DNA of 62,359 nucleotides, filler included, from 3 parts of 3 records of this genome joined end to end with filler, not necessarily neighbours in it, one strand, 5' to 3'; positions 1-62,359 are shown, counted from the first letter of the whole stretch. Made by a program: numbers and translations. The notes: a model not told the origin generated them from the letters alone.

Positions 1-1
1 T

Positions 2-24
2 CACAGGCTGGAAGCCTATGCCAC
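2..24 (-). repeat. REP-like short palindrome at contig end
   Basis: Minus strand reads GTGGCATAGGCTTCCAGCCTGTG: GTGG tetranucleotide then an AGGCT-3nt-AGCCT hairpin. It sits at the contig break, as expected for a multicopy repeat. Confidence 0.55.
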
Positions 25-208
25 TTGTTTCCCCTCGGGCCGCGTTTTAAATCACACTGGAAGATCATTGACTACCGATCGGACATTTTGATTGCTTGTG
101 TGGTCGTCAGACGCATTCTTCTAAATGCATCAGAGAGCAATCGAAGCAACCGAAAATGGGATCGACATCGCATACTGAACTGTCGTTCGTTGGGGCGTTG
201 AAAATATT

Positions 209-295
209 GGATAACACACGCAATGGCGGGGCCAAATGGCATGGTGATCACGCGAAATCGCAGCTTCGCCTGTCCGTCGTGGTTAATGGCTATAA
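209..295 (-). repeat. Degenerate attC-like palindromic element
   Basis: GGATAAC...GCTATAA ends, about 87 bp, just downstream of the 315-1001 gene. Internal pairing is poor. Confidence 0.35.
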
Positions 296-314
296 GGCAC
301 TTGATGTGCAGACT

Positions 315-1001
315 TCACCCCATACCGAGGTCTTCGATGAATCTCGTGGTTGCGGTGATTTTGGAGCCGTCTGTGCCCAGGGTAGCCGCCACGATCGGTC
401 GGAGTTCGTGGAGTATCTCTTCGTCCGTGCGTAGATGCAATTGTTTTGTGGCGACGGAAATGCCTGCCATGCGTCGTGCAATCGCACCAAAGGTGGCTGC
501 TGTGTCAGGTGGGATGCTCCGTAACGGGATGGTGATGATGTGGAGTGCGAGTGTCGCACCAGCCGCGAGTGCGAGAGTCAAAGGGAGGATTGCGACATCA
601 ATCGCGACGGAAGCGAGAAACGCGATGACGAAGATCGTCGTAGCTAAAAAGGCTAGAGGTTTGCGCAGGATTGCTGGTCGGCGAAGACCTGGCGCCGCCG
701 TACCAAGAATGTCGTCTAGTTGAGCCCACAGTTGTCGGCGTTGCGTTCGGTTCAACATGTCGACGACACGAGTTCCGATTCGTATCCGCAGCGTTTTATC
801 ATTCGTCAGTTCGCGGACGCTGGAACGCAAACGCAGGAACGATGTTAGCGTGGGGCAGGTTGCAATTTGGGCGCCAATTCGCGATTGAATCAACGCGACG
901 AGATCACCGACGGTGAGTACACGTTCCGTTTCGTCGTTCCGGATTGAGATGCCGAAGTGATCTTCGACATTCATTACGATTTCAACAGCGTCGAGTCCCA
1001 T
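315..1001 (-). CDS. Membrane protein with a split (circularly permuted) acyl-carrier-protein-like domain
   Basis: N-term MGLDAVEIVMNVEDHFGISI...TVGDLV matches ACP helices II-IV. C-term LRPIVAATLG...ITATTRFIEDLG matches ACP helix I and loop. Two central hydrophobic helices. Confidence 0.75.
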   Translation of the reverse strand: MGLDAVEIVMNVEDHFGISIRNDETERVLTVGDLVALIQSRIGAQIATCPTLTSFLRLRSSVRELTNDKTLRIRIGTRVVDMLNRTQRRQLWAQLDDILGTAAPGLRRPAILRKPLAFLATTIFVIAFLASVAIDVAILPLTLALAAGATLALHIITIPLRSIPPDTAATFGAIARRMAGISVATKQLHLRTDEEILHELRPIVAATLGTDGSKITATTRFIEDLGMG

Positions 1002-1004
1002 GAT

Positions 1005-1301
1005 TCAGCCAGGTGACAGGAAGAGGTTGTGGCGTGATCGGTTGTTAGCTGTATCTCGCCTAAGTTCGTCGCTACGACCCAACTCTGTGTCAGGACACCG
1101 AGCTGCTCTTTTAAGTAGTTTGATGACGGCGTGATGGTTGTGGGACGCCGCCGATTCAGCCGGAGTCTGCGCATTGGCATCGAGAGCATTTTTGTCGGCA
1201 CGGTATTCTAGCAAGGCACGAACCGTTCGAGTGTCTCCTTGCGTGCAAGCCTTGTGAAGCGGTGTGCGATGATGGATGTGGTCCATCAGCTGAGTCAGCA
1301 T
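1005..1301 (-). CDS. Short ankyrin-repeat protein (about 2 repeats, possibly a remnant)
   Basis: RTPLHKAC..GD...VRALL..RADKN..D...QTP...AA..NH..VIKLL fits the ankyrin consensus. Confidence 0.65.
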   Translation of the reverse strand: MLTQLMDHIHHRTPLHKACTQGDTRTVRALLEYRADKNALDANAQTPAESAASHNHHAVIKLLKRAARCPDTELGRSDELRRDTANNRSRHNLFLSPG

Positions 1302-1365
1302 GTTGGCAGACGGCGAAACTCCGAACGTTCAGCGTGGATGGAGCCCTGCTGGCTGCAATCGGCCG

Positions 1366-1857
1366 CTAGATTCTCAGCAAGAGTACATGGAGCGACAACG
1401 CGATCGCGATGGAAACAACCGTTCTGAAAACGTTCCATCGATTCCATTGAGCCTCGAATCCAGCCCGCGCGGCCAGCAGTTCTTGATCATCTTTCTGTTC
1501 AACGTCAATCGCTTGGATCTTGTTGTTTAGCGGGATGTTGATTCGAACAGTCGGGAGCTGAACTCCCAACAGGTAGACAACCGCAGCGGCAATCAATAAC
1601 GTTCGATCCGCACCATCAATCTGTGAGAAGCCGGAGACCGCCGCAACAATGATCGCTATGGCAGACCCAATCCAAACAAACATGAAGAAAGGCTGGTTGT
1701 CTTGTATGACGCCATCGATCACTTGAAACGCACGAATAAATGACCTGTCGTTGAGTCGACCGATGCCAGGCATCGCTACAACAGCAAACGCAAAAAGAAA
1801 GCCGGCAACGAGTGAGCACAAAAGGGTCGCGGATACCAAAACAATATGGAAAAACAT
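1366..1857 (-). CDS. DUF1772 / anthrone oxygenase family membrane protein
   Basis: Four hydrophobic helices; AGFLFAFAVVAMPG, NIPLNN and W.RWN..RT motifs. Confidence 0.8.
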   Translation of the reverse strand: MFFHIVLVSATLLCSLVAGFLFAFAVVAMPGIGRLNDRSFIRAFQVIDGVIQDNQPFFMFVWIGSAIAIIVAAVSGFSQIDGADRTLLIAAAVVYLLGVQLPTVRINIPLNNKIQAIDVEQKDDQELLAARAGFEAQWNRWNVFRTVVSIAIALSLHVLLLRI

Positions 1858-1877
1858 CTACTTCAGCTCGGGTTGAT

Positions 1878-1969
1878 GCATGACAGCGATAGCGAGTGTT
1901 CGACGTCTCATTCTACATTCAACCACCGGCAATGGTTGCTTGGGCGGAGTTCGTGCGCTTGGTCATCGC
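1878..1969 (-). repeat. Degenerate attC-like palindromic element
   Basis: GCATGAC...GTCATCGC inverted ends, about 92 bp, ending about 20 bp upstream of the DUF1772 start. Confidence 0.3.
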
Positions 1970-2190
1970 GATGTAGTTGCAGGAGTCTTGATCGGATATC
2001 GAGGCGAATCGGAAGGTGATTGTGAGCAATTCGACCCGCACGAAGACCGGCATCTCAAACGTTTGGTTGCAGCCGTCGGTTCGCTGGTTCAGCGCTACGG
2101 GAAGACGTCGTATTGAGAGCTCGTTCGAGAAACCGAGCCAAATGGCATCCACGTGGACGCGTATTTTTGCGTAAGCATCTTGGTCCCGCT

Positions 2191-2280
2191 CTCGCACGCT
2201 TGGGTACGACGGGGAGACGGACGGAGTACTTCATGCAATGTGACGTCGCCACTCTGTGTACGTCGCATTGCTACCCGCCG
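2191..2280 (-). repeat. Degenerate attC-like palindromic element
   Basis: Right end ATTGCTACCCGCCG resembles ATGGTTGTCCGCCG of the 2774-2865 element and overlaps the stop codon of the 2271-2747 gene. Confidence 0.35.
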
Positions 2281-2747
2281 TTTGCTGAGTCACGAATTTC
2301 TCCGTCGTCCTCATCAATGATTCCATCGCCGTTAACGTCCTCGTCGGCGAATCGATAGCCGCAGCGGAACGAACGCCGCTGTTTGAGATTGCCATCATCA
2401 AGACGGATATCGTACAGCAACCATGCCCCCGTCGGTACGTTTGATTCAATCAGTTCGTGTTCCGCTTCTGTGACGGGACGTTTGCATCGCACTTGGATGA
2501 GATGAGGGAACCGTCTCAATAGGCGAAGATGGGCGTCGTTAAAACCGCGTGGCGGTAGCGATACGTAGTAAACGTCACTCGGCACCCGCACTGGCAGCGA
2601 TGCACCGCACAACCCAGTGCCGGCAAACGGGTCGCGTCCTTGGGTTTGTATTCCGGCGTCCTCGAATCTCTCAAGAACGTTTCGGGTATCTGAGAGCTGA
2701 GGCGGCGCGCCGATCGAGATCGCGATGAATAGTGAAACAATTGACAT
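2271..2747 (-). CDS. Hypothetical exported protein with a C-terminal acidic Ca-binding-like loop
   Basis: Hydrophobic N-terminus, LRR-like DAHLRLLRRFPHL, and a DVNGDGIIDEDD EF-hand/dockerin-like motif. Confidence 0.6.
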   Translation of the reverse strand: MSIVSLFIAISIGAPPQLSDTRNVLERFEDAGIQTQGRDPFAGTGLCGASLPVRVPSDVYYVSLPPRGFNDAHLRLLRRFPHLIQVRCKRPVTEAEHELIESNVPTGAWLLYDIRLDDGNLKQRRSFRCGYRFADEDVNGDGIIDEDDGEIRDSANGG

Positions 2748-2773
2748 TCAGCAATCCTTTGCAGTGATTCATT

Positions 2774-2865
2774 CGGGCAACATTTTTGATCGGGTCCCAG
2801 GGGAAGTTGAATTTTTTCAACCTCACGGAAAGCCCTGCGAATTGGGAAGCGATGGTTGTCCGCCG
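2774..2865 (-). repeat. Degenerate attC-like palindromic element
   Basis: CGGGCAAC...GTTGTCCG inverted ends (7/8 match) with an AAC/GTT core, about 89 bp, ending about 27 bp upstream of the 2747 start. Confidence 0.45.
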
Positions 2866-3153
2866 CCTCTTTGTTACCAGATTGGATCAAAGATGAAAAC
2901 ATTGAGCACAGCCAGAACGCAATTCGCTTTCTCTGGGCAGAGAAGCCAGTCGGTTCACTATCTTCTTCGAGCGTTTCGCAATTGAGTTCTTTTGGCGAGC
3001 CAACCCGTGCGAGCGAACTTCGGCGAATAACCCGACGCCCTGCAAACGATTTGCTTTGAACAGCGGGCTTGCGTGGTTTCATTTGAACGCGGGGTGCTTC
3101 ACAATGACGTTTCCCGCCCCGCCCCTTCCGTCCATTTTTGTGGAGACCGTTTG

Positions 3154-4524
3154 ATGTCCCTGCCCCATTTTCTGGCATCGCTTTCGTTGGCCCGTTTGAG
3201 CGCCGTGGTTGTTTGTTTGGGAATTCCGGTTGGCTCGACCGCAACGGTTGGAGCAGCGGAATCGTTTTCCGTCGATTCAAAGAACGCTGATGTGATTTGG
3301 CCGCAGTGGCGAGGTGGATCGCAACGGGGCGTTGCACCCGAAGGCGACTATCCAGTGGAGTGGTCAGAGGAAAAAGCGACTCGGTGCAAGATTCCAGGCA
3401 GCGGTGCGAGTACTCCCGTGATCGTAGGAAACCGCGCGTTTTTGACCAGCGGGATTGATGGCCAGAATCACTTGTTGGGCGTGGACATCGATTCGATGGA
3501 GATCGCTTTTCAAACGCCGCTGGGCGATGACCGCGGCAACAAACACCGCAAAGGCAGCGGAAGCAACCCGTCCGCTGTGACGGATGGCAAGAACGTGGTG
3601 GCTTATTTTCGCAGCGGTGATTTGGCGTGTTGTGATCTTGATGGAAAACCACTCTGGCACACCAATTTGCAAGAACAGTTTGGCGAGGACACGCTTTGGT
3701 GGGATTTGGGATCTTCCCCGATGATCGTGGATAATTTGGTGGTCGTTGCGGTGATGCAAACCGGTCCCAGTTACATCGTCGCCATTGACATTGAATCGGG
3801 CGAAGTGGTTTGGAAAGACGACCGGATGGTTCCGGCACCCGAAGAAGCGGCACAAAGTTATTCGACGCCTCTCGCGACAGAAGTTGATGGCAAGAAGGTC
3901 GTCGCCGTGTTGGGGGCTGATCACTTGACGTTGACCGATGCCAAAACCGGCAAGCGGTTGGGAACGCTCGGTGGTTTTAATCCGGGACAAGAGAAGTTCT
4001 TTCGTTCGATTGCGTCGCCGGTGATCACGGGCAACGTCATCGTTTGTCCTTACTCTCGGGGCGCGACATTGACCGGGGTGGACATGGCCAAGCTGATTGA
4101 GGCGGGAAGTGACAAGAACGCAGCCGATGATGCAATCTTGTGGATGCGTGACGATATTGGGTCGGATGTACCGACGCCTGCCGCTCGCGACGGCATCGTG
4201 TATTTGATCTCCGATGGCAAGCAGTCCAAAGGGAAGTTGTCGGCTCTGTCGGCAGAGACCGGTGAAACGCTTTGGGACACTTCTTTGGAACGGACGCGAT
4301 CGAGTTACAGCAGTTCGCCGCTGCTCATCGGTGATCGTCTCTACGTTACTGATGAGTCGGGAACGACTTCGGTGTTGGAGAACATCGGTGGTGACTCGGA
4401 GCCAAAGTTGATCCACACCAACCAAGTCGACGATGACGAGCAGTTCACCGTTGCCAGCCCGGTACCGTTTGCCGACGGATTGTTGCTGCGGACGAAAAGC
4501 CATCTCTACAAGTTGACTCGTTGA
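3154..4524 (+). CDS. PQQ-like beta-propeller repeat protein (BamB-like, planctomycete-expanded family)
   Basis: Signal peptide, WPQWRG, repeated S.S(T/S)P and G...W blades. Start placed at ATG 3154 after GGAG; the ORF is open from 3073. Confidence 0.85.
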   Translation: MSLPHFLASLSLARLSAVVVCLGIPVGSTATVGAAESFSVDSKNADVIWPQWRGGSQRGVAPEGDYPVEWSEEKATRCKIPGSGASTPVIVGNRAFLTSGIDGQNHLLGVDIDSMEIAFQTPLGDDRGNKHRKGSGSNPSAVTDGKNVVAYFRSGDLACCDLDGKPLWHTNLQEQFGEDTLWWDLGSSPMIVDNLVVVAVMQTGPSYIVAIDIESGEVVWKDDRMVPAPEEAAQSYSTPLATEVDGKKVVAVLGADHLTLTDAKTGKRLGTLGGFNPGQEKFFRSIASPVITGNVIVCPYSRGATLTGVDMAKLIEAGSDKNAADDAILWMRDDIGSDVPTPAARDGIVYLISDGKQSKGKLSALSAETGETLWDTSLERTRSSYSSSPLLIGDRLYVTDESGTTSVLENIGGDSEPKLIHTNQVDDDEQFTVASPVPFADGLLLRTKSHLYKLTR

Positions 4525-5072
4525 TCGATTTGGCGAGCGTCATTGGGGCAGCGGCATTCGGCCGCTGTCGGTCGGATCGTCGAACGAAGTGATTTGGGTG
4601 GACGTAGGTAACCGAACGTTCAGCGAGCTTGAACGATTGCGACTGAAGTGTCTGGAATCAGGTTGTGTATCAGAACGTTCTGTTTGCACCGTTTGGGGTG
4701 GTTGACGGTCGGCGAATGTGACATAGCAGCCGTTCGTGGCTGCCAATGTGGCGCGGCGTCCCAGGCCGGTTCAATGACAACTTTTGGAATAACTGTCGCA
4801 GGCGGTCGGAATCGCCCGGCAAAAATCGGTTGGTTAGGCGACCCAGGCGGTTTGAGGGCTAGACTTCAGTTTCGCGAATTGGTTTGGAACAGCGGCATTC
4901 GCTGGTTTTTGCGAGAATTGGCCGGTGTTGGACGGAATGCGACAGGCAGAGCGGCCGACTCGAGTCATCCGGTTAGGCAACGATCCGCCATCGCGGTACA
5001 CTCCTTGCACTGGCGAGACGCAACTCGCCATCGCCAGTGCCAACGAACAGTGACTATTGAGGATAAAACGGT

Positions 5073-7091
5073 ATGAAAAAGGATTCCGAATCGAACTCTT
5101 CGGACAAATCCAACAAGGAAGAGCTCTCGACGGGACGCCGTGGTGGCAATCCGATGATCATCGCTTTGGTGATCACCGTGCTGGCCGCGATGCTGTTTTT
5201 CAATCAGCCCGAGCCATCCTCTTTGATTTCGGCGAGCTTTTTCCGAAGTCAGCTTGAAAAGAACAACATCGAGTCGGTGGAAATCGGCGACATCGAGGTT
5301 TCGGGAACGTTCAAGACTCGTCCGCAGATGCCGGCCAGTGAATCGGCTGACGGCGACGAGAAACCAAAGGAATTGCTGAAGCGTTTTCGGTTCACGCGTC
5401 CCGCGGGAGCGGATTACGCCGTGCAATTGTCCGAAGACCTTGAGAAGCGGAACATCAAGGATTGGAAATTCTCGCCGCCGGACAACACCGCTGCGATCTT
5501 GAATTTGTTGATTTTGGTTGGTTTGCCGCTGGCGATTTTCTTCTTCATCTTCATGATGATTCGCCGCACGCGAAATGACATGATGGGCGGCGGCTTTTTG
5601 TCGGGGTTCAGCAAGAGTCCGGCGAAACGATTTGAAGCGACCGACAAAGTCATCACTTTCAACGATGTTGCTGGTTTGGAAGGCGTCAAAGCTGACCTTC
5701 AGGAGATCGTTGATTTCCTAAAGACGCCGGAGAAGTTTCAAAAGCTTGGCGGGCAAGTTCCCAAAGGCGTTTTGCTGAATGGTCCTCCGGGAACGGGGAA
5801 AACGTTGCTGGCTCGCGCCGTTGCGGGTGAGGCGGACGTGCCGTTTTTCAGCGTCAACGGTAGTGAATTCATCCAGATGTTTGTTGGTGTTGGTGCCAGC
5901 CGTGTGCGTGATTTGTTCAAGACGGCAAAAGAGCAGTCACCATCGATCATCTTCATTGACGAAATCGATGCGGTCGGTCGTCAGCGTGGCGCTGGTTTGG
6001 GCGGCGGACACGATGAGCGCGAACAGACGTTGAATCAGATTCTCGGCGAGATGGACGGTTTCGGTGGTGCTCAAGCGGTCATCGTGATTGCCGCGACAAA
6101 CCGGCCGGACGTGCTGGATCCGGCGTTGCTTCGTCCAGGACGTTTTGACCGTCACGTGACCGTGGGTCGTCCGACGATGAAGGGCCGTGAAGAGATTTTC
6201 AAGGTTCACGTTCGAGACGTGCCACTGGGCGACGATGTTGATTTGCATCGTTTGGCGGCGGGAACGGTTGGCCTGACCGGTGCCGACATTCGCAACATGG
6301 TCAACGAGGCAGCTCTTTGGGCGGCACGTGGCGACAAGAAAATCGTCGAGATGAGCGACTTCGATTACGCTCGCGACAAAATTTTGATGGGTGCGAAGCG
6401 AGAAGAGGTTTTGCTGGAAAGCGAGAAAGAGAAAACCGCTTATCACGAAGCCGGCCACACGTTGACGGCTTGGCACTTGGAAGGTTCGCACATTGTCCAC
6501 AAGGTGACGATCATCCCTCGAGGACGAGCGCTCGGTGTGACTCAGTATGTGCCGAATGAGGACCGATTGAGCATGAGCAAGCGAGAGCTTGAGCATCAAT
6601 TGATCGTGTTGCTCGGAGGCCGCGCGGCAGAGAAGATCATCTACACGGAGACTTGTGTGGGTGCGGAGAACGATTTGGAACGAGCGACCAGTATCGCGCG
6701 CCGAATGGTCACGCATTGGGGCATGAGTCCGAAAATTGGTCCGGTCAGTTACAAGACGAGCGACGAAGATCCGTTTTTGGGTCGAGAGATTCATCAGCAA
6801 CGTCAATTCAGCGAACACACGCAGGAGTTGATTGATGAGGAGGTCGCGAGAATTCTGATGGAAGCGGATCAGAAGGCAGAGCAACTGTTGCGAGAACATC
6901 GCGGTCAGTTGGAGACGATCACGCGTGAGTTGCTGGATCGTGAGGAGCTGAACGAGGCTGAATTGACGGAACTGATTGGTCCTTCGATTCACAAACGTTT
7001 GGGTGACGAAGAGGGCAAGGTCGAGCAGATCATGGCCCCCGAAGGAGCCGCCGAGCGGACTTCGAACGCTTCCGCACGACGCGAAGACTGA
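5073..7091 (+). CDS. ftsH: ATP-dependent zinc metalloprotease FtsH
   Basis: Two TM helices, GPPGTGKT Walker A, IIFIDEID Walker [10 protein letters not shown] second region of homology, HEAGH zinc motif. Confidence 0.97.
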
Positions 7092-7094
7092 CCC

Positions 7095-8255
7095 TTGGCG
7101 AAGAAGCGAAGCGGAAACCTCCGAGCAAATTTTCGTAAGAAGCACCAAGGCCGAGTGCGGCGTGGTGATTTGACTCGTGATTTTCGCGAAGGTGATTCTC
7201 AAGACGACGCCGTTCAATCGGAACGGCTGAGCGGCAAGGGCGAGCTGACGCGAAAACGCACCATTCAGGGTGCGGATTCGACACCGGAGTCAGCCGCCGG
7301 AATGCACGTGCAATTGTCGGTCGACGAGGACAACTTGCTGCAAGGTCGTGTGCTGAGTGTGCACGGGTTGCAGAGCAAGGTGTTGGGCGACAACGGCGTT
7401 TTGTATGCGTGTGCGGTTCGTCAGGTTCTGAAATCGCTGAGCACCAGCCAACGCAATGTCATCGTTGCGGGGGATCGGGTTTGGTTTCGGTCGGAGTCCC
7501 GGGATGGAGTGTCGCTGAAGTCGGAAGCGGATGGGATGATCGAGCGGGTTGAGCCGCGGACAGGAATGATCAGCCGAACGAGCCGTGGACGGCAGCACGT
7601 GTTGGTTTCGAACATTGACGCGATGTTGATCATCGCCAGCGCGGAGCAACCGGGGATCAAGCCTGCTTTAATCGACCGGATGATTCTGACGGCCCACCAA
7701 TGCCAGATTGAACCGATCGTGATTATAAACAAAGTCGACTTGATCGATTTGGTTGATCTGCAGCCTTTGATTGGTGTTTATTCCTCGCTCGGGTATCGCG
7801 TTTTGCCGACGTCCGCGGAAACGGGCCAAAATGTCGCTTACCTGCGGGCTTTGTTGAAAGATCGCCAGACCGCTCTGGCTGGTCAAAGTGGGGTGGGCAA
7901 GAGCAGTCTGCTGAACGCTGTGCAGCCCGGACTGGGATTGGCGATTGGGGCGGTCAGCAGCGACAACGACAAGGGAAAACACACCACCACGGCGTCCCAG
8001 TTGATACCGCTGGCCGATGGCGGGGCGGTTTTTGACACACCGGGGATTCGGCAATTTCAATTGTGGGACATCAGTGCGAGCGAGGTGGCTGGTTTGATGC
8101 CCGATCTGAGGCCCTACGTGAGCGGCTGCCGCTATCCGGACTGCTTGCACCTCGCCGAAGACGATTGTGCGGTGAAGAACGCAGTCGCCGACGCACGAAT
8201 CGACGCGCGGCGTTACGACGCGTACTGTCATTTGCTAGAAGAAGAACTCATGTAA
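7095..8255 (+). CDS. rsgA: Small ribosomal subunit biogenesis GTPase RsgA
   Basis: Permuted G motifs [23 protein letters not shown]-terminal CRYPDCLH...C zinc site. Confidence 0.95.
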
Positions 8256-8424
8256 TTGCGGCGCAAAATTCGTCAGGTTTTGGGCTCCATGAGAAGGTTC
8301 GGGCATGACAGCGGTTTGAAATCTGCGAAACTGCTGTGGTGATTCAAGTTCATTTTCGATTGCAACTCGTGATTTCAGCAGGAAGTCTGAGGATCGCGGT
8401 CGATTCGCTGAGGACGAGGTTGAA

Positions 8425-9210
8425 ATGTTAGAGTTGGATTCCGAGTCACGTTCGAATCAAGCGTCGGAGACGGGCGCCCAGGCGGGTACGGCAGCGGTGC
8501 AGAACGACAACGAACCGGCTTCATCTCGTGAGGGTGTTCGCGATCGAAATGGAAAGATGAGCGGCGGAACGGCCAAAAAATCGCGTGGGGCCAAACCCAA
8601 GCCGCACGAGAGCAAACTGTACGACAACTTGGTTCCGGCCTATCAGGCTTTGTGGCCGGCGGTGGCTCGTCGCCGAATTCAGCACAACCTGAATTCGCTC
8701 AACATTGCGACGGGCACGAAAGTCTTGGAAGTCGGCGTCGGCACCGGATTGTCATTGGACGCTTACCCGGAGCACGCGAACGTCACGGGCGTGGATCTGT
8801 CTGAATCCATGTTGGCCGAAGCGGAAGAGTTGATCGAGCAGCGGGGATGGAAGCATGTCTCCGTGCAGCCGATGAACGCGGAGGAATTGACGTTCGAGGA
8901 CGCGAGCTTTGATCTGGTGACCTCGTTTCACACGATCAGCGTAGTTTCGCATCCCGATCGAATGATGCGTGAACTTGTGCGTGTGTGTCGCCCGGGTGGT
9001 AAAATCTTGGTCATCAATCATTTCCGGAGTCCGAACCCACTGATCGCTCGCGTTGTTGATTCGGCGGGCAGCTTGACCCGTCACTTGGGATGGCGGACGG
9101 ATTTGAATGTCGATGAATTGCTCAACGAATTGCCAATCCAGGTCATGCGATGCCAAAAGTCCAACCCGCTGTCTCTGTTCCGAGTCTTGATCGCCGAACG
9201 CAAAGCTTAG
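8425..9210 (+). CDS. Class I SAM methyltransferase, PmtA-like phospholipid N-methyltransferase
   Basis: VLEVGVGTGLSL, GVDLSESML, RVCRPGG..VINHF, as in Rhodobacter-type PmtA. Confidence 0.75.
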   Translation: MLELDSESRSNQASETGAQAGTAAVQNDNEPASSREGVRDRNGKMSGGTAKKSRGAKPKPHESKLYDNLVPAYQALWPAVARRRIQHNLNSLNIATGTKVLEVGVGTGLSLDAYPEHANVTGVDLSESMLAEAEELIEQRGWKHVSVQPMNAEELTFEDASFDLVTSFHTISVVSHPDRMMRELVRVCRPGGKILVINHFRSPNPLIARVVDSAGSLTRHLGWRTDLNVDELLNELPIQVMRCQKSNPLSLFRVLIAERKA

Positions 9211-10190
9211 GGGCCGTCACACAGCGGCGTGCGTTTTTGAAAACCACCGCCGCAGCGACGCTGGCGACCTTCGCGGGAAGTGCCACGTCGTCGGTCGTTC
9301 AGGCTCGCGGGCCGATCGAGCGTTCCGGTCCGCCTCGATTTCGAATCGGTATCGCCGGTTATTCGCTCCGCCCTTACTTCCGCTACATGAAGGGCAAGGA
9401 ACAAACGTTTCGGCCCGTTCCGGATGGTGTGTCGTTCACCGACCGAGATGTGGCGGGCGGTTTGACTCAAACCGATTTTCTGGATTACTGCGTTTCGATG
9501 GGCGTCGAAGCGGCCGAGTTGACCGGTTACTTCATGACGCCCGGGCCGGATGGTTTTCCAACCGAAGCGTCGTTGCTGGAACTTCGTCGGCAGGCGTTCA
9601 CTCGTGGCGTTGTCATCAGCGGAACCGCGATCGGAAACAACTTCACGGTCGGATTGGGCGAACGTTATGAGCAAGAGGTTCGCGATGCAATCCGTTGGAT
9701 CGATTTGGCGTCAACTTTGGGAGCACCGCACATTCGTTTTTTCGCGGGCACGGCGGCTCAGCTTGCTAAGTCACCCACGCGAATGGATGAAGCCGTTGCG
9801 GCAGTCAATCGATGCGCGGAACACGCGGCGAAGAAAGGTGTCTTTCTAGGGGTTGAGAACCACGGTCGTCTGACGGCGAAGCAGATGTTGGAAATCATGG
9901 ATCGAGTCGATTCGCCTTGGGTGGGCATCAATCTCGATACCGGTAACTTCGAGTCGGACGATCCCTATGGCGACCTAGAAGCGTGTGCTCCCTACGCGGT
10001 CAATGTGCAAGTCAAACCGGTGACGAAGTCGCCTTCGGGCGAGAAGACTCCGGCGGATTACGGTCGCATCGCAAAGATTCTTCGCGACTCGGGTTACCAG
10101 GGTTACGTCGTCTTGGAATACGAAGACGCGGATGTTTTGGAGGCTCTTCCGAAGCACTTGGATGAGCTGCGCGGGGCGCTCGGGGTTTAG
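9150..10190 (+). CDS. Tat-exported sugar phosphate isomerase/epimerase (xylose-isomerase-like TIM barrel)
   Basis: RRAFLK Tat motif; GVENHG, NLDTGNF, GYQGYVVLEYE. True start is probably near 9210. Confidence 0.85.
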   Translation: MPKVQPAVSVPSLDRRTQSLGAVTQRRAFLKTTAAATLATFAGSATSSVVQARGPIERSGPPRFRIGIAGYSLRPYFRYMKGKEQTFRPVPDGVSFTDRDVAGGLTQTDFLDYCVSMGVEAAELTGYFMTPGPDGFPTEASLLELRRQAFTRGVVISGTAIGNNFTVGLGERYEQEVRDAIRWIDLASTLGAPHIRFFAGTAAQLAKSPTRMDEAVAAVNRCAEHAAKKGVFLGVENHGRLTAKQMLEIMDRVDSPWVGINLDTGNFESDDPYGDLEACAPYAVNVQVKPVTKSPSGEKTPADYGRIAKILRDSGYQGYVVLEYEDADVLEALPKHLDELRGALGV

Positions 10191-10206
10191 GAGAGGTTGG
10201 TTGGTT

Positions 10207-10293
10207 CTCGGTGGGCGATCACCGAGCTACAGGTTAGATCGCTCCAAGCTACGCGAGGAGAAAACTGTAGCTTGCTGGGGCCCCCCAGCAAGC
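10207..10293. repeat. Cluster of three GTAG-type REP-like hairpins between convergent genes
   Basis: Minus strand GTAG-CTCGGTG-6nt-CACCGAG (10207-10230) and degenerate GTAGCTTGGAGCGATCTAAC (10233-10252). Plus strand GTAG with perfect 11-bp stem GCTTGCTGGGG-CC-CCCCAGCAAGC (10267-10293). Confidence 0.7.
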
Positions 10294-10331
10294 CGAGCGC
10301 AAACTCACGAGGGGTACCACCGTGATACGGT

Positions 10332-12983
10332 CTACGGGAGTGGTTTGCGGACGGCGTCGACCAGGGCGTTTCGGATGGTTTCTTGTCGGTCCGAATCAGT
10401 GATGGGACTGCCGTCCGGGTTGGTGACGTAGAACACGTCGGCGATCTGATCCAGGTGTGTGTCGATCTTTGCGAATTGAATCACGACATCGAGTTGAGAC
10501 AGCGTCCCGGAGATGTCTGATAAAAGGCTGGGGCGGTCGTAGGTGAACATCGACAAAATGGTCTGATGGTCGAAGGTGTCGTTGTCAAAGAGCACTTTGG
10601 TGGGCAGCAGCAACACACTGGAAGGTTCCTTCGCACCCTGCGTTTGCCAGACTCGTCGTGGGGTCGGCATGACTGAATCGGGATCATCGAGAGCTTTAGT
10701 GACAACGCGACAAACCTCTTCGATTCGTGATTCGGGTTGGCGTTGCTTGAGTTCCGGATCGTTGACCCAGAATTGATCCCAAAGCAAATCTTCGCCGACT
10801 GTTTCGACGTTGGCTCGCATGATCGAAAGGCCGCATGCACTGAACGCCGCGGTGATTCGGGCGAACACACCGACCCGGCGTTCGCCTTGGCGAAGCACGA
10901 TCGTGTATCGCACGGCGGATGCGGCGGGGTCGACCGCGCCGGCGCAATAGCACCCGGGATTGTGGGTCAGCCATTCGCCGACTTGATGCATCTCGTGGAT
11001 CAGGTCGTCGGTTGAATGTTGCCGCAGCAGCGACAAAGGCATGTCTTTGGCGAATTCGATCAACGATGGATCGAGTTTCTTCTCGGCGAGAGATTCCTTC
11101 ACCTGTTCGATTTTGGAGTCCAAGTCAGCTTCGTTCTCGCCCGGAAGGTTTCCGGTTTCGAAGTAGCGACGGGCACGAAGGTACAAGTCTTCGATCAAGC
11201 CCATCTTCCAATCGTTGAGCACATCGGGGCCGACCGCTTGCAGGTCAGCGACGGTGTGGATGAGCAACAGTTCCAGTCGCGAGATCGAGCCGACTTCTGC
11301 CGCGAATTTATGGACGACCTCGGGGTCGTTCAAGTCGTGACGAAATGCGACTTCGTTGACGAGCAAGTGTTTGTGAATCAGCCACTGCAGCGTGTCTTTG
11401 TCGTCCGTACTGAGGTGGAACAGGTCCGCGACGTCGCCCGCGATTCGGCGGCCCACTTCGCTGTGGTCTTCCTCGTAACCTTTGCCCAAATCATGGATCA
11501 GCAACGCGAGGTGCAGCAATCCTTTGTCTTTGAGTCGCCGGTAGCGACGGCCCATGGCGTTTTCGGCATCGATCAAATCGGTTGCTGCTTCCACCGCTCG
11601 GATACAGTGCGCATCGACGGTGTATTTGTGATACGCATTGAATTGCAGCAAGCCTCGACAACGCCCCATCGCGGGGATCAATTGGTCGAGAATTCGGAGT
11701 TCGTGCAAACGCCGAAGTAGCGATGCGAGTCGCCCGGGATCTTTTAACAATTCCAAGAACGCATCCACGGCGGGTTGATCCGGCGGAGTCGCTTCGCGGT
11801 CTTGCATTGATTTGCGGATCGCTTGCCAAGTCGGGTGAGCGATCCGGCGCGAATGATGATTCGCCAATTGGATCAAACGCAAAACGTCCGGCAGGCTTTG
11901 TGCGAACTGTTCGAGCGTGTTTGGTTTGACCCAAATATGGGTCGGCCCCATGCGGATGTTTTCGTCGATCCGTCGCGACATGACGGATTCCACCGCGCCG
12001 GCGGCACGCGAACGGATGCGTGTGTCGTCATGGAAGTAAGCGGCAACGTAACGAACACCGCGAGTGTGTTCGAAATAATCCTGCATGAAGTCTTCGACCG
12101 GCAGCACACCCGACCGGCCCTGGTATCCCCAATCTTCGGCGATGTCCAACTGGGTTGGCCGATCCAAAACGTCTTGGGCTCGTTTGGTGCGAAAGTGCAA
12201 TTCATGGCGAAGCCGAAGCATGAACGCGTGGGCTCGTCGCAGCGTGCCGTAGTCTTCGTCCGATAACGCGTTGAGTTTGTTGAGTTGTTCCAAACTGGTG
12301 GCGCCGTGGGTTGCGAACCCGAGCCAGCGAACCAATTGGATGTCTCGCAGGCCACCGCGTGAACGTTTGACGTTGGGACGCAACAAGTAGTTGGTTTCGC
12401 CCCATTTGTGTCGCTCTTCTCGGCGAGCCATCAGCGATTGATGATTCAGATAGTTTCGGCGGCGGCGAGCACCGGCGCGAAAACGATCGAAGTAACGGTC
12501 AAAGGTTTGTTCGTTACCAAAGCACAATCGCGATTCCGTCAGCGAAGTGTAAATTTTGGCATCAGCCCAAGCCAACGTGCAGCATTCGCGGGGCGTACGA
12601 ACGGAGAAGCCGCAGTCGATCCCGGCATCGGTGATGTCGCGGACGAATGTGCTGGCGACTTGAGCCGCAGCGGCTGCGCTTCGCCGAGTGGTCAGCAACA
12701 TCAAATCGGCGTCGCTGTATGGCGAAAGATCGCGACGACCGTAGCCGCCGTGGGCAACCAAACTCAATTGAGAGAGTTGCGAGGCTTTGACACTCGAGGA
12801 GGCACGCTCGAGCGAATCCTGCCAAATTTTCTCGATGACATCGTCATAGAGATCCGTCAGCGCGGTTGCCGTCTGAACACTGGGCAAACCGGCTCGAAAT
12901 CGAGACTCGATACGACCGCGTCCATCATTCAGTCGGTCACGGCATTGCCGTGCCAACGAAGGAAGTGAACCAGAGGACGCCAT
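10332..12983 (-). CDS. glnD: [Protein-PII] uridylyltransferase / uridylyl-removing enzyme
   Basis: GGYGR..LSPYSDADL nucleotidyltransferase motif, PNVK...GGLRD, YHKYTVDAH and HDLGKG HD domain, two C-terminal ACT domains. Confidence 0.95.
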   Translation of the reverse strand: MASSGSLPSLARQCRDRLNDGRGRIESRFRAGLPSVQTATALTDLYDDVIEKIWQDSLERASSSVKASQLSQLSLVAHGGYGRRDLSPYSDADLMLLTTRRSAAAAAQVASTFVRDITDAGIDCGFSVRTPRECCTLAWADAKIYTSLTESRLCFGNEQTFDRYFDRFRAGARRRRNYLNHQSLMARREERHKWGETNYLLRPNVKRSRGGLRDIQLVRWLGFATHGATSLEQLNKLNALSDEDYGTLRRAHAFMLRLRHELHFRTKRAQDVLDRPTQLDIAEDWGYQGRSGVLPVEDFMQDYFEHTRGVRYVAAYFHDDTRIRSRAAGAVESVMSRRIDENIRMGPTHIWVKPNTLEQFAQSLPDVLRLIQLANHHSRRIAHPTWQAIRKSMQDREATPPDQPAVDAFLELLKDPGRLASLLRRLHELRILDQLIPAMGRCRGLLQFNAYHKYTVDAHCIRAVEAATDLIDAENAMGRRYRRLKDKGLLHLALLIHDLGKGYEEDHSEVGRRIAGDVADLFHLSTDDKDTLQWLIHKHLLVNEVAFRHDLNDPEVVHKFAAEVGSISRLELLLIHTVADLQAVGPDVLNDWKMGLIEDLYLRARRYFETGNLPGENEADLDSKIEQVKESLAEKKLDPSLIEFAKDMPLSLLRQHSTDDLIHEMHQVGEWLTHNPGCYCAGAVDPAASAVRYTIVLRQGERRVGVFARITAAFSACGLSIMRANVETVGEDLLWDQFWVNDPELKQRQPESRIEEVCRVVTKALDDPDSVMPTPRRVWQTQGAKEPSSVLLLPTKVLFDNDTFDHQTILSMFTYDRPSLLSDISGTLSQLDVVIQFAKIDTHLDQIADVFYVTNPDGSPITDSDRQETIRNALVDAVRKPLP

Positions 12984-12992
12984 CAGGGAAGC

Positions 12993-13427
<435 letters not shown>

Positions 13428-14018
13428 TCAGGGTTTTTCCCAGATTTGATCCGGAACATTCAGAATTTGGTTCACCAATCGGGACACAACAAACAACCAG
13501 TCGCTCAATCGGTTCAGGTAAATAATCACGGTGTCGCTGATGGGGGTTTCGGTTTGGACGGCGTCAGCCAGCGAAATCACCCGTCGTTCCGCACGTCGGC
13601 AAACCGCTCGCGAAAGGTGCACATGGGACGCCAAAATCGAGCCTCCCGGAAGAATGAATTGCTTTAGCGGCGGCAGTTGCTGCTCGGCGTCGTCGATCCA
13701 ATCTTCGATCCGTTGAATGTGAACAGGGCCGATCACGCGTAGGTCGAATTGGTCCGGGTGTGGCGAGGCGAGTTCGGCACCGATCGAAAAAAGTTCGTGT
13801 TGTACCTGAGCGATTCGAGCGTCCAATTCGCTCAATCCGTCATTTGCGGCCGTCGCTTCGCCAGCGGATTCTTTTAATGCCGAACGAACTTGGCCAAGCG
13901 TCGCATTCAGTTCATCCACGGTTCCGTACGCTTCGATGCGAGTGTCGTCTTTCGCCACCCTTGGTCCACCAAACAAACCTGTGGTCCCGGAGTCGCCCGT
14001 GCGAGTGTAAATTTTCAT
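13428..14018 (-). CDS. PduO-type ATP:cob(I)alamin adenosyltransferase
   Basis: KIYTRTGD.G.T, YGTVDELN, FILPGG, R.VCRRAER, YLNRLSD.LF. Confidence 0.93.
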   Translation of the reverse strand: MKIYTRTGDSGTTGLFGGPRVAKDDTRIEAYGTVDELNATLGQVRSALKESAGEATAANDGLSELDARIAQVQHELFSIGAELASPHPDQFDLRVIGPVHIQRIEDWIDDAEQQLPPLKQFILPGGSILASHVHLSRAVCRRAERRVISLADAVQTETPISDTVIIYLNRLSDWLFVVSRLVNQILNVPDQIWEKP

Positions 14019-14104
14019 GATTCGTTGCGTATGGTTTCGTGGCAGTGAATTGGTAGCGGTCAGGATCTTCGTGGGTCGTTGATCGGACTGGTTTTGGCGG
14101 TTGG

Positions 14105-14629
14105 ATGAGTCAAGGTTTGGATGCCGTGGGGTTCAGTCCACGACCCGAACCGGTTTTGCATTGGAGCAAGATGGCAAGTGGGAAGAAAGAACCGGCACCG
14201 CCGACGGTGTGTGCCGCGGGTGTGTTGTTGTTGACTCGTGAATCGTCGCCACGATTCTTATTGATGCGGCATCCCGACCGGTGGGACTTGCCGAAGGGGC
14301 ATTGCGATGAAGGCGAGGATTTTCTGACGGCGGCGAAACGCGAATTGGTTGAGGAGACCGGGATCGATGCCAAGGTGTGCGAATTTGATCCGGATTTTCA
14401 GTTTGATCTGCACTACCCGGTCACCTATCGCAAGCAACCGGACAAAACGTTCCAAAAGCACGTCCGGTATTTTTTGGCGTTCTTACCGCAAGTCGTTAAA
14501 ATTGAACTGACCGAGCACGAGATGTCGCGATGGTGGCCTTGGTCGCCTCCGCATCTGATTCAGTCGCAAACGATCGATCCGTTGCTGGCCGCGGTTGCTG
14601 ATCACTTGTCCGCGAAACAGTCCGGCTGA
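14105..14629 (+). CDS. Nudix hydrolase (Ap4A hydrolase-like)
   Basis: WDLPKG plus Nudix box GHCDEGEDFLTAAKRELVEETG. Start may be ATG 14171. Confidence 0.88.
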   Translation: MSQGLDAVGFSPRPEPVLHWSKMASGKKEPAPPTVCAAGVLLLTRESSPRFLLMRHPDRWDLPKGHCDEGEDFLTAAKRELVEETGIDAKVCEFDPDFQFDLHYPVTYRKQPDKTFQKHVRYFLAFLPQVVKIELTEHEMSRWWPWSPPHLIQSQTIDPLLAAVADHLSAKQSG

Positions 14630-14680
14630 AACCAGCGACAAAGATTTCCTTTATCGAAATTCTCTTTCCATTGAGACCCC

Positions 14681-15655
14681 ATGCAATCGCGCTGCTTTTA
14701 TTGTTTACCAGCCACCCCGGTTGCAATTGCGTTTTTGGTTGCGTTTGGATTTTTGGCTGGAGTTGGATCCACGGCAATCGCACAGGAACAGCGGGCTCGT
14801 CCGCCGAAGTTTGACGCCGATGAAGTTTCGCGAGTGTTCTTTGCTGACCCGTCGACCGCGTTTCGTGGTGAACGTCCGTCGCTGGCGAATCTCCGAGACG
14901 CGGGGGCTGAGAAAGTGATGGCTCAAGCGGAAGCCGCCGCGGAAGAGAGTTCGGGTGGCGGGTCGAAGTGGGGCAAAATCGTTTCGCCGCTTTCGTTGGA
15001 AGACGAGATCAAGCGAATCAAGCTTCGATACGATTCGGTCATCACCACTCCGGGGGCGTTCAATGGCGGTGGCTATCAAGACGCCCGTTTGAATTTGACT
15101 GTTTTGGCGACTCTGTTTGCTGTTGTTTCGGATCACAAAGAGGATGTTCGTTGGAAGTCGGATGCGCACACAGCACGCGACGTGATGGCCCGAACCGCTC
15201 GCAATAGCGCGGCCGGATCGACTCAGGTCTACAACGAGGCGAAACTTCGCAAAGCCGATTTGCAAGATTTGGTCAGTGGAGCCGGTATCACGGCGACGCA
15301 GAAATCAGAGAAGATTAACGGGTGGCACATGATCGCGGACCGTTCACCGTTGATGGAATATGCGGAGCAGTTGCTTGATACTTTGGGCGATCACACACGG
15401 GACGCCGCCACGACGCAAGAAAACCTGGACGCGGTCAAACGCGAAGCGGAGTTGCTTGCGATGTTGGGCGAGGTGTTGGTGCAAGAAGGAATGGATGACT
15501 ACGACGACCCGGACTACGCCGAGCTGAGCCGTGCGATGACCACGAGTAGCAGTGGCGTGGTCAGTGCAATCGATCGACAAGATTGGGATGGGGTGCGTTC
15601 GGCGGTCGGTGATGTGACCCAAAGCTGTGCGGCTTGCCACGAACAGTATCGATAG
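14681..15655 (+). CDS. Exported c-type cytochrome, helical-bundle (cytochrome c'-like) with C-terminal heme site
   Basis: Signal peptide, helical character, terminal CAACHEQYR. Confidence 0.75.
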   Translation: MQSRCFYCLPATPVAIAFLVAFGFLAGVGSTAIAQEQRARPPKFDADEVSRVFFADPSTAFRGERPSLANLRDAGAEKVMAQAEAAAEESSGGGSKWGKIVSPLSLEDEIKRIKLRYDSVITTPGAFNGGGYQDARLNLTVLATLFAVVSDHKEDVRWKSDAHTARDVMARTARNSAAGSTQVYNEAKLRKADLQDLVSGAGITATQKSEKINGWHMIADRSPLMEYAEQLLDTLGDHTRDAATTQENLDAVKREAELLAMLGEVLVQEGMDDYDDPDYAELSRAMTTSSSGVVSAIDRQDWDGVRSAVGDVTQSCAACHEQYR

Positions 15656-15677
15656 TTGGCAGGTGACGGGCATCGTC

Positions 15678-15744
15678 GGATATCGGGCGGGCTGGATATC
15701 CGGCGGGCTTAGATATTGAGTTGCGGGTTGGATATCTGGCGTTG
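15678..15744. repeat. Degenerate tandem repeat, four units of about 16-20 bp
   Basis: GGATATCGGGCGGGCT / GGATATCCGGCGGGCT / TAGATATTGAGTTGCGGGTT / GGATATCTGGCGTTG. Confidence 0.7.
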
Positions 15745-15954
15745 TTGACTTTGGTCGCTGCGACGGACGTTGCATGACGATTGCGAGCGATGTTGATTCA
15801 TTTCAATAGTTTCCCAGAGCGTCACTGGAAAATTTTGGCTTGGGGCCGTTTAATGAACGCCGCTTGGGGTGAGCCTTGATTTGTCTTTGATGGGAACGCA
15901 CCAAGCCCGCACTTTGTGTCCTTTCCCCCGTGAGACAAACACCCCGACCGCCTT

Positions 15955-17799
15955 GTGAAAAAGATCCGCGAGTTTCTAGAAGTCTTCGGGCAATCGTCTG
16001 GAAAGTGGATCGTGCTGGCGTCCATGGTGGGTGTGTTGGTTGGGATTGGAGCGATCGTTTTTGATCGTTTGGGCCGTGTCGTCGTGCGTTTTGCCATGGC
16101 TCAGTTCACCGGTTACGCACCGATGGAAGCCGCTGGCGAAGAAGCCGTGATGATGCCGGCCGATGCGGTGTTCTCGCCGTGGATGCTGGTGCTGGTGATG
16201 ACCCTGGGGGGACTCGTTTCCGGAACAATCGTGTACTGGTTCGCTCCGGAAGCGGAAGGATCCGGTGCGGATGCGGTCATCGACGCATTCCACAATCGTC
16301 GCGGAAAAATGCGGGCGCGGATTCCGCTGGTCAAAACCGTTGCGTCGGCGATCACGCTGGGGACCGGCGGTTCGGGCGGTCGTGAAGGACCGATTTCACA
16401 AATTGGTGCCGGGTTGGGATCAGTGTTGGCCGACCGGCTGAAGTTGTCACCGCGTGACCGCCGGATTCTGATGGCCGCGGGAATGGGCGCGGGCGTCGGT
16501 GCGATCTTTCGTGCGCCATTGGCCGGTGCTGTTTTTGCAGCGGAGATTCTGTACAGCGATTCGGACATGGAAGCCGATGTGATCGTGCCTTCAGCGACCG
16601 CTTCGATTGTTGCCTACAGCTTGTTCACGCAAGCGTTACCGATCGAGTTTCGGTATATGCCACTGTTTGGTGATGATTTGCATCACACGCTGACCTCGCC
16701 GTTGGAGTTGTTGCCTTACGCGTTTTTGGCGATTGCGGTCACGATTGTCGGGGTGATCTACGTCAAATTGTTTTCCGGAACGCGACGACGATTTCTGGAG
16801 TTGCCACTGTGGCCGCATATCAAACCAGCCATCGGTGCGGTTATGGCCGGTTTGGTTGGGATCGGATTGTTTCGCATGGTCGGCAACAACATGCACGCGT
16901 TGGGAGTCTTGGGAACCGGATACGGAACGCTGCAGTTGGCGCTAACGAATGCGGCGGAGCTCGGAATTCCGATGTTGTTGATCATCGTGTTCGCAAAGAT
17001 CGTGACCACCGCATTGACGATTGGATCGGGTGGGTCCGGCGGTGTGTTCGGTCCGTCGATGGTGATCGGAGGTTGCTTGGGAGCCGCGATTGGCCTTGGT
17101 TTCCAAGCGATGTTCCCGAGCGTGGTGACTCAGCCAGAAGCGTATGCGGTGGTTGGAACGGCGGGCTTTTTTGCGGGCGTTGCGAGAGCACCGATTTCAA
17201 CGATCATCATGGTCCGTGCTTTGACGGGTGATTTCGGGTTGCTGGTGCCAACGATGTTGGTGACGACGCTCAGTTTTGTGATGTGCAGTCGCTGGCGTTT
17301 GTATCATTGGCAAGTTCCCACGAGGATGGATTCGAAGGCTCATCGTGGCGATTTCATCGTCGACGTTCTCGAAGGGCTGAAGGTGGGAGATGTGTTTGAC
17401 CCGAATCGAAAGGTGTTGCTGATCCCGGAAGCGACGACCCTGGACGAGATCGTTCACTGTTTGGCAGACAACCAGCAGCACTATTTTCCCGTGGTGGACA
17501 AGCAAAAACGGATCGTCGGTATCTTCAGTGATGATGACGTTCGGACTTACCTGTACAACGATTCGATTTGGCGGCTGGCAGTTGCCAACGACGTCATGAC
17601 CACCGATTTGGTCAGCGTCACCCCAGAAGACGATTTGAATACGGCGCTGAAGCGTTTCACGTCGTTGAACTTGGAAGAATTGCCGGTGATTGATATCGAT
17701 GAGCCAGGCAAGTTGCTTGGGATGCTGCGACGCAAAGAAACGATCGCGGCCTACAACCGCCGTTTGGTCGAGCACAAACAAACCGCTGAAGATGCATAG
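15955..17799 (+). CDS. ClC-family chloride channel/transporter with C-terminal CBS pair
   Basis: GSGAD, GREGP, AIFRAPLAG, GSGGSGGVFGP motifs; two CBS domains. Confidence 0.92.
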   Translation: MKKIREFLEVFGQSSGKWIVLASMVGVLVGIGAIVFDRLGRVVVRFAMAQFTGYAPMEAAGEEAVMMPADAVFSPWMLVLVMTLGGLVSGTIVYWFAPEAEGSGADAVIDAFHNRRGKMRARIPLVKTVASAITLGTGGSGGREGPISQIGAGLGSVLADRLKLSPRDRRILMAAGMGAGVGAIFRAPLAGAVFAAEILYSDSDMEADVIVPSATASIVAYSLFTQALPIEFRYMPLFGDDLHHTLTSPLELLPYAFLAIAVTIVGVIYVKLFSGTRRRFLELPLWPHIKPAIGAVMAGLVGIGLFRMVGNNMHALGVLGTGYGTLQLALTNAAELGIPMLLIIVFAKIVTTALTIGSGGSGGVFGPSMVIGGCLGAAIGLGFQAMFPSVVTQPEAYAVVGTAGFFAGVARAPISTIIMVRALTGDFGLLVPTMLVTTLSFVMCSRWRLYHWQVPTRMDSKAHRGDFIVDVLEGLKVGDVFDPNRKVLLIPEATTLDEIVHCLADNQQHYFPVVDKQKRIVGIFSDDDVRTYLYNDSIWRLAVANDVMTTDLVSVTPEDDLNTALKRFTSLNLEELPVIDIDEPGKLLGMLRRKETIAAYNRRLVEHKQTAEDA

Positions 17800-17808
17800 C
17801 CATTCACG

Positions 17809-18690
17809 TCAGAAGTTCTTTGAGTACTCGCAAAGTCGATCGCGAAATTCTGCGAACAGGCGGCTTTGAAATCGATATGGGTTGGTCACGCATACGATCC
17901 GTCGCGTTGGTCGTGGACTGACGAACGACTTGTAGACTCGTCGTTTGCTGCGATCCAAGCGTCGGGCCATCTCGGGGATCATCGAGATTCCGTGTGACAG
18001 AGAGACCAATTCCTGAACGGTTGCCAATTGGTTGGCTCGTTCAACCGCAACGGGCAAGAACGATCGTTGCCGGCAAAACGAATGAATGTTCTCGGACAAG
18101 CAGTGGGCTTCGTCCAGCATCACGAACGGTTCTTCTTCCACATCCTTCATGCTGATGCGGTCTTTGTCGCAAAGCGGATGATCGGGAGGAAGGAGCAAGC
18201 ACAGTTCCTCCTCCATCAACGGTTTGACCTCAACGTATTTTTCCGAGATCGGTTCGGCAAGGATCGCCAGATCGATTTCGCCCTGCTTGATCCGCTTGAG
18301 AAGTTCGTCGGTCGTGTTCTCGTGCACGATCAGTTGCGATCGAGGAAACGCGTTGGAGAATTGCTTCAGTAGGTTCGGCAGAAAGTACGGCGCGATCGTG
18401 GGAATTGCCCCGATTCGGATCTTGCCGGTTTCTCCATCGTCCGTGATCTCCGCACGCGTGTCTTCCAGGATTCGAAGGATCTGCGTGGCACTGCGTTGAA
18501 ACAACAATCCCGCGTCAGTCAGTTCCACCGAGCGAGGTTTTCGTTCAAAAAAAGGTTGCCCAAATTCTTCTTCGAGTCGCTGGATCGATCGACTCAGCGC
18601 CGGTTGTGACAGGTTCATTCGCGTGGCTGACTCGGTGAAGCTTTTCGTTTCCGCAACGCTTTGGAAGTACTTCAGTTGGTCAATGTCCAT
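17809..18690 (-). CDS. LysR-family regulator, OxyR-like
   Basis: [39 protein letters not shown] gives C-X8-C. Start placed at MDIDQLKYF. Confidence 0.85.
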
Positions 18691-18952
18691 CGAATCATCA
18701 CAAGCAGAAAACGGATCAAGCAGCGGCGAGGTCGGCATCCAGTCTAGATCGAAGCGACGCCGGGCGGCTACCTTAGGCTCCAAACGCACGTGGCGACACC
18801 AACTGTTCGATGAGCTCGTTGCGGGAGCGATCTGCCAGAGTTGCCAGTCGATGCTTGTTGAGGACCAATTGAACTGAGATTGAGGCTGAAGTGTATATTC
18901 TCGGTCGGTTCGCAACGAACGGTGTGCTGGGCGGTATTGCGTACCGGCGACA

Positions 18953-19969
18953 TCAGGGGCTTGTGCCTAAGATGCGTTGATAAATGACAACGTAGCTGTC
19001 GGCCATTCGGTCGATTGAGAAACGATCGACGACGGATTGGCGAACGGCGACACGGTCGAGTTCGTCGATTCGCTCGATCGCCTGCACCGCTTCTTGCAAG
19101 TTGTTGACCAAGAATCCGGTCACGCCGTGTTCGATCAGTTCGGGCATCGATCCACGGTTATTGGCGATGACGGGCGTGCCGCACGCCATGGCTTCGATGA
19201 CAGAAAGCCCGAATGGTTCGTCGAAGTTGATCAGGTGCAACAAGGCACGAGCATTTCCCAACGCATGGAGTCGTTCCGGACCGCCGATGACACCGTGATA
19301 GGTCATGCTGACGCCATCGTCCGCGGGTGCAACGTGCATGTCGTGGTAGTGCTCGTCTTGCACGATGCCGTACATGTGCAGCGGACGCTTGCTGAGACGG
19401 GCGGCTTCAATTGCCTCTGCCGCTCCCTTGTCAGGATGGATTCGTCCGAAGAACAAAAGGTCTTCGCCGCGTTCAGGTTGAAATGGGAAGTCATCGATGG
19501 GGATTCCGTGGTGAATCGTTGCTGCGTATCGCAGACTGGGATGTCGGTCTGCGTCACTGATCGCGATGTAGTGAACCAGGTCTTGGTACTCCTGGTACAT
19601 CGGCAAAATTCTGTCGGATGAGAATCCATGAATGGTGGTGACGATCGGAGTTCCAATCAGTCTGGCAAAAGCGTGGGCGGGAAAGTCTGCCTGATTGTGG
19701 ATCAAGTCAAACTGGTCGGCTTGTTCAAACAGGTGGGCAAGATGTCGAAACTCCCACACCTTGGCATCGATCGATGCGTCTTCGCTGTACGGAGCCGGAA
19801 CCACACCAGCGAGCTTTCCCGATGTTTTGCTGTCTAGCGTGGCGAAGAGGGTCACGTCGACGCCGCGTTTGACGAGAGCCTCGGTCAGCATGCTGGTGAC
19901 CAATTCCCACGGACCGTAGGCACGCGGTGGTGTTCTCCAAGCGATCGGGGCCAGCATGGCTATTCGCAT
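18953..19969 (-). CDS. Glycosyltransferase family 4
   Basis: MRIAMLAP...[30 protein letters not shown]. Confidence 0.9.
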
Positions 19970-20072
19970 CGAAGGTTCGCTTTCTGATTCGTGGCGAAGA
20001 CGTTGGTTGAGATGCAAAGTATCGGAGATGGATCGATTCGGCGTTCGTACGTTGAGTGGACCAGCGATTCGG

Positions 20073-21833
20073 TCATGGAACTTGTCCGGATCGATCTTCG
20101 CTGTCTACCAATTGCAGAAGGAGCCCTTCGTTTGGTGCGAGAGTGCCATCGATCGCTCGAGGGGATGCGGTGGAACAGAGCACCGTGACGAGGGCAGCTT
20201 TGGACGGCACCGGCAACGATCGGGTTTGCTCACTGAGGTTCAGCGCGATCAACAGGTGTTCGTCGCCGTGTCTTCTTTCGAAAGCGAGCACATCATCGTC
20301 GGAATCGAGAAGTGTGAAGTCGCCGACCGACAACGCAGCGTGGATTCGCCGAAGTGAGAGCAGTGTTCTGTACAAATTCAAAATTGACTGTGGATCCGCC
20401 TCCTGCGTCGCAACGTTTCGTTGACGCCAATCAGGATTGAGCGGGAGCCACGTGTCGTTGACGCTGAAGCCGGCGAAGGCGGAATCGTCCCAAGGCATCG
20501 GCGTGCGGGATCGATCTCGTCCGATATTTAATTCAGGTTGCCGTAAAGCCTGAGGGTCGCGAATTTGATCGCGAGGAATGGGGACCTCGCCAATCCCAAT
20601 CTCGTCGCCTTGATAGAGCGTGGGCGTGCCACGCAGGGTTAGCAGCAGCATGGCGGCGACTCGGGATTGAGCGTCACCAAGTCGGGCGGCAATGCGAGGA
20701 GCATCGTGACTGCCCAAAACCCAATTCGGCCATCCAAAGTTTGGAAGGGACGCTTCGTAGTCAGCGATCACACGTCGGAGGGTTGGAGCGTTCCAATCGC
20801 ATTCGATGAGATGAAAGTTGGTCGGCAGATGTACCTCCGGTCGTTCTTCCGTCCCAAACCATCGAGCGAGTCGATCATTGGGCAGGCTGATCTCACCAAT
20901 TAAAACGCGATCACCGTAGTTGTCCGCCAGGGTGCGAAACTCAGCCGCGATTTCGTGGGCTTCTGGTTGGTCGGTGGAGTGCAGCTGAATCAGCTGGTCA
21001 CGCTGTGTACGGTCAGACGTCCAGTCCGGATTGATCGGATTGTCTCGAAGAGCGGCGTCTTTGACGATGTGCCAAAGCACGTCCATGCGAAATCCATCGA
21101 CACCGCGATCCAACCAGAACCGCAGGACATTCATCATCGCCTCACGCAGTTCGGGATGACGCCAGTTGAGATCGGGTTGCTGCGGAAGAAAGGCGTGCAA
21201 ATAGTATTGCTGGGTCGTTGCGTCCCATTGCCAAGACGAGCCACCGAAATCGCTGATCCAATTGTTAGGTGGACCGCCGTCAGCTGATGCATCTCGCCAG
21301 ATGTACCAATCCCGCTTGGGATTGTCGCGAGATGAACGGCTCTGGACAAACCATGGATGTTGATCTGATGAGTGGTTCGGAACAAAGTCCATCAGAAGCT
21401 TGAGACCACGCGAATGCATGGCGGTGAGCAACCGATCGAAGGCTGTCAGATCACCGAACAACGGATCAATGCCGCAGTAGTCCGAGACGTCGTAACCGAA
21501 ATCGAACATCGGCGAAGGATAAATCGGTGAAAGCCATACCGCGTCAACTCCGAGGCGAACCAGATAGTCCAGCCGTTGCTTGATACCTGCCAGATCGCCC
21601 ACACCGTCGGCATTGCTGTCTTGGAAAGACCGCGGATAGATTTGATAGATCACACCGGTTTCCCACCAGCGACGTTCGGCTGGTTTCGACGGAGCAGATT
21701 TTTGTGAATGCGTTTTGATAGTGAAGGGATGCCTTGGTCGGTTGTGAGGCGTAAAATTCGAATTGGCAAAACGCGGGGCGATTGCCTGTTGCTGCATTTC
21801 GTACTCGACAGTCGCCATGTTCCGCCCATGCAA
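20073..21833 (-). CDS. GH13 alpha-glucosidase / oligo-1,6-glucosidase family
   Basis: YQIYPRSF, DFGYDVSDY, DFVPNH, QPDLNW, GFRMDV (nucleophile), IGE, GSHD. Start uncertain. Confidence 0.92.
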   Translation of the reverse strand: MHGRNMATVEYEMQQQAIAPRFANSNFTPHNRPRHPFTIKTHSQKSAPSKPAERRWWETGVIYQIYPRSFQDSNADGVGDLAGIKQRLDYLVRLGVDAVWLSPIYPSPMFDFGYDVSDYCGIDPLFGDLTAFDRLLTAMHSRGLKLLMDFVPNHSSDQHPWFVQSRSSRDNPKRDWYIWRDASADGGPPNNWISDFGGSSWQWDATTQQYYLHAFLPQQPDLNWRHPELREAMMNVLRFWLDRGVDGFRMDVLWHIVKDAALRDNPINPDWTSDRTQRDQLIQLHSTDQPEAHEIAAEFRTLADNYGDRVLIGEISLPNDRLARWFGTEERPEVHLPTNFHLIECDWNAPTLRRVIADYEASLPNFGWPNWVLGSHDAPRIAARLGDAQSRVAAMLLLTLRGTPTLYQGDEIGIGEVPIPRDQIRDPQALRQPELNIGRDRSRTPMPWDDSAFAGFSVNDTWLPLNPDWRQRNVATQEADPQSILNLYRTLLSLRRIHAALSVGDFTLLDSDDDVLAFERRHGDEHLLIALNLSEQTRSLPVPSKAALVTVLCSTASPRAIDGTLAPNEGLLLQLVDSEDRSGQVP

Positions 21834-21860
21834 ACGCTTGGCAGCCAGCGAATAGCAATG

Positions 21861-23306
21861 TCAGATCATCATCGCGAGAAGCTCTTTGAGCTCGATGGTG
21901 GCGAAGGTTGTTGCGTAATCCGACATCGCATAAGGAATCACCAAGTGGTTTTGATGGATGATTGCGCCGCAGGTGTAGACCACATTCGGAACGTATCCTT
22001 CTCGCTCGATTTCGTTGGGGGTGACCAAGGGCTCACGCAATCGTGCAATGACTTTGGATGGATCGTTCAGGTCCAGCAGCATCGCTCCGATGCAATACTT
22101 GCGCATCGGTCCGACACCGTGCGTCAGGACCAACCAACCGGCGTCGGTCTCGATTGGCGATCCGCAGTTGCCCATTTGGACGTATTCCCATGGCTCCGCA
22201 GGCTTGATGATCAGTTCGCTGGTGTGCCAGAAGTACAGCATGTCGGAGTACATCAAAAACAAATGCTCCCCGTCTTGCCGGCCTAACATCGCATAGTGAC
22301 CATTGATTTTCCGCGGGAACAGTGCCATGCCTTTGTTGGCGACGGCAGGTCCGTTGAGCGTATGCATTTTGAAACGCAGGAAGTCCTTCGTTTCTAGTAG
22401 CTGAGGCAGTACCAATTGCCCGTCGTAAGCACTGTAGGTTGCGTAGTACCGACTGCTGCCATCGTCTTCCGTGAAGTGCACGAACCGTGCGTCTTCGATT
22501 CCATTGCTTTCCGTCGGACTGAATGGAAAAACAACCCGCTCGGAAAGTTCGTGGTCGGGGGTGTATTGAATTTCGTAATTCGATTTCGCAAGCATCACAA
22601 CGCGGTCCACCAGCGGCGCCAATTCGTTGTGAATCGAACGGTGTTCACGCAGCGATGCTTGCAATCGCGTTTCCAATTCTTCGAGAGTGAATTCGGTCGG
22701 CAAGGCCGCCAGCACTTCATAGGTGAACGTGTTTCCCAGCCCAAGTTCAATCAACTTGCGTCGAAACAGATCGTTTTCATAACAAGAGTCGGGAACGTAC
22801 CGGGGCGTTGTGACAAATCGCACCGGCTCATCAATCTCAATGCCAAGATCGCAATTGATCGTGCCGCTTCGAAAAACGATGGACGAGATATGGCCCTCGC
22901 CGACTGCTCGCAGACTCATGGCAAAACGTCGCGAACCCGATGGCAGATCGGATTGGTCGGGATGCCAAACGAGTGAGGGGTTGAATAATGCTGCCGATTC
23001 CAACGCGTACTCCTGAGTGAAGTACGCCCCCAACAGCAAACGCCGGTTCTCGCTCAGTGGCGTGTCAGTGAGCAAATGATGCTTGAGGTCACGGAATCTT
23101 CGTTCGAAGTAGGCTTTGGGTTTTTGATGTCGACCGTGAAATTCCTCGAGGACATGAGAGATGAGTTGGCTGACCTCCACTTCGGACAACGTGCAGACAC
23201 GTCCGATGATACGCAGCACGCGGTCGTCGCCGGGCGGTTGGAACGGTCGCAGGACGACACGTTGGCTGTTGGGCGATAGAACGATTCCGGTTCGTTTGAT
23301 TGGCAA
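21861..23306 (-). CDS. GH130-family glycosidase/phosphorylase, long form
   Basis: ALFNPS, GIEDARF, NKGMALFP, GNCGSP, LTHGVG, GYVPNVVYTCG. Confidence 0.85.
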   Translation of the reverse strand: MPIKRTGIVLSPNSQRVVLRPFQPPGDDRVLRIIGRVCTLSEVEVSQLISHVLEEFHGRHQKPKAYFERRFRDLKHHLLTDTPLSENRRLLLGAYFTQEYALESAALFNPSLVWHPDQSDLPSGSRRFAMSLRAVGEGHISSIVFRSGTINCDLGIEIDEPVRFVTTPRYVPDSCYENDLFRRKLIELGLGNTFTYEVLAALPTEFTLEELETRLQASLREHRSIHNELAPLVDRVVMLAKSNYEIQYTPDHELSERVVFPFSPTESNGIEDARFVHFTEDDGSSRYYATYSAYDGQLVLPQLLETKDFLRFKMHTLNGPAVANKGMALFPRKINGHYAMLGRQDGEHLFLMYSDMLYFWHTSELIIKPAEPWEYVQMGNCGSPIETDAGWLVLTHGVGPMRKYCIGAMLLDLNDPSKVIARLREPLVTPNEIEREGYVPNVVYTCGAIIHQNHLVIPYAMSDYATTFATIELKELLAMMI

Positions 23307-23312
23307 GATAGT

Positions 23313-25589
23313 TCAGTGAGTTGGATTGGCGACGACACGCAACGTGGTATGAAGGCCTCGCATCTCGGCGAGCGAAAGTAGGAATGCGAGTGTTGACTCG
23401 GCACCCTGGTTTGCATTGACTTGGTTTTCCATCAAGCCGTCGAAGCAACCGCCCGTCGAAGGGTCGTAGATCGGTTGGCCAAGATCGTTGCGGCCCAAGA
23501 ACCAGTCGAATGCCAAGTGCGCTTGTTCGGACCAGAATTTGTCCTTGGTCGCAGCAAACGCTTCGATGGAGGCTGAAACCATGGCGTGAGCCTCGATTGC
23601 TTGCTGATCGAAGACTGCCGCGACTCCGCCCTCAGGACTGAATCCGTTGGAACCGATCGGACGGAAACGTCCTTGTGGAGAAAGTTGAACTTCGCAGAGC
23701 CAACGCAGGGACTTCATTCCAATGTCGGCGACGCGTTGATTGTCGAACCAGCGACCATGAGTGATCATGGCCTGGGATAGCTTTGCGTTGTTGTATGTTG
23801 CGATCTTTTCAAACCAAGGCCAAGCGTCGGTGGCGGTGGCGTCGTACATGTCGGCCAATCGTTCAGCGAGCTGATGACTCATCGCCGCAGCAACACGATC
23901 GCCACTGTAGCGGCGGAGATATTCGTGGATTCCGATGATCGCGAGGGCCCATGTTCTCGGTGAGGAGGTCTTTTCACACGCCGGAAGTGCTTGGTGAAAC
24001 ACTTCGCGTGCCCAGGCAACCAAACCCGCGTTGCTCGATCGGCCGATGCAAGTTCCCAACGCCCACAAAGCGCGGCCTTGCGAGTCGTCGGAGCCGTCGG
24101 TTTCGAGCCATTGCCGATCAAAGCTAAGGAAATTGCGAAAACGTCCGGTTTCTCGATTGAAGGCGTTGTTGAGGAACGCCGCGTAACGTGACGCCAACGA
24201 ACGCACTTCAGTCGAATCTTTGCCTTGCTCCTCCAGCAGCACCGTCAGAATCAAAGCTCGTGCGTTGTCGTCGGTGCAATACCCGTGCGCATGATCAGGA
24301 ATGGAATAGATCGCGTGTTGGACGACACCGGTTGAATCGCTGAGGTGTTGCAAGTGATCCAGCTGCATTTGTGGCAGTGCCAATGGTTGCTCGTCCAACG
24401 TGCGGACGGCCAGTGGCTTCAAGGACGATGTTCGTTGGTCACGAGCCCGATTGAACGAATCAATGTACAACTGCGAAACGTGTTCCCACGTCATGTCCCG
24501 GCCAAGGTCATATGCTTTGTCACGCATCGCCATGCGTCGGTCGTCGTCACTCAACAGTCCGATCACTTCGCGAGCGATCGCGGATGGATCCGCGAAGGGA
24601 ACCAGGACTCCGCGTCCGTCGGCGAGTAATTCTTCGGCGTGCCAGTAGGGAGTCGAGATGACCGCCTGGCCACACCCGAATGCGTAAGCGAGCGTTCCCG
24701 AGACAGCTTGTTCGACGTTCAGGTAAGGCGTGATGTACAGGTCGGCGGCACCAATGAATTCAGTCAGTTCTTCCAGTTCAACGAAACGGTTGTAGAAGCT
24801 GACATGCTTGGAAACCCCCAGTTCCTTCGCCATCCGTTCCAAGCTGATTCGATAGCGTTCGCCTTGTTCGCGAAGCAGACTGGGGTGAGTGGCACCCAGA
24901 ATGATGTAGATGAAGTCTGGGAATTTCGCGACGATTTCAGGGATCGCTTTCAGTACGTGCTCGATTCCCTTTCCCGGTGAGAGCAATCCAAAAGTCAGAG
25001 CGACGGGTTTATCCTCCACACCGAATTGTTCTTTGAGAACGCTTTGGTCGGTTTCAGGAGCCTCTGGGATGCCGTGAGCGATCACGTCGATCTGGTCGCT
25101 GTCGACCGAGTAGGTGTCCAGCAACGTTTGCCGACTGCGTTCGGTCATCACGACCAAACGAGTGGAAAGGCGAATGAGCTGCATCATCACGGCACGTTGG
25201 GCTTCGTTTGGTTCCGATAGAACCGTGTGAAGTGTCGTGACAACCGGCATCCGCACGTCTTGGAGAAGTGCCAAAATGTGGCTTCCGCAGGGGCCACCAA
25301 AGATGCCAAATTCATGTTGTAACGAGATGACATCCACGTTGCTGAAGTTCAGAAAGTCAGCGGCCGATTGGTATTCATCCAGTTCCTGATCGGCGACTTG
25401 GAATTGGACTTCGTTGTCATAGGCGTAACCGCCTTCGATGTCGTCGAGCGTGACAACGATGCATTCAGCGCAAGTCTCTCGGGCGACACCGATGCGCAAA
25501 TCATGCGTGAAGGTTGCGATACCACATTTTCGTGGCAGGTAGTCACCGACGAAGGCTATCTTCAGAAGGTCATTTGATATCATTGACAT
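23313..25589 (-). CDS. GT4 glycosyltransferase fused to a C-terminal six-hairpin-like helical domain
   Basis: PRKCGIATFT, QHEFGIFGG, FGLLSPGKG, SGTLAYA; C-terminal GYCTDDNARAL, DSQGRALW, NQGAESTL. Confidence 0.88.
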   Translation of the reverse strand: MSMISNDLLKIAFVGDYLPRKCGIATFTHDLRIGVARETCAECIVVTLDDIEGGYAYDNEVQFQVADQELDEYQSAADFLNFSNVDVISLQHEFGIFGGPCGSHILALLQDVRMPVVTTLHTVLSEPNEAQRAVMMQLIRLSTRLVVMTERSRQTLLDTYSVDSDQIDVIAHGIPEAPETDQSVLKEQFGVEDKPVALTFGLLSPGKGIEHVLKAIPEIVAKFPDFIYIILGATHPSLLREQGERYRISLERMAKELGVSKHVSFYNRFVELEELTEFIGAADLYITPYLNVEQAVSGTLAYAFGCGQAVISTPYWHAEELLADGRGVLVPFADPSAIAREVIGLLSDDDRRMAMRDKAYDLGRDMTWEHVSQLYIDSFNRARDQRTSSLKPLAVRTLDEQPLALPQMQLDHLQHLSDSTGVVQHAIYSIPDHAHGYCTDDNARALILTVLLEEQGKDSTEVRSLASRYAAFLNNAFNRETGRFRNFLSFDRQWLETDGSDDSQGRALWALGTCIGRSSNAGLVAWAREVFHQALPACEKTSSPRTWALAIIGIHEYLRRYSGDRVAAAMSHQLAERLADMYDATATDAWPWFEKIATYNNAKLSQAMITHGRWFDNQRVADIGMKSLRWLCEVQLSPQGRFRPIGSNGFSPEGGVAAVFDQQAIEAHAMVSASIEAFAATKDKFWSEQAHLAFDWFLGRNDLGQPIYDPSTGGCFDGLMENQVNANQGAESTLAFLLSLAEMRGLHTTLRVVANPTH

Positions 25590-25592
25590 GGT

Positions 25593-26663
25593 TTACTTGT
25601 GGGGAATGCGTTCGAGCGAATCCAGAATGGATTGCTTTGAAAGCTGAACCGATGCCACGCAGGCGTCGGCCGCTCCATAGAAAATTTGCAGGGCGTCGCT
25701 ACGGTCCAGCATTGCGGTGGGAAAGACGACGTTGGGAACAAACCCGACGCGTTCGTGCTCCCTGATGGGCTGCAGCACCGGTTGTGGGGACCTGCCCAGC
25801 ACTCGATTCGGATGTTCGCGGTCCAGCAACAGGGCTCCCGCGGAATAGGTGCCAACCGTTCCGCTGGTGCTTGGACGAGTGCAGCCGTGATAGAGCGTCA
25901 ACCAGCCCTGGTCGCATTCGATTGGCGGCGTTCCGCTTCCGACGCGGTCGCCTTCCCAATCATGCACGCCATCCAGTACGAGTTCGTGGCGGCCCCAGTG
26001 AATCATGTCCGGCGATCGAGCCAACCAGATTTGAGGTGGGCGAAAGTGAGAGCGTGGATTCGGTCGGTGCAATGCGACGAAGTCGTCCTGGATCATTTCG
26101 GGAAACAGGACCACGTCCTTGTTCTCGCTGGGGAAGATGATCCCGTGTCGTTGAAAGTTCACCAGATCGTCTGAGGACATCAGTGCGGTCGCGGCACCCG
26201 ATCGAGAAACCGCGACATAGGTGATCCAAAAAGTGTTTTCAATCTTGGTCACCCGCGGGTCTTCGATGCCGTATTCTTCCCAAGGTCCTTCCGGGAGGAT
26301 CGTCGTGATAGACTGCCAATTCACTCCTTCGCGGTTTGTCGATCGAAAGAGTTGGAAATGGGAGGTGGACGTCAAACGCAAGTCACCGTTGCTCTTCATC
26401 GCAACCACTCGTGCATCGGCGATTTCCAAATCGGCGTTGTTGACCCAATCGATCTGCGTGGTACCGGATGAGGCCCACCGAGGGAGCGGCGTCCAACCTT
26501 TTCGCTGTTCCGTCGGAGCTTCCGCGACTCGGGCGAGCATCACAAGATAATCGTCGACCGATGCCACCGCCGGATTGAAAACTCCAACGACTCGAAGGTC
26601 GGTTTGCGATGGGTGAATGTCGCACGGTTGCAAGATCACGGATTCGGATTGACGATCGATCAT
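25593..26663 (-). CDS. GH130-family glycoside phosphorylase-like protein
   Basis: GVFNPA, GIEDPR, ENKDVVLFP, LHRP, LYHG, VPNVVFP. ATG 26663 overlaps the Enzyme I stop (ATGA). Confidence 0.87.
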   Translation of the reverse strand: MIDRQSESVILQPCDIHPSQTDLRVVGVFNPAVASVDDYLVMLARVAEAPTEQRKGWTPLPRWASSGTTQIDWVNNADLEIADARVVAMKSNGDLRLTSTSHFQLFRSTNREGVNWQSITTILPEGPWEEYGIEDPRVTKIENTFWITYVAVSRSGAATALMSSDDLVNFQRHGIIFPSENKDVVLFPEMIQDDFVALHRPNPRSHFRPPQIWLARSPDMIHWGRHELVLDGVHDWEGDRVGSGTPPIECDQGWLTLYHGCTRPSTSGTVGTYSAGALLLDREHPNRVLGRSPQPVLQPIREHERVGFVPNVVFPTAMLDRSDALQIFYGAADACVASVQLSKQSILDSLERIPHK

Positions 26664-28456
26664 GAGCATGACTCGATCGCATCGATGGACCTTCCGGGGC
26701 CATTGCTGATCATTTGGTTCTTTGTTGCCAATCGCAGCATTTGTCGCACCTCTTGTGGACAACGACAATCTTGTGCCTTCAGTGCCAACGCACTCGCATG
26801 GGTTGAATCCATTTTCGCGATGGCCGTACGAAGTTTTTCGGACCGCGAGGCAGTGACACTGAGTTCTCGAATTCCAAGACCGATCAGCAATTCCGCGAAT
26901 TCAGGGTCGCCGGCTTCTTCGCCGCAAACGCAAACTGGGCAGTCCCACCGTTTCGCGGCAGAGGCGATTTGGTGAATGGCTCGCAAGACCGCCGGGTGCA
27001 TTGCGGTCACCTGATCGTTTTCGGCCGAAAGTTCACGGTCGGCAGCCAACAGGTACTGGGTGAGGTCGTTGGTTCCGATCGCGATGAAGTCGGCCAGTTC
27101 AAGGATCTCGTCCAGACAAAACAACGCCGCGGGCGTTTCGATCATCGCGCCAATCTGAGGCCGCTTGAATGCGCTGCACTCTTCGACGACTTCGTCGACC
27201 ATCGCGATCGCTTGAGAAAAATCATGACCTCCAATCACCATCGGGAACAATATTTTCACGTCGGCGTCTTGTGCCACGCGGACGATCGCCGTCAGTTGAG
27301 AACGCAGTAAATCTTTTTCGGCGAGCGAAAAGCGAAGGCCCCGCAAGCTCAAACTGGATGCATCGACATTTTCGTCTTGTGACAAAAACGGAGGCAGTTT
27401 GTCTCCTCCGAGATCAAATGTGCGGATGACCAATGGACGGTCGCCCAAACGAGCGGCCATCTGTTCGTAGAGCAGACGTTGGGATTCTGTGTCCGGTCGT
27501 CGTTCGGATTGAAGGTAGAGAAATTCCGTGCGGAACAAGCCGACTCCTGCCAGCCCATGATGAAGGACTTGGTCAAGATCGGCAGCCAGTCCGACGTTGC
27601 CGTGCAGCGTGATGTCGGTACCGTCGAGCGTTTGACATGTCGAGGCGGTCGCGGGATCGGAGTGGTTGGCTTGAAGGGTATCGGATTCGCGATTCGCAAC
27701 TGCCATTCGCGAATCAAATTCAGACAGTTCCTGCTCGCTCGGTTCGGCGGTGACGATACCCGCATCGCCATCAATCAAAAGCGTCATTCCGCTCGTGATT
27801 CGCTGAGTTGCATTGGCGATGCCGGAAACAGCGGGGATGCCCATCGATCGAGCGATGATCGCGGTGTGGCCGAGATTGCCGCCGACTTGGGTGACAATGC
27901 CGACGATGCCGGAGTTTGCCAACGCAATTGCATCAGATGGTGCGAGTTCTCGTGCGACGATGATTGCATTTTCGGGAAGTTCATCCAGACGGGTTGCTGT
28001 CATCCCCATGAGATGCCGCTTCATCCGCTGACCAATGTCTCGAACATCCGTCTCGCGTTCGCGAAGGTAATCGTTGTCGATTTTGGTCAGTCGGCCGACG
28101 GTTTGGCAGATCACCGACTCCAGCGCATCCTCGACCCCAACGAGATCGTGAGAGATTCGATCTTTCACCAGCGAAGCGATTTCGCCCGCCATGGATGCAT
28201 GAGCGGAAACCAAATCAATTGCCGAGGCGATGGAGGTATTGTCCGTGGCGATGGACTTGAGGTCCTGGAGGTCTTGTTTGGACTTTTCAAGAGCGACGTC
28301 CATTCGGTCGCATTCGCCAGAAACGTTCGACCGTGAAATAGGATCTGAAACGTCGTCACTCGGCAGAGTGATCGTGCGTTGCAATTCATAGCCCAACACG
28401 ACAGCGACTCCTTTGGCGAGTCCGATCGATAGTGAATTCCCTTCCATGCGTTTCAT
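26660..28456 (-). CDS. ptsI: Phosphoenolpyruvate-protein phosphotransferase (PTS Enzyme I-like, no GAF domain)
   Basis: YLRER..D..D, GG..GHTAIIARS.GIP (phospho-His), GVGLFRTEFL, RTFDLGGDK, MIETP, GTNDLTQY, VCGE (catalytic Cys). Start placed at MKRMEG after AGGA; the ORF is open to 28504. Confidence 0.88.
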   Translation of the reverse strand: MKRMEGNSLSIGLAKGVAVVLGYELQRTITLPSDDVSDPISRSNVSGECDRMDVALEKSKQDLQDLKSIATDNTSIASAIDLVSAHASMAGEIASLVKDRISHDLVGVEDALESVICQTVGRLTKIDNDYLRERETDVRDIGQRMKRHLMGMTATRLDELPENAIIVARELAPSDAIALANSGIVGIVTQVGGNLGHTAIIARSMGIPAVSGIANATQRITSGMTLLIDGDAGIVTAEPSEQELSEFDSRMAVANRESDTLQANHSDPATASTCQTLDGTDITLHGNVGLAADLDQVLHHGLAGVGLFRTEFLYLQSERRPDTESQRLLYEQMAARLGDRPLVIRTFDLGGDKLPPFLSQDENVDASSLSLRGLRFSLAEKDLLRSQLTAIVRVAQDADVKILFPMVIGGHDFSQAIAMVDEVVEECSAFKRPQIGAMIETPAALFCLDEILELADFIAIGTNDLTQYLLAADRELSAENDQVTAMHPAVLRAIHQIASAAKRWDCPVCVCGEEAGDPEFAELLIGLGIRELSVTASRSEKLRTAIAKMDSTHASALALKAQDCRCPQEVRQMLRLATKNQMISNGPGRSIDAIESCS

Positions 28457-28500
28457 TCCGTTTTCCTGTGAAAATCTCGTCTCGCGTAACCCTGCCTGGA

Positions 28501-28794
28501 TCAACTCATTCCGGCGATCACTTCACCGAAGGATTGTCCACCGATGGATCCCGCGTGCCGATAAGTTGGCGGATCGGAGACCGCATCGAGTTCGTACAGA
28601 GCGACGCTTGTCAGAGCCCCGCCGTTTGGCGATTTGCGATCTTCGATTCGATTGAGTTGCCGAAATGTGTCCCGGGTGATGAAGCACAGAATTTCAGCCG
28701 CAAATGAACCCTTCGTTGACAGTTGGTGGTGGCCGTCAAACGGTCCCCCTCGAAATTCAATCCAAGGTCCCGTGCTATCGCTGACGCGTAACAT
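28501..28794 (-). CDS. Small hypothetical protein
   Basis: Co-oriented, directly upstream of Enzyme I; IEF.GGPFDG motif; not HPr-like. Confidence 0.55.
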   Translation of the reverse strand: MLRVSDSTGPWIEFRGGPFDGHHQLSTKGSFAAEILCFITRDTFRQLNRIEDRKSPNGGALTSVALYELDAVSDPPTYRHAGSIGGQSFGEVIAGMS

Positions 28795-29062
28795 GGTGAT
28801 GACCCCAGTGTTTTTGCAGTTGCCGAGAAAAGTTCAGTGAACTCAAGCTGCCGTTGTGTTCGATTCGAAGTTGGGTGGCAAAATCGTTTTGGTCATAAAC
28901 CGAATTCGTGTGTGACTGACAAAATCGGTGTGCATCAATCTGATGGAACGACTCATACTCACCATGAAACAATGGCCAACCCGAGCGGATCGTTTCGTCC
29001 CATTGGCTCGGGACGTCGTCTGAGATCGCTTGCCAATGTTGCATGGCACGATTGCCATTCAT
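28775..29062 (-). CDS. Possible small hypothetical protein
   Basis: ATGA overlap with the upstream ORF stop; no recognisable motif. Confidence 0.25.
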   Translation of the reverse strand: MNGNRAMQHWQAISDDVPSQWDETIRSGWPLFHGEYESFHQIDAHRFCQSHTNSVYDQNDFATQLRIEHNGSLSSLNFSRQLQKHWGHHHVTRQR

Positions 29063-29613
29063 GCCGATGGCTCAGCCGAAGCGGAGAACGAAATCGCCTC
29101 CGCTTGATACTTTGATGTTGTTGAATCAAAGATCAACTTGTGAGAAAGATTGACGGTCTTTGAGCCGAGCCGCATCGCTTCGAGAACATTTTGAAATGTC
29201 GCGGCATTGGCGGTCGTCTGTGTCGGCGATTCTGGATCGATCACCACCAGGTGCACCTCGTCCGCGTTCTGATCAACATGCTTTTCTAGAAAGCGTTTGA
29301 CCAACGGATACGGCGTCAATGCTAGCGAGCTCGCCTTCAGGAACATGTCATATCGGGCTTTGTCGGAGAACCCGTAGATGACGACGGAATGGGCTTGCAG
29401 CGAAGTTTCCGTCATCGAAGGACAGATTGGATACGCCGCGTCGTTCAAGACATAGCGTGGTGTGTTGGAAGTACCGTCCACGGAGATCGCCTCCTCAGGC
29501 CATCGATAGGCCTGCTGCGGTTTGTCTGCCGTAGAGAATCCACGACGAGAGCGAACTGCGGATCGCGAAAAGGGAGGTTTCAGTCGCGGATGCGAGGAAA
29601 CAGCTAGCGGCAC
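29059..29613 (-). CDS. Hypothetical protein
   Basis: 184-aa ORF with a protein-like C-terminal two-thirds. Start uncertain. Confidence 0.55.
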   Translation of the reverse strand: MPLAVSSHPRLKPPFSRSAVRSRRGFSTADKPQQAYRWPEEAISVDGTSNTPRYVLNDAAYPICPSMTETSLQAHSVVIYGFSDKARYDMFLKASSLALTPYPLVKRFLEKHVDQNADEVHLVVIDPESPTQTTANAATFQNVLEAMRLGSKTVNLSHKLIFDSTTSKYQAEAISFSASAEPSA

Positions 29614-29741
29614 CTAAGTGCACGCTTCGCGCAAGCCAACGTTGCAGGCTACCACGATTCCTAACCAAGACAATCGCAAATTCAACGATGGGGGCTGAAA
29701 GCGGCCTTCGACAGAGAATCACCAATTCGTGCGGCTCTCGT

Positions 29742-30896
29742 TCAGTCTGTTGTTGGGGCCGACGCTGTTGAAGGGGCCGACGTTTCGTTATCAAACGGCC
29801 AACCGGGAAGCTCACCGCAGCTTTGCAACGCGAGGATGGCGTAGGCCGTTCCTGTGTTGGAAATCAAGTTGCCAGCATCATTGACCGGCGAGCGTGTGAA
29901 CCACTTGCCGCTTTCTCGCTGGTTTTCGAGTAACCACTGAATTCCTCTTCGCATTCGCGGATCGCTTGCGGGAATACCGAGTTCTCTGCTGATCACGATA
30001 ACCAATCCAGTCCCATAGGCGTCACTGGTTTGCGTATCCAGTGGTTCACCATCATTTCGCTCGAGACCTTTCCAGTCGGTCAAGAAACCAGCCGTCGACC
30101 AGCCTCCGTCAGGAAGTTGTTTCGCGAGAAGTTCTTCCAGCGTTCTTTGACGTTCGTCCTCCGTCGCGATCCCATCGAGCCGCTTGGAACACCAGGCGAT
30201 CATGGCACGATGATGCAATGACTTGGGCGGGTTGTTTTCGAAGTAGGCCCGAAGTTTGCCGAGCCCTGCCTGGGCGGCTTCCGTCTTCAAGTACCCATCC
30301 GGCGCGATGCCAACCGCGAGTGCAGCCAGCGTGACTCCGAAGTGATCATCGATTTCCATGGGAGCGTAGTCGCAGTCCGGCCAATCCCATCCGCCATCGG
30401 CACGCTGTGTGGTCCACAAAAAGTCCAAAACATCACGTGTGACTGGACGAAGGTGTCCGCTTGTTTGCATGTCGTTGAACGTCAGACCGGCACCGACGAC
30501 GATCACCCAAAATCCTTGGCTTTCGGTGGGATCCTTCTTCGCCCAACGCTCTGTTCGGTACCGTTCAAAGAACTCACGGACTTCGCCTGAGTCCTTTTGG
30601 ACGGACGACAACGCCGGCCGGGCGAACATGTACGGCATGTTGGTGTGACAGGTCACACACTTCTTTTCTTTTTGCCAAGTCAATGAAGAGCGATCGAGGT
30701 AGATCGCAGCTTGCTTCGCCGAGAACGCTGCCGCGATCGGTTCATCGGCATCAATCGAGTCTCGTTTGGATGGAACGGATTCCAGCGTGACGACTTCGGT
30801 TTGTGCTTGTGCAATCTTCGGAAAGGTAAATGCCAACCACACGAGCGACACAAAGATAGCTCCCGCTATGGTGCGTCGGGGAGGTTTGAAACCCAT
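29742..30896 (-). CDS. Exported prenyltransferase / squalene-hopene-cyclase-like QW-repeat protein
   Basis: Signal peptide; QRADGGW, QLPDGGW, QRESGKW repeats; CVTCH motif. Confidence 0.8.
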   Translation of the reverse strand: MGFKPPRRTIAGAIFVSLVWLAFTFPKIAQAQTEVVTLESVPSKRDSIDADEPIAAAFSAKQAAIYLDRSSLTWQKEKKCVTCHTNMPYMFARPALSSVQKDSGEVREFFERYRTERWAKKDPTESQGFWVIVVGAGLTFNDMQTSGHLRPVTRDVLDFLWTTQRADGGWDWPDCDYAPMEIDDHFGVTLAALAVGIAPDGYLKTEAAQAGLGKLRAYFENNPPKSLHHRAMIAWCSKRLDGIATEDERQRTLEELLAKQLPDGGWSTAGFLTDWKGLERNDGEPLDTQTSDAYGTGLVIVISRELGIPASDPRMRRGIQWLLENQRESGKWFTRSPVNDAGNLISNTGTAYAILALQSCGELPGWPFDNETSAPSTASAPTTD

Positions 30897-30981
30897 GTGA
30901 TTGTTTCGCTCGTGGATGGAGGTGAGTGTTCAGAACTGGGGCTAGCAGTTTGTTGGTTTAGTCGTGTACCGAATGACAACC

Positions 30982-31008
30982 ATAAGCCGATGGGCGTTAG
31001 CCCCGGTT
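30982..31008 (+). repeat. REP-like palindrome at contig end
   Basis: AGCCG-AT-GGGC-GTTA-GCCC-CGGTT hairpin immediately before the break. Confidence 0.55.
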
Positions 31009-31014
31009 GGCGTC

Positions 31015-31114
31015 NNNNNNNNNNNNNNNNNNNNNNNNNNNNNNNNNNNNNNNNNNNNTTAATTAATTAANNNNNNNNNNNNNNNNNNNNNNNNNNNNNN
31101 NNNNNNNNNNNNNN
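31015..31114. other. Artificial contig spacer
   Basis: N44-TTAATTAATTAA-N44 (stops in all six frames); gene style changes across it. Confidence 0.99.
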
Positions 31115-32818
31115 GCCCAAACGCACGTAATCCATGAACTGGTAGCGGCCGGGGCCATAAACCATGAGATTGGTCTGATAACCCAGAGGCGTAATAAACG
31201 ACGCCGAAGCAGCGAACATCACGGCCACGGCAAACGGCAGGAAATGAACGCCTAATTGTTCAGACACCGCCAACGCAATCGGAAACATCAGCACCGCTGC
31301 CGCGTTGTTGGTAATAGCTTCGGTAAAGGCAGCGGTGAGGATATACACCAACGCCAGAGCGAGCCAGGGCGTGAGCGGGCCGAACAGGCCCAGCAGGCTG
31401 GCGGCTACCCACTCTGCTCCGCCAGTTTCTGCCATGGCATTACCCAAGGCAAAGGAGGCCGCGACCACCACCAGTACAGGCAGGTCCACACTGCGGCGGG
31501 CGCGGCTGGCGGTAATGCAACCGGTTACAATCATCGTACCGGCCGCCAGGAATGCCGCTTCAATAATCTGCAGCAGGCCCGTGGCGCTAGCCACAACCAT
31601 CAGCAAGAGGATTCCAAGGGCTCGGGGCGCCTTGTGGAAATCCGGTGGCGTGGAATCGTTCAGGGCGCTGACCAACAGGAAGTCTCGGCGAAAACGGTAT
31701 TGCTCCACAAATTCGTGGCTAGCCTCCAGCAACAGGGTATCCCCCATCCTGAACGTAATATCGCCCAATTTTCCCGGCACCCGTTTGCCCTCGCGGGAAA
31801 CGGAAAGAATCGCAGCATTAAAACGGGTACGGAAACGACTTTCCTGCACCGTCTTACCCAGGGCCGGGAACTCCTGACCAAGCACCACTTCAACCAGGCA
31901 GCGCTGATGATTCGCCAAGTCCAGTTTCTGGATACCCGCCTGTGCGGGTTTCAACCCTTGAATACGTCGCAATTCGCTGGCGCACTCGGGCGCCCCAACA
32001 AAGTACAGTTTGTCGCCGGACTGCAACATCCGGTCCGGCTCCGCCGCTGTAATTAGCCGGCCGCCACGATCGATTTCAGTCAGATAGCCGTAACTGAGCG
32101 CCCGCAAACCAGCCTGGGTAATCGTCTTGCCCACCAACGGGCCTAAGGCTTCTACTTCCACCTCAACCCCGTACTCACGAACCTGATCCAGTTCTTCCTT
32201 CATCCCCCCACGGTCCGGCAGTATTCGCGAGGCCACCAACACCAGATAGCACCCGCCCACCAACAACAAGGGAACACCAACCCAGGCCAACTCGAATAAC
32301 CCCAGGTTAATCCCCATACGCGTTTGCAACATGCCGTCCACCACCAAGTTGGTGCTGGTACCTATCAGTGTGCAGGTACCGCCCAGAATGGCGGCATAAC
32401 TCAGGGGTAACAGAAGACGGGAGGAAGGAATGCCCAGACGCTGGGCCCAGTCTTGAATGGCGGGGATGAACATGGCGACAACAGCCGTATTGTTCATAAA
32501 GCCGCTGAGGATACCTGTCGGCGCCAACATTCGTAGCTGTGCGCCCTTTTCGGTTTTTGGATGCCCCAGCAGCAAACGGGCAATCCACTGCACCGCACCG
32601 GTTTCTTTCAAACCGGCTGCGACAACATATAGCGTACCAATCGTAATCACGCCCGGGTTCGAAAAACCGGCTAATGCCTCAATAGGCCTCAGGATTCCCG
32701 TGATCAGTAGGAAAGCCAGGGCCGCCATCAACACCAGATCCGCAGCAACCCGGGTAATTGCCAACGCAGCCAAGACGGTAAACAGGGTGAGCAGCGTTAC
32801 AACGGCTTCCCATGCCAT
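31115..32818 (-). CDS. SLC13 / CitMHS-like permease with TrkA-C domains (3' truncated)
   Basis: SGFMNNT, LGGTCTLIGTSTNL, two TrkA-C-like segments, TE.ITNNA, TPLGYQTNLMVYGPG.Y.F.DY. Confidence 0.9.
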
Positions 32819-32880
32819 AAGTGCTCAGACTCCAATAAAAGTGCAAAACTACAACCATTCTTTCGGAAGTCAGATTTTGC

Positions 32881-34821
32881 CTACACTGACAAACGGCGCA
32901 CCTTCTCGCTATGAAGCTCGGCAACCACAGCATCTGATTGCCCATTACACCATACCAAGTCTTCCAGGTTACCGTTGGGTGCGTAGCCCGTTTTGGCGCT
33001 CTTAAGTACTTCAATAATTGCGCTGCAATCAAAAGACTGGCTAGCCCGCTGCAATTGACTGAGGTAGTCCTCTACCTGCTCCCAGGGAAGGTAAACCTCG
33101 CGTGCCATCATGATTCTCGGGTGTGAAGTGCCCTGCGGGTCGTCACCAATCAAGAGCTCTTCATACAACTTCTCCCCCGGGCGCAAGCCGGTAAACGTCA
33201 CCTCGATATCGCCTGAGGGATTGCTTTCCGTTTTCTCTTCCAGTCCCATAAGGTGAATCATCTTTCGGGCCAGGTCCGCAATTTTTACCGGCTCGCCCAT
33301 GTCCAGCACAAATACCTCGCCGCCCAATCCAATACTACCTGCCTGAAGCACCAGTTGGCTGGCTTCTGGGATGGTCATAAAATAGCGAATAATGTCCGGA
33401 TGGGTAACGGTAATCGGGCCACCGTCGCGAATCTGATCCCGGAATAACGGCACTACAGAGCCTGAAGAACCCAACACGTTTCCAAACCGAACCATTGAGA
33501 ACACCGTCTTTTGCTGCCGCTGAGCCAACGCTTGCAGCACCAGCTCAGCCATCCGCTTACTGGCACCCATAACATTGGTGGGGCGAACTGCTTTATCCGT
33601 AGAAATCAATACAAAGCGCTCAACGCCGGCCGTAATCGCCGCTTCCGCGGTATGCCAAGTGCCGAACACATTGTTCTGGACGCCTTCGATTACATTGTGC
33701 TCAACCAGCGGCACATGCTTATAAGCGGCGGCGTGATAAACCGTCTGCACACCGAATGCCCGCATCGCGGACTCACACCGCCGGCGGTGGCTCACATTGC
33801 CAAGGAGCGGGTGTAGCTCTACTCCAAGATCTTCAATACGGTTAAGAGCACTCAGCTCCCGCTCAATGGCGTAAAGGGAAAACTCAGACTGTTCAAACAG
33901 CACCAGCGCGCGCGGGCGGTGGCGAATAATCTGCCGACAAAGCTCAGATCCAATCGAACCGCCCGCCCCAGTGACCATCACCGTCTTCTGGTAAAGACTC
34001 TTCGCGACAACAGCCGAGTCCGGCCGAACAGGGTCCCGCCCTAGCAGATCTTCAATTTCCAAGTCCCGAATATCATTGATCCGCGCCTGGCCAGCCACCA
34101 GTTCCGACATGGAAGGCACTGTCTGCACCGGAATCGACAACGGCTCCAGTTGTTTCAGCAGTTTTTTCCGATCAATCTGTGTATGTTCATCCAGTGCCAG
34201 CAATATCCTCTGCACGCGATGTTTAGGCATGTGCTTGGCAATGTGATTAATGCTAACTACTGGCAATCCATTGATCATGGATTTGTGGCTCGCCCGATCG
34301 AAAGTTACGAATACTACTGGGCGGTATTCCGTGCCCTGCTCCAGTGCGGAGGCCAATTGCATGCCCGTTTCGCCCGCCCCCACAATCGCGACCGATTCTT
34401 TTGCTCTTTGTTTGGGATGGTTTACGATCATTCGCACCCCCAGACGGGAACCGCTGACGAAAATAAACGCCAGCGCTCCGTATATGATCGGTACAGAACG
34501 GGGGACAAATACCTGGAGAAGATAGCCGAGAACGATCAATGATATGGCTGAGAGCGAAACCCCGTAGATAATGGTGAGGAATGCTTTATCTCCAAGATAG
34601 CGGATTACAGCCCGGTATAAACCGAGGCGGATAAACACGGCGATGGTGAAAACGACCGTGATGGATGCCACCACCAGCTGATCACGGCTGGGCACCCACA
34701 GATGCTGCTCCAGCCTAAGCGCATAAGCAGCCCATATAGCAGCGAACAGAACGGCCATATCAGAGACAACAGATATGATGCGCTTCTGCACCCTTGGAAG
34801 ATTTAGAAATGTCTTGATCAC
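32881..34821 (-). CDS. wbpM: Membrane-bound UDP-GlcNAc 4,6-dehydratase (WbpM/CapD/PglF family)
   Basis: Four N-terminal TM helices; IEDLLGR, TGAGGSIGSEL, HAAAYKHVP, STDKAVRPTNVMGASK, GLRPGEKLYEEL. Confidence 0.92.
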   Translation of the reverse strand: MIKTFLNLPRVQKRIISVVSDMAVLFAAIWAAYALRLEQHLWVPSRDQLVVASITVVFTIAVFIRLGLYRAVIRYLGDKAFLTIIYGVSLSAISLIVLGYLLQVFVPRSVPIIYGALAFIFVSGSRLGVRMIVNHPKQRAKESVAIVGAGETGMQLASALEQGTEYRPVVFVTFDRASHKSMINGLPVVSINHIAKHMPKHRVQRILLALDEHTQIDRKKLLKQLEPLSIPVQTVPSMSELVAGQARINDIRDLEIEDLLGRDPVRPDSAVVAKSLYQKTVMVTGAGGSIGSELCRQIIRHRPRALVLFEQSEFSLYAIERELSALNRIEDLGVELHPLLGNVSHRRRCESAMRAFGVQTVYHAAAYKHVPLVEHNVIEGVQNNVFGTWHTAEAAITAGVERFVLISTDKAVRPTNVMGASKRMAELVLQALAQRQQKTVFSMVRFGNVLGSSGSVVPLFRDQIRDGGPITVTHPDIIRYFMTIPEASQLVLQAGSIGLGGEVFVLDMGEPVKIADLARKMIHLMGLEEKTESNPSGDIEVTFTGLRPGEKLYEELLIGDDPQGTSHPRIMMAREVYLPWEQVEDYLSQLQRASQSFDCSAIIEVLKSAKTGYAPNGNLEDLVWCNGQSDAVVAELHSEKVRRLSV

Positions 34822-34823
34822 GG

Positions 34824-35375
34824 TCAGTCCTTTACACGATCACCAGCACCCTTGCCGAGTACAGTATGAACAATATAACGAAAGTAGCTTTTCAGATTCA
34901 GGCTCTCTAACATCTTAGCATCTGTTTCCGCCAGCAAACGTGGCGTGGACATGTCGATATTGTTAATTTGCGCCAAACCAGTGATGCCTGGGCGAGCTTT
35001 AAGCACCCCCCTGGACTCCCGTTCTGCAATCAGATCCTCTTGATTGAACAGACAAGGTCGCGGCCCAACAAGACTCATCTCTCCTTTTAACACATTCCAG
35101 AGCTGTGGAAGTTCATCCAGTTTGGTGCGTCGCAGAAAACGTCCGAAGGGCGTAATCGAGGCCGTGCTAGCGAGGTGACTCGCTACCGAGGCAGTATCTT
35201 TCTTCATAGTTCGGAATTTGACCAAAGTGAATGGCTTCTTGTTCCGCCCCACCCGCTCTTGTCGAAAAACGGGGGAGCCGGTGTCAAACACTCCGATTAC
35301 AACCAGCAAAAGCAACACCGGCGAACCGACTACCAACCCAAACAGTGCGAACAAAGAATCAAAAAAACGAAGCAC
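34824..35375 (-). CDS. Initiating polyprenyl-phosphate sugar-1-phosphate transferase (small bacterial sugar transferase)
   Basis: [43 protein letters not shown]. Confidence 0.92.
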
Positions 35376-35384
35376 ACATAACCC

Positions 35385-36320
35385 TTAGTGGTCGGGAAAA
35401 CACAATTTCAGCCCCTCCTCAACACTCAGCGGAGGCGTCCAGCCAAGCAGTTTCTGGGCTTTGGAGATATCCACCTGCAAAGAACCCAGCAAACGCTGAG
35501 CCATAGCCTTTTTACCCAGTATACTGGCACCTGACATCAACAACCCCGCAGGCACTGGCACCAGACGCGAAGGCTTGCCCATCGCCACGGCAACAGCACG
35601 TAGGAGTTCTGTGGTCGAAATATCTTCGCCATCACCTGCAAGAAAAACCTGATTAGCTGCAGCCGGGTGGTCAATGCAGGTAATAATCATATCCACTAGG
35701 TTATCCAAAGCCACTAAAGAACGTTTATTGTGGACCGAGCCAAGGGGGAGAGGAAAGCCTTTTTCCACACAGCGAGTCAGAGTTCCAAAGTTTCCGGGAG
35801 CATCGCGACCGTATATTAGTGGGGGGCGGATGATAACTACAGCCATCCCGCTGTCTTCCTGAACTCGCCACAACCCCTTCTCAGCTTCCCACTTAGATTG
35901 AGCGTAGAAATTCGACGGATCTGGCAAATCGTCTTCTTTAAAGGGGCGTGTGTTAACATCTCCATTTACTCCTATTGAGCTTATGAAGATAAACCGTTTT
36001 ACCCCTGCCGAAGCAGCTTGGCGCGCAAGATTGACGGTTCCATCCACATTAGCTTTACGATATTCCGATAACTCACGATTCGAGTCCCCCACATTTACGT
36101 GAGCGCGAGCCGCAAGATGGACCACCAACTCCTGCCTCTGAAGTGCATGAAACCAATCGGTATTTGCCCCCAAGTCATCAATTAGAACTTCATTACAACT
36201 GATTTTAGTTTTTTGTCTTACAGCACAAGTCAATTCTATCCCAGCATTTTGTTCAAGGTATGCTCGCAACCGGAGACCAACAAAGCCAGTTCCGCCTGTC
36301 AATAAAATTTTCACAAACAA
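35385..36320 (-). CDS. NAD-dependent epimerase/reductase (WbpV/WbpK-like 4-reductase)
   Basis: TGGTGFVG, HLAARAH, Y..SK, GFPLPLGSVHNKRSLV. Confidence 0.85.
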   Translation of the reverse strand: MFVKILLTGGTGFVGLRLRAYLEQNAGIELTCAVRQKTKISCNEVLIDDLGANTDWFHALQRQELVVHLAARAHVNVGDSNRELSEYRKANVDGTVNLARQAASAGVKRFIFISSIGVNGDVNTRPFKEDDLPDPSNFYAQSKWEAEKGLWRVQEDSGMAVVIIRPPLIYGRDAPGNFGTLTRCVEKGFPLPLGSVHNKRSLVALDNLVDMIITCIDHPAAANQVFLAGDGEDISTTELLRAVAVAMGKPSRLVPVPAGLLMSGASILGKKAMAQRLLGSLQVDISKAQKLLGWTPPLSVEEGLKLCFPDH

Positions 36321-36342
36321 TATCCTAACTTATAGTGACATT

Positions 36343-37584
36343 CTAAAATAGAGACTTGGGACCAGACTTCTCTTTAATAAATCGATGTTTTACCATTAAA
36401 CTGAGGACGATTTCGGAGTATTTTCTAAGCGACTCTTCCTCAGAAAAGTTTTCTATAAGAGTTTTTCTTGGTGAAAATTTTGTTCTTCTAGGATCATAAG
36501 TACTGCATATTTCATCAATTTTCTCTGACAACGCTTTCGGGTTACCGCTTTTGCAAAACCAACCCAACTTGAAATCTCTCAGTAAAAGCTCAAGCTCCGA
36601 ACCCTCATCCGAAATTAATAGGATTGGTTTATTCGCTGCCATAGAGAAATATGCCTTACTGGGAACGCCAAGGCCATACATACCTTTACTAAGACTAACG
36701 ATAGAAATATCCGTACTATTCAAGCCTAGATTATTTTTTTCCAAATCTAACCTACCAAAATAAAAACAATTTTTCTTTCCAATAGTTTCAACAAACCTCT
36801 TAACCTTGAAATCCTCAGCGCCGTCTCCAATAAAAAGAAACCGAGCCTCAGAGGTTCGAACATACTTTATAGCATCCAATAGATCCGAAATCCCTTGCGT
36901 TCGCCCTAAATTACCGAAAAAACAAAATACAATATTGCCTTGCCAACCTAAATCGCCGATAATCGAGCTCTCACTTTTAGGAGTTGGAAAAATCTTTTTG
37001 TGGTCCGCCCAGTTGGAAACAACAGCTATTTTGTCCGAGCGAACCCCTTTTTCAATAAGTTTTTCAGCCATATCCCGGCCGATAGGCGCTACAATATCTG
37101 GCGATCTGTATACACGAGAAAAAAAATTATTCAAAATACTAAAAATCCAACCTTTACTGAAGACGCCAGAAGGCACTAAGTTGTCGGGAAATATATCATG
37201 ACAAACAACTATCCATCTAAACCCCATCACTCTCTTTATAATAGCGGTAAGAAAAACTGAGATAATAGGGTTTGTCCCTGTCATAACAACCTGACCGGAC
37301 TTAACTAAACGTGCCAGCCTCCAATTTAGAAAAAACGCAAAATTTACTTGACCAAGAATACGAGAAAAAATCTTATTTTTATCGACTCCTATATCTTTTA
37401 CAAACTCTACCTTAACTGAGTATTCTTTAAAAAATGAGTTCGTACTTTTATTATATGGACATATTACAACAACATCAAAAAAATTATTGAGATAGAGCGC
37501 AATTTTTGCCCAGTAATATGCAGTAGAATTATGATTAAAACCTATATATTCAGTAACAATAAATATATTTTTTCTCTTTTCCAC
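36343..37584 (-). CDS. GT4 glycosyltransferase, WbuB-like (candidate L-FucNAc transferase)
   Basis: HDIFPDN, GNLGRTQG, GLGVPSKAY..MAA.KP; adjacent to fnl genes; AT-rich. Confidence 0.8.
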   Translation of the reverse strand: MEKRKNIFIVTEYIGFNHNSTAYYWAKIALYLNNFFDVVVICPYNKSTNSFFKEYSVKVEFVKDIGVDKNKIFSRILGQVNFAFFLNWRLARLVKSGQVVMTGTNPIISVFLTAIIKRVMGFRWIVVCHDIFPDNLVPSGVFSKGWIFSILNNFFSRVYRSPDIVAPIGRDMAEKLIEKGVRSDKIAVVSNWADHKKIFPTPKSESSIIGDLGWQGNIVFCFFGNLGRTQGISDLLDAIKYVRTSEARFLFIGDGAEDFKVKRFVETIGKKNCFYFGRLDLEKNNLGLNSTDISIVSLSKGMYGLGVPSKAYFSMAANKPILLISDEGSELELLLRDFKLGWFCKSGNPKALSEKIDEICSTYDPRRTKFSPRKTLIENFSEEESLRKYSEIVLSLMVKHRFIKEKSGPKSLF

Positions 37585-37806
37585 ATTAACGCTCTTTCAA
37601 GGTTTTTATCGCTTTTTTCAATCACGATAATTATAAATAAATGAAAATTTTTTGATACGTCAAGCATATTTAGAGGTTATAAACGACAGAACGCAATCCA
37701 TACCATATCTTTAATCTACAAAATTTCTGAACACTACCCTGTCTGCTCCTTATCCTAACCCACTATTATGACCTAACCGGAATAGCGATTTTTCATCGAT
37801 AGCGGG

Positions 37807-38943
37807 TCAATATCTCTTCCACACAACTCGATTCACATAATCAGTGTAGCTTTGAATAATGCGCACTACCTTGTCAGAAACATTCGGTATGCTGTAGTCC
37901 GCAACTAGGCGAAGTCCCCTATTTTCCCCGCGCGGCTGCGTCTCAAGAATCGCAAGCCCCTGCCTAACGCGCTCCAATTCCAACCCCACCATCATAACAG
38001 CGGCTTCTTCCATACCCTCTGGTCGCTCGTGGGCCTCCCGCATGTTTAACGCCGGGAAATTCAAAATCGACGACTCCTCATTAATTGTTCCACTATCTGA
38101 CAAAACCGCACGGGCCGATAACTGAAGCTTCACGTAATCATGGAATCCCAGCGGCCTCAAAAGTCGCACCTTGTCGTGAAAGACCGAACCAGTAGTATTG
38201 ATGCGATTCTGCGTTCTAGGGTGGGTAGAAACGACCACCGGCAGATTATGGTCTTCGGCAACGCCATTCAATGTTTCCACGAGCCTAGCGAACGAGCGCT
38301 CAGATTCGATGTTCTCCTCCCGGTGGACGCTCACCACGAAATACTGATCAGCCTCAAGCGAGAGTCGGCCTAGGACATCAGATGCCTCAATGCGGGGGCG
38401 ATAGTAATTCAGCACTTCAAACATCGGGCTACCAGTTTTGATTACCTGATCTGGAGCCAACCCTTCACGCAACAAGTAGTCCCGGGCAATGCTGCTGTAG
38501 GTCAAATTAATGTCTGCAGTGTGATCGACAATTTTTCGATTGGTTTCCTCTGGAACCCGCTGATCAAAGCAACGATTACCCGCTTCCATATGAAAAATCG
38601 GTATTTGCCGGCGCTTGGCCGGAATAACGGAAAGACAACTGTTCGTATCGCCGAGCACCAGCAAGGCCTCTGGACACTCCTCACCCAATACTTCATCAAC
38701 CGCAGATATCACATTACCTATGGTATTCGCAGCTCCTTTGCTGCCTGTGGCACTGTTCAGGAAATGATCCGGCTTACGAATGCCCAAGTCGTCGAAAAAC
38801 ACTTGGTTCAATTCGTAATCATAATTCTGCCCCGTGTGAACCAGGATGTGCTCACAATACTCATCCAAACGTGCCAAAACGCGAGATAGTCGAATAATCT
38901 CTGGACGGGTACCGACTATGGTTACGACTTTCAACTTTTTCAT
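37807..38943 (-). CDS. fnlC: UDP-2-acetamido-2,6-dideoxy-L-talose 2-epimerase (FnlC/WbjD/CapG)
   Basis: VGTRPEIIRLS, HTGQNYDYELN, HMEAGNRCFDQRVPEE, SDSGTI.EE. Confidence 0.9.
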   Translation of the reverse strand: MKKLKVVTIVGTRPEIIRLSRVLARLDEYCEHILVHTGQNYDYELNQVFFDDLGIRKPDHFLNSATGSKGAANTIGNVISAVDEVLGEECPEALLVLGDTNSCLSVIPAKRRQIPIFHMEAGNRCFDQRVPEETNRKIVDHTADINLTYSSIARDYLLREGLAPDQVIKTGSPMFEVLNYYRPRIEASDVLGRLSLEADQYFVVSVHREENIESERSFARLVETLNGVAEDHNLPVVVSTHPRTQNRINTTGSVFHDKVRLLRPLGFHDYVKLQLSARAVLSDSGTINEESSILNFPALNMREAHERPEGMEEAAVMMVGLELERVRQGLAILETQPRGENRGLRLVADYSIPNVSDKVVRIIQSYTDYVNRVVWKRY

Positions 38944-38972
38944 GGGGACTCTCATGACTAAAAAAGAATAAA

Positions 38973-40097
38973 TTAGAGAGAACAGGCATACGTATCTGGT
39001 TTCTCTCTGTCAAAAATCTCGTTGGCCCAAAGCATACATATAAGCTCGCCATCGCCGATGTTCGTGATGTCATGGGTCCAGCCGGGCACCGTCTCTACGA
39101 TTTCCGATTTTTCTCCCCGGGTTACCAACTCATACTCTTCACCGGTCTGCATATGCCGGAACTTGAACATTGCAGTTCCAGAGATCACCAGGAACTTCTC
39201 CGTTTTGGAATGATGATAATGTCCACCTCGTGTTATTCCCGGGTGGGCCGTGAAGAACGAAAACTGCCCGCAGTCCGGAGTTTTCAACATTTCCACGAAC
39301 ACACCTCGCGCGTCTCCGTGCTGCGGCACAGTGTAAGAAAATTGTTCAGGACGCAAAAAACTAAGATAAGTGGAATACAAAGCCCGGATCAGGCCTATTC
39401 CAACCCTGAGCGTCAACAGTGTTTCACGGCTGTCCCTAAATTTCTGAATAGTCTCGGCAAGCTGACCCACCGTTGTAGCATATTCAGGATGAACCTGATC
39501 AAAGCCTTCAGCATCGCGATTCGGCATAGCGCCGTCCAAAAGCGACACAAAGCGCTCAACTACATCATCCACATACACAAGCCGCAAAGCAGCTCCAGCA
39601 TCGTTGACTGAAATGGGAAGGCCCTGTGAAATATTGTGACAGAAAGTCGCAACCACAGAATTGTAGTTTGGGCGAGACCATTTACCAAAGACATTAGGGA
39701 GCCGAAACACATGCACCGGTACATCAAAATCGCGACCATAATCGAGAACTGCCGACTCGGCATCTCTCTTACTTCGGCCATAATCATTATTGAGTGCCGC
39801 TTGGGTTGATGATGACAACACCACCGGCACTTTATCACCCTTTTTTGCCCGGGCCGACAAACTCTTACAAAGCCAAGACGTTAGATCCGCATTCGTTTCG
39901 CGAAATTCTTCGGGACACTTGGGACGATTCACGCCCGCCAGATGAAAAACGAAATCGGCCTCAGAGATAGCCTGTTCAAACTCTTCACGAGATGACTCTC
40001 GGGAAATTAATAGCAACTCAGTGTCGGACCGTTCGGCGAGATGCTGTTGAAGATTTTTCCCAATAAACCCATTCGCACCGGTAATCATTACTCGCAT
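38973..40097 (-). CDS. fnlB: UDP-2-acetamido-2,6-dideoxy-hexulose reductase (FnlB/WbjC/CapF)
   Basis: HLAGVNRP, NVFGKWSRPNYNSVVATFC, C-terminal cupin RGGHYHHSKTEKF. Confidence 0.92.
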   Translation of the reverse strand: MRVMITGANGFIGKNLQQHLAERSDTELLLISRESSREEFEQAISEADFVFHLAGVNRPKCPEEFRETNADLTSWLCKSLSARAKKGDKVPVVLSSSTQAALNNDYGRSKRDAESAVLDYGRDFDVPVHVFRLPNVFGKWSRPNYNSVVATFCHNISQGLPISVNDAGAALRLVYVDDVVERFVSLLDGAMPNRDAEGFDQVHPEYATTVGQLAETIQKFRDSRETLLTLRVGIGLIRALYSTYLSFLRPEQFSYTVPQHGDARGVFVEMLKTPDCGQFSFFTAHPGITRGGHYHHSKTEKFLVISGTAMFKFRHMQTGEEYELVTRGEKSEIVETVPGWTHDITNIGDGELICMLWANEIFDREKPDTYACSL

Positions 40098-40102
40098 AAC
40101 GT

Positions 40103-41131
40103 TTAATCCTGGGGTTGCACATTTTCACCACGAACGACAGCACGAATGAAGTCAAGCTTCATCAATAGCTGTTGCATGCCTACTTTATCTAAACGCTTCG
40201 TGTTGTGAGAGTTGTAGTCCTCTGCTTCCGAGATTTTCCGTTCACCTTCTTCCACAAACTTCCCATAGTTAAGATCTCGCAGATCTGGTGGTACCCGGAA
40301 GTAATCACCTAAATCCTCTGCTGCTGCCATTTCCTCACGGCTCAGTAACACTTCGAAAAGCTTTTCGCCATGTCGAGTTCCAATCTCACTGACGGCATGC
40401 CCCGGCATTTCCATAAGCTCAGCCAAGGCATATGCCAGGGTTTGAATCGTCGCAGCGGGCGCTTTCTGAACAAAAATGTCACCGGCAGTGCCGTGTTCAA
40501 ACGCATAGAGCACGAGATCCACAGCATCATCCAAAGACATCATGAAACGTGTCATGTTGGGATCTGTTATGGTTATCGATTCACCGGCTCTAATCTGATC
40601 TACAAACAATGGTATTACTGAACCTCGAGAGGCCATAACGTTCCCATACCGTGTAGCGCAAATAAGCGTATCATTAGCACTACGGGACTTTGCCACTACA
40701 ACCTTTTCCATCATCGCCTTAGATATGCCCATTGCATTGATAGGGTAAACAGCTTTATCAGTAGAAAGACAGACAACACGCTCAACCCCACTACTGATTG
40801 CCGCCTCTAACACGTTTTCGGTACCAATTACGTTTGTTTTGACTGCCTCCATAGGATGAAACTCACAAGAAGGCACTTGTTTCAGAGCCGCCGCATGGAA
40901 TATATAGTCTGCTCCTCGGGCTGAATTGAGAACAGACTGATAATCACGAACATCACCGATGTAAAATTTTAGTTTTGGCGACGCATACCGCTTTCGCATA
41001 TCATCTTGTTTCTTTTCATCCCGACTGAAAATGCGAATTTCCGAAACGTCGGTATTAATAAACCGATCCAATACCGCGTTACCAAAAGATCCAGTTCCAC
41101 CTGTAATCAATAAAACTTTATCCTTAAACAT
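40103..41131 (-). CDS. fnlA: UDP-GlcNAc 4,6-dehydratase/5-epimerase (FnlA/WbjB/CapE)
   Basis: TGGTGSFG, SRDEKKQDDMR, KQVPSCEF, RYGNVMASRGSV, GTRHGEK. Confidence 0.93.
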   Translation of the reverse strand: MFKDKVLLITGGTGSFGNAVLDRFINTDVSEIRIFSRDEKKQDDMRKRYASPKLKFYIGDVRDYQSVLNSARGADYIFHAAALKQVPSCEFHPMEAVKTNVIGTENVLEAAISSGVERVVCLSTDKAVYPINAMGISKAMMEKVVVAKSRSANDTLICATRYGNVMASRGSVIPLFVDQIRAGESITITDPNMTRFMMSLDDAVDLVLYAFEHGTAGDIFVQKAPAATIQTLAYALAELMEMPGHAVSEIGTRHGEKLFEVLLSREEMAAAEDLGDYFRVPPDLRDLNYGKFVEEGERKISEAEDYNSHNTKRLDKVGMQQLLMKLDFIRAVVRGENVQPQD

Positions 41132-41582
41132 AATCTTAACGAAACCTGTTAGATGCTTTTAATGTAGCCTATGGTTTAAATAAACACTCTCACCACTAAT
41201 AATGATGACGAAATTTCGGTCACGTTCTATGCGATACAATATCGAACATAACTCCAAGTGTCTCCTTGCTCTGTTTCTATTCAAACGAAATCTGAAACTT
41301 CTCGTTAAAATTAAAAACCTATTCTCAAACAACCAGGAACAGACGACCAGTCAGAAAAACCTACCGCTTAATAATGCTATCTCTTGCATAATGGATAATT
41401 ACTTAACCAGATCTATTTAAATTATTAATCCAGAAAAACAATAGCATCCATTTTTTAAAATAATACAGACGAAAATGATAAAAGAGAGTGGACAAAAAAA
41501 TCAGAAATTTGTTGTACTGTCACCCGATGTTCTCCCCGTCATAGAAGCCAAAAGCTACGTGCATTAAGACACTGTAGCGGAA

Positions 41583-42911
41583 TCACGGGGAAACACCACC
41601 GTTAAAACTGTTGATGCTATCGCTGACATCACTCACCTCCCATCGTTCTACAAATTGGTTATCGAACTCTGAAAACCAGCGATCGAAAAATCCAATTTTT
41701 CTGATAAAGCCTGTAGCTGGAACTCTTCTTGTGAGGCAGTATAGAGAGAATACGACTAAAACAGAAAGTGAAATAAACTTAGCCCTTAACAAACTTTTTA
41801 AGGGTACTTTAAAGCACTGGCGCTTTTTACTCTCTACAACTTGGCAAGCATATTGAACAATTTTTTCCGAAGCGATGGAACCGTCAATATTCTCATAATA
41901 TCGAGCAATATCATCATGTTTTAGCGGGAAGGGTTGATCTTCACCTTCTGAATTTAAGCACTCTAAAAAATCAGTTTTTTCAGTTATAAACGTTGCTTTT
42001 TTTAAAAGAACACTATCAAAATAATCCGGTAGCCTAACTGGCCGTAGTATTTGGTATTTCTTTTTCATATAGTGGGACTCAACAACCGTTGTGGAGTACC
42101 AGGAAAAGATTGAATCTGATGCCATAATCCACTGCTTAGCAGCCCCGAAAGAAATCACTCTAAAATTATCAAACTCCTTAGCTAAACTATATACTTTTTC
42201 TAGACTTAGTTCGTCAGGGTGTGGACGGTAGATAAAAAGTTTATCAGGATTCAGGCTCAGTGCATCTTTAAACCAATCCAGGATCTGGCCCCTCGATCTC
42301 GAGTGAATCTTAACAAATTCTCTAAGATTGGAGCCTGCGACAGACTCATTCATTCGGAGTCTATGCTCAGAAATGTCGGCATAGGTGAAGCTCGAGAGAA
42401 AAAGAACCCACTCTTTACTCTCATCCATTTCGAACTTCAAGGCTAAGCGTCGCTTATAAGCATCACAGAATTTATCATCGACTTGGCTAAGAACATCCAA
42501 ATGAGGCGCGCCGATCATGAGCAAATTCTGTGAAGGGACTCCAAATTCACTAAGTCGTTCGAAAGTTGTCTTGCCCCAACAGATATGGGAGGCATTCATT
42601 GCTATTCCTGAGGGATTATGGTGACCAAGCTTTTCCCATTTATCCGATAAGACCTGTTCATACTGCAGATTTATAATTGCCTTTGGTCTCCCGTATCGTG
42701 CTATGAGCCGGGCTACACTTAAGTCATTATATAGATGAGGAACAATTAATATATCAGGCGATCGGCCGAAAATATTAAAATCACACCCCTTATAAAACTG
42801 CGTAACTGAACAGTCAAAACCTACGTCAACAAGCATTTTCTGCAAAACAATCGCAGTTTCAAGCTCTCTATTTTTTCTCTCATAAACAAGAACAACTTTC
42901 CCTAAACTCAT
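41583..42911 (-). CDS. Surface carbohydrate biosynthesis protein, candidate nonulosonic acid transferase
   Basis: YE...RE, WG...G.P.LD, YRPHP motif typical of GT-B Kdo/sialyltransferase-like proteins; AT-rich. Confidence 0.65.
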   Translation of the reverse strand: MSLGKVVLVYERKNRELETAIVLQKMLVDVGFDCSVTQFYKGCDFNIFGRSPDILIVPHLYNDLSVARLIARYGRPKAIINLQYEQVLSDKWEKLGHHNPSGIAMNASHICWGKTTFERLSEFGVPSQNLLMIGAPHLDVLSQVDDKFCDAYKRRLALKFEMDESKEWVLFLSSFTYADISEHRLRMNESVAGSNLREFVKIHSRSRGQILDWFKDALSLNPDKLFIYRPHPDELSLEKVYSLAKEFDNFRVISFGAAKQWIMASDSIFSWYSTTVVESHYMKKKYQILRPVRLPDYFDSVLLKKATFITEKTDFLECLNSEGEDQPFPLKHDDIARYYENIDGSIASEKIVQYACQVVESKKRQCFKVPLKSLLRAKFISLSVLVVFSLYCLTRRVPATGFIRKIGFFDRWFSEFDNQFVERWEVSDVSDSINSFNGGVSP

Positions 42912-44196
42912 AGCAGCCTATAACCTTTTCCATAAAACAGTCTATTTATAGAACCCAAAATAAAAAAAGAAAAAACAATTAGGTTTAGATAAGAAAACCC
43001 ATAAGCAGGTATGACAGGAGAGAGTAACAGTATGAAACTAAGATAGATAAACAACCCAAGCTTCCAGCCGGTAAATCGAGAGCGCTCTTTCAGAAAAGTC
43101 AAACTCAACCCAAACAAAGCTCCAATAAATACAGATATAAAAGCTAAGCCTACGAAGCCAAAATCATAGTAAATCGCTGCAGGCAGAGAAACAAAAGCTC
43201 CTGCATCAGAAAAAACACCTTGATCAAGAGGCGCGCTTATTAGAGAGAGCCTAGCCAGCATAACGCTAAATGGATACAGAAAATAGCTTCCTGGCACCGA
43301 GTCCAAATCGCCAATAACTTGTGCTGTCCATTGACCATGACTTAAATAAGAAAGAATGTATATCGAAAGGAGTTCCGCCTCGGAACTTTCCTGTACTAAA
43401 TATCCCTCAACGAACTTGCCCTGAAGAGCGTTAGTCGCACGTGCAAGTAACGTACTTAGGTCAACGCTGCCCATCGACGCACTAGACTTTATGATTTCTG
43501 TAACGTAGATGAATGCTGGCACACTAAGCAAAGCGCCGATGAACAGCACTTTCATGAAAGTCTTGACATTAACTCGGCCACTCCTCAGAGAAAAAGCTAG
43601 AATCATGACAATTATTGCGAGTAGGATATTACTCCTCCCTCCATTGAGAGCAGCATGACTGAATATTACCAATAGAAATAAAATAGTGTAAAATGCAATT
43701 GATCTAGAAACAAAGTACCTAGAATTAGCAATAATCAAAAAGAGACCGACGTAACTAAATGGTATAAGAATATTTCCCATTATACTCACAAGCGACCCGC
43801 CATCACTTGCCAACCACTCATAACGTGCTGCTCGGAGCCCTTGGAGGTAACTTATACCTCTTATATAGATCCGATCATATGCCACCATTGCGATCCCTAC
43901 AAAGGACCCGGCGCAGCAATAAAAAGTGTTTCGCCGCAAGTTCTTTACTTCGCGCTCAGTAAATATTACTTCATGCCTTTTACTTTTTCCACCAAAATGC
44001 TAAATATCAATACAAGTGAGATAAATACGGAGTTTATTAAAATCAAAAATATGTAATTTTCAACCTGGGCCTTCACAGGAATAAATATAACAGTCAAGTA
44101 TATTAATACGTTAATCAACAAAAATAGAGAGTATATTTTTTTCGACTCTCGAGATAAAAAATTAACTTTGAGCCCGGAATCAGGTCGAAAAGGCAT
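42908..44196 (-). pseudogene. wzy: O-antigen polymerase Wzy, split by an apparent 1-nt frameshift (ORFs 43966-44196 and 42908-43999)
   Basis: Multi-TM and AT-rich, with GGRS and YYDFG.VG. The two hydrophobic ORFs overlap in different frames across homopolymer runs at 43984-43997. Confidence 0.65.
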
Positions 44197-44944
44197 CGTC
44201 GATAACCAGATTCTGACCACAAATATACTCAGAGAAACCAGATAGCAGAAATATCACCGATCCAACTACATCTTCTTTTTGCAACATCCCAGAAGATCGA
44301 CAATAGGATTTATAAGCTTCGACAAAGCGCGCATCTTGTTTGTCGAACACCCCTCCAGGGCTTACTGAGTTGACTCTGAATCGAGATCCTTTCATGAAAG
44401 CCGTAAAATATGAGCCGAGATGAATAAGAGCGGACTTCACTGCAGCATATTCGACCGGCATTGTCATTTCAGTATTATCATAGATATCGAACTTCGGTGC
44501 TATAGTTCCATATATCGAGGATATATTTACAAGGGAGAAGTTGTAATCGTTAAATTTTGCATAACGAGCACAAGTTTGCATGAAAATAAAATATCCTCCG
44601 AGGTGCAAACTTACGTTTTCACAGAAGTCTTCATACGTTACTTCGAGTGCTTTTCGCCCATAGTTTTTATTTCTTGGATAAGCGGCGTTTACTGCACCTG
44701 TTACCTGAAACTTAGACTCATCAGCAAAGGCAAAAACATGCTCTATAGATTTTTTGTTCGTTATATCTATTTGGCAAGTTAAAACACGGTCTTGTCCGAG
44801 TTCTTCCGCTAAAGGCGCCAACAGGGTTCTATCCATATCTGCGGCAATCACCCGACCTCCTTCCCGAACCACAGAGCGCACGATTTCGCGCCCAAGTAAC
44901 CCTCCGGCGCCAACAACCAAAATGACCTTATTTTCCAATAGCAT
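44180..44944 (-). CDS. SDR oxidoreductase, PtmA/ElaC-like
   Basis: GAGGLLG, NAAYPRNKNYG, SSIYG, MPVEYAAVKS, RVNSVSPGG. Confidence 0.85.
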   Translation of the reverse strand: MLLENKVILVVGAGGLLGREIVRSVVREGGRVIAADMDRTLLAPLAEELGQDRVLTCQIDITNKKSIEHVFAFADESKFQVTGAVNAAYPRNKNYGRKALEVTYEDFCENVSLHLGGYFIFMQTCARYAKFNDYNFSLVNISSIYGTIAPKFDIYDNTEMTMPVEYAAVKSALIHLGSYFTAFMKGSRFRVNSVSPGGVFDKQDARFVEAYKSYCRSSGMLQKEDVVGSVIFLLSGFSEYICGQNLVIDDAFST

Positions 44945-45629
44945 GCAGAGCCTCCGCGTAGAGCAATTCCGCGAATTTGAAATCCAGGCTGTCATCAATG
45001 TCTACAGCTCGATCTTTGGGGACGATGACGGATTTTACCCTTCCATCGAATAGCCCATTGTGCCCGTGAATGAACTCCTTTCTCAGAGCATAGGCTACGG
45101 TTGTCACATCAAATGCCTCGGGAGCGTCTTGTCGCCGGCTGTATCCACTTGATTGCGAAAGGATCCCGCATGTACCGTCCTTCTCCCTAGAAACCATGTT
45201 AAAGAATGGGCTCCTTGAGGCCGGTGTTACTGTAATTACGGCATCCGTATCTTTATCGAGCGCATTAATAGTGGCCTCGACATCCGTAACAGATCTCAAA
45301 GGACTCGTCGCTGGCAGGCTCAGGAACGTATCGAATTCCTCCCCTGCCTGCTCCAGATACCCGATGGCGTGCCGCCATGCCTCCCACTCTGGCGACTTGT
45401 CGCCTGCCAGTCCGGCTGGGCGGTCAATCACCTCTGCGCCATAGTGCTCGGCAACCTTCTTTATCTCAGCATCGTCCGTTGAAACAAACACTTTTGAGAC
45501 CTGCGGCAAGGCTTTCGCTACATTGATAGAATGCCCGATGAGTGGCACGCCACCCAGAGGCAGGAGATTTTTTCCGGGCAGGCCTTTTGACCCCCCTCTG
45601 GCGAATACGAATGCAAAAATACGGTTCAC
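44928..45629 (-). CDS. CMP-nonulosonic acid synthetase (NeuA/LegF/PtmB/ElaB-like)
   Basis: ARGGSKGLPGKN, STDD, ATSPLR, RRQD, DIDD..DF. Confidence 0.9.
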   Translation of the reverse strand: MNRIFAFVFARGGSKGLPGKNLLPLGGVPLIGHSINVAKALPQVSKVFVSTDDAEIKKVAEHYGAEVIDRPAGLAGDKSPEWEAWRHAIGYLEQAGEEFDTFLSLPATSPLRSVTDVEATINALDKDTDAVITVTPASRSPFFNMVSREKDGTCGILSQSSGYSRRQDAPEAFDVTTVAYALRKEFIHGHNGLFDGRVKSVIVPKDRAVDIDDSLDFKFAELLYAEALHAIGK

Positions 45630-46636
45630 GATATGGCCCTCACATCAACCCAAGCAGAGTGCTCGCTGGAAGCTCTGATAGATTCAATCAGCCGCATTAC
45701 AACTGAGGCGGAATCCAAGGACGAGCCAAACACTGCGTCTCCTTGAGCAAACCTGATAAACGCGTTCATTTGATCCATGTACATTTGGTTTCGGTCGTAA
45801 GTGGGGTCTGCATAAATCTTCTCGACAAGACCGTCTGGACGTAACAAGCTAATTTCATTGGCCATTAAGTCCCACAAAACGGTCCCTAGTTTTCCGACAG
45901 CCTTGAAACGCCGACAGGGTTGGCGCTGATTGAAATCTAGATGAACATGGACCATCAGCCCCCGTTCCAGTTCAAGCAGCGCGTCGACGTTGTCCTCTAC
46001 GTCGATATCCAGCTGCCCCGTGCTTCGGATGACACCCAGTGCCCGTGAAAACGGGCCAAAAAACCAGTTCAGGTAGTCAAGTTCGTGGCTCAGCTCCAGC
46101 AGAGCACCTCCGCCCAAATCCTTTCTCGCAGAGACACTCGATCGGTAGTCACTATCGGGTCGCCAGTCCGGTAGGTACTGTCCCACTTCGGCAAAGGCAG
46201 TGCTTATCGGGCCGACCACCCCATCGTCGAGAAGCGTTTTAACTTTGATTGCTGCGGGCATAAAGCGCAAATTGTAGGCTATGCCGATGCCCGCTGTGTG
46301 GCGGCTCAAATCAAACTGTTTCATTTCAGAAAATGAAACACATAAAGGTTTTTCGATCAGTACAGGCACTTGCGCCACCAACAGCTCATCGGCATTTCTG
46401 AGGTGAAAGGGAGCAGGGGAAGCCACAATCGCAAAATCCGGCTGCCGGCTTATCGCTGTGGACAAATCCGGCACCACTTCCGATGCACCGACTTCATTTT
46501 TATTCAATGGCCGACCAGATGAACTGACACACAAAACATCTGCATCCGGAAATTGCTCACGCAGGTTCCTAATATGCCGCTTTGCGATACTTCCGCTTCC
46601 CACTACCAGTGCCTGCCTTATCGGGTCAATACTCAT
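45626..46636 (-). CDS. Gfo/Idh/MocA oxidoreductase, PtmF/ElaA-like
   Basis: GSGSIA.RH, IEKP, GQYLPDWRP..DYR, GGGALLELSHELDY. Confidence 0.85.
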   Translation of the reverse strand: MSIDPIRQALVVGSGSIAKRHIRNLREQFPDADVLCVSSSGRPLNKNEVGASEVVPDLSTAISRQPDFAIVASPAPFHLRNADELLVAQVPVLIEKPLCVSFSEMKQFDLSRHTAGIGIAYNLRFMPAAIKVKTLLDDGVVGPISTAFAEVGQYLPDWRPDSDYRSSVSARKDLGGGALLELSHELDYLNWFFGPFSRALGVIRSTGQLDIDVEDNVDALLELERGLMVHVHLDFNQRQPCRRFKAVGKLGTVLWDLMANEISLLRPDGLVEKIYADPTYDRNQMYMDQMNAFIRFAQGDAVFGSSLDSASVVMRLIESIRASSEHSAWVDVRAIS

Positions 46637-47679
46637 AGGAGATCGACTTCTTTCTGCGCTTTCTTGAAGTCGTCCATTTTTCCGATATCCAGCCAGTATT
46701 CGTGCACTGGGAACATGGCTACTTTTTTCTCAAGGTCAATCTGCTTTTCCAGCAAACTGGGCATATCGATTCGTTCACCTGCACTTACAGCGCTGATCAG
46801 TTCTGGTGAGACAACGTAAATGCCGGCGTTGATAAAGCATTTCTGGAGCGGTTTTTCTTCCATGCTCTGGATGTAGGTGCCATCGGTTTGCACAACTCCA
46901 TAGGGCACCCTGTGTTTGTACTCACGCACACACATCGTTGCAACGCTGTTGTGTTCCAGGTGAAAATCCAGCAGCCCACGGTAGTTCACGGTAGTCAGGA
47001 GATCGCCATTCATCATGATCAATGGGCTGTCAATCTGGTCTTTTGGCAACAAACCGAGGGCTCCGCCTGTACCAAGAGGCTCTTCCTCATGAACATACTC
47101 TATATTCACACCCCACTGGGAGCCGTCGCCAAAGTGTTCACGAATCATGTCCGGCAGATAGTGGGTTGAAATGAAGAAGCGATAAAACCCAGCCTTTGCG
47201 AGACTCTCAAGTATCAACTCGAGAATGGGTTTGTCGCCTACCTTCAGCAGTGGCTTTGGGCATTCGTTGGTCAGTGGTTGTAACCTTGTCCCGAACCCGC
47301 CTGCCATAAGAAAAACCGGGTTTTCAACGGTTCGGCGTTCCATTAGCCCATGAAGTGTTTCCAGCCCCACAACACGACCTTCGGTGTCCAGCAGTGGGAT
47401 CTGCAGCAGTTCCAGGTCCTCCATAACGGACAGGATTTTATCCTTGGACCAACCAATATCCGCGACGTGGGGCGTGGCACACATCACGTCTTTTACCGGG
47501 GCGTCCAGCCGTACATGCTTCAACAGAGCACGGCGAATATCACCATCGGTCAGGGTGCCCAGCAATCGCTGGTTATCGGCCACGATCAAGGCAATCCTCA
47601 GCCCGCCTTTATCAAGAACGGAAATGGCGTCTTCCAGCGGTAGGTCCGGCTGAATGAGAATGTTCTGCCACTTTTTCAT
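46633..47679 (-). CDS. CBS-domain nucleotidyltransferase (PtmE/LegX/LgaF-like)
   Basis: TDGDIRR CBS pair; MAGGFGTRL.PLT...PKP; EPLGTGG; YWLDIG. Confidence 0.9.
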   Translation of the reverse strand: MKKWQNILIQPDLPLEDAISVLDKGGLRIALIVADNQRLLGTLTDGDIRRALLKHVRLDAPVKDVMCATPHVADIGWSKDKILSVMEDLELLQIPLLDTEGRVVGLETLHGLMERRTVENPVFLMAGGFGTRLQPLTNECPKPLLKVGDKPILELILESLAKAGFYRFFISTHYLPDMIREHFGDGSQWGVNIEYVHEEEPLGTGGALGLLPKDQIDSPLIMMNGDLLTTVNYRGLLDFHLEHNSVATMCVREYKHRVPYGVVQTDGTYIQSMEEKPLQKCFINAGIYVVSPELISAVSAGERIDMPSLLEKQIDLEKKVAMFPVHEYWLDIGKMDDFKKAQKEVDLL

Positions 47680-47724
47680 GTATTAAGTATTCCGTTTGAG
47701 AGAAGGGGTTCATTATCCGGGTGC

Positions 47725-48348
47725 TTATTGCACGTCTCTGGTCGTTAAGGACCCGGCTTTGATAAACGCTTGCGGCCCCACTGTGACTCCCTGGGTGACC
47801 GTGGCGCCAGCACCAACGAAGCTTCCGTTACCAATACGCACATCGCCGCACAGAGTGGCACCGGGGGCCAGATGACAATGGGCGCCCAGTTGAGTGTCAT
47901 GATCAATGGAGCTGAGCGTATTCACGATGGTATTCGCACCAATGCTTGCACCGGGTTGTACCACGGCCCCAGCTATCAGCTGTACTCCATCACTGATAGA
48001 CGCGTAAGGGGAAAGCCAGACAAATGGGTGTACCAGTGGCGGAAAACAGAAACCCATTTCGGTAAGCCGCTCGAACACGCCTTGGCGAACGCGGTTGCCG
48101 GGCATCATTCCGATTCCATTGAGTAGCAATACTTTTTCGGGGCTAACTTCAGAGAGGTACTCATCACCGCCTAAAACCTCCAAGCCATGCCAGAACTGAT
48201 CCCCCTCACCCTGGAACTTTGGGTCACAGACTCCGAGGATGCTGGCGCCACAAAGCTCCGCCAGCTCCTGAACAACCCGTGCATGTCCGCCAGCGCCAAT
48301 TAAAATGCAATCTTTTGCCCAAAGGTTGGCTACTTTCCTGCTGGTCAC
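47725..48348 (-). CDS. NeuD/PglD-type hexapeptide-repeat acetyltransferase
   Basis: GAGGHA, IDHD, hexapeptide repeats. Confidence 0.88.
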   Translation of the reverse strand: MTSRKVANLWAKDCILIGAGGHARVVQELAELCGASILGVCDPKFQGEGDQFWHGLEVLGGDEYLSEVSPEKVLLLNGIGMMPGNRVRQGVFERLTEMGFCFPPLVHPFVWLSPYASISDGVQLIAGAVVQPGASIGANTIVNTLSSIDHDTQLGAHCHLAPGATLCGDVRIGNGSFVGAGATVTQGVTVGPQAFIKAGSLTTRDVQ

Positions 48349-49409
48349 TCCGGCACATCTCCCTTTGCATAAGCTGCAGATGCTACTTCACCCACCATAT
48401 CCCAGAGCATCATTGGCGAAGCGCCTCGCCCGCAGCGAGCGGTCGACAACGCGTACCGCTCAATCCTTTCGCCTTTTCCGACGGTTTCGCAAAAAATCAC
48501 CTGCTGCCGCGCAGCCTTACGAGTATCCCATTCACTGGGCTGAGGCTTTTTGATGCCATCGCCGAGGGCTTGCTCAACGCCACGAATGTTGCTGACCAGT
48601 TCTTTGAGCTCATCGGGCTCAAGCGATGCCTTATGATCCGGGCCCGGTAGGTTGCGATCCAGCGTGAAGTGTTTTTCGATAATGGTGGCGCCCAATGCGA
48701 CCGCGGCGGTCGGTATGACCAGGCCCTGCGTGTGGTCTGAGTAACCAACGGGTAACCCGAACGCGTTTGCCAGTGCTCCCATCGCTTTCAGGTTTACTTC
48801 TTCCATGGGTGTCGGGTATTGGGAGGTGCAATGGAGCAACGATATCTTACCCACCAATGACGCCTGTACCCCCGGCTCGCTCCAGAAACGCAATATCTGC
48901 TCTAGGCTTTCCGGCTCCCCTTCGTGGGCGTAGCCGTAAGCGACCACGGCGAGCGCCTGTTCAATTTCGCTCAGTGTTGCCATGCCCGTGGATATAATCA
49001 GCTCCTTGCCGGTTTGTGCAAAGGCCAGCAGCAGGGGGCCATTGGTGATCTCCCCGGAGGGAATTTTGTAATAGGGAAGGTCCAGCGTTTGCAGAAACGC
49101 AAGGCTCTGCAAGTCAAAGGCCGTCGATATAAAAGTAATGCCAAGGTCGCTTGCATACCGCTGGAGTTCAACGTGCCATTCGGATGGCAACTCCAGCTTT
49201 TTGAGCATGGCGAACTGGCTTTCCAAGGAATCAGTGGTGGCCTGCTGGTACCTTGCCTTTGGGGCTGTGAGCGCAGCCAGCCGCTCAGCGTTGAAAGTTT
49301 GGAATTTAACGGCATCGGCACCGGAGTTCGCCGCCACTTTGACCAATTGAAGTGCCATCTCACGATCGCCGTTATGATTCACTCCGGCTTCTGCGATTAC
49401 TCTTACCAT
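48345..49409 (-). CDS. legI: N,N'-diacetyllegionaminic acid synthase (NeuB family)
   Basis: IAEAGVNHNG, KFQTF, KIPSGEITN, LHCTSQYP, GYSDHT, IEKHFTLDR..PGPDHKASL. Confidence 0.88.
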   Translation of the reverse strand: MVRVIAEAGVNHNGDREMALQLVKVAANSGADAVKFQTFNAERLAALTAPKARYQQATTDSLESQFAMLKKLELPSEWHVELQRYASDLGITFISTAFDLQSLAFLQTLDLPYYKIPSGEITNGPLLLAFAQTGKELIISTGMATLSEIEQALAVVAYGYAHEGEPESLEQILRFWSEPGVQASLVGKISLLHCTSQYPTPMEEVNLKAMGALANAFGLPVGYSDHTQGLVIPTAAVALGATIIEKHFTLDRNLPGPDHKASLEPDELKELVSNIRGVEQALGDGIKKPQPSEWDTRKAARQQVIFCETVGKGERIERYALSTARCGRGASPMMLWDMVGEVASAAYAKGDVPE

Positions 49410-49423
49410 TCGCTTTAATCCTC

Positions 49424-50581
49424 CTAGCGTTCGGAGAGGTCATGAAACACTTTGGCACCGGGCGGTTGCTGCTCACGCAAAAGCTCAACAATTCTCGCGG
49501 ATGTGTCACCGCTGCCATAGGGATTATCACAGGACTCTGAAACCTGTTTGGCCCGAGGTGATAAAGTCTGCTCAATGGCGTGGCTGATATCCTCTCGGGT
49601 TGTTCCGGAATGAATCACGGAATCCGCAGCAAGGCGCCCTTTCTGGCGGACGCCGATATTGACAGTTGGTGTTCTGAGTGAGGGTACTTCTATAACACCA
49701 CTGGAAGAATTGCCCACTACGGCATCGCAGAGAGCCACCGCACTCAGGTAGCACTGCATGCCCAGAGAGGGTACGGCGAACACTCTGCCAATGCGTTCAC
49801 TGGCATAGTGTTCAAGTATCTGAATCAGCCGGCGCCCACCGTTGTCTGAGTTGGGGTAAGTGAGCAAAACCTGATATTCCGGAAACTCATCCAGCGTCGT
49901 TAGCAGGTTTTCAAAAGTTTGCTCACTGTCTTCGTCCCCGGCAGTGACTGGATGGTACGTCACCAGAAAAAAAGGCTGCTTTAAATCAAGTTTGAACTTG
50001 TGGTTGATTGCGGCGAGGGGAACCCTCGGGACAGTCCGGATGTTTTCAATGCCCAGCGCACCAACGTTCCAGACGGTGTCCGGATGCTCGCCCATCTGTA
50101 TCACCCGCTGACGATATTCCTCTGAGGCAACAAAGTGATAGTGCGAGAGTTTGGTTATAGCATGGCGAATCGGATCATCGTAAGCACCTTCGGTGAGTTC
50201 ACCACCGTGCAGATGCGCAATAGGGATGCGCATGACCGCCGCAACCTGGGCAATCGCCAGAGCTTCGTAGCGGTCACCCAGTATCACCAGGCAATCCGGT
50301 CGCAGGCGTTCCAGTGCGTCCGCAAAACCGATCCCCCCTAACCCCATGGATTTGGCAACGCCACAGCTAGTGTCTGAGGCCAAGAGCATTTCTACCTTGG
50401 CATCAATAGCAAACCCGTCGGCCTCGATGGTCCGCCAGGTTTCACCGAACTGAGGCGAGAGGTGCATGCCGCTCACGATCAGTTGCATTGTCATCTCCGG
50501 GTGCCGCGCCAGCTTCATGAGTAGCGGGTGCAGTAAGCCATACTCGGCGCGGGTTCCGGTGAATACGGCGACTGTTTTCAT
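49424..50581 (-). CDS. legG: Hydrolysing NDP-diNAc-bacillosamine 2-epimerase (NeuC family)
   Basis: TGTRAEYGLL, GMHLSPQFG, LGDRYE, HGGE, RHAITK, GNSSSG. Confidence 0.88.
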   Translation of the reverse strand: MKTVAVFTGTRAEYGLLHPLLMKLARHPEMTMQLIVSGMHLSPQFGETWRTIEADGFAIDAKVEMLLASDTSCGVAKSMGLGGIGFADALERLRPDCLVILGDRYEALAIAQVAAVMRIPIAHLHGGELTEGAYDDPIRHAITKLSHYHFVASEEYRQRVIQMGEHPDTVWNVGALGIENIRTVPRVPLAAINHKFKLDLKQPFFLVTYHPVTAGDEDSEQTFENLLTTLDEFPEYQVLLTYPNSDNGGRRLIQILEHYASERIGRVFAVPSLGMQCYLSAVALCDAVVGNSSSGVIEVPSLRTPTVNIGVRQKGRLAADSVIHSGTTREDISHAIEQTLSPRAKQVSESCDNPYGSGDTSARIVELLREQQPPGAKVFHDLSER

Positions 50582-51738
50582 GACTGGGCCGGCTTTACGC
50601 TACTGGGAAGATTAACGAGGCGCTGAGCTATGCTCCGTGAAGTACCGAGAGCTCCTCGTGTGCAATGCTGGTACATCGGCAGATCACACATCAGCTGCCA
50701 GACTGGGCGAGTCATTACGTTGCTGGCGTTAGTCACCTCAAGTAATCGATCTCTTGATGCCTGATCCGGACAAAGGACGGCGTTCAACCAGAAGTTGCTT
50801 CTGCAACCCTCCGGCTCATCAACAAACTTAAACTCCGTCCCTGTGAGAAGGTGTCGGTATTCCTCCGCCAACGCCCGCTTTTCCGCCAGAAATCCCGGCA
50901 ACTGCTCTAGTTGGGCAACACCCAGAGCTGCGTTGATATTGGGCAACCGGTAGTTATAGCCAACTTCATCGTGAACGTATTCGTAGAGATGCGGCTTCTT
51001 GGCGGTTGTAGTCAGGTGCTTTGCGCGTTTGCCGGCTGCCTCGTCACAAAGGATCATACCTCCACCACCGGTGGTTATGATTTTGTTGCCGTTGAAGCTT
51101 ACAGCTGCCAGCTTACCGAACGTACCGGTATGCCGACCGTGATAGAAACTGCCAAGCGATTCCGCCGCGTCTTCCACAATTGGTATATTCCACTTTTCGC
51201 ACGCGCGCACGAGCCCCGCCAAATCGGCCGGATGCCCGAAGGTATGCATGGGCAGGCAGGCGGAAATCCGACGGCCCGTTGCCCGTTCCACGCACTGCCC
51301 GGACGAATCACGCGCCGTATAGCTTTCCAGCCACTCCTCAAGTGCACGCGGGCTGAGCCCGAGCGTGGATTCATCAACATCAATAAACAGTGGCTCGGCC
51401 CCGCAGTAGGCGATGGCATTACAGGTCGCAACGAACGTAAGAGCCTGAGTAATCACCAGATCACCCTGCTCTACCCCTGCGAGCCTGAGGCTCACATGGA
51501 GTGCAGCGGTTCCGTTCACCGTCGCCACCGCGCACTCCGTGCCCGTGTAGGCGGCCATATCCTGTTCGAACCGATTAACGTACTCACCCACGCTGGACAC
51601 GAAGGTTGACGTAATGGTGTTCGCGACGTATGTCTGCTCGCTACCTTTGAACACAGGTGCGTGCAGCGGTATGAACTCGCCCGTCCCGTAGTAGTCTTTT
51701 ACAAACTCAATCAGCCGATTCACCGACACATCAGACAT
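50578..51738 (-). CDS. legC: LegC-family PLP aminotransferase
   Basis: IPLHAP.F.G.E, FVSSVG, EDAAESLGS, SFNGNKIITTGGGG, NYRLPNINAALG. Confidence 0.9.
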   Translation of the reverse strand: MSDVSVNRLIEFVKDYYGTGEFIPLHAPVFKGSEQTYVANTITSTFVSSVGEYVNRFEQDMAAYTGTECAVATVNGTAALHVSLRLAGVEQGDLVITQALTFVATCNAIAYCGAEPLFIDVDESTLGLSPRALEEWLESYTARDSSGQCVERATGRRISACLPMHTFGHPADLAGLVRACEKWNIPIVEDAAESLGSFYHGRHTGTFGKLAAVSFNGNKIITTGGGGMILCDEAAGKRAKHLTTTAKKPHLYEYVHDEVGYNYRLPNINAALGVAQLEQLPGFLAEKRALAEEYRHLLTGTEFKFVDEPEGCRSNFWLNAVLCPDQASRDRLLEVTNASNVMTRPVWQLMCDLPMYQHCTRGALGTSRSIAQRLVNLPSSVKPAQS

Positions 51739-52717
51739 TATAGATTCCAGCTTTGTAGTGCTTCAGGTTCTCCGGATCGGTAAACCACGCTACCGTTTTC
51801 CTTAAACCTTCTTCGATAGAATGCTCAGGTGTAAATCCTGTCAACTCGCGGATCTTTGCGTTTTCACCCCAAAGCCGGAACACTTCGGATTTACCGGGGC
51901 GAAAGCGTTGTTCGTCAGTGATGAACTCAACATCGCTTTCCATAATAGTCCGGATTAGATTCAGGGTGTCGCCCACGGAAATCTCGAAATTGGAAGCGAT
52001 GTTCACCGTCTCACCCACCGTTTTCTCGGAGTTGGCAAGTGCGAGGAACCCTTTGCAGGTATCTTCAACGTAGTTGAAATCCCGGGTGGGCGACACATCG
52101 CCCAGCTTGATGGATTTCTGGCCAGCGGCAATCTGGGTAATGATGGTGGGAATCACCGCACGAGCGGACTGTCGTGGCCCGTAGGTATTGAACGGGCGGG
52201 CCACGGTAAGAGGCAGGTCAAACGCGTTATAGAAGCTCATCGCCATGGCGTCGGCGGCAATCTTCGAGGCGCTGTAGGGCGACTGCGGCTGCACCGGATG
52301 CTTCTCGTCAATCGGCACGTACTGGGCGGTGCCATACACCTCACTGGTGGAGGTATGGATCACGCGCTTTACGCCATTATCCAGGGCGGCTTGGCAGATA
52401 TTAAGCGTGCCCTTTACATTAGTGTCTACGTAGCTGTCTGGCGCCACGTAGGAGTACGGGATCGCAATCAACGCGGCCAGGTGATAAACAATGTCCACAT
52501 CTTTGGTGATGTGCTTGCAGTAGTGGGGGTCCCGCACGTCACCGTTGAGGACTTCCACTTGGCTCAGGCAATCAATGTTCTCAAGCCAGCCCCAGTAGTT
52601 GAAGGAGTTGTACTGAGACAGTGCCTTTACTTTGTAGCCTACGCGAACGAGCAACTCGGTGAGATGGGAGCCGATAAAGCCATCAGCGCCGGTAACCAAA
52701 ACCGTTTCTTTCGTCAT
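51731..52717 (-). CDS. legB: NAD-dependent 4,6-dehydratase LegB
   Basis: TGADGFIGSHL, YNSFN.WGWL, LAALIAIPYSY, TSTSEVYG, QSPYSASK, RPFNTYGPRQS.RA. Confidence 0.92.
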   Translation of the reverse strand: MTKETVLVTGADGFIGSHLTELLVRVGYKVKALSQYNSFNYWGWLENIDCLSQVEVLNGDVRDPHYCKHITKDVDIVYHLAALIAIPYSYVAPDSYVDTNVKGTLNICQAALDNGVKRVIHTSTSEVYGTAQYVPIDEKHPVQPQSPYSASKIAADAMAMSFYNAFDLPLTVARPFNTYGPRQSARAVIPTIITQIAAGQKSIKLGDVSPTRDFNYVEDTCKGFLALANSEKTVGETVNIASNFEISVGDTLNLIRTIMESDVEFITDEQRFRPGKSEVFRLWGENAKIRELTGFTPEHSIEEGLRKTVAWFTDPENLKHYKAGIYNV

Positions 52718-52757
52718 ATTCAGGTTCCAATTCTGAGATTACAAGAACAATTCAGCC

Positions 52758-53993
52758 TTATCCCAAGAGCAGTTCTTTTCGGGTGATACGCCATTTCTGG
52801 TACTTCAGGAGGGTTGCAACGCCACTGCCAAGGAGCATGGAAACTGTGACAGCCCAATAGCTCGTGTAGCGGCCGACAATAAAGAGCGAGAGCGCTGCAA
52901 TCACCAATCCGGCGACATTTGCGGTAATGATGCTACTGTCCCTGATGGTCGTATAAAGACCGTACTGGAAGACATAACCGGCAATGAAGACCGCCATTGT
53001 AACAATGACGGCTCCAAAAAGCGGCAGGTTCTGAGCGTAGACTGGCTCTTCCAGTAACGGGAATATCACAATGCCCGCCGATATGGCTCCGGTCATCAGT
53101 ACGACGAGCCAGAGAGCGGACTGCTTTGCCAGTTTGCGGTAGGCCAGCTCAAACTCGGGCATATTGTTTCCTTTGTAGGCCTTCATCATTTTCGGGTAAT
53201 AAAAGACAAAAACACCAGACTCCATAAATGAAAGCATGGCCGAGGCAACGCCCATATACACACTGTAAGCACCCAAAAGCGCTAGACCATTCAGAGCCTC
53301 AAATGCATAGCGGTCAAATGTAAACAAGGACCTGACTGCGACAGATGAAACGAGCAGCGGAATGGCAACGACAACGCCTGTTCTGATCCAGTGCCATTCC
53401 TGCTTCGCGAAAGACCCTTTCCAGTCCAGCCTCAAAAGTGGCCCTATGCCGATCAATATGCTGGCAAATGTTCCGACGAGCCAGAAAAGTAGGAGATCAG
53501 AGATGTTTCTGAAATCCGGGTTCAGCCACATTGCAAGCGTGAAGCAAATAGCCCAGAGTGCCTGTTTAACAAATATGATCAGCGTTGCCAGCAGCGGCTT
53601 TTCAATGGCCACGAGTAGTCGCATCAGTTCCGTCGAAAGGTGTTCAAGGACAACGAGAACAACAAACGCGGCCATCACACTCCAGGGCAACATTCCCAGC
53701 CAGAAGAGAATACTAGACGCCGGCAACACAACGACATACATCAGGCCAAAGAAAACTATCTGGCTAGACAATAATCGGGGCCACTCTGACCGGGGCCGGG
53801 CCACCAGATCACGCGTACTGTAGGTATAGAACTCGAAGCCGACAAAATAGATGGAGTAGAAAACCGTAACCGTAATCAGTCCATAAAGCCCCACCTGCTC
53901 AGGCGGCAGAAAGACCGCCAAAGACAGGATAAAAATAAACTTGACAGCCAACGTGATTGCCCGCAGGCTCAGGTTGAGCATACGGATGTTCAT
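52758..53993 (-). CDS. wzx: Wzx-like flippase
   Basis: About 12 TM helices; position in a polysaccharide locus; FDR....LGAYS pattern. Confidence 0.7.
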   Translation of the reverse strand: MNIRMLNLSLRAITLAVKFIFILSLAVFLPPEQVGLYGLITVTVFYSIYFVGFEFYTYSTRDLVARPRSEWPRLLSSQIVFFGLMYVVVLPASSILFWLGMLPWSVMAAFVVLVVLEHLSTELMRLLVAIEKPLLATLIIFVKQALWAICFTLAMWLNPDFRNISDLLLFWLVGTFASILIGIGPLLRLDWKGSFAKQEWHWIRTGVVVAIPLLVSSVAVRSLFTFDRYAFEALNGLALLGAYSVYMGVASAMLSFMESGVFVFYYPKMMKAYKGNNMPEFELAYRKLAKQSALWLVVLMTGAISAGIVIFPLLEEPVYAQNLPLFGAVIVTMAVFIAGYVFQYGLYTTIRDSSIITANVAGLVIAALSLFIVGRYTSYWAVTVSMLLGSGVATLLKYQKWRITRKELLLG

Positions 53994-54970
53994 GGGTGTC
54001 GAGGTGTATTATCAGTCGGGTTCTTTAGATCGCCTGTCATGAAAAACCTGATAAATACAATAAGAACCCCTAACATCATTCCCAGCAATACCGACAGCAC
54101 GACAATCAGTGGCCGCTTTGGCTCACTCTTCTCCTGCGGAACAACTGCCGGGTCCACCGTCTCGAACACATACTCCTGCTGAGCATTGGCCAGCATCACA
54201 GTGCGGGTCTCGCTTTCGATGAGCTGATAGAACACCTGCTGCATACCGGCGACGTTGGTGTCGTTCAGTTTGCCTTCGAGGTATTCGATTCGGGAACTGG
54301 CTTTAGAGACGTCTTGCCGGCGCATATGTTCATTGATATCCGCAACCAACCATTCAGCCCATTGCTGCGCCGCTGGGGGAGAGAGGCTTTTTACGCTGAC
54401 GGTGACCATGCCATTGTCTTTGTTCTCGCTTACGCTCAGATGGTTTTCCTTGAACGCTTTTACCAGATCCCACTCGGTTGGTTTGTGGTTTCCACCGTCT
54501 GCGTCGGTGAGCCATTCGCTGGTTTCAGGGGTGTAGACGTCTCGGTCATACACCCAAGTTTGGCTTTTAACATTCCAACCTTCAGTGGCCAAAAGCTGCA
54601 CTTCCAGGTTATGGCGCCGGATAAAATCTGCCAGGAAGGCACGGGATTGCAGAACTTCCTTGGCAATGACTTTCTGGTTTGAACGGTTATTGCCTATATT
54701 GATCCCGGCGAGACTCGCCAAGCCCCCAAGCTGCCCGCTGATTCTGCCCAAACCACCTTCTTCGTTGGCCGGCGCTAGCAGAACGCTTGACTGGTAGATG
54801 TTAGGCTTGTATAGAGCATAGGCGACACCTGCCACTGCTAAGACGAACGTGGTGGCGATGATGAGCCATTTGCCGGACCAGAGGATTGCAAAGAGTCCCC
54901 GAAGATCAATTTCATCATCCGAGTAATGGCTTGCCTCAGGTGGTTCTGATACGCGTTCGTATCGGGTCAT
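53990..54970 (-). CDS. wzz: Wzz chain-length determinant
   Basis: DEIDL..LF..LW..KW, GGLASLAGI, P..KSEPKR.LI. ATG 54970 overlaps the upstream TAA. Confidence 0.9.
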   Translation of the reverse strand: MTRYERVSEPPEASHYSDDEIDLRGLFAILWSGKWLIIATTFVLAVAGVAYALYKPNIYQSSVLLAPANEEGGLGRISGQLGGLASLAGINIGNNRSNQKVIAKEVLQSRAFLADFIRRHNLEVQLLATEGWNVKSQTWVYDRDVYTPETSEWLTDADGGNHKPTEWDLVKAFKENHLSVSENKDNGMVTVSVKSLSPPAAQQWAEWLVADINEHMRRQDVSKASSRIEYLEGKLNDTNVAGMQQVFYQLIESETRTVMLANAQQEYVFETVDPAVVPQEKSEPKRPLIVVLSVLLGMMLGVLIVFIRFFMTGDLKNPTDNTPRHP

Positions 54971-56983
54971 TACAAGTTCCCCACTGCCGCTGCACCCAAT
55001 GCCATCTGATAGACAATCTGGCTCACGTTGCTCCAAAGCTCCAACTGGTTCAACCTGTCAACGTCAATGGGCACGATAATGGTGTCACCGGGCGCCAGTT
55101 GCTGGCTTCGCCTACCAAACCAGCGGCTTTTCTCTGGCAGCATCACAGAACCGTCAGCTTTAACTACGTACACCCTCTCCTCATCCGCCTGGCGCGTTGG
55201 ACCGCCACTGCGTTCCAGGTAGTCATCCACGGTTAGCCCCTCTGAGTGAAGGTGACTGGTTGGAAACTGAACCTCACCAAATACGCTGACGGCTTGCGGG
55301 ATAGTTGGCACGGTCAAAGCGTCCCCATCCTGAAGGCGAATTGGCTGGTAGTCGTCGCTGCCCACAACCGCTGCTAGATTGATCACCATTCGCCCGACAG
55401 GGCGGGAGTCCTGCACTTCTTCCAACAGGTCCCGTACCTGCTGGGTGCGTTCTGCGTTCTCGCCTCCAAAATCGCCGCCTTCCAATTGTACGCCCACTAA
55501 ATCACTTTGCAGACGCTCCTCTGCTTCACGCAGGCGCTGGGACTCCAACCGACGGAGTTTTTCGCGGGTGAAGATGGCCCCCTCCGGGAAAGCATTGTCC
55601 GTAAGGCCTCCGGCCCGTTGGAGTACTTGGCGAAGGGTTTCACCATCGCGGATGGTGTATTTACCGGGATAGCGTACTTCACCGTCCAGTTCGATAGTTT
55701 TGGCCTGTGCGAATTTCGGTATGGATTTTACAAGTAAGCGGTCCCGGCTTTTGAGGGTTACCGAGGACTCGCCTTTCATAATGGCCTGCAGGTCCATGTT
55801 CTGAATTTTGGTTTCGCCAGTGCCCTCATCGTCTATGCCAAAGCGGGCCAGCTCGGCGGTGTACAGGGAAGCGGAGTCTTTCAGGCCGCCAGCAAAATAG
55901 ATGGCGTCTGCCACTTCCCCAGATGCTGGCAAGGGGTATTCTCCAGGATATCGTACCGGGCCCGTCACCCTTATAATTTGTTGTGGTGCGCTTGGTTTGG
56001 CCTGGGCTTTCAATCTTTGCAACACCGGTGCAAACAACACCTCCCGACTATAGCGGTTGTAGTCATCTTCACCTTCTTCGCCATTTTCTCTTTCCGATAG
56101 TTCCAGGTTCCCGCGCCTCGCTTCCTCACGATTGCGTTCAATGCCATTTTGGTCACTTACCTTGCCTTCATCCGCGAATATCAGAAACTGATCTTGTTCC
56201 TGTAGAAGAATGTCCTTCTCACCGCCTGGGTTATTCAGAGCTTGGCGCAGGCGCAAGTTGATGACAGATACGGTGTCAGTTTCAGGGTCTGTGCGTACAA
56301 TGGCCGCGTAGCGCTTGTCGGCCTCCCTCAGCAGATCGTTGTCCAGGGAACGGATAACGGAGCTCACTCTCATGCCCGGCACCCAAGCGTAGCGGCCCGG
56401 GCGTGTGGCCGCGCCCTTTACTTCCACGTACTGACCGGTGACATCGGAGATGGAAGCGACTTCTATGCGGTCACCGGGTTTAACTGCTGCCTGCTTGCCT
56501 TTTGATGTGGTGAGGTCGGCTTCGGCGATGATGCGCAGGAAGTCATCGTTATTACGTTCAATACGCACCAGTTGCGGGTAGGCCTGGGGGGTCAGGCCGC
56601 CGGCCAAGTTTACCAGCTCCTGCAGGTTGGTGTCGCTTTTCAGTTCATAGAGCGCGGGGCGGTATACTTCGCCGTCTATGCCTACGCGGTCGCCTACTGG
56701 CGGGATGAAAATCACATCGCCGGGTTGCAGACGATTGTCATCGGAGGTGTCGCCCGCAAGTAACAGGTCGTAGAGATCCAGTTCACCGACCAGTTTTCCG
56801 TCCCGTTTGTGCTGGACTTTACGCAGGGAACCGGTGCGTTTGATGCCACCAGACACATAGAGGGTATTGGTAATGGTGGAGAGCGAACTGACGGTGTAGG
56901 AACCTGCGTTTCTTGCCTCCCCCAGCACAAAAACACGCATGCTGCGCAGTTCGCCCAGGGAAACACTGGCCTGCACACCGATG
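54970..56983 (-). CDS. Multi-SLBB polysaccharide export protein (KpsD/OtnA/Wza-like), 5' truncated
   Basis: Repeated SLBB units (V.GEV..PG.Y...AGG, L..GD.I.VP); C-terminal amphipathic helix. Confidence 0.88.
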
Positions 56984-57083
56984 NNNNNNNNNNNNNNNNN
57001 NNNNNNNNNNNNNNNNNNNNNNNNNNNTTAATTAATTAANNNNNNNNNNNNNNNNNNNNNNNNNNNNNNNNNNNNNNNNNNNN
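56984..57083. other. Artificial contig spacer
   Basis: N44-TTAATTAATTAA-N44; GC content rises sharply after it. Confidence 0.99.
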
Positions 57084-57311
57084 GGTGACGAGAAGCTTCA
57101 GCGCCGGCAGCCTGGCGAACAGCGATCGCGGAAACGCCGTGCGCTCCCGCATGATGGCGACGACGTCGAAAGGCTGCAACGCGGCGGCGAGCGCGTCCTC
57201 GTCCTCGATGTGGCGGTCGAACACGGTGATATCGGCGCCGGACAGGGCAGACCAGTCGGCCATGTCGAGCGCGACCTTCTGGTAGTCGTCCAGGATGGCA
57301 ATCTTCGTCAT
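57084..57311 (-). CDS. D-2-hydroxyacid dehydrogenase family protein (N-terminal part, truncated)
   Basis: MTKIAILDDYQ, MRERT.FP, LP.LKLLVT; GGAG RBS. Confidence 0.85.
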
Positions 57312-57348
57312 GCAGGCTCCCCAGGCTGTGTCGCGTCTTGGCGCGCTC

Positions 57349-58149
57349 TCAGGATCGGTCCCGGCCACGCACGAGCGTCGCCGCACCGGAAACGAAGAAC
57401 ATCCCCAGCGCGGCGGCGACGATGGTCGGCCCGGTGGGAGTGTCCCAGACAAAGGACGCGTAGAGGCCGCCGAGCGCGGCCACGCCGCCCAGCACGCCGG
57501 CGAGCACGGCCATGACCTCCGGCGTGCGCGAGAAGGGGCGCGCGGCGGCGGCCGGAATGATCAGCATCGCGGTGATCAGCAGCGCGCCGACCACCTTGAT
57601 GGCGACGGCCACCAGAAGCGCCAGCGCGACCGTAAGCAGCAGTTGCTCCCGGCGCGGATTGAGCCCGCTCGCCCAGGCGAGATCCTGATCCAGCGTCGCG
57701 GTGAGCAACGCCGACCAGCGCCAGGCGACCAGCGCCAGCACCGCCAGCGACCCGCCCCAGATGACGGCCAGATCGGACTTTCCGACCGCCAGGATCTCGC
57801 CGAAAAGGTAGGATTCCAGGTCCAGCCCGGCCCGCGCGGTCAGCGCGAAGGCGACGAGACCGACGGCCAGCGCGCCGTGGGCGGCCACCCCCAGCAGCGT
57901 ATCCATCTGGAAGGTGCGGCCGGCCAGCGAGGATACCGCCAGCGCCATCGCGACGGCCACCACCAGCACGCCGGCGAAGACCGACGTGGAGAAGGCAAAG
58001 GAGAGCGCGACGCCGAGGATCGCCGCATGGGCCGTCGCATCGCCGAAATAGGCCATCCGCCGCCAGACGACGAAGCAGCCGAGCGGACCCGCGGCCACGG
58101 CCAGCCCGACGCCTGCCAGGCCCGCACGCACGAGAAAATCATCCAGCAT
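57349..58149 (-). CDS. znuB: Zinc ABC transporter permease
   Basis: GPLGCFVVWRRMAYFGDA.AH, YLFGEIL, KVVGALLI.AMLIIPAA. Confidence 0.93.
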   Translation of the reverse strand: MLDDFLVRAGLAGVGLAVAAGPLGCFVVWRRMAYFGDATAHAAILGVALSFAFSTSVFAGVLVVAVAMALAVSSLAGRTFQMDTLLGVAAHGALAVGLVAFALTARAGLDLESYLFGEILAVGKSDLAVIWGGSLAVLALVAWRWSALLTATLDQDLAWASGLNPRREQLLLTVALALLVAVAIKVVGALLITAMLIIPAAAARPFSRTPEVMAVLAGVLGGVAALGGLYASFVWDTPTGPTIVAAALGMFFVSGAATLVRGRDRS

Positions 58150-58879
58150 CGGTGCGTGCTTCCTCGACGTGGGGATGGTGGTGATCGTGCTTGTGCTGGT
58201 AGAGGGCGAAGGCGCCCTGGGTGCCGCTCCCGAACAGCGCGCGATATTCCGGCGCCGCGGAGACCACCAGCGGAGTGCCCTCGCAGCAGATGTGACCGTT
58301 GATGCACAGCACCCGGTCGGAGGCGCTCATCACCACGTGCAGGTCGTGACTGACCATCAGGACGGCGCAGCCGATCTCCTGCCGGACCATTTCCACCAGC
58401 CGGTAGAAGGCCGCGGTCCCGGGCTGATCGAGGCTCTGGGTCGGCTCGTCCAGGATCAGGATCTGCGGCCGCGACAGCAAGGCCCGCGCCAACAGCACGC
58501 GCTGGAACTGGCCACCCGACAGCGCGCTCATCTGGCGGTTGTCCAGCCCGCTGACGCCCACGTGCTCAAGCATCCGGCGGATGTCGGCGCCGCGCCGGCG
58601 GACCGGCAGATTGAGGAAGCGGGCGACGGTGATCGGCATCGTCGCGTCGAGGGAGAGCCGCTGCGGCACGTAGCCGACGACGAGGTCGGGCCTGCGGCGG
58701 ACGACGCCCCGGGTCGGCGCGATGGCCCCCACGAGCGCGCGCACGAACGTCGACTTGCCCGACCCGTTCGGGCCGACCACGGTGACGATCTCGCCCGGCT
58801 CGATGGTGAAATCGATCGACCGCAGGATCTCCCTGCCGCCCAGATCGATGCCCACTCCAATCGCGTCAATCAGACCCAT
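58139..58879 (-). CDS. znuC: Zinc ABC transporter ATPase
   Basis: GPNGSGKST, LSGGQFQRVLLARAL, LDEP, SHDLHVV, HICCEG.P, His-rich tail. Confidence 0.95.
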   Translation of the reverse strand: MGLIDAIGVGIDLGGREILRSIDFTIEPGEIVTVVGPNGSGKSTFVRALVGAIAPTRGVVRRRPDLVVGYVPQRLSLDATMPITVARFLNLPVRRRGADIRRMLEHVGVSGLDNRQMSALSGGQFQRVLLARALLSRPQILILDEPTQSLDQPGTAAFYRLVEMVRQEIGCAVLMVSHDLHVVMSASDRVLCINGHICCEGTPLVVSAAPEYRALFGSGTQGAFALYQHKHDHHHPHVEEARTDAG

Positions 58880-59019
58880 GCACCATCCGCCTTCCGCCGG
58901 CCGCGCGCCCGTTCACGCCGGCCAGCCGTTCCTGATCCCACATTGCGGGCAACCGGTCCACGCCGCACGCCAAATTCCGCATCAAGGGGCTGGACAAGCG
59001 CGCCGCTCCCGCTCCATAC

Positions 59020-59042
59020 GTTATGTTATATTATTACATATC
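59020..59042. promoter_or_regulatory. Zur box
   Basis: TATGTTATA-T-TATTACATA palindrome, AT-rich within GC-rich DNA, between divergent znuC and znuA; fits the proteobacterial ATGTTATANTATAACAT consensus. Confidence 0.85.
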
Positions 59043-59097
59043 GCCATCCCGGGGCACCGGGGGGCGATGCGGATCCAACGACCTGAAGAGGACCGAC

Positions 59098-60231
59098 ATG
59101 GGACTTTCACGACTGGGCGCCTCCGCCGCGGCGATCGCTGCCGTCGCCTTCCTCGCGTTGAGCGCGCCGGCCAGCGCCGAGCCTGTCGTCGTCACCGACA
59201 TCCCGCCCGTCCAGGCGCTGGTCGCCCGGGTGATGCAGGGGGTCGGCGAGCCGACGCAGATCCTGCCGCCCGGCGCCTCGCCCCACGGTTATGCCATGCG
59301 CCCGTCCGAGGCCGCGGCGCTCGCCGATGCCGACCTGGTTTTCTGGGTGGGCCCCGAGCTCACGCCGTGGCTGGGCCGGGCGATCGAGACACTGGGCACC
59401 AACGCCGAGGCGGTCGAGCTGCTGGAAGCCCCGGGCACCACCCACCTCGCCTTCCGCGAGGGCGCGACCTTCGAGGCCCACGACCACGGCGATGAGCACG
59501 ACGATCACGCGGCGGAAGGTCACGACGGCCATTCCGACCATGCCGATCATGAAGAGCATGGAGACCATGCGGAGGGATCCGGCAGCGCGCACGAGGCCCA
59601 CGACGGGCATGATCATGACGAGGCCCATGCGGGGCACGACCATGACGACGATCACGGCCACGCCGAGACGGCCGACGCCCACGACGGGGAGGAAGCCGGT
59701 CACCACCACGATCACCACGGCATCGACCCCCACGCCTGGCTCGACCCGAACAACGGCAAGGCCTGGCTCGCGGTCATCGCGGACCATCTCGCCGCCGCCG
59801 ACCCGGACAACGCCGCCGCCTACCGGGACAACGCCGCCGAAGGCTCCCGCGAACTCGACGCGCTGAAGATCCAGATCGAGGAGACCATCGCCCCGGCGCG
59901 GGGCAAGCCGTTCGTGGTCTTCCACGACGCCTACCACTATTTCGAAAGCCGGTTCGACATCGAGGCGGCCGGCGCCGTCTCCCTCAGCGACGCATCCAAG
60001 CCCGGACCGGCGCGCGTCGCCGAGATCCGCGACACCATCCGCGAGGCCGGCGCCGTCTGCGTGTTCAACGAGCCGCAGTTCCAGCCGACGCTGGTGGCCA
60101 CCATCGTCGAGGGCACCGATGCGCGCGTCGCCACGCTCGATCCAGTGGGCGTCGATCTGGAGCCGGGAGCGTCCCTCTATCCGGCCCTGCTGACGCAACT
60201 GGCCGATGACCTCGCCGCCTGCCTGGACTGA
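59098..60231 (+). CDS. znuA: Zinc ABC transporter substrate-binding protein with a long His/Asp/Glu loop
   Basis: GAGGA RBS, signal peptide, PGASPH, DPHAWLDP, FHDAY.YFE, EPQF. Confidence 0.95.
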   Translation: MGLSRLGASAAAIAAVAFLALSAPASAEPVVVTDIPPVQALVARVMQGVGEPTQILPPGASPHGYAMRPSEAAALADADLVFWVGPELTPWLGRAIETLGTNAEAVELLEAPGTTHLAFREGATFEAHDHGDEHDDHAAEGHDGHSDHADHEEHGDHAEGSGSAHEAHDGHDHDEAHAGHDHDDDHGHAETADAHDGEEAGHHHDHHGIDPHAWLDPNNGKAWLAVIADHLAAADPDNAAAYRDNAAEGSRELDALKIQIEETIAPARGKPFVVFHDAYHYFESRFDIEAAGAVSLSDASKPGPARVAEIRDTIREAGAVCVFNEPQFQPTLVATIVEGTDARVATLDPVGVDLEPGASLYPALLTQLADDLAACLD

Positions 60232-60272
60232 CGGCACCATTCCCCACCCCCGACTTTTGCTCCTATGTTTCG

Positions 60273-60300
60273 CGCCCGCCGGTGATTCCGGCGGGCGTTG
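60273..60300 (+). terminator. Hairpin downstream of znuA, probable terminator
   Basis: Perfect 10-bp stem CGCCCGCCGG-TGATT-CCGGCGGGCG with a weak T tail. Confidence 0.5.
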
Positions 60301-60372
60301 TCGTCTGTGGGCGCTGGCATCTGACCAAAACGTCAGGGTTTCGGCGGCCCCTTCCTCAATACAAAGCTCGGA

Positions 60373-60402
60373 TTGACTTGTTTGGTACTACCGTAATACG
60401 GT
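60373..60402 (+). promoter_or_regulatory. Candidate sigma70 promoter with a GntR/FadR-like operator
   Basis: TTGACT-18nt-TACGGT with the palindrome GGTA-C-TACC in the spacer. Confidence 0.4.
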
Positions 60403-60517
60403 TCCTGCGAACGTTTGCACACGACCTCCTTGAAGGGGGCACCCGGCCGCAACGACGATCGGTAAACAACAAGCGTTGGGACCGCACAAGAATGTGCGGC
60501 GCAGGGGAGGATACAGA

Positions 60518-62035
60518 ATGCTCGATGCCGCATGGGCCGGTCTCGTCGCTCTCGGGACGCCGACTGTGGTGCTCTTCACAGTGGTCGGTATCGTCTACGG
60601 AATTGTCATCGGCCTGCTGCCGGGCTTGGGCGGCATCGTGGCCATGGCGCTGCTCCTTCCCTTCACCTGGGGAATGGATTTCGCGGCGGCCATGTCGCTG
60701 CTGATCGGCGCGCACATCGCCACGATCTGGGGCTCGTCGGCCACCAGCATCCTGTTCCGGGTGCCCGGCGCCGCCAAGAGCGTCGCCCTCATCTTCGACG
60801 GTTACCCGATGACCCAGCGCGGCGAAGCCAGCCGCGCACTCGGCGCCTCCGCCATGGCCGCCCTGCTGGGCGGCGTCTTTGGCGCGGTGTTCCTGGCCAT
60901 CTCAATTCCCATCACCCGGCCGGTGATGATGGCGCTCGGCCCGGCCGAGTACCTGATGCTGGCGCTCTGGGGCCTCACCATCATCGCCACCTTCTCCGAG
61001 GGCTCGCTGCTCAAGGGCATGACCGCCGCCTGCCTGGGGGTGCTCACCGCCTTCATCGGCATGGACGTCGTCACCGCCACCCCGCGCTTCACCTTCGGCA
61101 GCATCTCGCTGATGGACGGGATCTCGTTCCCGGTCGCCATGATCGGCCTGTTCGCGATCTCCGAAATGATGAAGCTGATGATCAAGGGCGGCGCGCTGAT
61201 CGAGCGGACCGTCACGGAGGAAAACAGCAGCGTCTGGCAGGGCGTCGGTGACGCCTGCCGGCACTGGGGGCTGGTCATCCGCTCCAGCCTGCTCGGCCTG
61301 TGGATCGGCGTGCTGCCGGGCATCGGTCAGTCCGTCGGCTCGATCGCCACCTACGCCCAGGCGCTCAGGACCTCCAAGCATCCCGAGACCTTCGGCAAGG
61401 GCAACGTGGAGGGCGTCATCGCGCCGGACGCGTCGCTCGGCGCCAACGAGGGCGGCGGCCTGCTGCCGACGCTGGCGCTCGGCATTCCCGGCGGCGAGGG
61501 CATGGCGATCCTGCTGATCGCCTTCGTCGGCCTCGGCGTCGTGCCGGGCCCGCAGATGCTCACCCACAACCTCGACCTCGTCTACACGCTGGTCTGGATC
61601 GTCGCCATCGCCAGCATCGTGACCGGCATCTTCGCCATCGTGCTGACGCCGCTGCTGGCGCGGGTGCCGACCCTCAACCCCAACGTCATCATCCCGCTGG
61701 TGCTGGCGGTGTGCGTGATCGGCGCCTACTCCGACCGCCGCGAGGTCTCCGACGTGATCGTGGCCGGCGTGTTCGGCATCATCGGCTACGTGATGGACAA
61801 GTACCGCTACTCCCGGGCGAACTTCGTCATCGGGATGGTTCTGGCCCTGCTGATCGAGCGCAACCTGCACATCTCGGTCGCGCTCTACGGCGACTGGTTC
61901 ATCTTCCAGCGCCCGGTCGCCTTCGGAATGCTCATCCTGATCATCCTGACGACCGCCCTGCCATTCTACAAGAACTGGAAGCGCGACAAGGAACTTAAGA
62001 AGATCGCGCACGCTGACGGGGGGAGCACGTCATGA
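60518..62035 (+). CDS. tctA: Tripartite tricarboxylate transporter large permease TctA
   Basis: GLLPGLG, SILFRVPG, DGYPM...G, G.LPGIG, FGKG..EGVIAP, PTLALGIPG, PGP; GGAGG RBS. Confidence 0.92.
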   Translation: MLDAAWAGLVALGTPTVVLFTVVGIVYGIVIGLLPGLGGIVAMALLLPFTWGMDFAAAMSLLIGAHIATIWGSSATSILFRVPGAAKSVALIFDGYPMTQRGEASRALGASAMAALLGGVFGAVFLAISIPITRPVMMALGPAEYLMLALWGLTIIATFSEGSLLKGMTAACLGVLTAFIGMDVVTATPRFTFGSISLMDGISFPVAMIGLFAISEMMKLMIKGGALIERTVTEENSSVWQGVGDACRHWGLVIRSSLLGLWIGVLPGIGQSVGSIATYAQALRTSKHPETFGKGNVEGVIAPDASLGANEGGGLLPTLALGIPGGEGMAILLIAFVGLGVVPGPQMLTHNLDLVYTLVWIVAIASIVTGIFAIVLTPLLARVPTLNPNVIIPLVLAVCVIGAYSDRREVSDVIVAGVFGIIGYVMDKYRYSRANFVIGMVLALLIERNLHISVALYGDWFIFQRPVAFGMLILIILTTALPFYKNWKRDKELKKIAHADGGSTS

Positions 62036-62359
62036 GCCGCCGCACCCAGGAAAACATCGTCGCCGGGCTGATCCTGCTGCTGTTCATCGGCGTCCTGCTG
62101 GAGACGATGAACTACGGCGCCCGCGCCAGCATGGTGCCGAACATAATCGCCGGCATCGGGGCCGTGCTGATGGCCGCCCAGCTGATCCTGCAGAACGTGC
62201 GCTCCGAGGCCTCCATGCAGGTCGACCTGATGGAGCTGATCTCGCGGCGGGCGACCGGCGACGAGGACGGCCTGCCGGAGCACCTGCGGACCGACCTGGC
62301 GGAAGCCAAGCGCAAGCAGCAGGCCACGCCCGAGCAGACCCGCGGCCCCCGGCCAGGCA
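62032..62359 (+). CDS. tctB: TctB-like small permease (3' truncated, absent from the ORF track)
   Basis: ATGA overlap with tctA; MSRRTQENIVAGLILLLFIGVLL...MVPNIIAGIGAVLMAAQLIL has two TM helices and runs off the window. Confidence 0.7.
   Translation, partial: MSRRTQENIVAGLILLLFIGVLLETMNYGARASMVPNIIAGIGAVLMAAQLILQNVRSEASMQVDLMELISRRATGDEDGLPEHLRTDLAEAKRKQQATPEQTRGPRPG

Follow-up and report, generated by a model that had tools for sequence, protein, structure and literature searches.

The locus considered here raises the question why the gene for an Enzyme I of the phosphotransferase system (PTS) should stand in a tight array of genes for glycosyltransferases and glycoside-active enzymes, and to what extent the array and the Enzyme I form a single system. 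The window, i.e. the whole stretch of 62,359 nucleotides that was analysed, originates from Rhodopirellula baltica. Our best reading, to which we assign a probability of about 45%, is that the array represents a Pirellulaceae elaboration of a widespread cytoplasmic cassette for the building and recycling of a glycoside, and that it has come under PTS control. Literature searches yielded no characterised pathway of such composition, in line with what a preliminary description of the locus had stated.

Layout of the array

The array lies on the minus strand in the order orfA, orf95, orf97, Enzyme I, GH130a, GT4 fusion, GH130b, GH13 and GT4b. ORF and profile searches recovered the ORFs and families named in the preliminary description, all on the minus strand and in the order given there, and the junctions it listed could be read directly from the sequence: an ATGA at positions 26663-26660 is common to the stop of Enzyme I and the start of GH130a, a 3-bp gap separates GH130a from the GT4 fusion, and a 6-bp gap separates the latter from the TTG start of GH130b. 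Further downstream, GH130b and GH13 are 27-42 nt apart and GH13 and GT4b about 100 nt. Translation is coupled across the 5' half of the array, and the enzymes look cytoplasmic, an N-terminal hydrophobic leader being visible by eye in none of the six. The one point of layout to be revised concerns the "small ORF" (orf97) that had been taken as the first gene, since orfA and orf95 precede it within the same tight array. The search for terminators gave nothing significant (12 terminator-like sites, versus 15.4 expected from shuffles), and the terminator-like sites found on the gene strand within the array all lie inside ORFs. Elsewhere in the window, 4-28 kb from the cassette, there is a polysaccharide biosynthesis cluster.

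Upstream of orfA, at 29482..29700 on the minus strand, a three-species DNA alignment contains conserved blocks of a non-coding leader or promoter region, and a GAGGAGG ribosome-binding site is located 8 nt ahead of the GTG start of orfA. The RNAalifold consensus of the leader includes a possible long-range helix, with a covariation term of only -0.32 over 3 sequences, and comparison with Rfam gave no family match.

The first gene of the array, orfA (29059..29481, minus strand), encodes a conserved hypothetical protein of 140 aa without a match in Pfam. Its family comprises 31 protein clusters, of which every cluster with a named organism belongs to the Pirellulales; its nearest Atlas clusters are unnamed Planctomycetota proteins, and one source names a protein of likewise 140 aa 'hypothetical protein RBSH_02698'. 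The motifs IYGFSDK and LTPYPLVK are conserved, and the family alignment holds no conserved His. The stop of orfA overlaps the start of orf95 (28775..29062, minus strand), again in an ATGA. In the case of orf95 there is no Pfam match, its frame gives a weakly positive codon score, and a counterpart with 26% identity is found at the same position (6534-6821) in the locus of Rhodopirellula sp. SWK7, with a C-terminal RQLQK.W.H motif in both. For orf97 (28501..28794, minus strand, 97 aa) there is no match in Pfam or NCBIfam and no homologue among the 80 GT4-fusion loci surveyed below; its codon score is weakly positive, and this unconserved ORF is possibly not a gene.

The encoded enzymes

Enzyme I, a PEP-protein phosphotransferase of 598 aa, is encoded at 26660..28456 on the minus strand, the maximal ORF being 26660-28504 and the probable ATG start lying at 28456. 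It displays, in this order, the HPr-binding N-terminal domain (PF05524, 58 bits), the mobile His domain (PF00391, 76 bits) and the PEP-binding barrel (PF02896, 244 bits) of the family, and its TIGR01417 score of 413.7 bits exceeds the cutoff of 341.7. H197 (in G-H-T-A-I-I-A-R) and C511 (in C-G-E-E-A-G), which we take to correspond to H189 and C502 of the E. coli protein, are invariant across 25 relatives, and judged by its sequence the enzyme is catalytically intact. Identity with EI-Ntr (PtsP) was considered and rejected: Enzyme I has no GAF domain, and it reaches 325.6 bits on NF008283 against a cutoff of 583, in a match that begins at profile position 173. That the cluster encodes neither HPr nor EII had been noted before and extends to the 62-kb window, in which no Pfam PTS-HPr or EII domain was detected in any ORF scanned. 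The scan took in all ORFs of at least 150 aa, the cluster's ORFs and, among the 37 small ORFs (60-149 aa) outside long genes, 28 in one run and the cluster's own three in another, the other six being alternative frames that overlap one another within 28.4-29.8 kb.

The two GH130 proteins differ in their phosphate sites. GH130a (25593..26663, minus strand, 356 aa; PF04041, 174 bits) is a short GH130 that, among solved structures, comes closest to Uhgb_MS (E 1.3e-59) and Lin0857. It is identical to Uhgb_MS at E136, D137, K184, R202, R242 and H261, residues whose catalytic, beta-1,2-specificity and phosphate-binding roles are those described in PMC7660257 and PMC12814180, and the HRP motif is present. 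Although its scores stay below the equivalog cutoffs (292 versus 550 bits for NF050092 and 187 versus 450 for NF052550), GH130a looks like a beta-1,2-mannoside phosphorylase by these residues. GH130b (21861..23306, minus strand, 481 aa; PF04041) is a long GH130, likewise below its NCBIfam equivalog cutoff (151 bits versus 550). Its structural model (pLDDT 90.2; nearest fold Teth514_1788) is a single beta-propeller with two helical inserts, which rules out that it consists of a GH130 plus an extra N-terminal domain. All 31 family members keep the ED pair, K325, H396, R402 and Y404. The equivalent of Uhgb_MS R242 is Q in 24 of them and K in the other 7, and in the HR motif S, G, A or T takes the place of His throughout; a complete phosphorylase phosphate site can thus be rejected for GH130b, as the Arg and His of the site are lost in 31/31.

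The GT4 fusion (23313..25589, minus strand, 758 aa) matches Pfam GT4 domains within about its first 385 residues, and the remaining ~360 residues have no Pfam match. Its model (pLDDT 91.5) combines a retaining GT-B domain (about residues 1-389) with an all-helical C-terminal domain (about residues 411-753), which matches 7TEM (YPO2471, function unknown) with a TM score of 0.71. This two-domain architecture is kept in full in the best 150 representatives of the 30025 matches counted among 50%-identity representatives. The nearest folds of the glycosyltransferase domain are MshA, PimB', GlgM and BshA, with PimA among them as well and sucrose-phosphate synthase equally near. A function as sucrose-phosphate synthase was nevertheless dismissed: TIGR02472 is absent from the fusion's 14 NCBIfam matches, the best of which is MshA (65.6 bits versus a cutoff of 462), and the C-terminal domain is all-helical and 7TEM-like, not a HAD phosphatase.

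GH13 (20073..21818 from an ATG, or from a TTG at 21833; minus strand; PF00128, 459 bits) is an alpha-glucosidase-like enzyme. Among solved structures it comes closest to the alpha-glucosidases 3WY1 (E 1.5e-138) and 7VOH and to the alpha-glucosyltransferase 6AAV, whereas its score with the model for sucrose phosphorylase is no more than 29.5 bits. The translation contains GFRMDV, GEISL and SHD, presumably the catalytic motifs with the nucleophile Asp, the acid/base Glu and the stabiliser Asp. GT4b (18953..19969, minus strand, 338 aa) is a small GT4 and belongs to the glucosylsucrose-synthase (alpha-1,2-glucosyltransferase) family. Over residues 1-335, i.e. at full length, it aligns with TeGSS (7FG9/8X3Q) at E 3e-70 and about 41% identity as counted by eye; the motifs G-R-x-x-P-x-K-G (with its R and K) and EPFGL-x-x-x-E are conserved. 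It keeps Y18, R179 and K184, to which PMC9909042 ascribes catalytic roles in TeGSS, and Trp10 of TeGSS, described there as stacking on fructose, aligns with Ala10 of GT4b, which has a Trp at position 11.

Conservation of the cassette and linkage of Enzyme I

The genomic neighbourhood was surveyed in 80 loci from many phyla, retrieved via the GT4 fusion. A GH130 gene lies near the fusion in 61 of these, and in 38 of the 44 loci that have at least 5 kb on both flanks. Long GH130s occur in 38 loci, short ones in 37, and GT4b in 19, where it adjoins the fusion with 40-61% identity. The loci span Acidobacteriota, Verrucomicrobiota, Planctomycetota, Desulfobacterota, Chloroflexota, Sphingomonas and others, and the core of GT4 fusion and GH130 is widespread across phyla and not specific to R. 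baltica. Of the seven-gene unit put forward in the preliminary description it is this core that stands. The unit is not conserved as a whole: GH13 adjoins the cassette in none of the 80 loci, and GT4b is missing from roughly 6 kb downstream in the SWK7 locus and from L002, a locus of a Pirellulaceae metagenome-assembled genome (MAG). Enzyme I occurs in a single locus, and its absence from the other 79, including L002 of this close relative, implies that the cassette works without it. In L002 the stop of orfA overlaps the start of GH130a directly, with no Enzyme I in between. In other phyla the cassette adjoins other signalling genes, namely those for PAS histidine kinases (7 loci), ECF sigma factors (5), Ser/Thr kinases (4) and sigma-54 activators (3), which makes a local regulator in Pirellulaceae plausible.

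Within this lineage the linkage of Enzyme I to the cassette is found again in relatives. The locus of Rhodopirellula sp. SWK7 begins likewise with orfA, which is followed by an orf95-like ORF, by Enzyme I (64% identity) and, ~20 nt later, by GH130a. In addition, we compared the 120 Enzyme I clusters listed with the 120 GT4-fusion clusters listed: for 14 of the former, the longest contig is equal in size to that of one of the latter. Four of the equal-sized contigs measure 6.9-16.7 kb, and the identity of Enzyme I in the matched pairs goes down to 52%. Such matches are an indirect sign of linkage, of which by rough estimate ~0.4 would be expected by chance among the many small contigs, so that single matches, e.g. 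that in clade II (11409), are weak. In the tree of Enzyme I, 12 of the 13 matches plotted fall within the clade that holds the window's protein, and within clade II two Enzyme I proteins (241452 and 19493) have contigs equal in size to ones that carry orfA homologues. Enzyme I is therefore a lineage-specific addition to the cassette.

These same data bear on a competing explanation, which we hold to be somewhat unlikely, namely that Enzyme I is the general regulatory PTS enzyme of the lineage, with HPr, HPr kinase and an EIIA-Ntr-type partner encoded elsewhere, and that its place in the operon is accidental and without functional coupling. Besides its absence from 79 of the 80 loci and the lack of an encoded phosphoryl acceptor among the cluster ORFs scanned, this would fit the phylogeny of PMC2405797, in which the planctomycete Enzyme I groups with 'regulatory' ones and the Planctomycetes figure, among the taxa named, as being without PTS transporters. 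Homologues at 49-54% identity, moreover, carry C-terminal PAS and PP2C (SpoIIE) signalling domains, a fusion that points to a general signalling rather than a pathway-specific role. An accidental position, however, sits poorly with the ATGA shared by Enzyme I and GH130a, with an adjacency that is kept in SWK7, with contig-size matches that persist as Enzyme I diverges, and with the company of orfA in clade II. The general role could also be filled by another protein, as the phylogeny in PMC2405797 includes two R. baltica Enzyme I sequences; the present one is thus probably not the only one of the genome.

Proposed function and relation to known systems

At the core of the cassette stands the two-domain protein, in which a retaining GT4 is joined to the all-helical domain, with one or two GH130 enzymes at its side; a glucosylsucrose-synthase-like GT4 is often present as well. 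What we infer for the substrates, the product, the direction of flux and any phosphotransfer is the following. Using nucleotide sugars, both GT4 enzymes would form either an alpha-linked gluco- or manno-oligosaccharide or else a glycoside of some small acceptor. GH130a would reversibly add or remove beta-1,2-mannose, with mannose-1-phosphate and phosphate, GH130b with its changed phosphate site would catalyse a related reaction, transfer or cleavage, in which the leaving group differs, and in R. baltica the alpha-glucosyl part would be trimmed or recycled by GH13. That one and the same bond is made and broken does not follow from the families: a retaining GT4 and an inverting GH130 would act on different linkages, and a simple make-and-break cycle is not implied. 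What results would serve the cell as a soluble reserve or as protection against stress. Enzyme I, orfA and orf95 would have been recruited to the head of the operon in one Pirellulales lineage, where Enzyme I, itself probably co-expressed with the cassette enzymes, would most likely feed in the PEP/pyruvate state, probably via an HPr-type carrier encoded elsewhere.

Published expression data probably concern the array. At 300 min of cold shock, 'glycosidases RB2988, RB2990 and RB2991' are reported as up in PMC2754498, where FtsH is RB2966. In the window the FtsH gene is located 11 genes ahead of GH13, with which this numbering fits GH13, GH130b and the GT4 fusion, and on this mapping of RB numbers, which is our own, cold-shock induction of these three genes is probable.

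A role in the cell envelope, in which the GT4s would make a glycolipid or glycoconjugate, comparable to PimA and PimB, and the GH130s would trim or recycle it, appears improbable. One of the database names of fusion orthologues is 'GDP-mannose-dependent alpha-(1-6)-phosphatidylinositol monomannoside mannosyltransferase', the folds nearest to the GT domain include PimA and PimB', and the polysaccharide cluster shares the window; yet such names are automatic annotations, and MshA, BshA, GlgM and sucrose-phosphate synthase, with small soluble acceptors, are equally near. Nor does the conserved core of the 80 loci hold a flippase, polymerase, lipid-carrier transferase or membrane segment, while the characterised GH130 phosphorylases of PMC7660257 are cytoplasmic and act on soluble sugars, and the nearest characterised relative of GT4b uses free sucrose (PMC9909042). 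A purely catabolic cassette that salvages imported beta-mannosides or alpha-glucosides, like the Thermoanaerobacter GH130 cluster that feeds GDP-mannose synthesis, could draw on the resemblance of GH130a to characterised phosphorylases, on the GT4 of that cluster (PMC4264767) and on a phosphomannose-isomerase-like neighbour in 3 of the 80 loci, but is quite improbable, as the core is not accompanied in these loci by any conserved gene for a transporter, a binding protein or a secreted glycosidase, its most conserved member is the glycosyltransferase fusion, and GT4b comes from a biosynthetic family.

The building-and-recycling reading, if true, would give a function to a very common, unstudied cassette and would point to a hitherto undescribed reserve or protectant sugar in the cytoplasm of soil and marine bacteria. 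It would also offer a concrete, testable target for a transporter-less PTS, for which, to our knowledge, targets are mostly unknown outside Proteobacteria. The GH130b subfamily, with its altered phosphate site, and the all-helical domain of the fusion are candidates for new enzyme activities as well. In the most far-reaching form of the reading, the GT4 fusion, GH130b, GT4b and GH130a would together make up a new cytoplasmic oligosaccharide or glycoside pathway widespread in more than 10 phyla, a bacterial counterpart of the mannogen and glucosylsucrose reserves, and the operon's Enzyme I would place the Pirellulaceae reserve under direct PEP/pyruvate control, perhaps by way of orfA or orf95 in place of a classical HPr, while a conserved structured leader RNA might regulate it further; taken as a whole, this combination is unlikely.

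R. baltica accumulates sucrose, trehalose, glutamate and mannosylglucosylglycerate (PMC3694870). The pathway for the last of these (GpgS, MggA, MggB) was considered and set aside, as rb1005, rb5546 and rb12347 lie at other loci according to PMC3736172, which places a sucrose phosphorylase and a phosphatase in the mannosylglucosylglycerate operon. A closer parallel is offered by tll1590-tll1591 of Thermosynechococcus (sucrose-phosphate synthase and glucosylsucrose synthase), likewise two neighbouring retaining GT4s, which produce a cytoplasmic stress oligosaccharide (PMC9909042), and Tll1590 is among the solved relatives of the glycosyltransferase domain of the fusion (E 1.2e-17). To the fusion, however, MshA, PimB and BshA are at least as close as sucrose-phosphate synthase is, and the extra all-helical domain sets it apart; GT4b departs from TeGSS at Trp10, and the GH130s have no cyanobacterial counterpart.

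With respect to control, HPr regulates glycogen phosphorylase in E. coli, i.e. a PTS protein acts on a storage-glycan phosphorylase. As in the regulatory, transporter-less PTS (EI-Ntr/NPr/EIIA-Ntr and the 'EI-R' group of PMC2405797), the array has a PEP-dependent Enzyme I in an organism devoid of PTS permeases, which is presumed to report the metabolic state. The present Enzyme I differs in its lack of a GAF domain and of HPr, NPr or EIIA nearby, and our literature searches found no other Enzyme I embedded in an operon of carbohydrate-active enzymes.

In the case of the GH130 phosphorylases Lin0857, Teth514_1788/1789 and Uhgb_MS, GH130a can be aligned over its whole length with Uhgb_MS and Lin0857, shares the catalytic Asp, the E/K pair of the +1 subsite that is diagnostic of beta-1,2 specificity, and the phosphate-site residues, and by eye has no signal peptide. 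The known enzymes are described in PMC4264767 as part of uptake or salvage clusters with ABC transporters, whereas GH130a stands beside glycosyltransferases and Enzyme I. GH130b differs from them by its two helical inserts and by the loss of the phosphate-site Arg and His. We know of no bacterial mannogen; the mannogen cycle of Leishmania was reportedly described by Sernee et al. in 2019. In that cycle paralogous propeller enzymes (GT108) build and phosphorolyse a cytoplasmic beta-1,2-mannan reserve that serves as a metabolic buffer (PMC10913872). GT108 is only a remote fold match (6q50, E 7e-6, TM 0.36), and nothing in Leishmania corresponds to the GT4 enzymes or to Enzyme I, but in concept the array resembles it, with two GH130 paralogues of differing phosphate sites in one operon.

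Gene array and leader region

On the minus strand, from 5' to 3', the array consists of orfA (29059-29481), orf95 (28775-29062), orf97 (28501-28794; the 'small ORF' of the preliminary description), Enzyme I (26660-28456), the short GH130 gene GH130a (25593-26663), the GT4 fusion (23313-25589), i.e. a GT4 domain joined to an all-helical C-terminal domain, the long GH130 gene GH130b (21861-23306), GH13 (20073-21818) and the small GT4 gene GT4b (18953-19969). The window comes from Rhodopirellula baltica: a protein cluster that bears the name R. baltica SH28 matches the GT4 fusion (758 aa) at 100% identity, and another cluster matches Enzyme I at 99%. Direct reading of the sequence bore out the tight junctions that had been claimed, namely the ATGA overlap between Enzyme I and GH130a, the 3-bp gap that precedes the GT4 fusion and the 6-bp gap that precedes GH130b, whose start codon is TTG. 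Further upstream, the orfA stop and the orf95 start overlap in another ATGA, orf95 runs 20 nt into orf97, and orf97 is spaced ~45 nt from the ATG of Enzyme I; the 3' genes are more loosely packed, with a gap of 27-42 nt ahead of GH13 and of ~100 nt ahead of GT4b. A promoter and terminator scan yielded nothing exceeding the shuffles (consensus terminator sites were fewer than in the shuffled sequences), and an Rfam search of 17000-31500 returned a single match at chance level.

The small ORFs were considered as candidates for HPr. This was rejected for orf97, orf95 and orfA, which gave zero Pfam or NCBIfam matches even at E-values up to 10, and in the case of orfA also by the absence of a conserved His. 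A possible resemblance of orf95 to CsbD was dropped as well, as Pfam supported it neither for orf95 nor for its homolog in Rhodopirellula sp. SWK7 (locus L001). A complex prediction for Enzyme I residues 1-262 with orf95 scored 0.00, which speaks neither for nor against an interaction. The non-coding stretch 5' of orfA (29482-29700, minus strand, in the window; 6045-6275 in L001; 40-262 in L002, a Pirellulaceae MAG) contains blocks that are conserved in the three species, e.g. CAGACAAAYCGCAGCAGGYCT and AACCRTGGTAG, and a possible long-range helix joins two of them. The stretch, which matches no Rfam family, may serve as a promoter or encode a structured leader RNA. Immediately upstream of it lies a gene for a secreted protein (29742-30896, minus strand), the product of which has a signal-like segment at its N-terminus and carries, besides a CxxCH haem motif, repeats of the squalene-cyclase/prenyltransferase type.

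Several other genes in the window deserve mention. A LysR-type regulator (17809-18915, minus strand) is encoded 3' of GT4b on the same strand, ~260 nt away; it is not kept beside the cassette, given a single weak match in the 80 loci retrieved with the GT4 fusion. The gene for a P-II nitrogen regulator (12993-13394) directly precedes that for a GlnD uridylyltransferase (10332-12983; both on the minus strand), ~6 kb from the cassette, and R. baltica reportedly alters its solute pool under nitrogen limitation. A large surface-polysaccharide cluster occupies 33000-57000 (minus strand) and encodes PglD-like and NeuB proteins, two UDP-GlcNAc 2-epimerases, an aminotransferase and a cytidylyltransferase, together with Wzz/GNVR, an SLBB export protein, a flippase-like protein, an initiating sugar transferase and a GT4. 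Its low-GC centre (dips to 0.39-0.46 at 36-46 kb) suggests a horizontal origin.

Conservation of the cassette across phyla

The GT4 fusion belongs to a very large family, with 30025 matches (E <= 0.001) when representatives at 50% identity are searched, and the best 150 of these retain the two-domain architecture. An alignment of 32 family members served as the query for a single scan of species-representative genomes, which recovered at least 80 loci from many phyla, only two of which are from close Pirellulaceae relatives, and the window's proteins were compared to these 80 loci by tblastn. A GH130 gene is found near the GT4 fusion in 61 of the 80 loci, and in 38 of the 44 that have at least 5 kb on both flanks; the long type occurs in 38/80, the short type in 37/80 and GT4b in 19/80, while Enzyme I is present in one and GH13 in none. 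The GT4 fusion is most often followed by a GH130 gene of the long type (18 loci) or of the short type (13 loci), and the four-gene versions include GT4b. There are 14 fusion-only loci, and four more lack a match to GH130 or GT4b; in 12 of these 18 the flank is shorter than 5 kb on one side or both. The cassette is older and more widespread than its link to Enzyme I.

ORF clustering revealed no other family in more than 7 of the 80 loci, a recurrence limit that is the sole use made of a greedy ORF caller, which chose antisense ORFs in GC-rich loci (e.g. cluster 2). The recurrent neighbors are mostly signalling proteins, with a phosphomannose-isomerase-like gene in 3 loci. In an Acidobacteriaceae MAG (L023, 12345-14480) the long GH130 and GT4b share one continuous 712-aa frame, which may be an assembly artefact and not a true fusion because the GT4 fusion and GT4b of the same locus have several frame breaks. 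In five alphaproteobacterial loci from Sphingomonas and Pleomorphomonas (L067, L069, L072, L076 and L080) the long GH130 aligned only at residues 10-166 and 251-480; to judge from these alignments, the second helical insert appears to be missing and the proteins appear to form a distinct sub-type.

Enzyme I and the reach of its linkage

Enzyme I of the window contains all three Enzyme I domains and passes TIGR01417 (413.7 versus a cutoff of 341.7); it lacks a GAF domain and stays below the PtsP and PtsI equivalog cutoffs. All 25 relatives compared share its H197 and C511. No PTS partner domain was detected in any scanned ORF of the window. Since a published PTS phylogeny (PMC2405797) shows two Enzyme I sequences for R. 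baltica, this protein is very unlikely to be the species' only one. The same study names Planctomycetes among the taxa that lack PTS transporters, and the entire PTS of R. baltica is therefore of the transporter-less kind, with a presumed regulatory role. Some Pirellulales homologs (49-54% identity; protein clusters P0314, P0319, P0337, P0356 and others) are ~1000-aa fusions of Enzyme I, PAS and a SpoIIE/PP2C phosphatase, an architecture that ties PEP sensing to a phosphatase of the partner-switching type.

The preliminary description had coupled Enzyme I to the operon, and the chief rival explanation gives it a general role in signalling that is not specific to this operon. A survey of neighborhoods supports the genomic linkage in part: Enzyme I is absent from 79 of the 80 loci, but in L001 a short orfA and an orf95-like ORF are followed by Enzyme I (64% identity), GH130a, the GT4 fusion and GH130b, with neither GH13 nor GT4b within 6 kb downstream. 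In L002, a 7.3-kb contig, orfA overlaps the start of GH130a and Enzyme I is lacking. An indirect test compared the size of the longest contig of each protein cluster between the Enzyme I and GT4-fusion lists. Among the 120 clusters listed for each, 14 Enzyme I clusters match a GT4-fusion cluster in exact size (four at 6867-16685 nt and six others at 32-115 kb). By our own estimate ~0.4 matches among small contigs would arise by chance, so the matched set is meaningful, although individual matches are not. In a FastTree phylogeny, which excluded sequences shorter than 500 aa and with them the 14th match, 13 of the matched proteins were plotted; 12 of them group with the window's protein in one clade and the other belongs to a second clade (48-56% identity) that also contains Enzyme I-PAS-PP2C fusions. 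Homologs of orfA match the longest-contig sizes of two GT4-fusion clusters and of two second-clade Enzyme I proteins. Within the family, the evidence on Enzyme I adjacency hence consists of two loci plus the contig-size matches. From the adjacency in L001, these matches and the lack of Enzyme I in L002 we conclude that the linkage is real and fairly old in Pirellulales, dispensable there and missing elsewhere.

Enzymes, function and known systems

GH130a aligns over its full extent with Uhgb_MS and Lin0857 and retains the catalytic Asp, the phosphate-site residues and the E/K pair, which marks beta-1,2 specificity (PMC7660257, PMC12814180). GH130b was modelled (pLDDT 90.2) as one propeller, to which Teth514_1788 is the nearest fold; two helical inserts interrupt it, at about residues 27-94 and 178-240. 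Across the 31 members of its family the catalytic residues are invariant, whereas Q or K invariably replaces the Arg that corresponds to Uhgb_MS R242, and none of them has the His of the HR motif. It can reasonably be inferred that GH130b would use another leaving group or react without phosphorolysis. The model of the GT4 fusion (pLDDT 91.5) has a GT-B domain, nearest to MshA, PimB', GlgM and BshA, followed by the helical domain, for which YPO2471 (7TEM), itself uncharacterised, is the sole solved relative. To judge from conserved acidic and aromatic motifs, this domain may bind sugars or have a hydrolytic role. In one Atlas neighbor cluster, 12% of the members bear the C5-epimerase C-terminal family, no more than a lead. 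The nearest solved relatives of GH13 are bacterial alpha-glucosidases together with an alpha-glucosyltransferase.

The best-supported account, with substrates inferred, is that the cassette would build and recycle a soluble gluco- or manno-oligosaccharide or glycoside in the cytoplasm, to which a PEP-sensing Enzyme I would have been joined in one Pirellulales lineage and, in R. baltica, also the alpha-glucosidase-like GH13. Less likely readings are synthesis of an envelope glycoconjugate and pure catabolism. A microarray study reports that 'glycosidases RB2988, RB2990 and RB2991' are up 300 min after cold shock and that FtsH is RB2966 (PMC2754498). Because the window's FtsH gene lies 11 genes ahead of GH13, the gene numbering indicates that these tags are probably GH13, GH130b and the GT4 fusion.

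Each of the enzyme families represented is already known, and the literature searched, outside which most subscription journals fall, yielded no paper on the cassette or on the Enzyme I-GH130 linkage. Most valuable are the widespread, uncharacterised core and the concrete candidate target for a PTS without transporters. Sucrose, trehalose, glutamate and mannosylglucosylglycerate build up in R. baltica (PMC3694870). The array was rejected as the mannosylglucosylglycerate cluster, the characterised genes being located elsewhere (PMC3736172), and an assignment of MggS to GH130 was set aside as the literature searches gave it no support. GT4b is related over its full length to the glucosylsucrose synthase TeGSS, whose catalytic residues (PMC9909042) it retains.
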